Positions 1-64,000 of a stretch of 64,000 bases of DNA are shown piece after piece. How positions within the stretch are numbered: position 1 is the stretch's first letter; every line of letters begins with the position of its first letter. The notes below the pieces were generated by a model, which saw only the letters and a program-made list of their open reading frames with translations, was not told the origin of the DNA and made no database searches. The DNA comes from Dendrobates tinctorius (Eukaryota). The DNA lies in assembly GCF_039654945.1 (NCBI RefSeq), contig NW_027361924.1, forward strand, positions 6,820,001 through 6,884,000. Reading direction: 5' to 3'. Both the position numbers and the translations under genes were made by a program.

Positions 1-3000
1 GAGACGCTACAGCGGGGGGGGTGATGACAGGAGGGAGACGCTACAGCGGGGGGATGACAGGAGGGAGACGCTACAGCGGGGAGGGGGGGATGACAGGAGG
101 GAGACGCTACAGCGGGGGGGGGATGACAGGAGGGAGACGCTACAGCGGGGGGGGGATGACAGGAGGGAGACGCTACAGCGGGGGGGGGATGACAGGAGGG
201 AGACGCTACAGCGGGGGGGGATGACAGGAGGGAGACGCTACAGCGGGGGGGGGATGACAGGAGGGAGACGCTACAGCGGGGGGGGGATGACAGGAGGGAG
301 ACGCTACAGCGGGGGGGGGATGACAGGAGGGAGACGCTACAGCGGGGGGGGGATGACAGGAGGGAGACGCTACAGCGGGGGGGGGATGACAGGAGGGAGA
401 CGCTACAGCGGGGGGATGACAGGAGGGAGACGCTACAGCGGGGGGATGACAGGAGGGAGACGCTACAGCGGGGGGATGACAGGAGGGAGACGCTACAGCG
501 GGGGGATGACAGGAGGGAGACGCTACAGCGGGGGGATGACAGGAGGGAGACGCTACAGCGGGGGGATGACAGGAGGGAGACGCTACAGCGGGGGGATGAC
601 AGGAGGGAGACGCTACAGCGGGGGGATGACAGGAGGGAGACGCTACAGCGGGGGGGGGATGACAGGAGGGAGACGCTACAGCGGGGGGGGGATGAAAGGA
701 GGGAGACGCTACAGCGGGGGGGGGATGAAAGGAGGGAGACGCTACAGCGGGGGGGGATGACAGGAGGGAGACGCTACAGCGGGGGGGGATGACAGGAGGG
801 AGACGCTACAGCGGGGGGGGATGACAGGAGGGAGACGCTACAGCGGGGAGGGGATGACAGGAGGGAGACGCTACAGCGGGGAGGGGGAATGACAGGAGGG
901 AGACGCTGCAGCGGGGGGGGGATGACAGGAGGGAGACGCTGCAGCGGGGGGGGGATGACAGGAGGGAGACGCTGCAGCGGGGGGGGGATGACAGGAGGGA
1001 GACGCTACAGCGGGGAGGGGGAATGACAGGAGGGAGACGCTACAGCGGGGTGGGGGGTGGGATGACAGGAGGGAGACGCTACAGCGGGGGGGGGGATGAC
1101 AGGAGGGAGACGCTACAGCGGGGGGGGGGATGACAGGAGGGAGACGCTACAGCGGGGGGGGGATGACAGGAGGGAGACGCTACAGCGGGGAGGGGGAATG
1201 ACAGGAGGGAGACGCTACAGCGGGGTGGGGGTGGGATGACAGGAGGGAGACGCTACAGCGGGGGGGGGGATGACAGGAGGGAGACGCTACAGCGGGGGGG
1301 GGGGGTGGGATGACAGGAGGGAGACGCTACAGCGGGGGGGGGGTGGGATGACAGGAGGGAGACGCTACAGCGGGGGGGGGTGGGATGACAGGAGGGAGAC
1401 GCTACAGCGGGGGGGGTGGGATGACAGGAGGGAGACGCTACAGCGGGGGGGGGGGATGACAGGAGGGAGACGCTACAGCGGGGAGGGGGAATGACAGGAG
1501 GGAGACGCTACAGCGGGGTGGGGGGTGGGATGACAGGAGGGAGACGCTACAGCGGGGCGGGGAAGACACGAGGGAGACGCTACAGCGGGGGGGGGGATGA
1601 CACGAGGGAGACGCTACAGCGGGGGGGGGATGACACGAGGGAGACGCTACAGCGGGGGGGGGGGATGACAGGAGGGAGACGCCACAGCGGGGGGGGGATG
1701 ACAGGAGGGAGACGCTACAGCGGGGGGGGAGGATGACAGGAGGGAGACGCTACAGCGGGGGGGGGGATGACAGGAGGGAGACGCTACAGCGGGGGGGGGG
1801 GGATGACAGGAGGGAGACGCTACAGCGGGGGGGGGGATGACAGGAGGGAGACGCTACAGCGGGGAGGGGGAATGACAGGAGGGAGACGCTACAGCGGGGA
1901 GGGGGAATGACAGGAGGGAGACGCTACAGCGGGGGGGGATGACAGGAGGGAGACGCTACAGCGGGGGGGGATGACAGGAGGGAGACGCTACAGCGGGGGG
2001 GGATGACAGGAGGGAGACGCTACAGCGGGGGGGGGATGACAGGAGGGAGACGCTACAGCGGGGGGTGGGATGACAGGAGGGAGACGCTACAGCGGGGGGT
2101 GGGATGACAGGAGGGAGACGCTACAGCGGGGGGGGGGTGGGATGACAGGAGGGAGACGCTACAGCGGGGTGGGGGGTGGGATGACAGGAGGGAGACGCTA
2201 CAGCGGGGGGGGATGACAGGAGGGAGACGCTACAGCGGGGAGGGGGAATGACAGGAGGGAGACGCTACAGCGGGGTGGGGGGTGGGATGACAGGAGGGTG
2301 ACGCTACAGCGGGGAGGGGGAATGACAGGAGGGAGACGCTACAGCGGGGAGGGGGAATGACAGGAGGGAGACGCTACAGCGGGGTGGGGGGTGGGATGAC
2401 AGGAGGGAGACGCTACAGCGGGGGTGGGGATGACAGGAGGGAGACGCTACAGCGGGGGGGGATGACAGGAGGGAGCCGCTACAGCGGGGGGGGGGGAATG
2501 ACAGGAGGGAGCCGCTACAGCGGGGTGGGGGTGGGATGACAGGAGGGAGACGCTACAGCGGGGGTGGGATGACAGGAGGGAGACGCTACAGCGGGGGGGG
2601 GGGTGGGATGACAGGAGGGAGACGCTACAGCGGGGGGGGGTGGGATGACAGGAGGGAGACGCTACAGCGGGGGGGGGGTGGGATGACAGGAGGGAGACGC
2701 TACAGCGGGGGGGGGGATGACAGGAGGGAGATGCTACAGCGGGGTGGGGGGTGGGATGACACGAGGGAGACGCTACAGCGGGGGGGGGGATGACACGAGG
2801 GAGACGCTACAGCGGGGGGGGGATGACAGGAGGGAGACGCTACAGCGGGGAGGGGGAATGACAGGAGGGAGACGCTACAGCGGGGTGGGGGGTGGGATGA
2901 CAGGAGGGAGACGCTACAGCGGGGGGGGGGGATGACAGGAGGGAGACGCTACAGCGGGGGGGGGATGACAGGAGGGAGACGCTACAGCGGGGAGGGGGAA

Positions 3001-3050
3001 TGACAGGAGGGAGACGCTACAGCGGGGTGGGGGGGGGGATGACAGGAGGG
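1..3050. repeat. G-rich minisatellite, ~30-36 bp unit GATGACAGGAGGGAGACGCTACAGC(G)n; probably in intron 1 of the divergent gene
   Basis: Directly visible tandem unit with variable G-tract; runs off the window start and ends at ~3050. Confidence 0.97.
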
Positions 3051-3179
3051 CGCCGTGTCTGTACAATACATCTCTCGCACCGGCAGGCGGTTTCCAGCAG
3101 GGGGCAGCAGCTCCTTGGCCGCTCGGGGGTGGGGGGGGGGGTAAGAGGAGTCCACCAATGTCCGAACACCGGGGATGAC

Positions 3180-3735
3180 CCGACTACCCGGAAGTGCGCT
3201 CCCGCTGTAAGTGCCGCTTTCTGTCCTCGGAGGGGTTGGTTACTGGTACCTAGATAACTCACCGTGATGCTGTCAGGGTCCCCGGTGCCTGTCACGTGGT
3301 CCGGTGAAGAGGCAGAACGTCTCATCGCTTCCTCCTCCCACCACCCTCTTACGTCACGTGACTTACACAATCCAGGGCGACAAAAACAACAACAACCGCT
3401 GACAGCCGCCCCACGTGACCCAGCTCGGCCAATGAGCGTTCCGGCGGGTCACGTGCCCGCGCTTTTGTTCTCTGCCTGAACGTTGCGGCCAGTGAGGTAT
3501 CTTCCCGCCTTTTCCTATTGGTGGAGTGTGCGGCGCGGAGGAGGCCGCTGATTGGTCGTCGTCCTGTTCGTGAGCGGCTCCGTTTGACGTGTGTGCGGGA
3601 CGCTGCGTGAGGTGCGAGCACGGCGGGCGGGGGTGTTTCCTGTTGTCCCGGCATCCTCTGCGCGGTCAGTATTCCTTCCTATCCCCACATCCTCCGCCTT
3701 CTCCCCGCGCTCCACTGTCGGTAAGATGGCGGCGA
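3180..3735. promoter_or_regulatory. CpG-island bidirectional promoter of GLYR1 (and UBN1)
   Basis: CpG-rich. CACGTG E-boxes at 3293, 3355, 3412, 3450; CCAAT at 3429 and ATTGG at 3517, 3551; ETS-like CCGGAAGT ~3188; YY1-like AAGATGGCGGC 3723-3733 overlapping the ATG. Confidence 0.8.
3263..3400 (-). other. UBN1: Probable non-coding first exon of a divergently transcribed gene (UBN1 by synteny); 5' end approximate
   Basis: Consensus minus-strand donor ACG|GTGAGT (ACTCAC at 3257-3262) inside the CpG-rich promoter. UBN1 is head-to-head with GLYR1 in human. No UBN1 coding sequence is in the window. Confidence 0.45.
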
Positions 3736-3766
3736 CCGTGAGTCTGCGACAAGGAGATCTGGTGTG
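3726..3766 (+). CDS. GLYR1: GLYR1 exon 1 ([14 protein letters not shown])
   Basis: ATG at 3726, donor TG|GTGAGT. Confidence 0.95.
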
Positions 3767-6700
3767 GTGAGTGCTGGGAGGTGGGAACACCGGGCGGGAG
3801 GTCCCTGGAGACGGGCAGGACACCGAGCAGAGGCCGCGGTGTGGGGTCGGCCAGACGGCGAGCTAGACTGGGAGCGCTGTGCATGAGGACGATCACAGCC
3901 GGTCCGGGGATCTAGTGTGAGGGAGTAGGAGGATCCAGGCAGGGGGATCTGGTGTGAGGGAGAAGGAGGGTCCCAGCAGGGCATCTAGTGTGAGGGAGAG
4001 GAAGGGTCCCGGCGGGGGATCTGGTGTGAGGGAGAGGAAGGATCCCAGCGGGGGATCTGGTGTGAGGGAGAGGAAGGATCCCGGCGGGGGATCTGGTGTG
4101 AGGGAGAGGAAGGATCCCGGCGGGGGATCTGGTGTGAGGGAGAGGAAGGATCCCGGCGGGGGATCTGGTGTGAGGGAGAGGAAGGATCCCGGCGGGGGAT
4201 CTGGTGTGAGGGAGAGGAAGGATCCCGGCGGGGGATCTGGTGTGAGGGAGAAGGAGGATCCAGGCAGGGGGATCTGGTGTGAGGGAGAAGGAGGATCCCA
4301 GCAGGGCATCTAGTGTGAGGGAGAGGAAGGGTCCCGGCGGGGGATCTGGTGTGAGGGAGAGGAAGGATCCCGGCGGGGGATCTGGTGTGAGGGAGAGGAA
4401 GGATCCCGGTGGGGGATCTGGTGTGAGGGAGAGGAAGGGTCCCGGCGGGGGATCTGGTGTGAGGGAGAAGGAGGATCCCAGCAGGGCATCTAGTGTGAGG
4501 GAGAGGAAGGGTCCCGGCGGGGGATCTGGTGTGAGGGAGAGGAAGGGTCCCGGCGGGGGATCTGGTGTGAGGGAGAGGAAGGGTCCCGGCGGGGGATCTG
4601 GTGTGAGGGAGAGGAAGGGTCCCGGCGGGGGATCTGGTGTGAGGGAGAGGAAGGGTCCCGGCGGGGGATCTGGTGTGAGGGAGAGGAAGGGTCCCGGCGG
4701 GGGATCTGGTGTCAGGGACGGGTTGTATTAAAGGTCTTTGGTTTAAAACAAGAAATTGGATCTGGAAGGATCTTGTTTGAAGTGATGTGTGAGGTTTTTC
4801 AATCCAGCAAAGCGAATTAAAAGAAAAATTCTCTATTGAGACTTCATTAATATCGTGCCGCGGGCAGAGGAAACGCCTGACATGTTTGGAGTCTGGCCGA
4901 CACTTAGTCATAGGTGAAGTGATCTAGTCAGGGGATCCAGTATTGGGGATTAGTGATGAATTGTATGTGGATCTACTCTGTATTGTGTGGGGGAATCTAA
5001 TGGGGATCCAAGAAGGATTTTGTCAGCTCTCTGTATTAATGGATCTGGTGTTTAATAGATCATTGTGTATTAGGGAATCTAGAAAGGATCCTGCCGCTGG
5101 ATCGAACACAGGAGACGCATTTGTGGCCTGGATATGAATTTATCTTCGTTTTCTGCCGTGCTGGATGTGTTCCCGTTTCTTACCTCCATCTTTCTTATTC
5201 TTTTTAGGGGAAAGCTGGGTCGCTACCCACCATGGCCCGGAAAGGTGAGTGCGTGATGACCGGGTTACGCGCCCGCAATTCTCGTTATCTGTGTCTGTAA
5301 TGCATGTGTCAGCGGGCGCCGTGTACCCACAGACCAGGGGTGTAGAGTGCGCCGGCATCCAGCTGGAGAGGACTTGTTGGCAGGAGATTGCACTCGGTCA
5401 GTAGCTGCGGCAGCGGTCGGCTTTCTGCTCTCACCGCCTTCTACCTTGCTTATAAGATTAGAGACCCCCTTATGTAAGGCTGTCCTTGTGATGTACCAGG
5501 GTTCGCCGTCCTCACCTTTTCTTCTTCTTATCCGCAGATCGTCAATCCACCAAAAGATTTAAAAAAGCCACGAGGAAAAAAATGTCTGTTCGTGAAATTT
5601 TTTGGCACTGAAGATCAGTAAGTATCACCAAGACATGTCACGGGGGCTCTTGCTGATTGGGGATCAGTGATCACATGATGCCCCCAAAATGGGGTCATTG
5701 TCTGATTACAGATTCATAGAAGGTTTGAAGGGAGTTGTAGTGTAATATACTCCAGCACCAACAGAATAGTGAGTGCAGCTCTGGAGTATAATACAGGAGG
5801 TAACTCAGGATCAGTAATGTAATGTATGTACACAGTGACTGCACCAGCAGAATAGTGAGTGCAGCTCTGGGGTATAATACAGGAGGTAACTCAGGATCAG
5901 TAATGTAATGTATGTACACAGTGACTGCACCAGCAGAATAGTGAGTGCAGCTCTGGGGTATAATACAGGAGGTAACTCAGGATCAGTAATGTAATGTATG
6001 TACACAGTGACTGCACCAGCAGAATAGTGAGTGCAGCTCTGGAGTATAATACAGGATGTAACTCAGGATCAGTAATGTAATGTACTGTATGTACACAGTG
6101 ACTGCACCAGCAGAATAGTGAGTGCAGCTCTGGGGTATAATACAGGAGGTAACTCAGGATCAGTAATGTAATGTATGTACACAGTGACTGCACCAGCAGA
6201 ATAGTGAGTGCAGCTCTGGGGTATAATACAGGGTGTAACTCAGGATCAGTAATGTAATGTATGTACACAGTGACTGCACCAGCAGAATAGTGAGTGCAGC
6301 TCTGGAGTATAATACAGGATGTAACTCAGGATCAGTAATGTATGTACACAGTGACTGCACCAGCAGAATAGTGAGTGCAGCTCTGGAGTATAATACGGAG
6401 TATAATACAGGAGGTAACTCAGGATCAGTAATGTATGTACACAGTGACTGCACCAGCAGAATAGTGAGTGCAGCTCTGGAGTATAATACAGGAGGTAACT
6501 CGGGATCAGTAATGTATGTACACAGTGACTGCACCAGCAGAATAGTGAGGGCAGCTCTGGAGTATAATGCAGGAGGTAACTCAGGATCAGTAATGTAATG
6601 TATGTACACAGTGACTGCACCAGCAGAATAGTAAATGCAGCTCTGGAGTATAATACAGGATCAGTAATGTATCTATGGAGTATTTGGTCCATTATCGGTA

Positions 6701-7554
6701 CCTCCTGACTTACAATGTGTTTTCTCTCAGTGCCTGGATTAAGGTGGAGCAGCTGAAGCCTTATAACCCCCACAAGGAGGAAATGATCAAAGCCAACAAA
6801 GGCAAACGCTTCCAGCAAGCAGTGGACGCAGTGGAGGAATTCATAAAGAAAGTGAAGGCGAGACAAGAACAGGTTAATGATAACGGATTTTCTTCCATCT
6901 TTCAGTAGTGATGGACGTCCCTGTACCCATCAGTCCGGAGGTTTATTTACTGCCTTCATTGGGGTTATCAAGGAATGATAATAGCTCTGGATGGATGAGC
7001 CACTGTGAATGGTCATTAGGACAAACGTATTCACTTCTATGGGGATGACGCCTCATATTTCACACCTGTAGTGTTACCCGTAGATTTGCTGTATTTCCCT
7101 CTAGTTGGGTTTCCACTGTCCTTGCCGTGTTCTAGAGCATTTACTGTCCTCTCAGATCGGAGTGTTTTTTGGTGTGATAGGGGGACATTGGGTTAAAATG
7201 AAATAAAGTGCAGTTTGCCTTCATGTTCACCTCGTCTGTTTGCACTTTGCTCCTTACCACAGATATTTAGTTACTCCTCGTGTTTCTGCACATAACGGTG
7301 CCACCATCAGATATAGAGCCACAGCCATTGGGGGCTATTGGGTCACCTCAGTAGCTGCCATCTTGGCACTCCTTTTATATTTTGCAAAGGTATAAACCCC
7401 CCCCCCCCCCCCTTTTAAAAATAAAGAAATAATATCAAGTGTGGTGTCAACTCTTCTGTGTAAATCCAATCAGAATATACAATTACTTAACCCATAAAGA
7501 GAAGCTGGATCGTAACACCAGAATTGAATTTTCTCAGAAAACAAGAATTCCAAT

Positions 7555-7617
<63 letters not shown>

Positions 7618-10600
7618 TTATTATTATATATTATTTTTTTTTTTTTTTTGTTTATCATATGTGTTTGTCAATGGGAAGGTTAAAAAAAAAAAAAACATTA
7701 TGGGAGGAAAAAGTAATTGAAAAATGAAAAAAAAATCCCCTCTCCGGATGGCATTAATGTGACTTAATCTCGCACACAGATCAGTCACTACTTTGTTTTT
7801 TTGCTTCCCCAGAACGCGAGTGATGACAAAGGCAAACAGAGTGGTGGCAAGAAAGCGGAGGGCAAAGGTAAGAAGCCGGCCGGAGAAAAGAAGAAAAAGT
7901 CGTCTGATGCCGGCTCCAGCAAGCCTAAAAAAAGATCCCAAGAACAGAGCCCACGGAAACGCGGAAGACCACCCAAGGAAGACAAGGTGGGTAACAAGCA
8001 CAACTTAGCTGATGCCGCCGACATCCCCAGGTCACTCGCTGCCCTACTGATAGGAGTAGAGGGATGCATCTTTGTAATGAACTGTTGCGGAAGGCGTAAG
8101 AACCAAAAAAAAGTGGAAGCTTTTTACCATAAAATTTTTCAAATGTTTATTTTAATCAGTATAATGCAACAATGCAGAAAAGTATATATGAACAGGGACA
8201 TCAATACAAAATAAAAGCCGCAAATCATTCAGAGAGGGAAACGTATATCTTGCTGGCACCCCAACGCACGTTTCGCTTTGTCCAGGGGATGTATGCAAAA
8301 CGCGCGTTGGGGTGCCTGCCTCCTTCAGGTATAGATACTAATTTTTGTTAGCACATGTCATGAATTGAAATAATTGTTTTTGTATCTCCTTTACTAGTGT
8401 TTCATTTTGCACATGCACCTTAGGCCTGGATCACACTTCCGTTTTTTCAAATCCGTCAAAATCTGTCATTTTCCGTTAAAAAACGGATCCGCCATTTTTT
8501 TTGGAGGATCCATTTTTTTGTCCCATAGACTTCCATTAGCGGCTACCACGGATCCGTAAAAAAAAGATCCGTTTTTTCACACTTTGGCAGATGCAAAAAA
8601 ACGGATGTGTGAAACAGGCCTTATAAGGGATTAACCCTTTGATTAACTCAATACCAGTTTCCTCTAAGATTTATTTTCTGCACATGCACTCTATATATTA
8701 ATCTATGGGAACTTAGCATAGCAATTACTTTTCCTAGTTTTTGAGAAGTATACGTTTCCCTCTTTATTTAGGCCCGTAAATATGTGATATTATTACCTTG
8801 GGAAGCAATTTTCTTGCCCCTTATGTTTATAATTAATATATATCCTTTTATTTGGCCTCTATAACTTCTATGTCATCTGTTTGTGCCAATTAAAACCTAT
8901 TTTTGCAATGGGCGAACATCTTTTTTCTATATTCTGAATGATTTGCGGCTTTTATTTTGTATTGTTGTGCCTGTTCATATATACTTTTTTGCATTGTTGC
9001 ATTATACTGATTTAAAATAAACATTTGAAAAATTTTATGGTAAAAAGCTTCCACATTTTTTCGGTTCTTATGCTATTTTGCAAGTACCACTTGGTAGGAA
9101 AAACATATTATTTGATTAATTGGGGAAGGCGCAGTGTTGGCTCTTTTATTTTCCTGCTTTTTTTTTTTTTTTTTAGAACTCCAGATCCCCACAGCCAAGC
9201 TCGCTGAAGAAGCTGGCAATGAAGACGGTATCTCGATTCAGTTGGCCTCCACCCACAAGTGAAGTAAGAATAGATCAGCGGCGCCTCCGCTCTTGTGATC
9301 ACTGCAGGGGGCACGCACTCATCTGGCCGCTCTCGCGCCTGTGTGCCTACTGCAGACACCACAGGGGGGCTTCACTATTACAATCCTTCTTGTAGTTTAA
9401 AGAATATGATGGACCCGGTAACTATAGATATTGGAGTCGGCTATTAGGATCCGAGTAACTCCCGTAGATGAGCACAGACATCTCGTAAGCACTGACAGAT
9501 AGGCGTGGGTGGGTCCAATGAATGCTACCCGAGCCTGAGGAGGCTAATGAGCCCTGACCACACAATACAGAAGTGGCTTCAGTTCATTGTACCAGTGAAC
9601 AAATGATTAAGTCTTCATCACTTCTGGGGCCACACAAAAAAAGTTTTAATTGTTCAAAATCTTAAAAAAACAAAATCCCCCAAAAGTAAAAATGTTTACT
9701 CCACCCCAGCTCTTAATCCATAAAATCTAGCCAATAAATAAATAAGTTAGTATTTCTGTTTCTCCAATGATCCGAAATGATGAACACGGATTGTTGCAGA
9801 AAAAGAAATGGCAAATTAATGCCACAGGTACCGATAATAAAAATAGTCACCATGTGCCACAATCAGCAAAGGAGGAAAAAAGTTTTAACAATGGAAATCA
9901 AATTTTCTTTCAATTTTTGGGTAGATATAATATTATAGTATATGAAATCCGCAAAAGAAAATTTGCAGTTGTATTTATTTTCCCGACACCCAAGAATAAA
10001 GTTATAGGGTGATTAATATCACACCGTGAGCACTTTCATAGTGAAACTACTGGGGTGTTTGTTTTTTACATCAAGGGAAAAAAATGCTTTTTCTGTACAT
10101 TTTACAGTTAATTAAATGGCGTCATTAAATAGTGTTGGGATACCAGGAGGGGGCGCGATTGTCGTTTTTCTACCTCTCTGACTATGGTGTTGGGATTTGT
10201 GCCGGGCTCTGATCTTGTCTATGGTGAGCCCATACTAGCCGAGGCGATGGTCTCATGTAAGTACTGGTCTTGGGGAACTATCACTCCCAGCAGTTTGCAG
10301 AGCAGCGGTAACGCCGGCCTCCGTTGTTGAGGGAAGCGGCTCAGTTTCTCTCTCTGTTCGGTTGCAGCGTACCTCGGACGACCCGCACTTCAGCCACTTC
10401 CTGCTCAGCCGGACCGAGAAGGTAGGCCGCACCCAGCGTGCGAGAGCAGCACCAGAGGACGGACCCGCGGGGCGGGCCGCCAAGTTTCCTCAGTTCTTTT
10501 ATCGCTCACGTTCTCCGCAGCGACTTTCCAGGGCGTCCGTCACAACACGTAACACTCGGATGGCGGCCGTCTGTCCAGTGAGGGCTAATACAGTCGTCTG

Positions 10601-13600
10601 ACGTCCTGCTACGGTCTCATAGAAATTATAGAAAGGGTGGTCCAGAACGAACAGACCCTATACGACCGCACAATAATTATTCCCCAAGGGTCAGACGATT
10701 TTGAAATGAGAGCAAAAAGTGTGCGACTAATAGAAGGGGAGTAAGGCTCGCTGATTGTGATCTGTAACTATGGCGATGCCTAGATCTAGATAGGAGCTGC
10801 GTGCAGAAAACGGTAGGCAGTCTATATGATCGCTGGTTTTTCTTTTTCGGTGCAAATGATCTGAACGCGTCTCATTTCTGGCCACAGGAGGACACAGCGG
10901 GCGACAGCTGGCTGCTACACAGGCACAGGTTGCTCGGCACGGAGATGGTGTTGAAAAAGGTACGAGCGGTGAAAGCGGCCTGTCCGGCTGCTCACATCTG
11001 ATCCCATCACAAAAAATAGCGGTAAACGTAGAATTGATACCGTGTTAATGTGCTAGAGCCCCTTCAGATGGGACTACCCCCTTTATTAGGTTGCTCATTT
11101 TTGAGGATCTCTGACTCCGATCCGCTCCCTCCAGGGTGGTTACATGTTATGCTTGATTTTTAATCTTGCCTCTGTCCCCAGCCCAGCGTCACGTACCAGG
11201 CCATCAGCAAGCGGCTGAAAGTATCCGAGGAGGTGAGTACGATGCCCCATCACGTGTCCGGTCTGGTCCCTACATCGCCCATCGCTGACATCGATCCCGG
11301 TTTTCTGTTCACAGGACACCGGATCAACATCCATCCAGGCAGCAGACAGCACGGCCATCAACGGCAACATCACCCCCACAGACAAGAAGTATGTCCGCTG
11401 CCTTTCGTGCATTGTTTGCTTAGTTGTGTTTTTTTTTTTTTTTTTTTCCCGTCATTTGTTTAACCTCTGCTTGCAGTCAATGAATGGGAAGATGCCTGTC
11501 CCGAAATGTGCTTAACCCCTTAGTGACCGGGCTGACCAGTGTCACTTTATGTAGTAATCTCTCAACAGATCACATTGATTTTGAGATTGATATGTCACGC
11601 AAAAACATACTTTATGATTATGGCAAATTTGAGTTGATTTATCTTGCATTTATTTAAAAAAAAATATCAGGAATTTTCTATCTTTGAATATTCAGTTAAT
11701 CCAGACAGTCACACTACACACAAACATTAATATATAACTTTTCCTTCATGACGACTTTACATCAGCACCATTTGGAAAATGTTTTGTTTTGGTAGAATTT
11801 TAGAAGGATTGAAAATGTAGCCGTCGTTGTTTACAGGAAATTTAAAAAGCTTATATTTTTTTTTAGGAACTTGTTCAGTTTTGAAGTGACTTTGGGGGTC
11901 CTATATATTGGAAACCTCCAAAAATGATACCATTTTAAAAACTGCACCCACCAACATATTAAAAATTGATATCAGGTAGTTCATTAACCCTTCAAGTGCT
12001 TTTCAGGAATTAATGCAAAGTGACATAACAGGAAAGAAAAAGCCTATCTTTACCACTAAAGTTTTGGTAACTTTTGAACCACTGCAGCCGGCAGACGTTA
12101 AGGTCGTTATTTGGCCATGAACTGCCAATCAACATGTCAGGGTGCCGATGGGGTTAAAGAGGGAGCCCCCACTCTATATTAACCATTCAGATGCTGTAGG
12201 CACTATTGACAGCAGCATTTAAGGGGTTAAGCGGCCATGGGGGGGGGGGGTCACCATCGTGTGACCTCCATATTCCATGATGTTGTGCGGGCACTGGCAG
12301 CATGACAGCCGCAATGTTTGTGTGCCACTGTCGCCTTCTTTGTGTGAATCCGGTCACACCCGTCTTCTGACCCGTTTTCTCGCCTCTTTTTAGGATCGGC
12401 TTTCTCGGGTTGGGCTTGATGGGCAGCGGCATAGTATCCAACCTGCTGAAGATGGGGCACACGGTTACCGTATGGAACCGGACAGCGGAGAAGGTAACGG
12501 CCGCCTTGGGATCGGTCATTGCATCCCATTACACCGGTACGGCGTCAGCACTCGTTCAGGGTTGTAGTCCTTCACTGCGGCGGGGGTTGAGGGGGTGCTT
12601 GCGCGGTGCCAGCGATAAGTCACGTGTGATCTCATACTTCATTGGAATCACTGCAGCGCCCCCGTGTTCAGAGCGGTCAGGGCTGAGCGGTGGCTTCCTC
12701 GTCTGTTACTGACGGCCCTGAGAATATCCATCTCCGTTATATCTCTAAACTAGAACACGCCTGGAGGAATTCACAGTGAAGTGTGGGATCAAGACGAGGA
12801 CAGCAAGGTAAAGACGCTGTTTCATCTCCCTGCCGCCACCATTCTCCTCTGCCAAGGTCGTCGGCCATTATATTAGTTTTTGACTTTTTGAGAAAGATGG
12901 GTAACCGCCAATGTGACCTCTCGACTGGTCCCAGAGCCCCCGGCTTTCCTAGTCTGGTCATTGTACATCCCCAGCGTATCAGTCCTATGTGCGCATGGGT
13001 TATTGCTGGCTTCGGAATGAGTTAACTGAGAATAATCAGTGAGCGCCGTATGGTCCGACTGTGATTTACACTTGCGTTGCAGAGGGGCAGATAAAAGCCG
13101 GCTGTACAGCACCGCTCCTGAGCTCGCCCCATACTCCCTGCACGCGCCCTGTGATGAAAATGATTTACACTGGTCATTAAGGAGGAAAGCAAAAATATAG
13201 AAAAGTTGTGGCGCTTTATGGAGTTTTATATATATTTGTCCTGTATATTATTATTTGTCCTGTGTTGAAAAATGGAAATTTCAGAATGGCCATTTTTTCA
13301 GCCGCTGTTGTTCCTCCCTGGAAAAATGCGCCGTATGTTCTCAAAAATAGAAAAAAACTGCAGAAACATGGAAAGGGGTGAAAGTATCAATGAACCAGCT
13401 GATAATCGTGCCGGAGCGATGTATCTGGGGACACTCGACACTTGTCGTGATATTGGGGGATTCGGCACTACAGTCGGCCTCTTCCCCAGCCTGACGTGGC
13501 TGATAACAGCGAGCCAGAGATCGCACCACCGTGTCTGAGCTGTAGTTTTGCATTCAGTGGTCATTTCTTCTTTAATCCTGACGCTTCTTGTCTCCGTCCC

Positions 13601-16600
13601 TTGCAGTGCGACCTGTTCATTCAGGAAGGAGCTCATTTAGGCAGAACTCCGGCTGAGGTGGTCTCTACCTGTGACATCACGTTTGCCTGTGTGGCGGACC
13701 CCACAGCGGCTAAGGACGTACGTTTTCTCCATGTTGTGGCGTTGTATATGAATGCAGGGTGGTGGCCGCCCTAACATCATTGGGTAATCTCTGGGGGTCC
13801 GGCATGTGTTCGACCATTGCTATGTGGCTCCGGTAGTGGTTGGACCCCTAGTTAGCTGCTGGTGGCCGCGGCGGGGTGCTCCTGCTACCGGACTTGTTCT
13901 TTAATATGGTCATCTCTGCCTTCAGCTGGTGCTGGGACCCAGCGGGGTGCTGCAGGGGATCCGTCCAGGGAAGTGTTACGTGGACATGTCTACGGTGGAC
14001 CCAGAGACAGTGGCTGAGTTGGCACAGGTACCATGCTGTTATCAGTCTGTCATGTGACCTCGTACCCCAGCAGGTGCACCCCTCACCTCTCCTTCCTTCA
14101 GGTCATAGTGTCTCGGGGCGGCCGCTTCCTAGAAGCCCCTGTGGCTGGCAACCAGCAGCTTTCCAATGACGGTATGTTGATGATCCTGGCAGCCGGAGAT
14201 CAAAGCGTCTATGAAGATTGCGCCAGCTGCTTCCAGGCTATGGGCAGGACGTCCTTCTTTTTGGGTAAGCTGATGTTATGTTTGGATTCCATGCTGATAC
14301 CTGAAGGTGATGGCGCCGGCCGTCCTTATAGCTATGATCCTCCATCCTTGCATATAAGCTGGCATGTGGAGGGCAGATGCTGCTTGTGCATCATGGAGGC
14401 TGGCATGTGGAGGGCAAATGCTGCTTGTGCATCATGGAGGCTGGCATATGGAAGGCGAATGCTGATTGTGTGTAATGGAGGCTGGCATGTGGAGGGCAAA
14501 TGCTGCTTGTGCATCATGGAGGCTGGCATATGGAAGGCGAATGCTGATTGTGTGTCATGGAGGCTGGCATATGGAAGGCGAATGCTGATTGTGTCTCATG
14601 GAGGCTGGCATATGGAAGGCGAATGCTGATTGTGTCATGGAGGCTGGCATGTGGAGGATAGATGCTGCTTGTGCATCATGGAGGCTCACGTGGAGGGCAA
14701 ATGCTGATTGTGCATCATGGAGGCTGTCACGTGGAGGGCAAATGCTGATTGTGCGTCATGGAGGCTGGCACGTGGAGGGCAGATGCTGCTTGTGCGTCAT
14801 GGAGGCTGGCATATGGAAGGCGAATGCTGATTGTGTGTCATGGAGGCTGGCATGTGGAGGGCAGATGCTGATTGTGCGTCATGGAGGCTGGCATGTGGAG
14901 GGCAGATGCTGATTGTGCGTCATGGAGGCTGGCATGTGGAGGGCAGATGCTGATTGTGCGTCATGGAGGCTGGCATGTGGAGGGCAGATGCTGATTGTGT
15001 GTCATGGAGGCTGGCATGTGGAGGGCAGATGCTGATTGTGTCATGGAGGCTGACACGTGGAGGGCAGATGCTGCTTGTGCGTCATGGAGGCTGGCACGTG
15101 GCGGGCAGGTGCAGGTGCATCACGGAGCGGACATGTGGAAACAACAACAAAAATTGCGACCATAGATCACCATCTTTAAAAATATATAAATCATCTTTAT
15201 TAAGTCATGGACAAGACAAGACAAAATGGGGAATCTGTACAAAAGGCAACCAAAAGTGCAATAGTGCAAATGCAAAAACGAGCAGAACCAACCACGGTGA
15301 ACCTGAGCTGTAATGAAAAGGCTATTATTAGATATTCCAATCTATATAGGGAGAGGTATATACCAAATCCAAATGGATTCAAAGGGTTAATAAGTGGGAA
15401 ACCTGAACTGCCTTAAATTACTAGGACATCTGCACATGTCCATTATTCTACATAAAAGGGCTAATGCCCATCATTTATTGTCCACATGTGCCTTCCATAT
15501 AGAGGGACTAAGTGTCAGTCAGATCTACGACTACCGCCCCAAGATATAATCAGATATACTAACACAGCACATGTATATAAAAATATAAATAGAGCGGCTA
15601 GATATTCCCAATGCTGCAAAACATGCATATAACCCGGCGGGTCATAAACCCCGATAAACATTACCTCTCTTCAGCTTCAGGATGACCGGGCGGTGTGCTC
15701 GTCTCCCCGACGCGCGTTTCGGAGCAATGGGCTCCTTCCTCAGGCTGGCACGTGGAGGGCAAATGCTGCTTGTGCGTCATGGAGGCTGGCACGTGGAGGG
15801 CAGATGCTGCTTGTGCGTCATGGAGGCTGGCATGTGGAGGGCAGATGCTGCTTGTGTGTCATGGAGGCTGGCACGTGGAGGGCAGGTGCTGCTTGTGCGT
15901 CACGGAGGCTGGCACGTAGAGGGCAGATGCAGGTGCGTCACGGAGGCTGGCACGTGGAGGGCAGATGCAGGTGCATCACGGAGGCTGGCACGTGGAGGGC
16001 AGATGCAGGTGCATCACGGAGGCTGGCACGTGGAGGGCAGATGCAGGTGCATCACGGAGGCTGGCACGTGGAGGGCAGATGCAGGTGCATCACGGAGGCT
16101 GGCACGTGGAGGGCAGATGCAGGTGCATCACGGAGGCTGGCACGTGGAGGGCAGATGCAGGTGCATCACGGAGGCTGGCACGTGGAGGGCAGATGCAGGT
16201 GCATCACGGAGGCTGGCACGTGGAGGGGGGATGCGATGGACTGTAAAAATGTGTATCTCTCTCTTCCAGGCGAAGTGGGTAACGCAGCCCGAATGATGCT
16301 CATCATTAACATGGTTCAGGGCAGCTTCATGGCCACGATAGCGGAGGGCATGACCTTGGCACAGGTGACCGGCCAGTCGCAGCAGACCCTGCTGGACATC
16401 CTGATCCAGAGTCAGCTCTCCAGTATTTTCCTGGACCAAAAGTGCCAAAGTAAGATAGAAATAATGCTGCCATCTCCTTCCCCCTGCTCCATCATCACTC
16501 TGAAGGCCATGTTGTGGTCTCTCCTGACCGCAATGCTGTCCTCCTCCTGACCACAATTGTCTTTTTTTTTTTTTTTTGTTGTCTTTCTCCCCCTCCTCCC

Positions 16601-18765
16601 CAGCTCTTTTTCTCCTCCTCCCCCAGCTCTTTTTCTCCTCCTCCCCCAGCTCTTTTTCTCCTCCTCCCCCAGCTCTTTTTCTCCTCCTCCCCCAGCTCTT
16701 TTTCTCCTCCTCCCCCAGCTCTTTTTCTCCTCCTCCCCCAGCTCTTTTTCTCCTCCTCCCCCAGCTCTTTTTCTCCTCCTCCCCCAGCTCTTTTTCTCCT
16801 CCTCCCCCAGCTCTTTTTCTCCTCCTCCCCCAGCTCTTTTTCTCCTCCTCCTCCTCCCCCAGCTCTTTTTCTCCTCCTCCTCCTCCCCCAGCTTTTTTTC
16901 TCCTCCTCCTCCTCCCCCAGCTCTTTTTCTCCTCCTCCTCCCCCAGCTCTTTTTCTCCTCCTCCTCCCCCAGCTCTTTCTCCTCCTCCTCCCCCAGCTCT
17001 TTTTCTCCTCCTCCTCCCCCAGCTCTTTTTCTCTTCCTCCTCCCCCAGCTCTTTTTCTCTTCCTCCTCCCCCAGCTCTTTTTCTCTTCCTCCTCCCCCAG
17101 CTCTTTTTCTCTTCCTCCTCCCCCAGCTCTTTTTCTCTTCCTCCTCCCCCAGCTCTTTTTCTCTTCCTCCTCCCCCAGCTCTTTTTCTCTTCCTCCTCCC
17201 CCAGCTCTTTTTCTCTTCCTCCTCCCCCAGCTCTTTTTCTCTTCCTCCTCCCCCAGCTCTTTTTCTCTTCCTCCTCCCCCAGCTCTTTTTCTCTTCCTCC
17301 TCCCCCAGCTCTTTTTCTCTTCCTCCTCCCCCAGCTCTTTTTCTCTTCCTCCTCCCCCAGCTCTTTTTCTCTTCCTCCTCCCCCAGCTCTTTTTCTCTTC
17401 CTCCTCCCCCAGCTCTTTTTCTCTTCCTCCTCCCCCAGCTCTTTTTCTCTTCCTCCTCCCCCAGCTCTTTTTCTCTTCCTCCTCCCCCAGCTCTTTTTCT
17501 CCTCCTCCTCCCCAGCTCTCTTTTTTTTCTCCTCCTCCTCCCCAGCTCTTTTTTTTCTCCTCCTCCTCCCCAGCTCTCTTTTTTTTCTCCTCCTCCTCCC
17601 CAGCTCTTTTTTCTCCTCCTCCTCCCCAGCTCTTTTTTCTCCTCCTCCCCAGCTCTTTTTTTCTCCTCCTCCTCCCCAGCTCTTTTTTTCTCCTCCTCCT
17701 CCCCAGCTCTTTTTTTCTCCTCCTCCTCCCCAGCTCTTTTTTTCTCCTCCTCCTCCCCAGCTCTTTTTTTCTCCTCCTCCTCCCCAGCTCTTTTTTTCTC
17801 CTCCTCCTCACCCAGCTCTTTTTTTCTCCTCCTCCTCACCCAGCTCTCTTTTCTCCTCCTCCTCCCCAGCTCTTTTTTCTCCTCCTCCTCCCCAGCTCTT
17901 TTTTCTCCTCCTCCTCCCCAGCTCTCTTTTTTTTTTTTTTTTTTTCTCCTCCAGCTTTTTTTTTTTCTCCTCCTCATCCCCCAGCTCTCTTTTTTTTCTC
18001 CTCCTCCTCAACGCAGCTCTTTTTTTTTTCCCCCTCAGACATCCTGCAGGGGAACTTCAAACCAGACTTCTATCTAAAGTACATACAGAAGGACCTGCGG
18101 CTCGCGATCGCCATGGGAGACTCCGTCAACCACCCCACCCCTATGGCCGCTGCAGCCAACGAGGTGAGGCAGTCTCTGGGGTGGGGAGGTACAATGTTCA
18201 TGGCTTTTAAGTTTTGCATCTCATGCGGCCAGAAATAACCGCAATGCGGAGCCCGGGGCGGCAGTGCTGATCCTGCGTCATATACAGATGGCCCGAAAAT
18301 GCGACCCTGCCTCCTGTGGGCTGATACATGTCTGACGGCTCTTGGAAGAAGGGGAGGGAAAAGAAGGGAAATTGCCGGTGCTGGATTATTCTGGGCACAG
18401 CGCCATCTGTTTTCTAGTGGCGGTGCCTGGTACTGCAGCTCCGTCTCATTGAAGTGAATAGGACTGAGCTTCAGGATCGGCCATCTTATACTTAGTGCGC
18501 TTTTATAGGGGGCGATCCAGGATTACACTATCGTGGTTGGTTGCAGCTCCACCCCTGACACTAGGTTGTGTCTTGTATTGCATCTCAGCCCCATTTAAGT
18601 GAATGGAGCCGAGCCACAATACCTCAGATAATGCACCGGCGCCCCTTGTTTAGAGCGCCCCCGTCACCTCCATGTGTTTCTTTCCGACAGGTCTACAAAA
18701 GAGCGAAAGCATTGGACCAATCTGACAACGACATGTCCGCCGTGTACAGGGCCTACATCCACTAG
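3726..18765 (+). CDS. GLYR1: GLYR1/NPAC (PWWP + AT-hook + LSD2-binding linker + inactive beta-hydroxyacid dehydrogenase domain), 16 coding exons, 1596 nt, 531 aa
   Basis: join(3726-3766,5208-5244,5538-5617,6731-6872,7813-7986,9177-9263,10368-10421,11182-11232,11315-11388,12394-12493,13607-13717,13926-14027,14102-14264,16270-16449,18039-18163,18691-18765). All introns GT-AG with consistent phases; peptide motifs match GLYR1. Confidence 0.97.
3905..4712. repeat. 36-bp minisatellite GGATCTGGTGTGAGGGAGAGGAAGGATCCCGGCGGG in GLYR1 intron 1
   Basis: About 22 tandem units; decayed GGATC-rich continuation to ~5100. Confidence 0.95.
5208..5244 (+). CDS. GLYR1: GLYR1 exon 2 ([16 protein letters not shown] motif)
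   Basis: tttttAG acceptor, AAG|GTGAGT donor. Confidence 0.96.
5538..5617 (+). CDS. GLYR1: GLYR1 exon 3 ([27 protein letters not shown])
   Basis: cgcAG acceptor, CA|GTAAGT donor. Confidence 0.96.
5745..6671. repeat. ~81-86 bp tandem repeat (CAGCAGAATAGTGAGTGCAGCTCTGGAGTATAATACAGG...GGATCAGTAATGTA...) in GLYR1 intron 3
   Basis: About 11 tandem units visible. Confidence 0.93.
6731..6872 (+). CDS. GLYR1: GLYR1 exon 4 ([11 protein letters not shown]...[19 protein letters not shown])
   Basis: ctcAG acceptor, CAG|GTTAAT donor; PWWP C-terminal helix. Confidence 0.95.
7558..7610. repeat. (TA)n microsatellite
   Basis: Uninterrupted TA run. Confidence 0.95.
7813..7986 (+). CDS. GLYR1: GLYR1 exon 5 (Lys-rich, AT-hook PRKRGRPPK)
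   Basis: cccAG acceptor, AAG|GTGGGT donor, 58 codons. Confidence 0.92.
8093..9073. mobile_element. Non-coding inverted-repeat insertion of Penelope-like type with degenerate hammerhead remnants
   Basis: ~140-bp inverted arms 8093-8233 / 8932-9073; back-to-back CCCCAACGCACGTTTCG and CAAAACGCGCGTTGGGG motifs at 8259-8312. Confidence 0.6.
8423..8620. mobile_element. PIF/Harbinger-type MITE nested in the 8093-9073 element
   Basis: Imperfect TIR GGCCTGGATCACAC...GTGTGAAACAGGCC, TTA on both flanks, internal ACGGATCCG repeats. Confidence 0.7.
9177..9263 (+). CDS. GLYR1: GLYR1 exon 6 ([29 protein letters not shown])
   Basis: Long T tract + AG, GAA|GTAAGA donor, 87 nt phase 0-0; divergent linker ending F-x-W-x-P..SE as in orthologues. 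Confidence 0.85.
10368..10421 (+). CDS. GLYR1: GLYR1 exon 7 ([21 protein letters not shown]2/KDM1B-binding motif)
   Basis: Matches human DPHFHHFLLSQTEK; tgcAG and AAG|GTAGGC. Confidence 0.95.
10888..10959 (+). CDS. GLYR1: Candidate in-frame cassette exon of GLYR1 ([24 protein letters not shown])
   Basis: cacAG acceptor, AAG|GTACGA donor, 72 nt, phase 0-0, no stop; no transcript evidence. Confidence 0.4.
11182..11232 (+). CDS. GLYR1: GLYR1 exon 8 ([17 protein letters not shown])
   Basis: cccAG and GAG|GTGAGT; similar to human PAVCYQAITKKLKICEE. Confidence 0.93.
11315..11388 (+). CDS. GLYR1: GLYR1 exon 9 ([24 protein letters not shown])
   Basis: cacAG and AA|GTATGT. Confidence 0.95.
11512..12230. 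mobile_element. Degenerate TTAA-flanked non-autonomous DNA transposon fragment (piggyBac-like ends)
   Basis: Begins TTAACCCCTT and ends AAGGGGTTAA; AT-rich interior unlike the GC-rich flanks. Confidence 0.4.
12394..12493 (+). CDS. GLYR1: GLYR1 exon 10 ([33 protein letters not shown], Rossmann GxGxxG)
   Basis: tttAG and AAG|GTAACG. Confidence 0.97.
13607..13717 (+). CDS. GLYR1: GLYR1 exon 11 ([37 protein letters not shown])
   Basis: tgcAG and GAC|GTACGT. Confidence 0.96.
13926..14027 (+). CDS. GLYR1: GLYR1 exon 12 ([34 protein letters not shown])
   Basis: ttcAG and CAG|GTACCA. Confidence 0.96.
14102..14264 (+). CDS. GLYR1: GLYR1 exon 13 ([17 protein letters not shown]...MGRTSFFL)
   Basis: ttcAG and G|GTAAGC. 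Confidence 0.96.
15140..15744 (-). mobile_element. Non-autonomous Penelope-like/retrozyme-type insertion (~600 bp)
   Basis: AT-rich unique block interrupting a minisatellite. On the minus strand it starts with a hammerhead core and ends with AATAAA (15201-15196) and a T/G-rich tail. Confidence 0.65.
15705..15744 (-). ncRNA. Minimal type I hammerhead ribozyme motif
   Basis: Minus strand: C-CUGAGGA-A-GGAGC-ccauu-GCUCC-GAAA-CGCGCG-UC-GGGG. Perfect 5-bp stem II and palindromic stem III; the 5' strand of stem I is lost at the insertion junction. Confidence 0.7.
16270..16449 (+). CDS. GLYR1: GLYR1 exon 14 ([26 protein letters not shown]...FLDQKCQ)
   Basis: tccAG and A|GTAAGA. Confidence 0.96.
16585..18030 (+). 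repeat. Polypyrimidine-CAG tandem array (22-28 bp unit CTCTTTTTCTCCTCCTCCCCCAG) filling GLYR1 intron 14
   Basis: Roughly 55-60 units, each ending in CAG, running up to the real exon 15 acceptor. Confidence 0.97.
18039..18163 (+). CDS. GLYR1: GLYR1 exon 15 ([41 protein letters not shown])
   Basis: ctcAG and GAG|GTGAGG. Confidence 0.96.
18691..18765 (+). CDS. GLYR1: GLYR1 exon 16, coding part ([24 protein letters not shown])
   Basis: gacAG acceptor, TAG stop; matches the GLYR1 C-terminus. Confidence 0.97.
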
Positions 18766-19515
18766 TTCCTCCATTTCACTCTCCAGGATCCTTCTTCTGG
18801 TTTTCCGCCTCTGTCCTTTTTTTTTTTTTTTCCCCTCCAGATATATATATATATTTTACTCATTTGGCACCAGTGTCTCGTTGTCGGTGAACTGTCGGCA
18901 CGTCGGCTCCTGTCCAGGCTGCGGTGCTGGATCCGCTCCGGCCTTGCACTATTGGCGACAGTTCCTCTGCCGCGCTCTATATCCGTAGTGACCCGTTTTT
19001 ACAAAAGTGGACCCTCCTGGTGCGCAGGACTTGTAGTCGGAGTGACCCCCTCCCCACCCCCGGTGCATGCTCATCTCGAGGACCATCCACTTCACTGCTG
19101 AAGGACACCGAACGTTACCTTGTGGACACCGGAGCGCCACCTTGTGGACACCGGAGCGCCTGTCCTCCAGATGACTACTTTCTTTTAAGATGATTCTCCT
19201 AGTTGTACAGTGCACAAGTTTTTTTTTTATTTTTCTTGTTCTTTTTTTTGCTAGCATCTCCCAAATTTTGTCCACCCATCACCCGGTCGGCCAGTCTCTG
19301 ATCACCTACTTTTTGTTTATCCCCCTATGTACTATTAAGGGCGAGGTGTGGTTGGTGCGTGCAGACTACAACCCTGCGGTTGGTCGTGCACCATATAACA
19401 CGATGGCTTACTGAACTACAACTCCCAGAATGCCCCAATAGCCAATGCCTCTCAAGCTTCTGTAAAACTACAACTCCCAGCATGAGCAGATGGCCAGTGG
19501 CGCCCCAGCTGTGGT

Positions 19516-19583
19516 AAAACTACAACTCCCAGCATGCCTGCAATGGAAATAACTGCCCCAGGCATGCTGGGAGTTGTAGTTTT
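19516..19583. repeat. Perfect 25-bp inverted repeat (AAAACTACAACTCCCAGCATGCCTG) from a MITE-like repeat
   Basis: 19516-19540 is the exact reverse complement of 19559-19583, 18-nt loop. Confidence 0.85.
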
Positions 19584-19648
19584 GTAACAGCTGGAGAGCC
19601 ACAGGTTCAAAACCGCAGCTGTACAGTCTGGGCTCCTATCTGAAATCC

Positions 19649-19681
<33 letters not shown>

Positions 19682-20362
19682 AGAATCCTTTGCCCTCCTC
19701 GCCCTCATTGTCTGCTATTACCAGATGTCGCACATTTTTGCCGCCTCTCGAACCTTCGTCCCCCGATCTTCAGTCCGGGGGGGCCTTCGGCCGTTTCATT
19801 ACTAGTGGCAGCTAAACCCGTCTCTTCTTGTAGATCCAGAAATTTTTGCCTTTTTGCTTTTAACTTTTTTTTTTTTTTTCTGCCTCCTACACTTATTTTT
19901 GCTGAATGCTTTTTAAAAGAAATCCTGGTTTTATTTATTGAGGTTTTATTGTGCTTTTCTTTTTTTTTTCTTCCTTTTATTACAAGATTGAGGTTCTGTT
20001 CTGCTGTGATTTAAGCTAAGAATTGAGGGGGCTTCATGCAGGATTTCCCAGGGAGGATTCTAGGGATGTGTGATGAGTCCCAAGTGAATCTCCACTTTTT
20101 ATTCTTGCCTTTTTAATGTTCGGCATTCTGTGCTGATTTTATTTTTTCATATCTTTTTATAGCAATTATTCGTTTTTCTTATCTAAAGCTCCAATTCCCT
20201 TACATGGACATATGAAGCGTGTGATTCCTGCAGACAACACTAGAGGGAGCTATGCTTTCGCACTGCAGTGGTGGCTGCAGGAGTAACACTTCATGTCACT
20301 TACGCCCATACAAGGGGAGTTGGAGCTTTGGATCCAGATGATCCACGGCGGCTGTAAAGGCA

Positions 20363-21697
20363 CAGGTGCATCTCACAAAATTGGAATATCATTAAAAATT
20401 AATTTTTCAGTTCTTCAATACAAAAAGTGCCTCTCTTCTATTCTATAGTCATTACACACAGAGTGATCTGTCACGTGTTTATTTCTGTTAATGTTGATGA
20501 TTATGGCTTACAGCCAGTGAGAACCCAAAAGTCATTATCTCAGGAAATTAGAATACTTTATAACACCAGCTTGAAAAATGATTGTAAAATCTGAAATGTA
20601 TGATCAGTAAATGCACTCAGTACTTGGTCGGGCTCCTTTTACATCAATTACTGCATCAATGCGGCGTGGCATGGAGGCGATCAGCCTGTGGCACTGCTGA
20701 GGGGTTATGGAAGCCCAGGTTGCTTTGATAACAGCCTTCAGCTCGTCTGCATTGTTGGGTCTGGTGTCTCTCATCTTCCTCTTGACAATACTCCATAGAT
20801 TCTCTATGGGGTTAAGGTCAGGTGAGTTTGCTGCCAATCAAGCCCAGTGATACTGTTGTCTTTACACCAGGTATTGGTACTTTTGGCAGTGTGGACAGGG
20901 GCCAAGTCCTGGAGAAGGACATTCCCATCTCCATAAAGCTTGTCGGCAGTGGGAGGCATGAAAAGCTCTAAAATGTCCTGGTAGACGGCTGCGCTGACTT
21001 TGGTCTTGATAAAACACAGTGGACCTACACCAGCAGATGACATGGCTCCCCGAACCATCACTGATGGTGGAGACTTCACACTAGACCTCCAGCAGCTTGG
21101 ATTGTGGCCTCTCCACTCTTCCTCCAGAATCTGGGACCGCGATTTCCAAGGTCTAGTGTGAAGTCTCCACAACACAACAGTATCACTGGGCTTGATTGGC
21201 AGCAAACTCGCCTGACCTTAACCCCATAGAGAATCTATGGAGTATTGTCAAGAGGAAGATGAGAGACACCAGACCCCACAATGCAGACGAGCTGAAGGCT
21301 GCTATCAAAGCAACCTGGGCTTCCATAACCCCTCAGCAGTGCCACAGGCTGATCGCCTCCATGCCACGCCCCATTGATGGAGTAATTGATGCAGATGGAG
21401 CCGCGACCAAGTACTGAGGGCATTTACTGATCATACATTTCAGTAGGACAACACTTCAGATTTTACAATCATTTTTCAAGCTGTTGGTGTTATAAAGTAT
21501 TCTAATTTCCTGAGATAATGACTTTTGGGTTTTCATTGGCTGTAAGCCATAATCATCAACATTACCAGAAATAAACACGTGACATAGATCCCTCTGTGTG
21601 TAATGACTCTATAGAATAGAGGAGAGGCACTGTTTGTATTGAAGAACTGAAATAAATTCACTTTCTGATGATATTCTGACTTTGTGAGAAGCCGCTG
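20363..21697. mobile_element. Fold-back (palindromic) Tc1 derivative made of two inverted right ends
   Basis: TIR CAGGTGCATCTCACAAAAT...; both arms encode the transposase C-terminus ([18 protein letters not shown]) on opposite strands; ~500-bp arms 20363-20859 / 21175-21697. Confidence 0.9.
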
Positions 21698-22505
21698 TAC
21701 ATTATAGGAAATGGTGGATGCTCACTTTCAGGTAGATGTAGTTGCTCCCTGGAAACCTATGAAGGTGAACTTCTGGAAGGTCGCAGATGACATCAGTGAC
21801 ATCTTTGTTGGGCCCCCTTGGTGCTCTCTGGCTGCTGGCACACTACATTCCCCATCGTGTCCTGTATTCTGAGCAGGATGGGAGATGTAGTTTTGCCACA
21901 GGGTGGGTGGCGATGCTCAACTGTATTGGTCTCCAGCTTGTGGCTTTCCAGGTGCAGCAAGATTCCCATTCCCATCATGCACGCACAGCCTCTGGCATGA
22001 TGGGAACTGTAGTTCTGCATCAGCTGGCGAGGACTTTACCGGTCATGCTTTCATATCGGGGGTCTCGAGCTGGCGGGAGACTACAACTCCCAGCATGCCA
22101 GAGAGCCCGGAGTTGGAGATGAGTGATCGGGAACCTTGATTTGATTTCCCCTTAATGCATAAGTTTTCACACCGGTTGACAAAAGATCCCGATACCGACA
22201 CCCGTGTGCAGGATGTCAGGAAGAGCCCGCTCCGTCCGGTCCGTATACTCGGCTCCATCGCTTGCCCCCGTTTTATTGTTTCCGCTTTCCCTCTGGTCAG
22301 ACTACCCTGCGTTTTTGGATTTATTTTATTTTTATTTTTTTTGGGAGGGGTGGGAAGGGTATTGGGGGAGGGGCTTGTGAAGGGGGAGGGGCTTTTATGT
22401 TTTATAATTCAAAGTTTTGTCATTGGAAAATAGTGTGATATATGGGGGAGGGGTGGGGGGAGCGGGGGAGGGAGTTTTGTGCAATTAGCAATGCTACTGG
22501 CAAAT

Positions 22506-22511
22506 AATAAA
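22506..22511 (+). terminator. Probable distal polyadenylation signal of GLYR1
   Basis: AATAAA followed by U-rich sequence at the end of a unique, UTR-like block. Implies a 3' UTR of ~3.75 kb (inference). Confidence 0.55.
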
Positions 22512-22997
22512 GCCTTCCTTGTTAATTATTTACCTGGCGCCTTCTTCATGGAATTAGAGGTCGTGTCCGCGTCTGGGAAAGCTGGGTGACCGCCAGTATG
22601 GCCGCCACCGCAACGGTTGTCACTCGGCCCTTTTGGTTTTCACCCTGCAAAACTGCCTACACTTTCCTGAAAAGGCCGGCATCTGCCTGTTCAGTGCTCC
22701 CCCCGAGAAAAGTGAATCTCGTACCTCCTGATTGTACGGTGCCCCCTTCCCAACTGAAGTCTCCCAGGCTTCCTAAGTAAAACGGTCCTAGACCAGACCC
22801 AGAATGCAATTCCTCCCCCAAACCTGTAGAGACCCTGCATCAGGCCCCTAAATAACCTCATATATCCACTATAGTGTGAGCTAAGGGAGACCCCAGACCA
22901 ATCGCCTTTACTAATACAGACCGGACCCCTCGTTACTAATGGACCTCGCGATCAAATCCCTCCCTTATGTTAGAGCGGCAATAAAAAAGCACCAGGA

Positions 22998-23465
22998 TCA
23001 GACCCCTTATAGCGATGGAGCCCCGACGCTGGACCCCCTTATAGCGATGGAGCCCCGACGCCGGACCCCTTATAGTGATGGAGCCCCGACGCCGGACCCC
23101 TTATAGCGACGGAGCCCCGACGCCGGACCCCCTTATAGCGATGGAGCCCCGGACCCCCTTATAGCGATGGAGCCCCGGCGCCGGCCCCTTTATAGCGATG
23201 GAGCCCCGGCGCCGGACCCCCTTATAGCGATGGAGCCCCGAGGCCGGACCCCTTATAGCGATGGAGCCCCGAGGCCGGACCCTTTATAGCGATGGAGCCC
23301 CGAGGTCGGACCCCTTATACTAAGAGAGCCCAGACGCCGGACCTCTTATAGTAAAGGAGCCCGACCCCTTGTAATGGAGCCCCGAGGCCGGTCCCCTTAT
23401 AGTAATGGAGCCCTGATGCTGGACCCCTTATAATGTAGCCCCATTGCTGGACCCCTTATAGTAAT
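22998..23465. repeat. 31-bp minisatellite (GCCGGACCCCTTATAGYRATGGAGCCCCGAC), left part
   Basis: Tandem units; resumes at 26519 after nested insertions. Confidence 0.93.
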
Positions 23466-23627
23466 AAACCCAAAAAAGGCTAAATAAACAAAAGCCAATC
23501 CATATAACTGCAGCAAAAAGGAAAAATAGGACAAAAGGGCAGTAAATTAAGAATTTTTATTATTGCGAAATTAATTATTAAAATATAGTATATAACAATG
23601 TAGGACCAAGGAAATCAGCGACACCTA

Positions 23628-25255
<1,628 letters not shown>

Positions 25256-25478
25256 TAGATACCACACTCAAACCAAGTTGATACAAATGTTAGCAGTCTG
25301 TAAATGTCAGATATGACCCTAATAATAATACAAAAATTCACAGTCAACTCTGTGTATGGTGAAGCACAGTATAGAAATACAAATAGGGTTCAGTGGTTCA
25401 AAAATTCAATGTAAAGCTATAGGGCAATATACACACATAATATCAAGGACCAACCTGGTTGGAGTGTGAACAGAGAGA

Positions 25479-25517
25479 CCCCAGCGCGCGTTTCGCTTAG
25501 TTACTTCTTCGGGGGGG
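25479..25517 (-). ncRNA. Degenerate minimal hammerhead ribozyme motif
   Basis: Minus strand CCCCC-CCGAAGA-AGUAACUAAGC-GAAA-CGCGCG-CU-GGGG; stem I intact, two core deviations. Confidence 0.5.
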
Positions 25518-25670
25518 TGTGAATTTTTGAACCACTGAACCCTACGGGTAAAAACGCTTCTGCCATTTCATACATCTCTATTGTAGGTCCGTTTTTTTGG
25601 TCCACACATACTGCACTATTGCACGTTATATGGAATATTTTTCACTTTTTGAGAGATATTGGCTGTTTTA

Positions 25671-26168
25671 GGGTGGTTTCACATTAGCGCTTTTTAAGCG
25701 CACGCACGGCCGGGGGTAGCTCCACCCCCGAGCCGGCTCTCTGCCCGGCGTGCCCGCCCCTTGCTTGTAGCGCCGCCTCCTAGCGCACAGCGGCGCCTGC
25801 GATCGGCGCACCCTATCTTTAGCATAGGGTGCGCAGATCGTGCGCAGGCCGTGCGCTAGTTGTGCTTTGACCTGCGCTGCGCTCTTTTGACGGTGCGCCG
25901 TGCGCGCCAAAATCCGAAAAGTTTGATTTTGGCGCGCACGGCGCACCGTCAAAAGTGCGCAGCGCAGGTCAAAGCGCAACTAGCGCACGGCCTGCTCACG
26001 ATCTGCGCACCCTATGCTAAAGATAGGGTGCGCCGATCGCAGGCACCGCTGTGCGCTAGGAGGCGGCGCTACAAGCAAGGGGTGGGCACGCCGGGCAGAG
26101 AGCCGGCTCGGGGGCGGAGCTACCCCCGGCCGTGTGTGCGCTTAAAAAGCGCTAATGTGAAACCACCC
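25671..26168. mobile_element. Near-perfect 498-bp palindromic PIF/Harbinger-type MITE
   Basis: GGGTGGTTTCACATTAGCGC...GCGCTAATGTGAAACCACCC with TTA on both flanks; both strands give near-identical ORF translations. Confidence 0.9.
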
Positions 26169-26518
26169 TTACTTGTGTATTCTATATTTACTTCAGGAAG
26201 ATCTTCCTGTGACCGTACACCTCTTATAAAATGCAAATCTATATCAGTAATTCCCTATTTGTATTTCTATGCTGGTGCTTCACCATACACAGAGTTGACT
26301 GTGAATTTTGTATTATTAGGGTCATATCTGACGTATACAGACTCTGCTAACATTGGTATCGGCTTGGTTTGAGGGTGGTATCTCGGTGTCGCCGATTCCC
26401 TTGGTCCTACATTGTTATATACTATATCTTTATAATTAATTTCCCCAATAATAAAAATTCTTATAGTTTATCTACTGCCCTTTAGCCCTATTTTTCTTTC
26501 TGGGTATTTCAGTTTATA

Positions 26519-27780
26519 CTAATGGAGCCCTAAGACCAGACCCCTTATAGTAATGGAGCACTGACGTCGGACCCCTTATAGTGATGGAGCCCCGACGTCG
26601 GACCCCTTATAGTGATGGAGCCCTGAGACCAGACCCCTTATAGTAATGGAGCCCCGACGCCGGACCCCTTAGAGTAATGGAGCCCAGACCCCGGTCCCCT
26701 TAGAGTAATGGAGCCGCGACGCCGGACCCCTTAGAGTAATGGAGCCCCGACGTCGGACCCCTTATAGTGATGGAGCCCTGAGACCGGACCCCTTATAGTA
26801 ATGGAGCCATGAGACCGGACCCCTTATGGTAATGGAGCCCCGACGTCGGACCCCTTAGGGTAATGGAGCCCCGAGGCCGAGCCCAGACCCCTTATAGTAA
26901 TGGAGCCCAGACGCCGGACCCCTTATAGTAATGGAGCCCTGAGACCGGACCCCTTATAGTAATGGAGCCCCGACGCCGGACCCCTTATAGTAATGGAGCC
27001 CCGACGCCGGACCCCTTATAGTAATGGAGCCCCGACGCCGGACCCCTTATAGTAATGGAGCCCCGACGCCGGACCCCTTATAGTAATGGAGCCCCGACGC
27101 CGGACCCCTTATAGTAATGGAGCCCCGACGTCGGACCCCTTATAGTGATGGAGCCCTGAGACCGGACCCCTTATAGTAATGGAGCCCTGAGACCGGACCC
27201 CTTATGGTAATGGAGCCCCGACGTCGGACCCCTTAGGGTAATGGATCCCCGAGGCCGAGCCCAGACCCCTTATAGTAATGGAGCCCATACCCCTTGTAGT
27301 AATGGAGACCAGACGCCGGACCCCTTAGAGCAATGGAGCCCCGACGCCGGACCCCTTATAGTAATGGAGCCCCGATGCCGGACCCCTTATAGTAATGGAG
27401 CCCTGAGACCGGACCCCTTAGAGTAATAGAGCCCCGACGCCGGACCCCTTATAGTAATGGAGCCCTGAGACCGGACCCCTTATAGTAATGGAGCCCTGAC
27501 GTCAGACCCCTTATAGTAATGGAGCCCTGAGACCAGACCCCTTATAGTAATGGAGCCCTGAGACCAGACCCCTTATAGTAATGGAGCCCTGAGACCAGAC
27601 CCCTTATAGTAATGGAGCCCTGAGACCAGACCCCTTATAATAATGGAGCCCCGCCGACGCTGAACCCCTTATAGTGATGGAGCCCCGACGCCGGACCCCT
27701 TATAGTGATGGAGCCCAGACCCCGGACCCCTTATAGTAATGGAGCCCCGACGCCAGTCCCCTTATAGTAATGGAGGCCCG
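26519..27780. repeat. 31-bp minisatellite, right part
   Basis: Same unit as 22998-23465. Confidence 0.95.
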
Positions 27781-28099
27781 AGTGGGTCTGTATATGGGTG
27801 GTCTCAGTACCGTAGTACCTGTCTGGACCCGGCTTTTCAGGCCTCCCGCGCTCTGACCCATGGATTGCCCTGACCCCGCTCAGCAGGACGGGAGCTCAGG
27901 GGTTAATAGTGCTGGACCTGTATCGGTGATCGCAGTGGGGGCGGTTATATGAACTGTTTAGTGACTTTACAGATGATGCGGTTCTGATGCGTTATCGGGA
28001 GTTCCAGGCTTAGTTGTAAAATACTTCAAGGGGATGTCCATAACATCTGTCTGTCAGTAACGCCGTGCCCGGTGATGCCAAGTCTGCAGTGTGATTTCT

Positions 28100-31000
28100 A
28101 GAAGTGTGTTCTAGAAGTGTGAAGATTAATTTAAGAATTAAAATCAGAATTGAACCAGAAGGGAACTGAAGGTAACTGTACACAGCCACTGTAAATAATG
28201 TTTCTGTTTGTTTTCACTTTCACCCCAATAATCCTTCACTTTCTGCTAATTCCCCTAATCCCTACTCCTAGTAAGGAACTGTTCATCTCTTCTTCAGTCC
28301 TCCCCATCCACCTCACCTCCGCCTCAAAACTGTTCCTTAACATACAATCCTCTGTCTCCAAACACAGACAGCCCCCTCATGCCCTCTCCTGCTCCCACCT
28401 GCTAACACTTTCTCTGCTCCTTCTCACTGCTGGTGATATCTCTCCAAATCCTGGTCCTCCTCACCACATTCCCACAGTCATTTCTACCTCCCATCCACGC
28501 TCTATCACAACCTTCCGTAACCTCTCCAACCTTATACCCATTCACCCAGCCCCCGCTTCCCCAGTCCCACTAACAGGAGCTCTGTGGAACGCTCGCTCTG
28601 TCTGCAACAAGCTTTCCTACATCCATGATCTTTTTGATAATACCAAACTTTCCTTCCTCGCCATCACCGAAACCTGGCTCACCCCTTCTGACACAGCCTC
28701 TCCTGCTGCACTTTCGTATGGCGGCTTCCTCCTTTCTCACACACCCCGCCCCAGCAGCAAACATGGCGGAGGAGTTGGGTTTTCTCCTGTCAGATACCTG
28801 CTCCTTCACCCCAATCCCACTGCCACCCTCTGTTACCCTCCCTTCCTTTGAGGTGCACTCTGTGCGCATCTACTCCCCCTCCAACTGGCTGTCATCTACC
28901 GCCCCCCAGGGCCAGCCACCACCTTCTTTGACCACTTCACCACCTGGTTACTTCATTTCCTTTCCGCGGACATCCCTACTATCATCATGGGCGACTTCAA
29001 CATCCCCATTGACACTTCCCTCTCAGCTGCCACTAAACTCCTATCTCTCACTTCCTCCTTCGGCCTCACTCAATGGTCTTCTACAGCCACCCATAAAGAT
29101 GGCCACACACTGGACCTCATCTTCACCCGCCTCTGCTCCCTATCTAACCTCTCTAACTCACCTCTTCCTCTCTCTGACCACAACCTACTTACATTCTCTT
29201 CCCTCTCCACTCCATGTCTACAATCCCCACCCCACAAACTTTCACACCCTCGCAGGAATCTTAAACACCTTGACCTACACTCATTCTCTGAATCCCTCCT
29301 CCCTCTCACAGATATAAGTTCCTTACACAATGCAGATGACGCTGCTGCTCTATATAACACCACAATAGCTGTAGCTTTGGAATCCGCTGCCCCACTTACA
29401 CATACCAAAACTCGCAAAATCAACAGACAGCCCTGGCACACCAGCCTGACCAAAGAGCTGAGGCGAGCTTCCAGGGCTGCTGAGCGCAGATGGAAAAGAT
29501 CCCACTCCAACGAGCACTTCATCGCATTCAAACAGTCCCTCACTACTTTCAAGACCACACTCGCCACAGCTAAACAAACCTACTTCTCATCGCTCACAAC
29601 CCTAAACAGTTATTCAACACCTTCAATTCTCTCCTCCGCCCCCCAGCACCTCCTCCCTCCCCACTCATCTCAGCTGAAGACTTTGCCTCATTTTTCAAGC
29701 AGAAAATTGATAACATCAGGGACAGTTTTGGTCAACAACCTCCAGAGACCTTCCTCCCGACTTCCCAGCCCTCCACCTTCAAAACCAACTTCTCCACCAT
29801 TACAGAAGATCGACTCTCCACTCTACTCTCAAGATCACATCTCACCACCTGTGCACTCGACCCGATCCCATCCCACTTCATACCAAACCTCACCACAGTC
29901 TTCATCCCAACCCTAACCCATCTCTTCAACCTATCACTAACAACTGGTGTTTCCCCCTCAAGCTTTAAACATGCCTCCATCACACCTATCCTCAAAAAGC
30001 CCTCTCGACCCATCCTCTGTATCTAGCTATCGCCCTATATCACTGCTCCCCTACGCCTCCAAGCTACTGGAACAACACGTCTACCTTGAACTGTCCTCCC
30101 ATTTCTCTTCTTGCTCCCTCCTTGACCACTTGCAATCCGGCTTCCGGTCACACCACTCCACTGAAACTGCCCTTACTAAGGTCACCAATGACCTCTTAAC
30201 CGCCAAGAGCAAGCGACACTACTCTGTCCTCCTCCTCCTGGACCTGTCGGCTGCCTTTGACACAGTGGACCATTCCCTATTACTACAGACCCTCTCATCC
30301 CTTGGCATCACAGACTTGGCCCAATCCTGGATCTCATCATACCTAACAGACCGGACATTCAGCGTCTCCCACTCACACACCACCTCCTCACCTCGCCCCC
30401 TATCTGTCGGAGTCCCACAAGGTTCAGTCCTAGGGCCCCTGCTGTTCTCTATTTACACCTTTGGCCTGGAACAGCTCATAGAATCTCATGGCTTTCAGTA
30501 TCATCTCTACGCTGATGACACACAGATCTACATCTCTGGACCAGATATCACCTCCCTACTAACCAGAATCCCTCAATGTCTGTCCGCTATTTCATCCTTC
30601 TTCTCCGCTAGATTTCTGAAACTCAACATGGACAAAACAGAATTCATCATCTTTCCCCCATCTCACGTGACCCCCCCAACGAACCTATCCATTACAGTCA
30701 ATGGGTGCCCACTCTCACCAGTCCCACAAGCTCGCTGCCTCGGGGTTATCCTTGACACCGATCTCTCCTACAAACCACATATCCAAACCCTTTCCACTTC
30801 CTGCCGACTTCAACTCAAAAATATTTCACAAATCCGTTCATTCCTCAACCAAGAATCTGCAAAATCCCTAGTCCATGCCCTCATCATCTCCTGCCTTGAC
30901 TACTGCAACCTCCTGCTCTGTGGCCTCCCCTCGAACACTCTCGCACCCCTCCAATCTATTCTAAACTCTGCTGCCCGACTAATCCACCTGCCCCCCCGCT

Positions 31001-31577
31001 ATTCCTCGGCTTCTCCCCTCTGTCAATCCCTTCACTGGCTCCCCATTACCCAAAGACTCCAGTACAAAACCCTAACCATGACATACAAAGCCATCCACAA
31101 CCTGAGTCCTCCATACATCTGTGACCTCGTCTCCCGGTACTTTCCTGCACGCAACCTCCGATCCTCACAAGATCTCCTTCTCTACTCCCCTCTTATCTCC
31201 TCTTCCCACAATCGCATACAAGATTTCTCTTGCGCATCACCCCTACTCTGGAACTCTCTACCACAACATATCAGACTCTCACCTACCATCGAAACCTTCA
31301 AAAAGAGCCTGAAGACCCACCTCTTCCGACAAGCCTATAACCTGCAGTAACCACCGATCCACCAAACCACCGCACGACCAGCTCTACCCTCGCCTACTGT
31401 ATCCTCACCCATCCCTTGTAGACTGTGAGCCCTCGCGGGCAGGGTCCTCTCTCCTCCTGTACCAGTCGTGACTTGTATTGTTTAACATTACTGTACTTGT
31501 ATGTATTATGTACACCCCTCCTCACATGTAAAGCGCCATGGAATAAATGGCGCTATAATAATAATAATAATAATAAT
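28100..31577 (+). mobile_element. L2 (CR1-group) LINE with frameshifted APE-RT ORF2 and (TAA)n tail; 5' end approximate
   Basis: APE motifs WNARS, LAITETWL, MGDFN, GHTLDL, SDH; RT motifs [30 protein letters not shown]; LHWLP; tail TATAATAATAAT at 31555-31577. Confidence 0.95.
28198..31350 (+). pseudogene. L2 ORF2 (2A-like peptide + endonuclease + reverse transcriptase), several frameshifts
   Basis: Domains split across ORFs 28198, 28625, 28987 and 29947. Confidence 0.9.
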
Positions 31578-31719
31578 GCCAAGGCTTCCAATCCTCCGTG
31601 TCTGCCTCCTGTAGCCGGACAGTGCCGCCCGCACTGCGCCATTGTGAGCGGCGGCGCCCGGTGACCACTGACCTCCCGCACAAGGTCCAGCACCATCTAC
31701 ATCCCCCACTCATCTGCCT

Positions 31720-31964
31720 CCAGCCAATTAGAACGCTAAGACTTCATTACAGGGCGTGGTTTGGGTATCTTAACACAACACTGCGCCACTGTTCCAATCA
31801 GCGAGCGGACTGGTAATGATTCTAACCAATGAAACATCGTCTGCCCCTACAGTGAGCCAATCAGGAGGCGCTGTTTGATGTCCTCCATCCAATGGCATGA
31901 GAGGGGCTGGGTTTGTACTGATACCTCTTCTGTGAGGTGTCGTCTGCTCGCAGAGAGGCGCAGG
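31720..31964 (+). promoter_or_regulatory. ROGDI promoter with phased CCAAT boxes
   Basis: CCAAT at 31724, 31794, 31826, 31857, 31889; GC-box GGGCGTGG ~31752; CpG-rich. Confidence 0.75.
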
Positions 31965-32012
31965 ATGGCGACGGCGGCAGCAGCGGCGAGCGGCGCGGAG
32001 CGAGGCGTGCTG
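31965..32012 (+). CDS. ROGDI: ROGDI exon 1 ([16 protein letters not shown])
   Basis: ATG 31965, CTG|GTGAGT. Confidence 0.92.
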
Positions 32013-35000
32013 GTGAGTGGCCGTGACTGTTCTCACACCCGTGCTTAGTGTGGTGTAGGGCTGCGGAGGGATCGGGACGTTTTTCGGCGCAGTGGTCAGT
32101 GACCGGTCCTCTGGTGGGGTCATGTGACCACATTTGGGGTAGACCCGCCGCCCCCATCCCCCTCAGCCTCACAGGTGGCGGAACGTCCACAAAAAGGTCG
32201 GAGAATCCAGATTATTGGAATTGTGTACAAATGCCTGTAATCTGGAATATTCCCAGGAGCAAGATGCCAGAAGGTGCTACTGTAAAACTACAACTCCCAG
32301 CATGCCCTCCCGTTTTGCCAGACCGTGAGATTCCGGATTAATGGGGCTGGTGGAAAGCTCTGAGCCCGTAGTAGGGCTGTTGTAATCCGGAGGTTTTACG
32401 GTTACCGTGTCACACTCGTATGATGATGAGGGCAGTAGTGTTTGTAGTCCGGTCATCGGAGGGGGACGAGCGGCCGCTCTGGGGGTAATCCGGGCTCTGA
32501 GCCCACTGCTAATCACTCAGGTGGCTGATAACAGAGAGCAATGGATCACATCGCTGACTGCAGACTACCACCCCCAACATGCTGTCTGTGTACACAACAC
32601 ACCGTCCTGTGCAGACCGGACCCAGCCAGGCTCTGAGCCGCCTGCCCCGGGAGACGACTGACACCCAAAACACAGAAGAGTGCAGCACGGGAGAAGCCTT
32701 GTAGGAGAGGGACGGAAGAAAGGTGCAGCACGGGAGAAGCCTCGTAGGAGAGGGACGGAAGAAAGGTGCAGCACGGGAGAAGCCTCGCAGGAGAGGGACG
32801 GAAGAAAGGTGCAGCACGGGAGAAGCCTCGCAGGAGAGGGACGGAGGAAAGGTGCAGCACGGGAGAAGCCTCGCAGGAGAGGGACGGAGGAAAGGTGCAG
32901 CACGGGAGTAGCCTCGCAGGAGAGGGACGGAGGAAAGGTGCAGCACGGGAGAAGCCTCGCAGGAGAGGGACGGAGGAAAGGTGCAGCACGGGAGAAGCCT
33001 CGCAGGAGAGGGACGGAGGAAAGGTGCAGCACGGGAGAAGCCTCGCAGGAGAGGGACGGAGGAAAGGTGCAGCACGGGAGAAGCCTCGCAGGAGAGGGAC
33101 GGAGGAAAGGTGCAGCACGGGAGAAGCCTCGCAGGAGAGGGACGGAGGAAAGGGGCAGCACGGGAGAAGCCTCGCAGGAGAGGGACGGAGGAAAGGGGCA
33201 GCACGGGAGAAGCCTCGCAGGAGAGGGACGGAGGAAAGGGGCAGCACGGGAGAAGCCTCGCAGGAGAGGGACGGAGGAAAGGGGCAGCACGGGAGAAGCC
33301 TCGCAGGAGAGGGACGGAGGAAAGGGGCAGCACGGGAGAAGCCTCGCAGGAGAGGGACGGAGGAAAGGGGCAGCACGGGAGAAGCCTCGCAGGAGAGGGA
33401 CGGAGGAAAGGGGCAGCACGGGAGAAGCCTCGCAGGAGAGGGACGGAGGAAAGGGGCAGCACGGGAGAAGCCTCGCAGGAGAGGGACGGAGGAAAGGGGC
33501 AGCACGGGAGAAGCCTCGCAGGAGAGGGACGGAGGAAAGGGGCAGCACGGGAGAAGCCTCGCAGGAGAGGGACGGAGGAAAGGGGCAGCACGGGAGAAGC
33601 CTCGCAGGAGAGGGACGGAGGAAAGGTGCAGCACGGGAGACGCCTCGCAGGAGAGGGACGGAGGTAAGGTGCAGCACGGGAGACGCCTCGCAGGAGAGGG
33701 ACGGAGGAAAGGTGCAGCACGGGAGACGCTTCGCAGGAGAGGGGCGGAGGAAAGGGGCAGCACGGGAGAAGCCTCGTAGGAGAGGGGCGGAGGAAAGGGG
33801 CAGCACGGGAGAAGCCTCGCAGGAGAGGGACGGAGGAGAGGTGCAGCACGGGAGAAGCCTTGCAGGAGAGACGCTGCAGCGTGGACCGTTCCTTTGAGCA
33901 GTCAGGTGATGTAATGGGTGGCATCGCGGAGATGTCGGTGTAATCGTGACCCCGCACACAATGGGCGCAGAGGAGCCAAGATTCCGTCAGTATTGAGTTA
34001 CGGCATCAGAGCAGGAAGAAGGGAAACCAATCTCCAGCGGGCGGCCTGAGCTGCTCACTGCCTCCTGCATCTGCCCCCTGTGAATTCTACTTATTGGGGG
34101 GCACACACTTTGGGCAATGTAGTCCTAGGATCTCGAGCTTCGGTTTACGATGGCGGCATTCAGATCCTAGGGGAGACGCCGCTGCACTGAGACACGTCTG
34201 ATCTGTGGCGCCCCCCCCCCCCCCCCCGGTGCACTAGGAAACGTCTGATCTGTGGCGCCCCCCGCTGGTTTCTTTGTCCTCTATTTGCAGGAGGAAGAGT
34301 TCAAATGGCTCCTGAAGGAAGAGGTGCACTCCGTCCTCAAGCAGCTGCAGGACATCCTGAAGGTCAGCGCACGGACACCACACGTCACATGACGCATCAG
34401 AAAAGATGGCCGCCTGGACCAGTGTAGTGGGAGCAGTACTTAAAGGGGGTCTCCTGCAACCCCAGTGAGGGAGGGGGGCGGATTCAGCTCTTACCATACA
34501 CCTTAGCGGGTTCTTCCTCCGGCTTCCCAATACTTGGGTTCATCTGTTCTCAGTGGGAAGAGCAACTGAAGCCCCACGCCAGACCCCCTGCGTCATCCCT
34601 CCTGCCCTCCGGACCCCTGCGTCATCCCTCCTGCCCTCCGGACCCCTGCGTCATCCCTCCGGGCCCCTGTGTGTGTGCCCTCTCACCCCCTGGGACCCCT
34701 GTGTCATCCCTCCCGCCCTCCGGACCCCTGTGTGTGCCCTCTAACGCTCTGGGCCCCTGTGGGTGCCCTCTCACCCCCTGGGGCCCCTGTGTCACCCCTC
34801 CTGCCCTCCGGGCCCCTGTGTGTGCCCTCTCACCCCCTGGGCCCCCTGTGTCATCCCTCCTGCCCCCTGTGTCATCCCTCCTGCCCTCCGGACCCCTGTG
34901 TCATCCCTCCTGCCCTCCGGACCCCTGTGTCATCCCTCCTGCCCTCCGGACCCCTGTGTCATCCCTCCTGCCCTCCGGACCCCTGTGTCATCCCTCCTGC

Positions 35001-38000
35001 CCTCCGGACCCCTGTGTCATCCCTCCTGCCCTCCGGACCCCTGTGTCATCCCTCCTGCCCTCCGGACCCCTGTGTCATCCCTCCTGCCCTCCGGACCCCT
35101 GTGTGTGCCCTCTCACCCCCTGGGACCCCTGTGTCATCCCTCCTGCCCTCCTTTTGGGCGACTGTGTCATCCCTTCTGCCGTCCAGACCCCTGTGTGTAC
35201 CCTCTCACCCTCCGGGCCCCTGTGTCATTCCTCCTGCCCTCCAGACCCGTGTGTGCCCTCTCACCCTCCGGGCCCCGTGTCATTCCTCCTGCCCTCCAGA
35301 CCCCTGTGTGTGCTCTCTCACCCTCCGGGCCCCTGTGTCATCCCTTCTGCCCTCCAGACCCCTATGTGTGCCCTCTCATCCTCCGGGCCCCTGTGTCATC
35401 CCTCCTGCCCTCCGGACCCCTGTGTCATCCCTCCTGGCCTCCAGACCCCTGTGTGTGCTCTCTCACCCTCCGGGCCCCGTGTCATTCCTCCTGCCCTCCA
35501 GACCCCTGTGTGTGCTCTCTCACCCTCCGGGCCCCTGTGTCATCCCTTCTGCCCTCCAGACCCCTATGTGTGCCCTCTCACCCTCCGGGCCCCTGTGTCA
35601 TCCCTCCTGCCCTCCGGACCCCTGTGTCATCCCTCCTGCCCTCCGGACCCCTGTGTCATCCCTCCTGCCCTCCGGACCCCTGTGTCATCCCTCCTGCCCT
35701 CCGGACCCCTGTGTCATCCCTCCTGCCCTCCGGACCCCTGTGTCATCCCTCCTGCCCTCCGGACCCCTGTGTCATCCCTCCGGACCCCTGTGTCATCCCT
35801 CCTGCCCTCCGGACCCCTGTGTCATCCCTCCTGCCCTCCGGACCCCTGTGTCATCCCTACTGCCCTCCGGACCCCTGTGTGTGCCCTCTCACCCCCTGGG
35901 ACCCCTGTGTCATCCCTCCTGCCCTCCTTTTGGGCGCCTGTGTCATCCCTTCTGCCGTCCAGACCCCTGTGTGTACCCTCTCACCCTCCGGGCCCCTGTG
36001 TCATTCCTCCTGCCCTCCAGACCCCTGTGTGTGCCCTCTCACCCTCCGGGCCCCGTGTCATTCCTCCTGCCCTCCAGACCCCTGTGTGTGCTCTCTCACC
36101 CTCCGGGCCCTGTGTCATCCCTTCTGCCCTCCAGACCCCTATGTGTGCCCTCTCACCCTCCGGGCCCCTGTGTCATCCCTTCTGCCCTCCAGACCCCTAT
36201 GTGTGCCCTCTCACCCTCCGGGCCCCTGTGTCATCCCTTCTGTCCTCCAGATCCCTATGTGTGCCCTCTCACCCTCCGGGCCCCTGTGTCATCCCTTCTG
36301 CCGTCCAGACCCCTGTGTGTGCCCTCACCCTCCGGGCCCCTGTGTCATCCCTTCTGCCCTCCAGACCCCTGTGTGTGCCCTCTCACCCTCCGGGCCCCTG
36401 TGTCATCCCTCCTGCCCTCCAGACCCCTGTGTGTGCCCTCTCACCCTCCGGGCCCCTGGTCATTCCTCCTGCCCTCCAGACCCCTGTGTGTGCTCTCTCA
36501 CCCTCCCGGCCCCTGTGTCATCCCTTCTGCCGTCCAGACCCCTGTGTGTGCCCTCTCACCCTCCGGGCCCCTGTGTCATCCCTTCTGCCCTCCAGACCCC
36601 TGTGTGTGCCCTCTCACCCTCTGTGCCCCTGTGTCATTCCTCCTGCCCTCCAGACCCCCGTGTGTGCCCTCTCACCCTCCGGGCCCCTGTGTCATTCCTC
36701 CTGCCCTCCAGACCCCCGTGTGTGCCCTCTCACCCTCCGGGCCCCTGTGTCATTCCTCCTGCCCTCCAGACCCCTGTGTGTGCCCTCTCACCCTCCGGGC
36801 CCCTGTGTCATCCCTCCTGCCCTCCGGGCCCCTGTGTGTGCCCTCTCACCCCCTGGGACACCTGTGTCATCCCTCTTGCCCTCCGGGCCCCTGTGTCATC
36901 CCTCTTGCCCTCCGGGCCCCTGTGTCATCCCTCTTGCCCTCCGGGCCCCTGTGTCATCCCTCTTGCCCTCCGGGCCCCTGTGTCATCCCTCTTGCCCTCC
37001 GGGCCCCTGTGTCATCCCTCTTGCCCTCCGGGCCCCTGTGTCATCCCTCTTGCCCTCCGGGCCCCTGTGTCATCCCTCTTGCCCTCCGGGCCCCTGTGTC
37101 ATCCCTCTTGCCCTCCGGGCCCCTGTGTCATCCCTCTTGCCCTCCGGGCCCCTGTGTCATCCCTCCGGGCCCCTATGCCCTCTCTTTAGGCCTCTGTGCC
37201 CGCCCTGACATCTGCAGGATTAATGTCTTCTGATATTTTTTTTGTGTCCCGCTTCGTTCCTCTAGGATGCCTCCCGGAGGTTCACCCTCCCCATCGGAGC
37301 AGCAGACGGCACCTCCAAGCAGGAGAACTTTGTACTGGGCAGCTCCAGGTGAGGGCCGGGGGGCTACACGGATGCCGGGGGTCGCAGGCGGCTCTGACTC
37401 TGCCCGTTTTTGCTTTCCAGCACAGACCAGGTGAAGGGCGTCCTGACCCTACAAGGAGACACGCTGTGTCAGGCTGTGAGTATGTTCCCGTTCACTGACA
37501 GCCAGCAGGGTGTTTGTTGCCCGCAGGTTTGGGCTCGGGGGGGGCAGATTTGGGCTCGGGGGGCTGATCCGCACGGTGTCTTGGCTTTGCAGGAAGTGAA
37601 CCTGAAGGTGGCGAGGACCAATCAGACGCTGCACTTCGCTTTCCGGGACGACAAGCAGTGGAAGATGCAGCAGGTGGGCGCACGGCGTCCGGTGTCCCCG
37701 GGGGTCGTAATATTTCAGCTGGATCTGTCAGCAGCAGTTTTCTGTGCTGCAGATGCTGCGGCGCCTCTTTTCTCGCAGGGACATGTAGATATTAATGTTC
37801 TTGGCTCCTCAGATTCAGGATGCCAGGAACCACGTGAATCAGGCGATTTATCTGCTCACAAACCGGGGCGAGAACTACACCTTCCAGACCGGGTCGGAGG
37901 TGCTGAAGGTGAGCGCGGGGTGTCCCCCATAACTGGGGGCTCAGATCAGGGGAGCACCCAGGATGTGACCCGCCCGTCATCTCTTCTCCGCAGCTGATGG

Positions 38001-40396
38001 ACGCCGTGATGCTGCAGCTGACCAGAGCCCGCAATCGCCTCACCACGCCGGCGACCATGACCCTGCCAGAGGTGGCCACCAGCGGCCTGACGGTAACATG
38101 TCCGTGTATCTGCAGCACGGCTGGTGGGAACTACAGGCCCCAGCATGCCCGGATGGGTGCAGATAGTCATGGTATGCTGGGACTTGTAGTACTGGATTAG
38201 CTGGAAATGTTGCAGACTGCCGGCATAGACTGAGGAGGGAGCTGCACAGATGTAACAGAGCTGAGTTGGTCATTGGCACCACGTTGCAGTGTTATGTCCT
38301 AGTTCCGGGCCAGCTCTGCTCCGCCGATCTCGTGCGGCTCTCCGTCACTCCAACTCTTCTCTACTTTTAGAAAATGTTCACCCCGTCGCTTCCTGCAGAC
38401 GTCCTACTCAACTTCTATGTGAACGTGAACAAGCTCTGCCTCCTGGTCTACCAGCTGCACGGCCTGCAGCCCAACTCCACCAAGGTGAGACACTGACACG
38501 AAGCTGCAGCCCTGCAGCCTGATTCACCAAGGTGAAACACTGACACGAAGCTGCAGCTCTGCAGCCCGACTCCACCAAGGTGAGACACTGACACGGAGCC
38601 TCAGCTCTGCAGCCCGACTCCACCAAGGTGAGACACTGACATGGAGCTACTGCTCTGAGACCTGACTCCACCAAGGTGAGACACTGACACGGAGCTACTG
38701 CTCTGCAGCCCAACTCCACCAAGGTGAGACACTGACACAGATCTGCAGCTCTGCTGTCCAACTCCACCAAGGTGGGACACTGACATGAATCTGCAGCCCA
38801 ACTCCTCCAAGGTGAGACACTGGCACGAAGCCTCAGCTCTGCAGCCCAACTCCACCAAGGTGAGACACTGACACAAAGCCGCAGCTCTGCAGCCCGACTC
38901 CACCAAGGTGAGACACTGACACGGAGCCTCAGCTCTGCAGCCCGACTCCACCAAGGTGAGACACTGACATGGAGCTACTGCTCTGAGACCTGACTCCACC
39001 AAGGTGAGACACTGACACGGAGCTACTGCTCTGCAGCCCAACTCCACCAAGGTGAGACACTGACACAGATCTGCAGCTCTGCTGTCCAACTCCACCAAGG
39101 TGGGACACTGACACGAATCTGCAGCCCGACTCCTCCAAGGTGAGACACTGGCACGGAGCCTCAGCTCTGCAGCCCAACTCCACCAAGGTGAGACACTGAC
39201 ACAAAGCCGCAGCTCTGCAGCCCAAGGTGAGACACTGACATGGAGCTGCAGCACTGCAGCCCGACTCCACCAAGGTGAGACACTGACACGAAGCTGCAGC
39301 TCTGCAGCCCGACTCCACCAAGGTGAGACACTGACACGAAGCTGCAGCTCTGCAGCCCGACTCCACCAAGGTGAGACACTGACACGAAGCTGCAGCTCTG
39401 CAGCCCGACTCCACCAAGGTGAGACACTGACACGAAGCTGCAGCTCTGCAGCCCGACTCCACCAAGGTGAGACACTGGCACGGAGCCGCAGCTCTGCGGG
39501 GCTCCTGATAAATCTTAACAGGGTATTGCCGGAAGAAGTTATCAAATATCTACACAGTAAGTGCTAACATCTAGATCTTTAGGGGTCTGATGGCTGAGAC
39601 CCTCACCAGCAGCACAGCCACTGCGGCTCCGGCCTCCTCTCACCGTTGTTTCCTTCCTTCCTTTCTAGAATTTCCGTCCTGCCGGCAGCTCCGTCCTGCA
39701 CAATCCCGGCGCCATGTTGTGAGTATGAAGGGGGCACATACTTCTCAGTGGGGTCTCATCTCAGCATGGACATTACTGTGTTACTAGTATATGATCGCTG
39801 GGGGTCCGGCCTTTGGGACCCCACTAATCCTGAGATGAAGCGTGGGCGGCAGAGGGCGAGCGCTGCTGTGCCGGTAAAACATGGAACCGCACCATGGCTC
39901 CGTCCCTCTCAGTGACCAGCGAGGTCCCAGAGGTCGGACCCCCAGGGGTCGATAAGTGATGGTGTCCAGCAGTATCACATCGTGGACTGAGATGGGAACG
40001 CCCCTTTAAAGAAAACTTCAGGCCAAACTGATCCTCCATGTCCTGTAGGGTGGGAGCCAGCGGAGTGCCTGCTCAGAGTTTTCCCAGCAGCTTTGGCTGT
40101 GACTGGAGGATAATTTCTGCCTACAGCTGTGTTTTCTGCCTCCTCACAGTGAGCTGAACACCCAGCGCTTCGAGGTCAGCCACGTCCATAAGGTGGAGTG
40201 CGTGGTGCCGTGGCTGAACGACGCCCTGGTCTTCTTCACCGTCTCGCTGCAGCTCTGCCAGCAACTCAAGGACAAGGTGCGTGTCCCCCATCTGTCGCCA
40301 CAGCCATCCCGGCCTCCGGGGGCGCTGCTGACCGGTGCTGTGTTTCCTTCACAGATCTCTGTCTTCTCCAGCTACTGGAACTTCCGACCGTATTAA
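31965..40396 (+). CDS. ROGDI: Protein rogdi homolog, 11 coding exons, 867 nt, 288 aa
   Basis: join(31965-32012,34291-34362,37266-37348,37421-37475,37593-37673,37813-37908,37994-38092,38371-38484,39669-39718,40150-40276,40355-40396). All GT-AG with consistent phases; [23 protein letters not shown] and [12 protein letters not shown] motifs; syntenic with GLYR1. Confidence 0.97.
32678..33870. repeat. 43-bp purine-rich minisatellite in ROGDI intron 1
   Basis: GGTGCAGCACGGGAGAAGCCTCGCAGGAGAGGGACGGAGGAAA, about 27 units. Confidence 0.97.
34291..34362 (+). CDS. ROGDI: ROGDI exon 2 ([24 protein letters not shown])
   Basis: tgcAG and AAG|GTCAGC. Confidence 0.96.
34580..37177. repeat. 29-30 bp C-rich minisatellite with two alternating variants in ROGDI intron 2
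   Basis: CCGGACCCCTGTGTCATCCCTCCTGCCCT and CCCCTGTGTGTGCCCTCTCACCCTCCGGG units. Confidence 0.96.
37266..37348 (+). CDS. ROGDI: ROGDI exon 3 (DASRRFTLP...QENFVLGSS)
   Basis: tctAG and AG|GTGAGG. Confidence 0.94.
37421..37475 (+). CDS. ROGDI: ROGDI exon 4 ([18 protein letters not shown])
   Basis: tccAG and GCT|GTGAGT. Confidence 0.95.
37593..37673 (+). CDS. ROGDI: ROGDI exon 5 ([27 protein letters not shown])
   Basis: tgcAG and CAG|GTGGGC. Confidence 0.95.
37813..37908 (+). CDS. ROGDI: ROGDI exon 6 ([15 protein letters not shown]...SEVLK)
   Basis: ctcAG and AAG|GTGAGC. Confidence 0.95.
37994..38092 (+). CDS. ROGDI: ROGDI exon 7 ([33 protein letters not shown])
   Basis: cgcAG and ACG|GTAACA. 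Confidence 0.96.
38371..38484 (+). CDS. ROGDI: ROGDI exon 8 ([38 protein letters not shown])
   Basis: tttAG and AAG|GTGAGA. Confidence 0.95.
38464..39497 (+). repeat. 48-bp tandem amplification of the ROGDI exon 8/intron 8 junction
   Basis: Unit CTGCAGCCCRACTCCACCAAG|GTGAGACACTGACACGAAGCTGCAGCT; the first copy is the real exon end; about 21 extra copies. Confidence 0.96.
39669..39718 (+). CDS. ROGDI: ROGDI exon 9 ([17 protein letters not shown])
   Basis: tctAG and TT|GTGAGT. Confidence 0.95.
40150..40276 (+). CDS. ROGDI: ROGDI exon 10 ([42 protein letters not shown])
   Basis: cacAG and AAG|GTGCGT. Confidence 0.96.
40355..40396 (+). CDS. ROGDI: ROGDI exon 11, coding part ([13 protein letters not shown])
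   Basis: cacAG acceptor, TAA stop. Confidence 0.96.
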
Positions 40397-41161
40397 GTCT
40401 GGCTGGCGGCGCCTCCTCGGGGGAGCTGTCTGCCCCCAGCATGGACTGTGGTCCACTGGCCGGGGCTGACCCTGACCTGTAAGACCCTCCTCACTCCGCG
40501 TCCGGGCCGAGCATGCACGCCGTCATGTGATGTACATTCCGTATTATTTATTACATTCAGCGAGCAAAAAGGGAAATCGTTCAGGACCCCGCCGGGGACA
40601 GCTGCATGGCCACCGCTCCTGCATAGGTAGTCACCCAGCTTTCCCAAGCTCCTGCGTGTCAGATCTGCAGCAGATGTACACTGCACCCTGCCAGGGTTAG
40701 CCGCTCTCATTCATACCCATAAATGCTGGAAAGTGATCTCTACTTTGTCCTGCAAGTGTCAAGCATGCTCTGGGGTTACCATGGCAACTCCAGAGCATGC
40801 GCAATAATTTTTCTGAAAAGGTGCAAAGACCATTTATCTGCTGCTGTCCCCTCCTCCTCGTGCAGGGTGGTGCTGTAGGTCACTTGCTGTAACGCTGCAG
40901 TTACCCTGTTCTGACACCAGGTGGCGCCGGTGTAGGTGGTTTTTTTTCTATTGTCTGTATCCAGCCCTTCCTGTCGTCTGTATACTGTGCGTCCTTTTAT
41001 ATACAGTAGAGTTGTTTTATATGTAGCCACAAGGAACAAGATGTCACCTGCCCTCCCCTCCTCCAACCACCGTTCTCAGCACACACAAGCACACCCACAC
41101 ATGCACCCTCCGCTCACTTATAGCCTTCCTTTTGTAAATAGATTAATGAAAATGTGCTTGA

Positions 41162-41167
41162 AATAAA
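41162..41167 (+). terminator. Probable ROGDI polyadenylation signal
   Basis: AATAAA ~770 nt after the stop, followed by a U-rich stretch. Confidence 0.6.
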
Positions 41168-42149
41168 GAGGCGAGTCTCCTTATCTTTTATTGTCTCCGC
41201 TCCTGAACTTTCCCTGGTCCCCGAACAATGAGAGTGAGATGAGGGCGGATTCCAACAAGGTGGTATTTCGGGAGTGCGGGGTGCAGTCTAAATAACGTGT
41301 CTTGTTCCTGCATCCACCACCAGGGGGAGCTCACCGCTGTCACCTGCAGAATAGGACAGTGTGCATGGGCTCCCTCTGGTGGTGGCTGCAGGTACTGGGC
41401 AATTAATATATTTTAGGATAATTTAGGAACTAACACCAGAGATGGGGATGTAGTCATCTGATAACTTAAAGGGATAATCGAGGATGGCATTCTTCTACAA
41501 ACAGCACCACCCCCAGCTACAGGTTGTGTCAGGTATTGCAGCGCCCCTCTATAGAAGTGAATGTGACTGAGCTGCAGTACCACACATAGCCTGTAGACAG
41601 GGGTGGCGCTGTGTCTACAAGAATTAAAGCTGCTTTTGGAATCCTGGGACAAGCTCTGGCATTCTCCGATCGCCTCCAAAGCGGAATTATTTATTTTTTT
41701 AGCTTTCTTTGTGAACGGAGGAGCCGAACTGGTATAACGGGTTTTATTACTGCTCCGTTGTGGATAATTAACACTGGCGTATAATATTTCTCCCCCCTCC
41801 TCCACATTCCTGCTGCTTCTGACCTTTGGTTTGCAGCTCGACCCGTCCCTGATCTCCATGTGCATTGATAGAGGCTACTGCCCGCGCTCTCTTCCACCAC
41901 CTGCTGGTGCATATGGGAATTGCAGGTGTGTTTCTCATTGGAGCCTGGACACTTATATCGCATTGGTCATCCATAAAATCCAATCATCCCAAAATGGCAT
42001 AATCAAGACTGTCGGCTATAATTAAGGAATTATCCTGGGGTAGGGTGGGGTGCGCCGTCCCTTTAAATAGGCATGAAATCAAGAAATGTTATCTGCAGCT
42101 CCTCATTTAGCGTTCTCTGCAATCCCCATGGGGCACAAAAATCTCTTAA

Positions 42150-42372
42150 AGGGGTGATCTAGTTTATAAAACCCCTTTTTTGATAATAGGTGGGGCAATT
42201 GGCTGCAAAGAACACTAAAGAGCTGATCCATCATCCAAACCATTTGAATTCAATGGGGATTGTGTAATGCCTCATTTCTCCTGCAGGGGCGCTGCAGGGA
42301 CAGAACTCTTGACAGCTGATCGCGGGGGCAGGTGATCATCTGGACTCTTGGTGTCCAAAAATGAGGATCCCT
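42150..42372. mobile_element. Degenerate TTAA-flanked MITE (T2/Kolobok-like)
   Basis: TTAA|AGGGGTGATC ... GGATCCCT|TTAA. Confidence 0.45.
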
Positions 42373-42864
42373 TTAAGGCACCCTTTTAATTGTTTTCTGT
42401 TGTGGAGGGTTCAGTATCGCATGACCAGCGTAGTCCCAAGGGCTAAGTGATGACGTCAAGCCAAAAAGAGGTTAATGCAAAACTCCCTTTTATCACTCGA
42501 TCGGCGTCATCGTCACATGAATGGATTTACATTAATGTCATTTTCTGCTTTTTTTTCCCACGCTATTAATCCCTCAAACCCCAAATCTTTTGCTCCAAGT
42601 GTATAAAGCTCCTCCCCCTCTGCAAGGGCGCAACAGATCTGGAGGTCGTTCGGGGACAAAAATCGCCTTTTTTTTTTTTTTTCTTCCATTCCAACAGTCA
42701 TGTAACTAAGCCGGAGTCACTAATCATACTTGTGTCCTATTGGAGAAGAGATGCAGTTTAAAGCATGGTGGAGAGACCGAGCAGCAGCCTGAACCTCTGA
42801 TGGGAGAGAAAAGGGATTTTTGACTATCTTGCACCCCGATAAACTATGTAGCTGCCTGTATGTA

Positions 42865-44497
<1,633 letters not shown>

Positions 44498-44701
44498 TAA
44501 GAAGGGAGGGATCCACAAATTCATAGGAAGATTTTATATTAAGGGGAAAGAAACGAAAACCCCTTTAAGAGACACTTTTTCCAATAAAGTGGCCCCTGCA
44601 CGTACAGTAGTGGGGTAATGGAAGGCACCGTGGGACCCCCGTGGCTCTATGTACTTCCTTGTCCTTTCATATAAATAGAAAAAAAAAAAGTTTTAAAAAC
44701 T

Positions 44702-44707
44702 TTTATT
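44702..44707 (-). terminator. Possible SMIM22 polyadenylation signal
   Basis: TTTATT (AATAAA on minus) ~360 nt past the SMIM22 stop. Confidence 0.4.
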
Positions 44708-45069
44708 CTACATCAAAATAACTTTTTTTGTTCTTTAAATTGATTTTGAATTTAATGCTCCATTCACACCCAAAGCTGCATCTACAATCCGAGCAGGTCT
44801 CCCAATATAGCTTCACCTCTCATGTAACCGCACACCAATATCAGCCCCGATGGGGAAAAAGATGATTGTGCTCCCCAGTGGTGAATGAGCTTATGGCAGC
44901 ATAAATTCTAATAATGATCTATTAATGCAATCAATGTTATTACGTCCTAAATGTGATAATAATCCAGGAGAAATAATTACAGTCATTGAAATCACCACGC
45001 ATAAGAAAAGCTCAGGGATTCAGTTTCATTGGCTCCATTAGATTTCTGTCAACCCAGGGAAGGCTGCGA

Positions 45070-45120
45070 TTATGGCTCCAGAGCGAGATTGTCAACCCCA
45101 ACCTTCTGTTTATACTTTCT
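45070..45120 (-). CDS. SMIM22: SMIM22 last coding exon (RKYKQKVGVDNLALEP*)
   Basis: Minus-strand ttttttacAG acceptor. The C-terminus GVDNLALEP* matches human SMIM22 as recalled, and the gene is tail-to-tail with ROGDI as in human. Confidence 0.85.
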   Translation of the reverse strand, partial: RKYKQKVGVDNLALEP

Positions 45121-45156
45121 CTGTAAAAAAATGAAAAATTTCTACATTACTGATCC

Positions 45157-48100
45157 AGTGTACAAGAATATAGCTACTATAATACTGCCCCCTATGTACA
45201 AGAATATAACTACTATAATACTGCCCCCTATATACAAGAATATAACTACTATAATACTGCCCCCTATGTATAAGAATATAACTACTATAATACTGCCACT
45301 ATGTACAAGAATATAACTACTATAATACTGCCCCTATGTACAAGAATATAACTACTATAATACTGCCCCCTATGTACAAGAATATAACTACTATAATACT
45401 GTCCCCTATGGACAAGAATATAACTACTATAATACTGCCCCCTATGTACAAGAATATAACTACTATAATACTGTCCCCTATGGACAAGAATATAACTACT
45501 ATAATACTGCCCCCTATGTACAAGAATATAACTACTATAATACTGCCCCCAATATACAAGAATATAGCTACTATAATACTGCCCCCTATGTACAAGAATA
45601 TAACTACTAGAATACTGCCCCCTATGTACAAGAATATAACTACTATAATACTGCCCCCTATGTACAAGAATATAACTACTATAATACTGCCCATATGTAC
45701 AAGAATATAACTACTATAATACTGCCCCCTATGTACAAGAATATAACTACTATAATACTGCCCCTATGTACAAGAATATAACTACTATAATACTGCCCCT
45801 ATGTACAAGAATATAACTACCATATTACTGCCCTCTATGTACAAGAATATAACTACTATAATACTGCCCCCTATGTACAAGAATATAACTACTATAATAC
45901 TGCCCCTATGTACAAGAATATAACTACTATAATACTGCCCCTATGTACAAGAATATAACTACTATAATACTGCCCCCTATGTACAAGAATATAACTACTA
46001 TAATACTGCCCCTATGTACAAGAATATAACTACTATAATACTGCCCCTATGTACAAGAATATAACTACTATAATACTGCTCCTATATACAAGAATATAAC
46101 TACTATAATACTGCCCCCTATGGACAAGAATATAACTACTATAATACTGCCCCCTATGTACAAGAATATAACTACTATAATACTGCCCCCTATGTACAAG
46201 AATATAGCTACTATAATACTGCCCCCCTATGTACAAGAATATAACTACTATAATACTGCCCCTATGTACAAGAATATAACTACTATATTACTGCTCCTAT
46301 GTACAAGAATATAACTACTAGAATAATGCCCCCTATGTACAAGAATATAACTACTATAATACTGCCCCTATGTACAAGAATATAACTACTATAATACTGC
46401 TCCTATATACAAGAATATAACTACTATAATACTGCCCCCTATGTACAAGAATATAACTACTATAATACTGCCCCCTATGTACAAGAATATAACTACTATA
46501 ATACTTCCCCCCATATACAAGAATATAACTACTAGAATACTGCCCCTATGTACAAGAATATAACTACTAGAATACTGCCCCTATGTACAAGAATATAACT
46601 ACTATAATACTGCCCCCTATGTACAAGAATATAACTACTATAATACTGCCCCCTATGTACAAGAATATAACTACTATAATACTGCTCCTATATACAAGAA
46701 TATAACTGCTATAATACTGCCCCCTATGTACAAGAATATAACTACTATAATACTGCCACTATGTACAAGAATATAACTACTATAATACTGCCCCCTATGT
46801 ACAAGAATATAACTACTAGAATACTGCCCCTATGTACAAGAATATAACTACTAGAATACTGCCTCCTATGTACAAGAATATAACTACTATAATACTGCCC
46901 CCTATGTACAGGAATATAACTATTATAATACTACCCCTATGTATAAGAATATAACTACTATAATACTGCCTCCTATGTACAAGAATATAACTATAATACT
47001 GCCCCCTATGTACAAGAATATAACTACTATAATACTGCCCCCTATGTACAGGAATATAACTACTATAATACTACCCCTATGTACAAGAATATAACTATAA
47101 TACTGCCTCCTATGTACAAGAATATAACTACTATAATACTGCCCCCTATGTACAGGAATATAACTACTATAATACTACCCCTATGTACAAGAATATAACT
47201 ACTATAATACTGCCTCCTATGTACAAGAATATAACTATAATACTGCCCCCTATGTACAAGAATATAACTACTATAATACTGCTCCTATGTACAAGAATAT
47301 AACTACTATAATACTGCCTCCTATGTACAAGAATATAACTACTATAATACTGCCCCCTATGTACAGGAATATAACTACTATAATACTACCCCTATGTATA
47401 AGAATATAACTACTATAATACTGCCCCCTATGTACAAGAATATAGTAGAATACTGCCCCTATGTACAAGAATATAACTACTAGAATACTGCCCCCTATGT
47501 ACAAGAATATAACTACTAGAATACTGCCCCTATGTACAAGAATATAACTACTATAATACTGCCTCCTATGTACAAGAATATAACTACTATAATACTGCCC
47601 CCTATGTACAGGAATATAACTACTATAATACTACCCCTATGTATAAGAATATAACTACTATAATACTGCCCCTATGTACAAGAATATAACTACTATAATA
47701 CTGCCCCCTATGAACAAGAATATAACTACTGTAATACTGCTCCTATGTACAAGAATATAACTGCTATAATACTGCCCCCTATGTACAAGAATATAACTAC
47801 TGTAATACTGCCCCTATGTACAAGAATATAACTACTATAATACTGCCCCCTATGTACAAGAATATAACTACTATAATACTGCCTCCTATGTACAAGAATA
47901 TAACTACTATAATACTGCCCCCTATGTACAAGAATATAACTACTATAATACTGCCCCTATGTACAAGAATATAACTACTATAATACTGCCCCTATGTACA
48001 AGAATATAACTACTATAATACTGCCCCTATGTACAAGAATATAACTACTATAATACTGCCCCCTATGTACAAGAATATAACTACTATAATACTGCCTCCT

Positions 48101-51100
48101 ATGTACAAGAATATAACTACTATAATACTGCTCCCTATGTACAGGAATATAACTACTATAATACTGCCCCCTATGTACAGGAATATACTATAATACTGCC
48201 CCCTATGTACAAGAATATAACTACTATAATACTGCCTCCTATGTACAAGAATATAACTACTATAATACTGCCCCCTATGTACAAGAATATAACTACTATA
48301 ATACTGCCCCTATGTACAAGAATATAACTACTATAATACTGCCCCCTATGTACAAGAATATAACTACTGTAATACTGCTCCTATGTACAAGAATATAACT
48401 GCTATAATACTGCCCCCTATGTACAAGAATATAACTACTGTAATACTGCCCCTATGTACAAGAATATAACTACTGTAATACTGCCCCTATGTACAAGAAT
48501 ATAACTACTATAATACTGCCCCCTATGTACAAGAATATAACTACTATAATACTGCCTCCTATGTACAAGAATATAACTACTATAATACTGCCCCCTATGT
48601 ACAAGAATATAACTACTATAATACTGCCCCTATGTACAAGATTATAACTACTATAATACTGCCCCTATGTACAAGAATATAACTACTATAATACTGCCCC
48701 TATGTACAAGAATATAACTACTATAATACTGCCCCTATGTACAAGAATATAACAACTATAATACTGCCCCCTATGTACAAGAATATAACTACTATAATAC
48801 TGCCTCCTATGTACAAGAATATAACTACTATAATACTGCTCCCTATGTACAGGAATATAACTACTATAATACTGCCCCCTATGTACAGGAATATAACTAC
48901 TATAATACTGCCCCCTATGTACAAGAATATAACTACTATAATACTGCCTCCTATGTACAAGAATATAACTACTATAATACTGCCCCCTATGTACAAGAAT
49001 ATAACTACTATAATACTGCCTCCTATGTACAAGAATATAACTACTATAATACTGCTCCCTATGTACAGGAATATAACTACTATAATACTGCCCCCTATGT
49101 ACAGGAATATAACTACTATAATACTGCCCCCTATGTACAAGAATATAACTACTGTAATACTGCCTCCTATGTACAAGAATATAACTACTGTAATACTGCC
49201 CCCTATGTACAAGAATATAACTACTGTAATACTGCCCCTGTGTACAAGAATATAACTACTATAATACTGCCCCCTATGTACAAGAATATAACTACTATAA
49301 TACTGCCTCCTATGTACAAGAATATAACTACTATAATACTGCCCCCTATGTACAAGAATATAACTACTATAATACTGCCCCTATGTACAAGAATATAACT
49401 ACTATAATACTGCCCCTATGTACAAGAATATAACTACTATAATACTGCCCCTATGTACAAGAATATAACTACTATAATACTGCCCCTATGTACAAGAATA
49501 TAACTACTATAATACTGCCCCCTATGTACAAGAATATAACTACTATAATACTGCCTCCTATGTACAAGAATATAACTACTATAATACTGCCCCTATGTAC
49601 AAGAATATAACTACTATAATACTGCCCCTATGTACAAGAATATAACTACTATAATACTGCCCCCTATGTACAAGAATATAACTACTATAATACTGTCCCC
49701 TATGGACAAGAATATAACTACTATAATACTGCCCCCTATGTACAAGAATATAACTACTATAATACTGTCCCCTATGGACAAGAATATAACTACTATAATA
49801 CTGCCCCCTATGTACAAGAATATAACTACTATAATACTGCCCCCAATATACAAGAATATAGCTACTATAATACTGCCCCCTATGTACAAGAATATAACTA
49901 CTAGAATACTGCCCCCTATGTACAAGAATATAACTACTATAATACTGCCCCCTATGTACAAGAATATAACTACTATAATACTGCCCATATGTACAAGAAT
50001 ATAACTACTATAATACTGCCCCCTATGTACAAGAATATAACTACTATAATACTGCCCCTATGTACAAGAATATAACTACTATAATACTGCCCCTATGTAC
50101 AAGAATATAACTACCATATTACTGCCCTCTATGTACAAGAATATAACTACTATAATACTGCCCCCTATGTACAAGAATATAACTACTATAATACTGCCCC
50201 TATGTACAAGAATATAACTACTATAATACTGCCCCTATGTACAAGAATATAACTACTATAATACTGCCCCCTATGTACAAGAATATAACTACTATAATAC
50301 TGCCCCTATGTACAAGAATATAACTACTATAATACTGCCCCTATGTACAAGAATATAACTACTATAATACTGCTCCTATATACAAGAATATAACTACTAT
50401 AATACTGCCCCCTATGGACAAGAATATAACTACTATAATACTGCCCCCTATGTACAAGAATATAACTACTATAATACTGCCCCCTATGTACAAGAATATA
50501 GCTACTATAATACTGCCCCCCTATGTACAAGAATATAACTACTATAATACTGCCCCTATGTACAAGAATATAACTACTATATTACTGCTCCTATGTACAA
50601 GAATATAACTACTAGAATAATGCCCCCTATGTACAAGAATATAACTACTATAATACTGCCCCTATGTACAAGAATATAACTACTATAATACTGCTCCTAT
50701 ATACAAGAATATAACTACTATAATACTGCCCCCTATGTACAAGAATATAACTACTATAATACTGCCCCCTATGTACAAGAATATAACTACTATAATACTT
50801 CCCCCCATATACAAGAATATAACTACTAGAATACTGCCCCTATGTACAAGAATATAACTACTAGAATACTGCCCCTATGTACAAGAATATAACTACTATA
50901 ATACTGCCCCCTATGTACAAGAATATAACTACTATAATACTGCCTCCTATGTACAAGAATATAACTACTATAATACTGCCCCCTATGTACAAGAATATAA
51001 CTACTATAATACTGCCCCTATGTACAAGAATATAACTACTATAATACTGCCCCTATGTACAAGAATATAACTACTATAATACTGCCCCTATGTACAAGAA

Positions 51101-53857
51101 TATAACTACTATAATACTGCCCCCTATGTACAAGAATATAACTACTATAATACTGCCTCCTATGTACAAGAATATAACTACTATAATACTGCTCCCTATG
51201 TACAGGAATATAACTACTATAATACTGCCCCCTATGTACAGGAATATAACTACTATAATACTGCCCCCTATGTACAAGAATATAACTACTATAATACTGC
51301 CTCCTATGTACAAGAATATAACTACTATAATACTGCCCCCTATGTACAAGAATATAACTACTATAATACTGCCCCTATGTACAAGAATATAACTACTATA
51401 ATACTGCCCCCTATGTACAAGAATATAACTACTGTAATACTGCTCCTATGTACAAGAATATAACTGCTATAATACTGCCCCCTATGTACAAGAATATAAC
51501 TACTGTAATACTGCCCCTATGTACAAGAATATAACTACTATAATACTGCCCCCTATGTACAAGAATATAACTACTATAATACTGCCTCCTATGTACAAGA
51601 ATATAACTACTATAATACTGCCCCCTATGTACAAGAATATAACTACTATAATACTGCCCCTATGTACAAGATTATAACTACTATAATACTGCCCCTATGT
51701 ACAAGAATATAACTACTATAATACTGCCCCTATGTACAAGAATATAACTACTATAATACTGCCCCTATGTACAAGAATATAACAACTATAATACTGCCCC
51801 CTATGTACAAGAATATAACTACTATAATACTGCCTCCTATGTACAAGAATATAACTACTATAATACTGCTCCCTATGTACAGGAATATAACTACTATAAT
51901 ACTGCCCCCTATGTACAGGAATATAACTACTATAATACTGCCCCCTATGTACAAGAATATAACTACTATAATACTGCCTCCTATGTACAAGAATATAACT
52001 ACTATAATACTGCCCCCTATGTACAAGAATATAACTACTATAATACTGCCTCCTATGTACAAGAATATAACTACTATAATACTGCTCCCTATGTACAGGA
52101 ATATAACTACTATAATACTGCCCCCTATGTACAGGAATATAACTACTATAATACTGCCCCCTATGTACAAGAATATAACTACTGTAATACTGCCTCCTAT
52201 GTACAAGAATATAACTACTGTAATACTGCCCCCTATGTACAAGAATATAACTACTGTAATACTGCCCCTGTGTACAAGAATATAACTACTATAATACTGC
52301 CCCCTATGTACAAGAATATAACTACTATAATACTGCCTCCTATGTACAAGAATATAACTACTATAATACTGCCCCCTATGTACAAGAATATAACTACTAT
52401 AATACTGCCCCTATGTACAAGAATATAACTACTATAATACTGCCCCTATGTACAAGAATATAACTACTATAATACTGCCCCTATGTACAAGAATATAACT
52501 ACTATAATACTGCCCCTATGTACAAGAATATAACTACTATATTACTGCCCCCTATGTACAAGAATATAACTACTATAATACTGCCTCCTATGTACAAGAA
52601 TATAACTACTATAATACTGCCCCTATGTACAAGAATATAACTACTATAATACTGCCCCTATGTACAAGAATATAACTACTATAATACTGCCCCCTATGTA
52701 CAAGAATATAACTACTATAATACTGCCCCTATGTACAAGAATATAACTACTATAATACTGCCCCTATGTACAAGAATATAACTACTATAATACTGCCCCT
52801 ATGTACAAGAATATAACTACTATAATACTGCCTCCTATGTACAAGAATATAACTACTATAATACTGCCCCCTATGTACAGGAATATAACTACTATAATAC
52901 TACCCCTATGTATAAGAATATAACTACTATAATACTGCCCCCTATGTACAAGAATATACTAAAATACTGCCCCTATGTACAAGAATATAACTACTAGAAT
53001 ACTGCCCCCTATGTACAAGAATATAACTACTAGAATACTGCCCCTATGTACAAGAATATAACTACTATAATACTGCCTCCTATGTACAAGAATATAACTA
53101 CTATAATACTGCCCCCTATGTACAGGAATATAACTACTATAATACTACCCCTATGTATAAGAATATAACTACTATAATACTGCCCCTATGTACAAGAATA
53201 TAACTACTATAATACTGCCCCCTATGTACAAGAATATAACTACTGTAATACTGCTCCTATGTACAAGAATATAACTGCTATAATACTGCCCCCTATGTAC
53301 AAGAATATAACTACTGTAATACTGCCCCTATGTACAAGAATATAACTACTATAATACTGCGCCCTATGTACAAGAATAGAACTACTATAATACTGCCTCC
53401 TATGTACAAGAATATAACTACTATAATACTGCCCCCTATGTACAAGAATATAACTACTATAATACTGCCCCTATGTACAAGAATATAACTACTATAATAC
53501 TGCCCCTATGTACAAGAATATAACTACTATAATACTGCCCCTATGTACAAGAATATAACTACTATAATACTGCCCCTATGTACAAGAATATAACTACTAT
53601 AATACTGCCCCCTATGTACAAGAATATAACTACTATAATACTGCCTCCTATGTACAAGAATATAACTACTATAATACTGTCCCCTATGTACAGGAATATA
53701 ACTACTATAATACTGCCCCCTATGTACAAGAATATAACTACTATAATACTGCCCCTATATACAAGAATATAACTACTATAATACTGCCCCCTATGTAGAG
53801 GAATATATCTACTATAATACTGCTCCTATGTACAAAAATATAACTACTATAATACTA
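45157..53857. repeat. 8.7-kb satellite, 35-36 bp unit ATGTACAAGAATATAACTACTATAATACTGCCCCCT, in the last SMIM22 intron
   Basis: Roughly 245 units with kb-scale internal duplications. Confidence 0.98.
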
Positions 53858-54737
53858 TCTTCTCATTGTGTCCTTGTACTTTTGTCTCCTCGTTATCGTT
53901 AGTGAGATATTATGAGCTGTTATCTGTCAGTTGATTACACATTATTACGGTACATATTATTGCGGTATAGATAGGACAGTCATTTTCCTGTCCTGTTTCC
54001 GCACCTAGAGATAAGTCAGGCTTTGCTACCATTGTACTGTATGTACTGCGATGTGGCGACCCTCTCCCTGTCGGTGTTCCGCCTGCCCCCCATACTCATT
54101 TCCTCTCCTATATTTATTGGGGGTTTGTCGGGGATATTATTATTGCTGATATTCGGGATGATGAGATTTTTGGGGATTATCCTCTCACTGATATATCTCC
54201 TCCAGTCTCTGCAGCCAGAATCAGATTATTATTTTCTATGGCTGAATGACTTGGAAATCAGAAATTGCGGCATTACTGGGAGGGTGACGTGATATGGCGG
54301 CACTCTATGTAACGCTAGATTTATAGTATAGGGTCTCTGTGTCGCCGGGGACGTTAATATTGGACTGTGTATAGAATTGACTCATTATTTTGTCTGGTTG
54401 TCTCGTTTGGCTGCTCTATACTGCTGATATTTTGGGTAAGGTATGGCGGTTACCTAAATAGCGCCTGGTATTTGTGCACTATGTGGTGGTATTATTTAGG
54501 CATGTATTGGAATGATGATGTCTCATACAACGTAAGATGGACTTTTCTGTTAACTCTAGGAGTGTCGAGACCTAATCCAAGAGGGCACCCGAGGAGCAAG
54601 GTGTCTCCTCCGCCGGCCGAGGTTTGCCTGTTGTTTTTTTGCACTTGCGCCATGAATTCATTGGCTGCACGTTGCGTCTTAGCGGAGCTGACAGCTCGGT
54701 CCGCCGGGAGAAGGCGACAGGCGCAGACTCGTGTTAC

Positions 54738-54820
54738 CTTGTCAACTTGGGAATCGCAGTCACAACAACAGCAGCAAAAGCATCTGATGAGGACCAGGAG
54801 GATGAGGAGGAGGATGAGCC
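54738..54820 (-). CDS. SMIM22: SMIM22 internal coding exon (GLILLLILLVLIRCFCCCCCDCDSQVDK; TM helix + Cys cluster)
   Basis: ccccAG acceptor, AAG|GTAACA donor, phase 0 join to 45120; TM followed by poly-Cys as in SMIM22. The start exon was not found in the window. Confidence 0.82.
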
Positions 54821-55398
54821 CTGGGGACAGAAGGACGGATGACAGATGGGTCCACGGCACATAACATGATGGGTGATCGTATCCAGCCTGTGCACACTTC
54901 CATCACTTCCCTAGACTTCACTCTTCTCCCAATAATCAGGCAGAGCAAACCGGCTACCGATCACCCGGCGACGGAGAAACACAATTGTTCGTCGGGTGAA
55001 ACAATCTTTTGATTTGCACAAAACATCATTGGACTCGGCAGCACGTTGTTCTGAGTAACCAGTGTGTGCTGCTGAGAGCAATGGCTGCCTGTGCGCAGTG
55101 AGCGACGTGTTACAGGTCGTTCAGAGCTCATCCGGAGCGCGGTCTGCCTGTGTAGACAGCAAACACCGGCACTCAACAAGTCACTCAGTGGCCACCTCGG
55201 CATATACTCAGGTGGTCAAAAGCAAAACTCACTGACTCTCCCAAGCACACGCTCAGGTACGAGATAACTTACCTAGAAGCTCATCTAAGCATCGGGTACT
55301 CGATAACTCACTCATTGAGGAGGACCCGGCGCTCAAGAGTTCACTCACTTAGAGATTTGGGCATTCGATTACCCTCTCTTCAATAGCTGACATACCTA

Positions 55399-58300
55399 CT
55401 GAGGCGCTCAGTGTTTCCTCCATCACCTCCCTCACTTGCTCACACTCAGTCTCTATGTTACCCCCTGAGGTGCTCAGTGTTTCCTCCATCACCTCCCTCA
55501 CTTGCTCACACTCAGTCTCTATGTTACCCCCTGAGGCTCTCAGTGTTTCCTCCATCACCTCCCTCACTTGCTCACACTCAGTCTCTATGTTACCCCCTGA
55601 GGCTCTCAGTGTTTCCTCCATCACCTCCCTCACTTGCTCACACTCAGTCTCTATGTTACCCCCTGAGGTGCTCAGTGTTTCCTCCATCACCTCCCTCACT
55701 TGCTCACACTCAGTCTCTATGTTACCCCCTGAGGCTCTCAGTGTTTCCTCCATCACCACCCTCACTTGCTCACACTCAGTCCCTATGTTACCTCCTGAGG
55801 TGCTCAGTGTTTCCTCCATCACCACCCTCACTTGCTCACACTCAGTCTCTTTGTTATCCCCTGAGGCGCTCAGTGTTTCCTCCATCACCACCCTCACTTC
55901 CTCACACTCAGTCCCTATGTTACCCCCTGAGGCGCTCAGTGTTTCCTCCATCACCACCCTCACTTGCTCACACTCAGTCTCTATGTTACCCCCTGAGGCG
56001 CTCAGTGTTTCCTCCATCACCACCCTCACTTGCTCACACTCAGTCTCTATGTTATCCCCTGAGGCGCTCAGTGTTTCCTCCATCACCACCCTCACTTGCT
56101 CACACTCAGTCCCTGTTACCCCCTGAGGCGCTCAGTGTTTCCTCCATCACCACCCTCACTTGCTCACACTCAGTCTCTATGTTACCCCCTGAGGCGCTCA
56201 GTGTTTCCTCCATCACCTCCCTCACTTGCTCACACTCAGTCTCTATGTTATCCCCTGAGGCGCTCAGTGTTTCCTCCATCATCACCCTCACTTGCTCACA
56301 CTCAGTCCCTGTTACCCCCTGAGGCGCTCAGTGTTTCCTCCATCACCACCCTCACTTGCTCACACTCAGTCTCTATGTTACCCCCTGAGGCGCTCAGTGT
56401 TTCCTCCATCACCACCCTCACTTGCTCACACTCAGTCTCTATGTTATCCCCTGAGGCGCTCAGTGTTTCCTCCATCACCACCCTCACTTGCTCACACTCA
56501 GTCTCTATGTTACCCCCTGAGGCGCTCAGTGTTTCCTCCATCACCACCCTCACTTGCTCACACTCAGTCCCTATGTTACCCCCTGAGGTGCTCAGTGTTT
56601 CCTCCATCACCACCCTCACTTGCTCACACTCAGTCTCTATGTTACCCCCTGAGGCGCTCAATGTTTCCTCCATCACCACCCTCACTAGCTCACACTCAGT
56701 CCCTATGATACCCCCTGAGGTGCTCAGTGTTTCCTCCATCACCACCCTCACTTGCTCACACTCAGTCTCTATGTTACCCCCTGAGGTGCTCAGTGTTTCC
56801 TCCATCACCACCCTCACTTGCTCACACTCAGTCCCTATGTTATCCCCTGAGGCGCTCAGTGTTTCCTCCATCACCACCCTCACTTGCTCACACTCAGTCC
56901 CTATGTTATCCCCTGAGGCGCTCAGTGTTTCCTCCATCACCTCCCTCACTTGCTCACACTCAGTCCCTATGTTATCCCCTGAGGCGCTCAGTGTTTCCTC
57001 CATCACCACCCTCACTTGCTCACACTCAGTCTCTATGTTACCCCCTGAGGTGCTCAGTGTTTCCTCCATCACCACCCTCACTTGCTCACACTCAGTCCCT
57101 ATGTTATCCCCTGAAGCGCTCAATGTTTCCTCCATCATACCCTCACTTGCTCACACTCAGTCCCTATGTTACCCCCTGAGGCACTCAGTGTTTCCTCCAT
57201 CACCTCCCTCACTTGCTCACACTCAGTCTCTATGTTACCCCCTGAGGCGCTCAGTGTTTCCTCCATCACCACCCTCACTTGCTCACACTCAGTCTCTATG
57301 TTATCCCCTGAGGCGCTCAGTATTTCCTCCATCACCACCCTCACTTGCTCACACTCAGTCCCTATGTTACCCCCTGAGGCACTCAGTGTTTCCTCCATCA
57401 CCACCCTCACTTGCTCACACTCAGTCTCTATGTTACCCCCTGAGGCGCTCAGTGTTTCCTCCATCACCACCCTCACTTGCTCACACTCAGTCTCTATGTT
57501 ATCCCCTGAGGCTCTCAGTGTTTCCTCCATCACCACCCTCACTTGCTCACACTCAGTCCCTATGTTACCCCCTGAGGCGCTCAGTGTTTCCTCCATCACC
57601 ACCCTCACTTGCTCACACTCAGTCTCTATGTTACCCCCTGAGGCGCTCAGTGTTTCCTCCATCACCACCCTCACTTGCTCACACTCAGTCTCTATGTTAC
57701 CCCCTGAGGCGCTCAGTGTTTCCTCCATCACCACCCTCACTTGCTCACACTCAGTCCCTATGTTACCCCCTGAGGTGCTCAGTGTTTCCTCCATCACCAC
57801 CCTCACTTGCTCACACTCAGTCTCTATGTTACCCCCTGAGGCGCTCAGTGTTTCCTCCATCACCACACTCACTTGCTCACACTCAGTCTCTATGTTACCC
57901 CCTGAGGCGCTCAGTGTTTCCTCCATCACCACCCTCACTTGCTCACACTCAGTCTCTATGTTACCCCCTGAGGCGCTCAATGTTTCCTCCATCACCACCC
58001 TCACTTGCTCACACTCAGTCTCTATGTTACCCACTGAGGCGCTCAATGTTTCCTCCATCACCTCCCTCACTTGCTCACACTCAGTCCCTGTTACCCCCTG
58101 AGGTGCTCAGTGTTTCCTCCATCACCACCCTCACTTGCTCACACTCAGTCTCTATGTTACCCCCTGAGGCGCTCAGTGTTTCCTCCATCACCACCCTCAC
58201 TTGCTCACACTCAGTCCCTATGTTACCCCCTGAGGTGCTCAGTGTTTCCTCCATCACCACCCTCACTTGCTCACACTCAGTCTCTATGTTACCCCCTGAG

Positions 58301-61300
58301 GCGCTCAATGTTTCCTCCATCACCACCCTCACTTGCTCACACTCAGTCCCTATGTTACCCCCTGAGGTGCTCAGTGTTTCCTCCATCACCACCCTCACTT
58401 GCTCACACTCAGTCTCTATGTTACCCCCTGAGGTGCTCAGTGTTTCCTCCATCACCACCCTCACTTGCTCACACTCAGTCCCTATGTTATCCCCTGAGGC
58501 GCTCAGTGTTTCCTCCATCACCTCCCTCACTTGCTCACACTCAGTCCCTATGTTATCCCCTGAGGCGCTCAGTGTTTCCTCCATCACCACCCTCACTTGC
58601 TCACACTCAGTCTCTATGTTACCCCCTGAGGTGCTCAGTGTTTCCTCCATCACCACCCTCACTTGCTCACACTCAGTCCCTATGTTATCCCCTGAGGCGC
58701 TCAATGTTTCCTCCATCATACCCTCACTTGCTCACACTCAGTCCCTATGTTACCCCCTGAGGAACTCAGTGTTTCCTCCATCACCTCCCTCACTTGCTCA
58801 CACTCAGTCTCTATGTTACCCCCTGAGGCGCTCAGTGTTTCCTCCATCACCACCCTCACTTGCTCACACTCAGTCTCTATGTTATCCCCTGAGGCGCTCA
58901 GTATTTCCTCCATCACCACCCTCACTTGCTCAAACTCAGTCCCTATGTTACCCCCTGAGGCACTCAGTGTTTCCTCCATCACCACCCTCACTTGCTCACA
59001 CTCAGTCTCTATGTTACCCCCTGAGGCGCTCAGTGTTTCCTCCATCACCACCCTCACTTGCTCACACTCAGTCTCTATGTTATCCCCTGAGGCTCTCAGT
59101 GTTTCCTCCATCACCACCCTCACTTGCTCACACTCAGTCCCTATGTTACCCCCTGAGGCGCTCAGTGTTTCCTCCATCACCACCCTCACTTGCTCACACT
59201 CAGTCTCTATGTTACCCCCTGAGGCGCTCAGTGTTTCCTCCATCACCACCTTCACTTGCTCACACTCAGTCTCTATGTTACCCCCTGAGGCGCTCAGTGT
59301 TTCCTCCATCACCACCCTCACTTGCTCACACTCAGTCCCTATGTTACCCCCTGAGGTGCTCAGTGTTTCCTCCATCACCACCCTCACTTGCTCACACTCA
59401 GTCTCTATGTTACCCCCTGAGGCGCTCAGTGTTTCCTCCATCACCACACTCACTTGCTCACACTCAGTCTCTATGTTACCCCCTGAGGCGCTCAGTGTTT
59501 CCTCCATCACCACCCTCACTTGCTCACACTCAGTCTCTATGTTACCCCCTGAGGCGCTCAATGTTTCCTCCATCACCACCCTCACTTGCTCACACTCAGT
59601 CTCTATGTTACCCTCTGAGGCGCTCAATGTTTCCTCCATCACCTCCCTCACTTGCTCACACTCAGTCCCTGTTACCCCCTGAGGTGCTCAGTGTTTCCTC
59701 CATCACCACCCTCACTTGCTCACACTCAGTCTCTATGTTACCCCCTGAGGCGCTCAGTGTTTCCTCCATCACCACCCTCACTTGCTCACACTCAGTCCCT
59801 ATGTTACCCCCTGAGGTGCTCAGTGTTTCCTCCATCACCACCCTCACTTGCTCACACTCAGTCTCTATGTTACCCCCTGAGGCGCTCAATGTTTCCTCCA
59901 TCACCACCCTCACTTGCTCACACTCAGTCCCTATGTTACCCCCTGAGGTGCTCAGTGTTTCCTCCATCACCACCCTCACTTGCTCACACTCAGTCTCTAT
60001 GTTACCCCCTGAGGTGCTCAGTGTTTCCTCCATCACCACCCTCACTTGCTCACACTCAGTCCCTATGTTATCCCCTGAGGCGCTCAGTGTTTCCTCCATC
60101 ACCACCCTCACTTGCTCACACTCAGTCCCTATGTTATCCCCTGAGGCGCTCAGTGTTTCCTCCATCACCTCCCTCACTTGCTCACACTCAGTCCCTATGT
60201 TATCCCCTGAGGCGCTCAGTGTTTCCTCCATCACCACCCTCACTTGCTCACACTCAGTCTCTATGTTACCCCCTGAGGTGCTCAGTGTTTCCTCCATCAC
60301 CACCCTCACTTGCTCACACTCAGTCCCTATGTTATCCCCTGAGGCGCTCAATGTTTCCTCCATCATACCCTCACTTGCTCACACTCAGTCCCTATGTTAC
60401 CCCCTGAGGCACTCAGTGTTTCCTCCATCACCTCCCTCACTTGCTCACACTCAGTCTCTATGTTACCCCCTGAGGCGCTCAGTGTTTCCTCCATCACCAC
60501 CCTCACTTGCTCACACTCAGTCTCTATGTTATCCCCTGAGGCGCTCAGTATTTCCTCCATCACCACCCTCACTTGCTCACACTCAGTCCCTATGTTACCC
60601 CCTGAGGCACTCAGTGTTTCCTCCATCACCACCCTCACTTGCTCACACTCAGTCTCTATGTTACCCCCTGAGGCGCTCAGTGTTTCCTCCATCACCACCC
60701 TCACTTGCTCACACTCAGTCTCTATGTTATCCCCTGAGGCTCTCAGTGTTTCCTCCATCACCACCCTCACTTGCTCACACTCAGTCCCTATGTTACCCCC
60801 TGAGGCGCTCAGTGTTTCCTCCATCACCACCCTCACTTGCTCACACTCAGTCTCTATGTTACCCCCTGAGGCGCTCAGTGTTTCCTCCATCACCACCCTC
60901 ACTTGCTCACACTCAGTCTCTATGTTACCCCCTGAGGCGCTCAGTGTTTCCTCCATCACCACCCTCACTTGCTCACACTCAGTCCCTATGTTACCCCCTG
61001 AGGTGCTCAGTGTTTCCTCCATCACCACCCTCACTTGCTCACACTCAGTCTCTATGTTACCCCCTGAGGCGCTCAGTGTTTCCTCCATCACCACACTCAC
61101 TTGCTCACACTCAGTCTCTATGTTACCCCCTGAGGCGCTCAGTGTTTCCTCCATCACCACCCTCACTTGCTCACACTCAGTCTCTATGTTACCCCCTGAG
61201 GCGCTCAATGTTTCCTCCATCACCACCCTCACTTGCTCACACTCAGTCTCTATGTTACCCCCTGAGGCGCTCAATGTTTCCTCCATCACCTCCCTCACTT

Positions 61301-64000
61301 GCTCACACTCAGTCCCTGTTACCCCCTGAGGTGCTCAGTGTTTCCTCCATCACCACCCTCACTTGCTCACACTCAGTCCCTATGTTATCCCCTGAGGCGC
61401 TCAGTGTTTCCTCCATCACCACCCTCACTTGCTCACACTCAGTCCCTATGTTACCCCCTGAGGTGCTCAGTGTTTCCTCCATCACCACCCTCACTTGCTC
61501 ACACTCAGTCTCTATGTTATCCCCTGAGGCGCTCAATGTTTCCTCCATCATACCCTCACTTGCTCACACTCAGTACCTATGTTACCCCCTGAGGCGCTCA
61601 GTGTTTCCTCCATCACCTCCCTCACTTTGCTCACACTCAGTCTTTATGTTACCCCCTGAGGCGCTCAGTGTTTCCTCCATCACCTCCCTCACTTGCTCAC
61701 ACTCAGCCCCTATGTTACCCCCTGAGGCGCTCAGTGTTTCCTCCATCACCTCCCTCACTTGCTCACACTCAGTCTCTATGTTATCCCATGAGGTGCTCAG
61801 TGTTTCCTCCATCACCTCCCTCACTTGCTCACACTCAGTCTCTATGTTACCCCCTGAGGCGCTCAGTGTTTTCTCCATCACCTCCCTCACTTGCTCACAC
61901 TCAGTCTCTATGTTACCCCCTGAGGCACTCAGTGTTTCCTCCATCACCTCCCTAACTTGCTCACACTCAGTCTCTATGTTACCCCCTGAGACACTCAGTG
62001 TTTCCTCCATCACCTCCCTCACTTGCTCACACTCAGTCTCTATGTTATCCCCTGAGGCACTCAGTGTTTACTCCATCACCTCCCTCACTTGCTCACACTC
62101 AGTCTCTATGTTACCCCCTGAGACACTCAGTGTTTCCTCCATCACCTCCCTCACTTGCTCTCACTCAGTCTCTATGTTACCCCCTGAGGCGCTCAGTGTT
62201 TCCTCCATCACCACCCTCACTTGCTCACACTAAGTCTCTATGTTACCCCGTGAGGCGCTCAGTGTTTCCTCCATCACCACCCTCACATTCTCACACTCAG
62301 TCCCTATGTTACCCCGTGAGGCGCTCAGTGTTTCCTCCATCACCTCCCTCACTTGCTCACACTCAGTCCCTATGTTACCCCGTGAGGCGCTCAGTGTTTC
62401 CTCCATCACCTCCCTCACTTGCTCACACTCAGTCCCTATGTTACCCCGTGAGGCGCTCAGTGTTTCCTCCATCACCTCCCTCACTTGCTCACACTCAGTC
62501 CCTATGTTACCCCGTGAGGCGCTCAGTGTTTCCTCCATCACCTCCCTCACTTGCTCACACTCAGTCCCTATGTTACCCCGTGAGGCGCTCAGTGTTTCCT
62601 CCATCACCACCCTCAATTGCTCACACTCAGTCCCTATGTTACCCCGTGAGGCGCTCAGTGTTTCCTCCATCACCTCCCTCACTTGCTCACACTCAGTCCC
62701 TATGTTACCCCGTGAGGCGCTCAGTGTTTCCTCCATCACTTCCCTCACTTGCTCACACTCAGTCCCTATGTTACCCCCTGAGGTGCTCAGTGTTTCCTCC
62801 ATCACCACCCTCACTTGCTCACACTCAGTCTCTATGTTACCCCCTGAGGCGCTCAGTGTTTCCTCCATCACCTCCCTCACTTGCTCACACTCAGTCTCTA
62901 TGTTACCCCCTGAGGCTCTCAGTGTTTCCTCCATCACCACCCTCACTTGCTCACACTCAGTCTCTATGTTACCCCCTGAGGTGCTCAGTGTTTCCTCCAT
63001 CACCACCCTCACTTGCTCACACTCAGTCTCTATGTTATCCCCTGAGGCGCTCAGTGTTTCCTCCATCACCACCCTCACTTGCTCACACTCAGTCTCTATG
63101 TTACCCCGTGAGGCTCTCAGTGTTTCCTCCATCACCATCCTCACTTGCTCACACTCAGTCTCTATGTTACCCCGTGAGGCGATCAGTGTTTCCTCCATCA
63201 CCTCCCTCACTTGCTCACACTCAGTCCCTATGTTACCCCGTGAGGCTCTCAGTGTTTCCTCCATCACCACCCTCACTTGCTCACACTCAGTCTCTATGTT
63301 ACCCCCTGAGGCGCTCAGTGTTTGCTCCATCAACACCCTCACTTGCTCACACTCAGTCTCTATGTTACCCCCTGAGGCTCTCAGTGTTTCCTCCATCACC
63401 ACCCTCACTTGCTCACACTCAGTCTCTATGTTACCCCCTGAGGTGCTCAGTGTTTCCTCCATCACCACCCTCATTTGCTCACACTCAGTCTCTATGTTAC
63501 CCCCTGAGACGCTCAGTGTTTCCTCCATCACCTCCCTCACTTGCTCACACTCAGTCTCTATGTTACCCCCTGAGGCTCTCAGTGTTTCCTCCATCACCAC
63601 CCTCACTTGCTCACATTCAGTCTCTATGTTATCCCCTGTGGTGCTCAGTGGTTACTCCATCACCACCCTCACTTGCTCACACTCAGTCTCTATGTTATCC
63701 CCTGAGGCGCTCAGTGTTTCCTCCATCACCACCCTCACTTCCTCACACTCAGTCTCTATGTTACCCCGTGAGGCTCTCAGTGTTTCCTCCATCACCACCC
63801 TCACTTGCTCACACTCAGTCTCTATGTTACCCCGTGAGGCGCTCAGTGTTTCCTCCATCACCTCCCTCACTTGCTCACACTCAGTCCCTATGTTACCCCG
63901 TGAGGCGCTCAGTGTTTCCTCCATCACCTCCCTCACTTGCTCACACTCAGTCCCTATGTTACCCCGTGAGGCGCTCAGTGTTTCCTCCATCACCTCCCTC
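55399..64000. repeat. >8.6-kb satellite, 66-bp unit GAGGCGCTCAGTGTTTCCTCCATCACCACCCTCACTTGCTCACACTCAGTCTCTATGTTACCCCCT
   Basis: About 130 units, ~1.6-kb higher-order blocks, runs off the window end. Confidence 0.98.

What the first reader, a model, noticed from the sequence alone, without database searches (positions are those of the whole stretch)
16585..18038. GLYR1 intron 14 is an array of about 55-60 tandem 3' splice acceptors
Seen: each 22-28 bp unit is a pure pyrimidine tract ending in CCCCAG on the sense strand, i.e. an amplified acceptor, ending at the real one (18038). Almost the only A in the array is that of CAG. Branch-like motifs occur only near the end: CTCAC ~17807 and ~17835, CTCAT ~17973, and CTCAAC 18007-18012, about 27 nt before the used AG. 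The array has no stop in any frame and one frame reads straight into exon 15. Inference: branch-point scarcity explains why the last AG wins. Decoys may sequester U2AF/PTB, allow stepwise splicing, or occasionally insert S/P/L/F-rich stretches. The strand-skewed pyrimidine/purine tract is also triplex (H-DNA)-prone.
Basis: partly seen in the sequence, partly recalled or inferred. Interest (0 to 1): 0.75.

Follow-up and report, generated by a model that had tools for sequence, protein, structure and literature searches.

The report
Minisatellite of 56 copied splice acceptors
In the dyeing poison frog, the pyrimidine tract in front of one GLYR1 exon has been copied in tandem 56 times, each copy ending in CAG, yet the assembled transcripts examined are spliced only at the last copy; it is a locally born intronic minisatellite and a natural test of how the right acceptor is picked, with no sign of a new function.

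Summary
Window 16550-18038 holds 56 tandem units that consist of a pyrimidine tract ending in CAG. They end exactly at the acceptor of the GLYR1/N-PAC exon 18039-18163.

The window is Dendrobates tinctorius. Spliced transcript contigs from four runs join 16449 to 18039. All five NCBI isoforms agree at this junction.

Orthologous introns explain the origin. The intron is 89 bp in Bufo and 126 bp in Lithobates. Ranitomeya has a related 0.4-0.6 kb pyrimidine array with only the last three CAGs, and these align with the last three of the window. Anomaloglossus has an unrelated array without AG elsewhere in the intron. The array is therefore a lineage-specific expansion of the polypyrimidine tract and acceptor, in a region that is 49% minisatellite.

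Branch-point scarcity fits most units. However, two perfect CTGAC motifs plus a T16 run lie just before the first CAG, so that site is an unexplained potential competitor. Stepwise splicing is excluded because the array has no GT. Factor sequestration, inserted peptides and H-DNA remain untested.

The closest known cases are the human F7 and ABCA7 VNTRs of copied splice donors. First readers of this scan noted similar donor arrays in other genes of this genome; these notes are unchecked.

The parts
16270..16449 (+). GLYR1/N-PAC exon upstream of the array. It ends ...FLDQKCQ plus the first base of the Asn codon.
   Evidence: It matches PDB 2uyy residues 192-250. The acceptor CCAG|GC at 16269/16270 was read. 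Its last 30 nt appear as the loose end joined to 18039 in four runs.
16450..18038 (+). Second-to-last intron of GLYR1, 1589 nt, GTAAGA...CAG, 90% pyrimidine.
   Evidence: Orthologous introns are 89 nt in Bufo bufo, 126 nt in Lithobates pipiens, 408 nt in Ranitomeya variabilis, 615/632 nt in R. imitator and 1465 nt in Anomaloglossus.
16450..16561 (+). Unique 5' part of the intron, homologous to the Ranitomeya and Bufo introns. It holds a local duplication that carries two CTGAC branch-point consensus motifs at 16524-16528 and 16547-16551.
   Evidence: Alignment A2. The yUnAy scan finds perfect matches with the branch A at 16527 and 16550.
16562..16603 (+). T16 run (16562-16577) and the degenerate 5' edge of the array, ending in the first CAG (16601-16603). 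Together with the CTGAC motifs this forms a complete branch point, tract and AG module 154 nt from the donor.
16604..17921 (+). Homogeneous core of the array, units 1-51. It includes 10 identical 23-nt units (16604-16833) and 18 identical 26-nt units (17023-17490). The T-runs are 3-8 nt long and the only A in each unit is that of the CAG, except in units 47-48.
17807..17839 (+). Two CTCAC motifs (branch A at 17810 and 17838) in units 47 and 48. The first AG beyond the immediately adjacent one lies 33 and 31 nt downstream (17843, 17869).
17922..18016 (+). Degenerate 3' units 52-54, with T19, T11 and T8 runs. They include CTCAT (A at 17976) and CTCAAC (18007-18012, A at 18010/18011), the likely working branch point. 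The AG at 18015-18016 lies only 4-6 nt after it. Units 53 and 54 align to the third-from-last and second-to-last Ranitomeya units.
   Evidence: Alignment A3 shows CTCACCACAG at the same place in both Ranitomeya species.
18017..18038 (+). Terminal unit, which is the acceptor in use: CTC, T10, C5, TCAG.
   Evidence: Contigs of runs X1, X2, X20 and X5 begin matching at 18039 and carry the end of exon 14 in front. This unit is orthologous to the last Ranitomeya unit.
18039..18163 (+). GLYR1 exon downstream of the array (N-ILQGNF...AAANE).
   Evidence: It matches PDB 2uyy residues 252-292. A joint 18161 to 18689 (cut +2, GT..AG) to the last exon is present in all four runs.

Best explanation
This is a lineage-specific intronic minisatellite. 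It arose by repeated tandem duplication of the polypyrimidine tract and acceptor segment of an ancestrally tiny GLYR1 intron of roughly 90-130 nt.

A short pyrimidine array with three terminal CAG units already existed in the common ancestor of Dendrobates and Ranitomeya. In the Dendrobates tinctorius lineage the unit that was amplified happened to carry the CAG. That gave 55 extra acceptor-like units. In Ranitomeya, units without AG were amplified instead.

The array is most likely a neutral or slightly costly by-product of the heavy minisatellite formation in this genome region. It is probably not a device.

Splicing stays accurate for several inferred reasons:
- The working branch point (CTCAAC; CTCACC in Ranitomeya) lies in the second-to-last unit, 27-28 nt before the last AG.
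- The AG 4-6 nt after that branch point is too close to be used.
- The last unit offers an unbroken U10C5 tract.
- Most other units have no adenosine except in CAG, only U5 runs, and no GU that could let a partly spliced product be rescued.
- Closeness to the exon (exon definition) probably also favours the last site.

Shown here: the anatomy, the junction used, and the origin by comparison with other frogs. Inferred: which adenosine branches, and why the first CAG is not used.
For: Anatomy.

Junction 16449|18039: spliced contigs in four runs from three studies and two organisms, protein homology, and all five NCBI D. tinctorius isoforms, which are identical at QKCQ|NILQG.

Species: locus L007 of assembly GCA_039654945.1 is identical to window 3226-19265.

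Origin:
- Intron lengths are 89, 126, 408, 615/632, 1465 and 1589 nt, with 3, 1, 3, 3/3, 2 and 56 CAGs, for Bufo, Lithobates, R. variabilis, R. imitator, Anomaloglossus and the window.
- The array sits between the conserved ...GGCCTC and the acceptor.
- The last three CAG units align between Dendrobates and Ranitomeya.
- The Anomaloglossus array has a different 33-nt unit at a different place in the intron.

Context: 48.7% of the window is tandem arrays. The previous intron is 2005 nt here and 191 nt in R. imitator.

Branch points. Absence of GT.

Rule that AGs within 6 nt of the branch point are tolerated and that the first AG further downstream is used: PMC9284458.
Against: - The first CAG (16603) has two perfect CTGAC motifs and a T16 tract upstream. 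On paper it looks at least as good as the real site, and nothing found here explains its silence.
- Only assembled contigs were available. They drop rare isoforms.
Low-level use of decoy AGs, or intron retention, is therefore not excluded.
- Blocks of 10 and 18 identical units show recent turnover. That says nothing for or against selection.
- Ranitomeya units carry a G where the Dendrobates unit has AG. This could mean the A was purged there, which would imply that decoy AGs have a cost.
Confidence: 0.75

Rival explanations
1. Functional decoy array. The 55 extra pyrimidine-tract-plus-AG units load U2AF, PTB or poly(C)-binding proteins, or engage U2 non-productively. This would slow removal of the intron or cause its retention, so that GLYR1 output depends on array length.
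For: The array has a dense supply of motifs: 71 TCTT, 91 CCCC and 110 TTTTT windows in 1.45 kb. Decoy 3' splice sites combined with PTB sites, and decoy exons, are known to regulate splicing or retention (PMC2082412 and PMC6097662, abstracts). The repeat RNA PNCTR sequesters PTBP1 (PMC6224606).
Against: No retention or alternative contig was seen in 17984-18038 in four runs. Sister lineages carry arrays of similar size with no AG at all, and the outgroups have a 90-130 nt intron, so no conserved function is attached to the AGs. Half of the window consists of unrelated arrays.
Confidence: 0.1
2. Real alternative acceptors. Some upstream CAGs are used at a meaningful rate. The best candidates are 16603 (ancestral CTGAC branch points plus T16), 18016, 17843 and 17869. 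Their use would give frameshifted or NMD-targeted mRNAs, or in-frame S/P/L/F-rich insertions in the dehydrogenase domain.
For: These sites have complete branch point, tract and AG modules. 17 upstream AGs are in frame, 19 give a stop 89 nt before the last junction, and 19 give a stop 32 nt into the last exon. Expanded CAG repeats can act as acceptors (bioRxiv 10.1101/2023.10.16.562581).
Against: All contigs and all annotated isoforms use 18038. An insertion would split a conserved domain that aligns to the human protein without a gap.
Confidence: 0.12
3. A dispersed satellite or transposon-borne repeat landed in the intron and has nothing to do with the acceptor.
For: The genome is very repeat-rich (PMC11152451), and the window holds many arrays.
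Against: The unit is absent from the rest of the window. The array occupies the ancestral pyrimidine tract, and its last units are orthologous to those of Ranitomeya. No transposon ends flank it. The whole genome could not be scanned here.
Confidence: 0.03

Closest known systems
Human F7 intron 7 minisatellite (37-bp VNTR whose first element spans the exon 7/intron 7 boundary; PMC1557585)
   Same: A minisatellite abuts an exon, so the authentic splice site is one end unit of a row of near-identical pseudo-sites. The exon-proximal site is used and the others stay silent.
   Different: F7 amplifies a 5' splice site with a handful of units. Here a 3' splice site is amplified 56-fold. 3' site choice also depends on a branch point, which most units here lack. 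Silence of the pseudo-sites was shown by mutagenesis in F7, but only by contigs here.
Human ABCA7 intron 18 VNTR (25-bp unit starting at the donor GT; about 12-427 units; PMC5954066)
   Same: A long intronic VNTR starts at a splice site and carries a copy of it in each unit.
   Different: It is again on the donor side. In ABCA7, array length alters splicing, and a cryptic donor one unit into the array is used. No such effect is shown here.
AG exclusion zone and first-AG-after-branch-point rule (PMC1431707, PMC9284458)
   Same: The last unit obeys the rule. The branch-like CTCAAC is followed by an AG 4-6 nt later that is tolerated, then an AG-free 21-nt tract, then the AG that is used. Ranitomeya keeps an AG-free stretch of about 0.5 kb.
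   Different: The D. tinctorius intron is the opposite of an exclusion zone: it has 55 AGs upstream of the working branch point.
Decoy 3' splice site elements (caspase-2 In100, PMC2082412) and decoy exons that promote retention (PMC6097662)
   Same: Intronic acceptor-like sequences that are not used as acceptors.
   Different: Those are single, conserved, experimentally defined regulatory elements. This is a species-specific array with no shown effect.
Expanded CAG repeats acting as splice acceptors (bioRxiv 10.1101/2023.10.16.562581)
   Same: A repeat supplies many AGs that could accept a nearby donor.
   Different: That is a pure trinucleotide repeat used aberrantly in disease constructs. 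Here each AG has its own pyrimidine tract, yet none of the extra ones is seen in use.

Membership tests
Minisatellite / VNTR | Head-to-tail units of about 10-100 bp at a single locus | tested here: met
   56 units of 22-33 nt (the first is 54 nt), 95% matches. The unit is absent elsewhere in the window.
Minisatellite / VNTR | Unit number varies between individuals or close lineages | tested here: inconclusive
   The orthologous array is 615 versus 632 nt in two R. imitator assemblies and 408 nt in R. variabilis. Variation within D. tinctorius could not be tested.
VNTR spanning a splice site (F7 intron 7 / ABCA7 intron 18 type) | The array ends exactly at the exon boundary and the authentic site is its terminal unit | tested here: met
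   The last unit, 18017-18038, ends at the AG in use; the exon starts at 18039.
VNTR spanning a splice site (F7 intron 7 / ABCA7 intron 18 type) | Pseudo-sites stay silent in normal transcripts | tested here: inconclusive
   Only the junction 16449|18039 appears in contigs of four runs, and there is no contig in 17984-18038.
Complete 3' splice site (for each unit) | Pyrimidine tract followed by YAG | tested here: met
   All 56 units qualify; 51 end in CCCCAG.
Complete 3' splice site (for each unit) | Branch-point adenosine in a yUnAy context about 18-40 nt upstream | tested here: not met
   This holds only for AGs 17843, 17869 and 18016 (perfect motif 31-40 nt upstream). AG 18038 has CTCAAC, 27-28 nt upstream, which scores 2 of 3 on the pattern. 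The first AG, 16603, has perfect CTGAC motifs but at 53 and 76 nt, outside this range. The other units have no A except that of CAG, which scores 1 of 3.
Recursive (stepwise) splice sites | The AG is directly followed by GU, so that a donor is regenerated | tested here: not met
   There are 0 GT in 16585-18038, and every CAG is followed by CT.
NAGNAG tandem acceptors | Two AGs 3 nt apart | tested here: not met
   The smallest spacing between CAGs is 22 nt.
H-DNA (triplex)-forming tract | Homopyrimidine/homopurine mirror repeat with arms of 10 nt or more | tested here: met
   There are 786 mirror 10-mer arm pairs with arms up to 15 nt. Pure pyrimidine runs have a median of 24 nt and a maximum of 31 nt.
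H-DNA (triplex)-forming tract | Triplex actually forms in supercoiled DNA | not testable with these tools
   This needs chemical or enzymatic probing.

The most novel reading that the evidence does not exclude
The decoy acceptors are not inert. The first CAG, which is served by the ancestral CTGAC branch points and a T16 tract, and a few 3' units capture a measurable share of transcripts, or stall the spliceosome. GLYR1 output in D. tinctorius would then depend on the length of a fast-evolving array. The G-without-A units of Ranitomeya would be what remains after selection purged such AGs. Together with the donor-side arrays that first readers noted in other genes of this genome, this would make splice-site-seeded minisatellites a recurrent source of variation in gene dosage in poison frogs.
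Probability: 0.1. Interest if true: 0.6.

Novelty: new variant of a known kind. Interest (0 to 1): 0.38.

Why it matters
It is the acceptor-side mirror image of the human F7 and ABCA7 splice-site VNTRs, and it is far larger. Nature has placed 55 acceptor-like copies, including a few with their own branch point, between a donor and the real acceptor of a conserved housekeeping gene, and the transcript contigs examined show only the correct junction. That makes it a ready-made substrate for testing how branch-point position, uridine-run length, AG scanning and exon definition rank in 3' splice-site choice.

The series of frogs also shows step by step how a 90-nt intron grows to 1.6 kb by locally born repeats. 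The D. tinctorius genome paper explains gene size by transposons and does not mention tandem repeats. No new mechanism is demonstrated here.

Tried and rejected
Only 17790-18900 could be laid, and 17790-17983 was skipped there.
- No listed run is on record as RNA. The RNA origin of X1, X2, X20 and X5 was inferred from their spliced joints.
- Look-ups of P0008, P0006, P0098 and P0073 found no gene record, because they are not the longest isoforms. The longest isoforms were obtained through.
- Searches of earlier findings by words and by sequence were blank.
- Stepwise splicing was rejected because the array has no GT.
- A dispersed-repeat origin was rejected by comparison with other frogs, but the whole genome could not be scanned.
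- The 18-residue length difference between NCBI isoforms was checked as a possible use of AG 17984, which would add 54 nt. It is instead due to two cassette exons elsewhere in the gene.
- No splice-site or branch-point scoring program was available. Only the yUnAy pattern and T-run lengths were used.

Full report
**What is there**

The sequence between 16550 and 18038 is a tandem array on the sense strand of GLYR1 (also called N-PAC). Tandem Repeats Finder gives 16584-17930, period 26, 52.1 copies, 95% matches.

Cutting after every CAG gives 56 units:
- a 54-nt edge unit containing a T16 run;
- ten identical 23-nt units (16604-16833);
- a few 29-, 26- and 24-nt units;
- eighteen identical 26-nt units (17023-17490);
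- sixteen units of 23-30 nt ending in CCCCAG with T4-T8 runs;
- four degenerate units at the 3' end, the last of which (18017-18038) ends at the intron/exon boundary.

In 16585-18038 there are 61 A's. 56 of them are the A of a CAG. The others are at 17810, 17838, 17976, 18010 and 18011. There is no GT, TAA, TAG or TGA in the array. The unit occurs nowhere else in the window.

**Gene, species and the junction used**

The flanking exons match the solved human N-PAC dehydrogenase domain (2uyy) at residues 192-250 and 252-292. Residue 251 is split by the intron.

A word search with the downstream exon returned N-PAC proteins of several frogs. The D. tinctorius protein is 100% identical over the variable exons. 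The D. tinctorius locus L007 (GCA_039654945.1) is letter-for-letter identical to window 3226-19265. The window is therefore Dendrobates tinctorius.

Exon bounds, corrected, are 16270-16449 and 18039-18163. The last exon starts at 18691.

On 17790-18900, contigs of four runs (three of organism A and one of a close relative, from three studies) start matching at 18039. In front they carry the last 30 nt of the upstream exon. They also skip the next intron at GT..AG, which shows they derive from RNA. No contig covers 17984-18038.

All five NCBI isoforms of the gene read QKCQ|NILQG. Their 18-residue differences come from two cassette exons elsewhere. The last AG is the acceptor. Minor isoforms cannot be excluded, because contigs drop rare forms.

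**Where the array came from**

The same intron was fetched from other frogs and located with the window's exons.

| Species | Intron length (nt) | CAGs in intron |
|---|---|---|
| Bufo bufo | 89 | 3 |
| Lithobates pipiens | 126 | 1 |
| Ranitomeya variabilis | 408 | 3 |
| Ranitomeya imitator (two assemblies) | 615 and 632 | 3 and 3 |
| Anomaloglossus baeobatrachus | 1465 | 2 |
| Window (D. tinctorius) | 1589 | 56 |

(Counts.)

In Bufo the conserved stretch ending ...GGCCTC is followed by a 20-nt pyrimidine tract and CAG. In Ranitomeya and Dendrobates the array lies exactly between that stretch and the acceptor.

The Ranitomeya arrays are built from related units: a T-run followed by CTCC/TCC repeats, with long (TCC)n runs. 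They have no AG except in the last three units. Those three align with the last three units of the window, including CTCACCACAG opposite CTCAACGCAG.

Anomaloglossus has a different 33-nt unit without AG. It lies in the 5' part of the intron, with 93 nt of unique sequence before the acceptor.

The simplest reading is this. The intron was tiny. A short array grew out of the pyrimidine tract and acceptor before Dendrobates and Ranitomeya split. Afterwards different unit variants were amplified in each lineage, and only the D. tinctorius variant carries the CAG.

The surroundings fit this picture. 48.7% of the window is tandem arrays of unrelated units. The previous intron is 2005 nt here against 191 nt in R. 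imitator. Other introns of the Anomaloglossus gene have arrays of their own.

**Why the last AG is used (inference)**

A scan for the vertebrate branch pattern yUnAy finds only five perfect matches in the intron:
- CTGAC twice, just 5' of the array (A at 16527 and 16550);
- CTCAC at 17810 and 17838;
- CTCAT at 17976.

The CTCAAC at 18007-18012 scores two of three, and both Ranitomeya species have CTCACC at the same place. The 55 other array A's that were scored are CAG A's, each scoring one of three.

With a branch at 18010/18011, the AG at 18015-18016 lies within the 6-nt zone where AGs are tolerated (PMC9284458). The next AG is 18037-18038, after an unbroken T10C5 tract.

It does not hold for the first CAG (16603). 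That site has two consensus branch points 53 and 76 nt upstream and a T16 run, and it would define a 154-nt intron. It also does not hold for 17843, 17869 and 18016, which lie 31-40 nt after perfect motifs. Exon definition and the weak U5 tracts of the core units may contribute, but this was not tested.

**Consequences of mis-use**

If an upstream AG were used, nothing could remove the extra sequence later, since the array has no GU. Of the 55 upstream AGs:
- 17 would give in-frame S/P/L/F-rich insertions of 18 to 463 residues inside the dehydrogenase domain;
- 19 would give a stop 89 nt before the last junction, a likely NMD target;
- 19 would give a frameshift with a stop 32 nt into the last exon.

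**Other claims**

The array has many UCUU and C-rich motifs, and mirror repeats with arms up to 15 nt. Binding of PTB, U2AF or PCBP, and triplex formation, are therefore possible, but nothing here tests them.

**Comparison with known cases**

The closest precedents are human VNTRs that start at a donor site and repeat it:
- F7 intron 7, where the pseudo-donors are functional but silent (PMC1557585);
- ABCA7 intron 18, where length affects splicing (PMC5954066).

I found no description of the acceptor-side equivalent in the searches made. The D. tinctorius genome paper does not mention tandem repeats. First readers of this scan noted arrays of amplified donors in other genes of this genome; those notes are unchecked.

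**Verdict**

The feature is real and well described. Its origin is now explained as a locally born minisatellite of copied acceptors. The functional ideas are unproven, and one of them, stepwise splicing, is excluded. It is a curiosity with value as a natural splicing substrate, not a new mechanism.

Noticed in passing
window 16524-16603: Two perfect CTGAC branch-point motifs in a short local duplication, then a T16 run and the first CAG of the array. CTGACCGC also occurs 18 nt before the acceptor in Anomaloglossus, so it may be the ancestral branch point.
   Followed up: partly
window 1-64000: At least 13 separate minisatellite arrays with unrelated units cover 31,184 of 64,000 bases (48.7%). 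The largest are 45159-53856 (36-nt unit, 245 copies) and 55399-64000 (66-nt unit, running off the window).
   Followed up: partly
window 14265-16269; L004 10446-10636: The previous GLYR1 intron is 2005 nt in D. tinctorius, filled by 41-nt and 38-nt arrays. It is only 191 nt in Ranitomeya imitator.
   Followed up: partly
window 3906-4718 and 5755-6660; L004 689-1901 and 3021-4596: The 36-nt and 86-nt arrays in the 5' introns of GLYR1 are shared with Ranitomeya imitator, with near-identical consensus units. They are therefore older than the acceptor array's expansion.
   Followed up: partly
L002 64107-65442 and 65947-67127: Anomaloglossus baeobatrachus has its own arrays in the same intron (33-nt unit, 37 copies, no AG) and in the next intron (25-nt unit, 47 copies). 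This points to independent births of minisatellites in the same small introns.
   Followed up: partly
L001 11735-12349 versus L004 10817-11448: Two Ranitomeya imitator assemblies differ in the length of the orthologous array (615 versus 632 nt). The cause is either allelic variation or an assembly difference.
   Followed up: no
L005 11685-12092: Ranitomeya variabilis units read CCCCCGCTC where the D. tinctorius unit reads CCCCCAGCTC. They have the G but not the A. The direction of the change is unknown; one possibility is that decoy AGs were purged.
   Followed up: no
window 10365-10421 and 12754-12852: Two 18-residue cassette exons account for the NCBI isoform differences in D. tinctorius N-PAC. 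The second lies inside the dehydrogenase domain.
   Followed up: no

Follow-up and report, generated by a model that had tools for sequence, protein, structure and literature searches.

A minisatellite spanning the exon 8/intron 8 boundary of ROGDI in Dendrobates tinctorius: most likely a tolerated by-product rather than a regulator

Intron 8 of ROGDI in the frog Dendrobates tinctorius is filled with tandem copies of its own 5' splice junction, which raises the question of which donor is used in splicing and whether the surplus copies have any role in the gene. In the 64-kb stretch of DNA that was analysed (the window), exon 8 (KMFTPS...LQPNSTK) occupied positions 38371-38484 of the forward strand, as did all features given below at their own positions, and its 3' end was in phase 0. 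The exon matched residues 171-207 of the human ROGDI chain 5xqh_A (E 4.9e-14) and was an exact match to residues 208-245 of the D. tinctorius RefSeq protein P0209. Its acceptor had a pyrimidine fraction of 0.82, and its end was ancestral, being identical in Bufo, Leptodactylus, Rana, and human. The authentic 5' splice site, AAG/GTGAGA at 38482-38490, was identified by the K-NFRP join in five RefSeq proteins and is the first of 22 donor copies. Exon 9 was located at 39669-39718 by matches to ROGDI proteins; because exon 8 ends at 38484, intron 8 therefore covers 38485-39668 (1184 nt), of which 1013 nt (86%) is array. The unique 3' part of the intron (39498-39668), an ortholog of which follows the array in both Ranitomeya species, contained the real acceptor, with a 17-nt pyrimidine run, a pyrimidine fraction of 1.00, and a candidate branch site, CTCTCAC, whose A at 39642 would lie 26 nt ahead of the intron 8 AG.

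The array itself was detected by TRF at 38464-39497 with a period of 48, 22.1 copies in the assembled sequence, 86% matches, and a score of 1406, in agreement with the earlier note, and it was supported by the list of its units and by orthologous arrays in other species. Exon 8 reaches to 38484, so the first 21 nt of the array, from 38464, are exonic and its first monomer crosses the junction of exon 8 with intron 8. The array harbored 22 AAG/GTG donor sites (19 AAGGTGAGA, one AAGGTGAAA, and two AAGGTGGGA); 21 of these were located downstream of the true donor, and 18 of the 21 were identical to it over the 9-mer. A higher-order structure was also present, in which units 3-9 (38580-38907, 328 nt) recurred as units 10-16 (38908-39226, with unit 16 shortened to 39 nt). 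Pairwise comparison of units showed that the pairs 3/10, 4/11, 5/12, and 6/13 were identical, that 7/14 differed by two bases and 8/15 by one, and that units 9 and 16 were of unequal lengths. No pairwise differences were found among units 18-21 (39275-39466), which appear to be a recent expansion. Arrays of this kind are common in the region: tandem arrays made up 48.7% of the window (sum of non-overlapping rows), and introns 1, 2, and 8, which are all three long introns of ROGDI, owe their length only to arrays. By itself, the intron 8 array is ordinary in a region of which half is minisatellite. A minus-strand ORF of 314 aa running through the array was rejected as a gene, being the expected product of a stop-free 48-nt period.

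The earlier note had described the repeat unit as a copy of the last 21 nt of exon 8 and the first 27 nt of intron 8, carrying the donor AAG/GTGAGA, a CTGAC motif with its branch A, and an acceptor-like sequence, and this anatomy was recovered, with an equally good description of the unit as 18 nt of exon and 30 nt of intron, a CTG being shared at the breakpoint. The CTGAC lies at unit positions 9-13 with the putative branch A at position 12, and the CAG ends at position 33; the competing CAG, which the note had also pointed out together with a weak pyrimidine tract, ends at position 25. Splicing within one unit is impossible owing to the spacing of 33 nt from donor to acceptor. The claim of about 21 complete splice modules stood only in part, as 21 downstream donors are present, but a YAG located exactly 15 nt ahead of the next donor was found in only 15 units, and only 13 units combine a donor, a CTRAY, and a YAG at that spacing. 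One further unit has a segment of 6 nt, and that of unit 1 is 14 nt and out of frame. The 15-nt segments encode PDSTK, PNSTK, PNSSK, or PDSSK, and their length is a multiple of 3 within the 3-27 nt range of microexons. Acceptor strength was judged by pyrimidine content and by a check of the AG zone against the acceptors of ROGDI itself. The pseudo-acceptors of the array had pyrimidine fractions of 0.41-0.53, below the 0.59-1.00 measured for eight real acceptors of ROGDI, and an AG inside the -15 to -4 zone was present in 11 of the 15; by these measures, the acceptors of the array units are predicted to be weak.

The donors are strong, with seven contiguous pairs to U1 by the authors' own reading of the sequence. 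Variant types among the units were scarce in AAG plus GTGAGACACTGAC (4 of 37 in 16 of the 48 positions; binomial p 0.0016), a figure that is confounded by CpG hot spots elsewhere in the unit and by the non-independence of the copies. When the first 296 nt were folded as RNA, z was -2.2 and small CACC/GGUG hairpins appeared at all donors including the true one; RNA structure thus fails to set the first donor apart.

Use of a donor further downstream has a clear coding consequence. Past the true donor the reading frame continues as GTG AGA CAC TGA, so that any 3' extension of exon 8 meets the TGA at 38494-38496, as the earlier note had predicted; the corresponding ORF (38374-38496) ends with ...NSTKVRH-stop. 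This TGA lies more than 50-55 nt upstream of the last exon junction, with exons 9, 10, and 11 still to follow, and the use of any downstream donor would therefore create an early stop well ahead of the three exon junctions that remain. Five dendrobatoid RefSeq proteins, which are annotation models, had the canonical K/NFRP join, corresponding to the first donor. No PxSTK insert was present in 287 ROGDI proteins, including the five dendrobatoid models, and annotation pipelines often miss 15-nt exons. The protein searches covered the gene from exon 8 on. A search for proteins of 60-192 aa ending in ...NSTKVRH or carrying inserts returned no dendrobatid fragment among its matches. Eight sequencing runs of organism A from two studies (X19-X22 and X29-X32) contained 42-62% of the sampled words. 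Runs of organism A that were guessed to be RNA contained 10-21% of the words of a 2.2-kb stretch and less than 5% of the array words, and RNA-guessed runs of the related organisms B, C, and D contained 6-9% of the array words (query 38497-39640), a result that fits pre-mRNA as well as extended exons. Several protein entries were considered and set aside. The extra length of the RefSeq proteins from D. tinctorius (317 aa) and P. terribilis (311 aa) was due to an N-terminal extension and not to inserts; the 316-aa entry of R. imitator retained intron 6; and the top match of the representative search, P0001 (1530 aa, 18 stretches), was not ROGDI and was a translated satellite with a chance likeness to exon 8.

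Orthologous arrays were found in four other dendrobatoid frogs, giving five species from two families with 9 (R. variabilis), 14, 22 (D. tinctorius), 27, and 47 (Anomaloglossus) donors, and Dendrobates, Phyllobates, Ranitomeya, and Anomaloglossus each had a consensus unit of their own. D. tinctorius, R. variabilis, and R. imitator shared a common 3' array edge. No array was present at the ROGDI junction in the compared sequences of Bufo, Leptodactylus, Dendropsophus, and Rana; in Bufo and Leptodactylus, intron 8 is 110-146 nt long and begins with a single copy of sequence matching the 30 intronic nt of the unit. Rhinoderma contained a 34-bp array at the same ROGDI junction, which arose independently of the dendrobatoid array. 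Of 46 units in Anomaloglossus, 40 lacked the branch motif, and of 14 units in Rhinoderma, 11 lacked the AG. The donor is the only constant feature of the unit across the arrays compared, and it is constant by construction. In exon 8 of Ranitomeya, a serine replaces the asparagine of the other ROGDI proteins compared, which range from frogs to human, and the codon for this serine (N to S) is dominant in the Ranitomeya array, which shows concerted evolution of the array with the coding end of the exon. Taken together, these comparisons indicate that the ROGDI array is a real, old, and fast-evolving minisatellite.

The array is an exon-boundary-spanning minisatellite whose downstream donors are probably silent or nearly so and which probably has no regulatory role; it is most likely a tolerated by-product rather than a regulator. 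In the common ancestor of the dendrobatoids, a 48-bp segment made of 18-21 nt from the end of exon 8 and 27-30 nt from the start of an intron that was then short would have been duplicated at breakpoints with a short CTG(CAG) homology in common, and the duplicate may then have grown by slippage or unequal exchange. Continuous turnover and homogenisation within each species followed, and homogenisation preserves the similarity of the copies, including that of their donors, with no need for selection on individual copies. The spliceosome would pair the first donor, whose position 114 nt past a strong acceptor makes for a normal exon, with the acceptor of exon 9. The 21 downstream copies would be silent or nearly silent pseudo-sites, by analogy with those of human F7 IVS7, and any leakage to a later donor would bring the TGA at 38494 into the transcript, which should be removed by NMD. 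The single-copy intron start in Bufo and Leptodactylus, the common 3' edge, the spread of donor counts, the differences in unit consensus, the higher-order duplicates and identical units, and the abundance of arrays in the window are in line with this explanation, as are the weakness or lack of conservation of the splicing signals apart from the donor and, weakly, the low share of array words in the RNA-guessed runs of organism A. The earlier note had kept neutrality as a fallback, and this is the reading to which the weak acceptors, the loss of motifs in Anomaloglossus and Rhinoderma, the first-donor RefSeq models, the 287 proteins free of a five-residue insert, and the F7 precedent point. 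Several observations count against it: the strong ROGDI donors as opposed to the weaker F7 sites, and the competition by strong pseudo-sites in F7 minigenes; the persistence of the array in all five sampled dendrobatoids and the independent array in Rhinoderma, which could hint at a benefit; and the scarcity of variants in AAG plus GTGAGACACTGAC and the array words in RNA-guessed runs of organisms B, C, and D.

The same donors could instead be leaky decoys, with a meaningful fraction of the pre-mRNA being spliced from the 21 downstream sites and removed by NMD, so that ROGDI output falls as copies rise, a rheostat that may or may not be adaptive. This is unlikely. The 18 copies that share the 9-mer of the true donor, the TGA reached by all extensions upstream of three later exon junctions, and the range of 9-47 copies between species would suit it, as would the use of the two nearest pseudo-sites in IFI6 and CBS and the competition shown by pseudo-sites with a perfect consensus in F7 minigenes (PMC1557585). 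However, downstream F7 sites of equal strength were wholly unused (PMC1557585), no such isoform was found among the ROGDI proteins examined, and a large drain on a conserved single-copy gene would presumably be costly at 47 donors. A bank of microexons, in which some tissue would splice a 15-nt PxSTK-type segment in between exons 8 and 9, with the addition of five residues and mutual exclusion of neighboring units, is very improbable. Each of the 15 in-frame segments is followed by a strong donor, and the distance of about 59 nt from an upstream donor to the CTGAC of the next unit is sterically feasible. In neuronal microexons, the acceptor is typically weak and has UGC immediately ahead of its AG, and ROGDI matters in the brain; the array units have a UGC in this place (CUCUGCAG). 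On the other hand, the low pyrimidine fractions, the upstream AG in 11 of 15 pseudo-acceptors, and the motifs lost from most Anomaloglossus and Rhinoderma units argue against such exons, as do the 287 insert-free proteins, within the limits of annotation for exons of 15 nt. The readings of the array as an NMD rheostat and as a microexon bank are unsupported by the evidence gathered here.

Selection could also have kept the array as a cis-element, either as a platform of U1 snRNP binding sites that helps exon 8 to be recognised or shields the transcript, or as a spacer that keeps intron 8 sufficiently long; this is quite improbable. Its presence in all five dendrobatoid species sampled, the independent origin at the same junction in Rhinoderma, the scarcer variant types in the segment formed by the donor and CACTGAC, and the conservation of the first 30 nt of the intron as a single copy in Bufo and Leptodactylus are consistent with it. 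However, Bufo, Leptodactylus, Dendropsophus, and Rana do without an array, the first two with introns of 110-146 nt, both copy number and the length of the unit are free to drift, the conserved donors are accounted for by homogenisation alone, and arrays are everywhere in this genome. A more general proposal is that the array is not inert: a measurable share of the ROGDI pre-mRNA would be drawn to downstream donors or to PxSTK microexons in the brain, array length, which probably varies within species as well as between them, would tune dosage or the loop sequence, and the survival of the array in two families and its birth in Rhinoderma would reflect that use. This proposal is rather unlikely. 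Tandem repeats are error-prone in assemblies, and a collapsed or mis-expanded repeat has to be considered as well. Such an artefact is scarcely credible, because independent assemblies of four other species hold orthologous arrays and 42-62% of the sampled words recur in the eight organism A runs, which come from two studies; the non-identical units and their higher-order structure also argue against it.

The array also provides a natural experiment, in which five related species present 9, 14, 22, 27, and 47 near-identical strong donors to one acceptor. Rhinoderma adds a further, unrelated frog with an independent 34-bp version for the same comparison. This set of frogs could show whether the F7 rule, by which the most upstream donor is always chosen, also applies beyond mammals and to strong sites.

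The ROGDI array appears to belong to a known class of exon-boundary-spanning minisatellites, head-to-tail repeats with units of some 10-100 bp, represented in human by F7 IVS7, IFI6, CBS, LMNB2, and PDGFA. Intronic VNTRs that modulate splicing have been described for ABCA7 (PMC5954066) and genome-wide as spl-TRs (PMC10078293). These resemble the ROGDI array in being tandem repeats of variable length located in introns near a splice site, and they were found through an association of repeat length with splicing, whereas the ROGDI array was found from sequence alone. NMD-coupled unproductive splicing, by poison exons or alternative donors, resembles the array in that any use of a downstream donor is predicted to place an early stop over 50 nt ahead of the final exon junction; for the array, no alternative isoform was observed, nor any sign of regulation or of conservation in excess of what comes from repeat homogenisation. 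The same architecture is found in intron 2 of IFI6 (6-16), with 25 pseudo-sites, and in CBS IVS13, with 15-20 repeats, both of similar copy number to the ROGDI array and both using the two nearest pseudo-sites constitutively, as well as in LMNB2 (100 bp, 10-15 copies) and PDGF/PDGFA intron 4 (81 bp, 16-18 copies), where the authentic site alone is used (PMC1557585). In F7 intron 7, a 37-bp VNTR is present in 5-9 copies, and its first monomer spans the exon 7/IVS7 boundary; experiments showed that only the most upstream of the identical donors is used and that the downstream pseudo-sites are silent (Borensztajn et al., 2006; PMC1557585). As in ROGDI, a minisatellite was born from an exon-intron junction, identical pseudo-donors follow the authentic donor, later donors (most of them, in F7) lead to a premature stop, and copy number is variable. 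The ROGDI unit differs in containing 18-21 nt of exon in 48 bp, compared with 4 nt in 37 bp, and in also bearing acceptor-like and branch-like motifs. ROGDI has 22 donors, compared with 5-9 in F7, and its AAG/GTGAGA is much closer to the consensus than the F7 donor TGG/GTGGGT (consensus value 74; PMC1557585). Finally, unlike the experimentally characterized F7 repeat, the ROGDI array is known here from sequence only, and it is common to five species of two families.

The 48-bp splice-donor array that the earlier note placed in ROGDI intron 8 was recovered by TRF at 38464-39497 as a head-to-tail repeat (period 48, 22.1 copies, 86% matches, score 1406). It starts 21 nt before the end of exon 8 (38371-38484), whose translation, (K)MFTPS...LQPNSTK, agrees exactly with residues 208-245 of the D. 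tinctorius RefSeq protein P0209 and matches residues 171-207 of the human ROGDI chain 5xqh_A (E 4.9e-14). Because exon 8 ends at 38484 and exon 9 (first residues NFRPAG) starts at 39669, intron 8 spans 38485-39668, and the array accounts for 1013 of its 1184 nt (86%). A predicted protein of 1530 aa with about 18 tandem repeats (library entry P0001) also matched exon 8 (E 6.7e-32); it was rejected as a ROGDI relative, being a translated satellite with a chance likeness (FYIDIRSHCLLLYPVH) to the exon. ROGDI has 11 coding exons in the window, between 31878 and 40396. The RefSeq model adds 29 codons ahead of the conserved MATAAA start (31878-31964), and the P. terribilis model has a similar extension of 23 codons; the upstream start in D. 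tinctorius may stem from annotation rather than mark the real N-terminus.

At least 13 different kinds of tandem array together occupy 31,184 of the 64,000 bases of the window (48.7%, summed over non-overlapping rows of the tandem-repeat table). Within ROGDI, intron 1 contains a 43 bp x 27.7 array (32680-33870) and intron 2 a 29 bp x 89.6 array (34585-37166), and the remaining introns measure approximately 70-430 nt. Introns 1, 2, and 8 are long only because each contains an array; minus the arrays, every ROGDI intron in the window would be short. Other arrays in the window are one of 36 bp x 245 copies at 45159-53856 and one of 66 bp x 130 copies at 55399-64000, which continues past the window's end. 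Another array, 26 bp x 52 (16584-17930), consists of copies of a pyrimidine tract plus CAG and ends about 100 nt upstream of a GLYR1 exon whose acceptor lies near 18037, which makes this array the counterpart, on the acceptor side, of the ROGDI donor array.

Cutting the ROGDI intron 8 array at every AAG|GTG yielded 22 donors, including 19 copies of AAGGTGAGA, one of AAGGTGAAA, and two of AAGGTGGGA. A typical unit carries CTGAC at positions 9-13 and two CAGs ending at positions 25 and 33, followed by a 15-nt exon-like segment. Units 10-16 repeat units 3-9, and units 18-21 do not differ from one another; such higher-order structure is the signature of recent unequal exchange.

ROGDI loci were fetched for the proteins retrieved by protein searches and compared. 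The same junction-spanning array was also present in four further dendrobatoid frogs, namely Phyllobates terribilis (14 donors, 98% alike, in an intron of 685 nt whose last donor lies only 61 nt before the start of exon 9), Ranitomeya imitator (27 donors), R. variabilis (9 donors), and Anomaloglossus baeobatrachus of the Aromobatidae (47 donors; unit lengths 41, 47, and 33 bp). The array ends at the same 3' edge in D. tinctorius, R. imitator, and R. variabilis, which argues for a single origin before the Dendrobates and Ranitomeya lineages split. No junction array was found at the Dendropsophus and Rana ROGDI loci. In two Bufo species and Leptodactylus, intron 8 is only 110-146 nt long and starts with a single copy of GTAAGACACTGA(C/G)ACG...GCTGCTCTG, which is the 30-nt intronic part of the dendrobatid unit; the ancestral junction is therefore what the 48-bp unit copies. 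At the duplication joint, intronic GCTCTG and the exonic Gln codon CAG together created the acceptor-like CTCTGCAG|CCC. At this junction Rhinoderma darwinii (Rhinodermatidae) carries an array of another kind (34-bp unit x 15, locus L009:15427-15915), in which each unit comprises 24 nt of exon and 10 nt of intron without the CACTGAC part, and Rhinoderma's own intron sequence follows downstream; we read this array as an independent birth. At the 3' end of R. imitator intron 8, a second array (30 bp x 32, 98% alike; locus L003:10896-11861) multiplies a branch-like motif, CTCTCAC, directly ahead of the pyrimidine tract of exon 9, and the same unit has two copies in R. variabilis and one in D. tinctorius.

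Dendrobates, Phyllobates, Ranitomeya, and Anomaloglossus each have a separate consensus unit, and both Ranitomeya species share one, indicating that copies were homogenised within lineages. In both Ranitomeya species exon 8 ends in ...CCC AGC TCC ACC AAG, giving PSSTK (L003:9482-9502; R. variabilis locus L005:9161-9181); asparagine (AAC) stands at the position of this serine codon in the remaining ROGDI proteins of the comparison, which ranged from other frogs to mammals. AGC is also the commonest array form (20 of 26 units in R. imitator, 4 of 8 in R. variabilis) and occurs in one P. terribilis unit. Homogenisation of the array thus extends to the coding end of exon 8, which appears to evolve in concert with the array, whichever way the transfer ran. 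The donor is the constant feature across species. The "complete splice module" proposed earlier describes the units of some species but is not a conserved design, because 40 of the 46 Anomaloglossus units lack the branch motif and 11 of the 14 complete Rhinoderma units have lost the AG of the exon's CAG.

The earlier note had counted about 21 potential in-frame microexons or poison donors in D. tinctorius, which was too generous both for in-frame segments and for complete units. The exact 15-nt spacing from YAG to the next donor occurs in only 15 units (one further unit has a 6-nt segment, and unit 1 has 14 nt), and only 13 combine a CTRAY motif with a YAG at 15 nt. On sequence criteria the pseudo-acceptors score badly: over -20..-4 they have a pyrimidine fraction of 0.41-0.53, the longest pyrimidine run is 2-4, and AG lies within -15..-4 in 11 of 15, whereas eight real ROGDI acceptors (leaving out that of exon 7) reach 0.59-1.00 and have no such AG, which bears out the weak pyrimidine tract suspected before. 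No PxSTK insert was found in 287 gathered ROGDI proteins. Use of the segments as microexons is thus very improbable. Leaky decoy donors feeding NMD are a less remote alternative, although still an unlikely one. The in-frame stop on which that idea depends is present (ORF 38374..38496 reads ...NSTKVRH-stop), and runs of related organisms B, C, and D, RNA only by guess, contained 6-9% of array words. Pre-mRNA fits these words as well as extended exons do, all the more since a 20-47-fold repeat is easy to assemble. Runs of organism A guessed to be RNA covered 10-21% of the sampled words of 37900-40100, a share that we estimate at about 8% for fully spliced exons by themselves, and array-only words stayed below the 5% listing threshold. 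The K|NFRP join is found in all five dendrobatoid RefSeq proteins, and no dendrobatid entry turned up when proteins were searched for fragments of 60-192 aa.

For a selected role as a U1 platform or spacer, only 4 of 37 variant types fall within the 16 positions AAG+GTGAGACACTGAC (binomial p 0.0016; 48-nt units, four Dendrobatidae). This scarcity could mean constraint, yet it is given little weight because the variable part has three CpG hot spots and the copies are non-independent; such a role seems improbable. RNA folding gave the same small hairpin at each donor, and the first donor is therefore not set apart by structure. A tolerated minisatellite derived from the junction, with the first donor doing the work, is the most likely reading, and neutrality had been only the fallback of the earlier note.

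The same junction-spanning architecture is known from human F7, in which the first monomer of a 37-bp VNTR lies across the exon 7/IVS7 boundary and 4-8 identical pseudo-sites come after the authentic donor (Borensztajn et al., PMC1557585). Splicing uses the most upstream F7 site only, each pseudo-site works once the preceding sites are destroyed, and pseudo-sites at consensus value 91 do not compete, as only perfect-consensus sites do (PMC1557585). In LMNB2 and PDGF only the first site is used, whereas IFI6, which has 25 pseudo-sites, uses its two nearest ones as well, and CBS follows the IFI6 pattern (PMC1557585). The frog ROGDI array joins this described class because its architecture is that of F7; it is no new kind of element, but a clear case of exon-array concerted evolution, and the frog arrays offer a good natural set for testing how 5' splice sites are chosen. 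It differs from the described class in its stronger donors, more copies, and extra acceptor-like motifs, and in its demonstrated persistence across two frog families.
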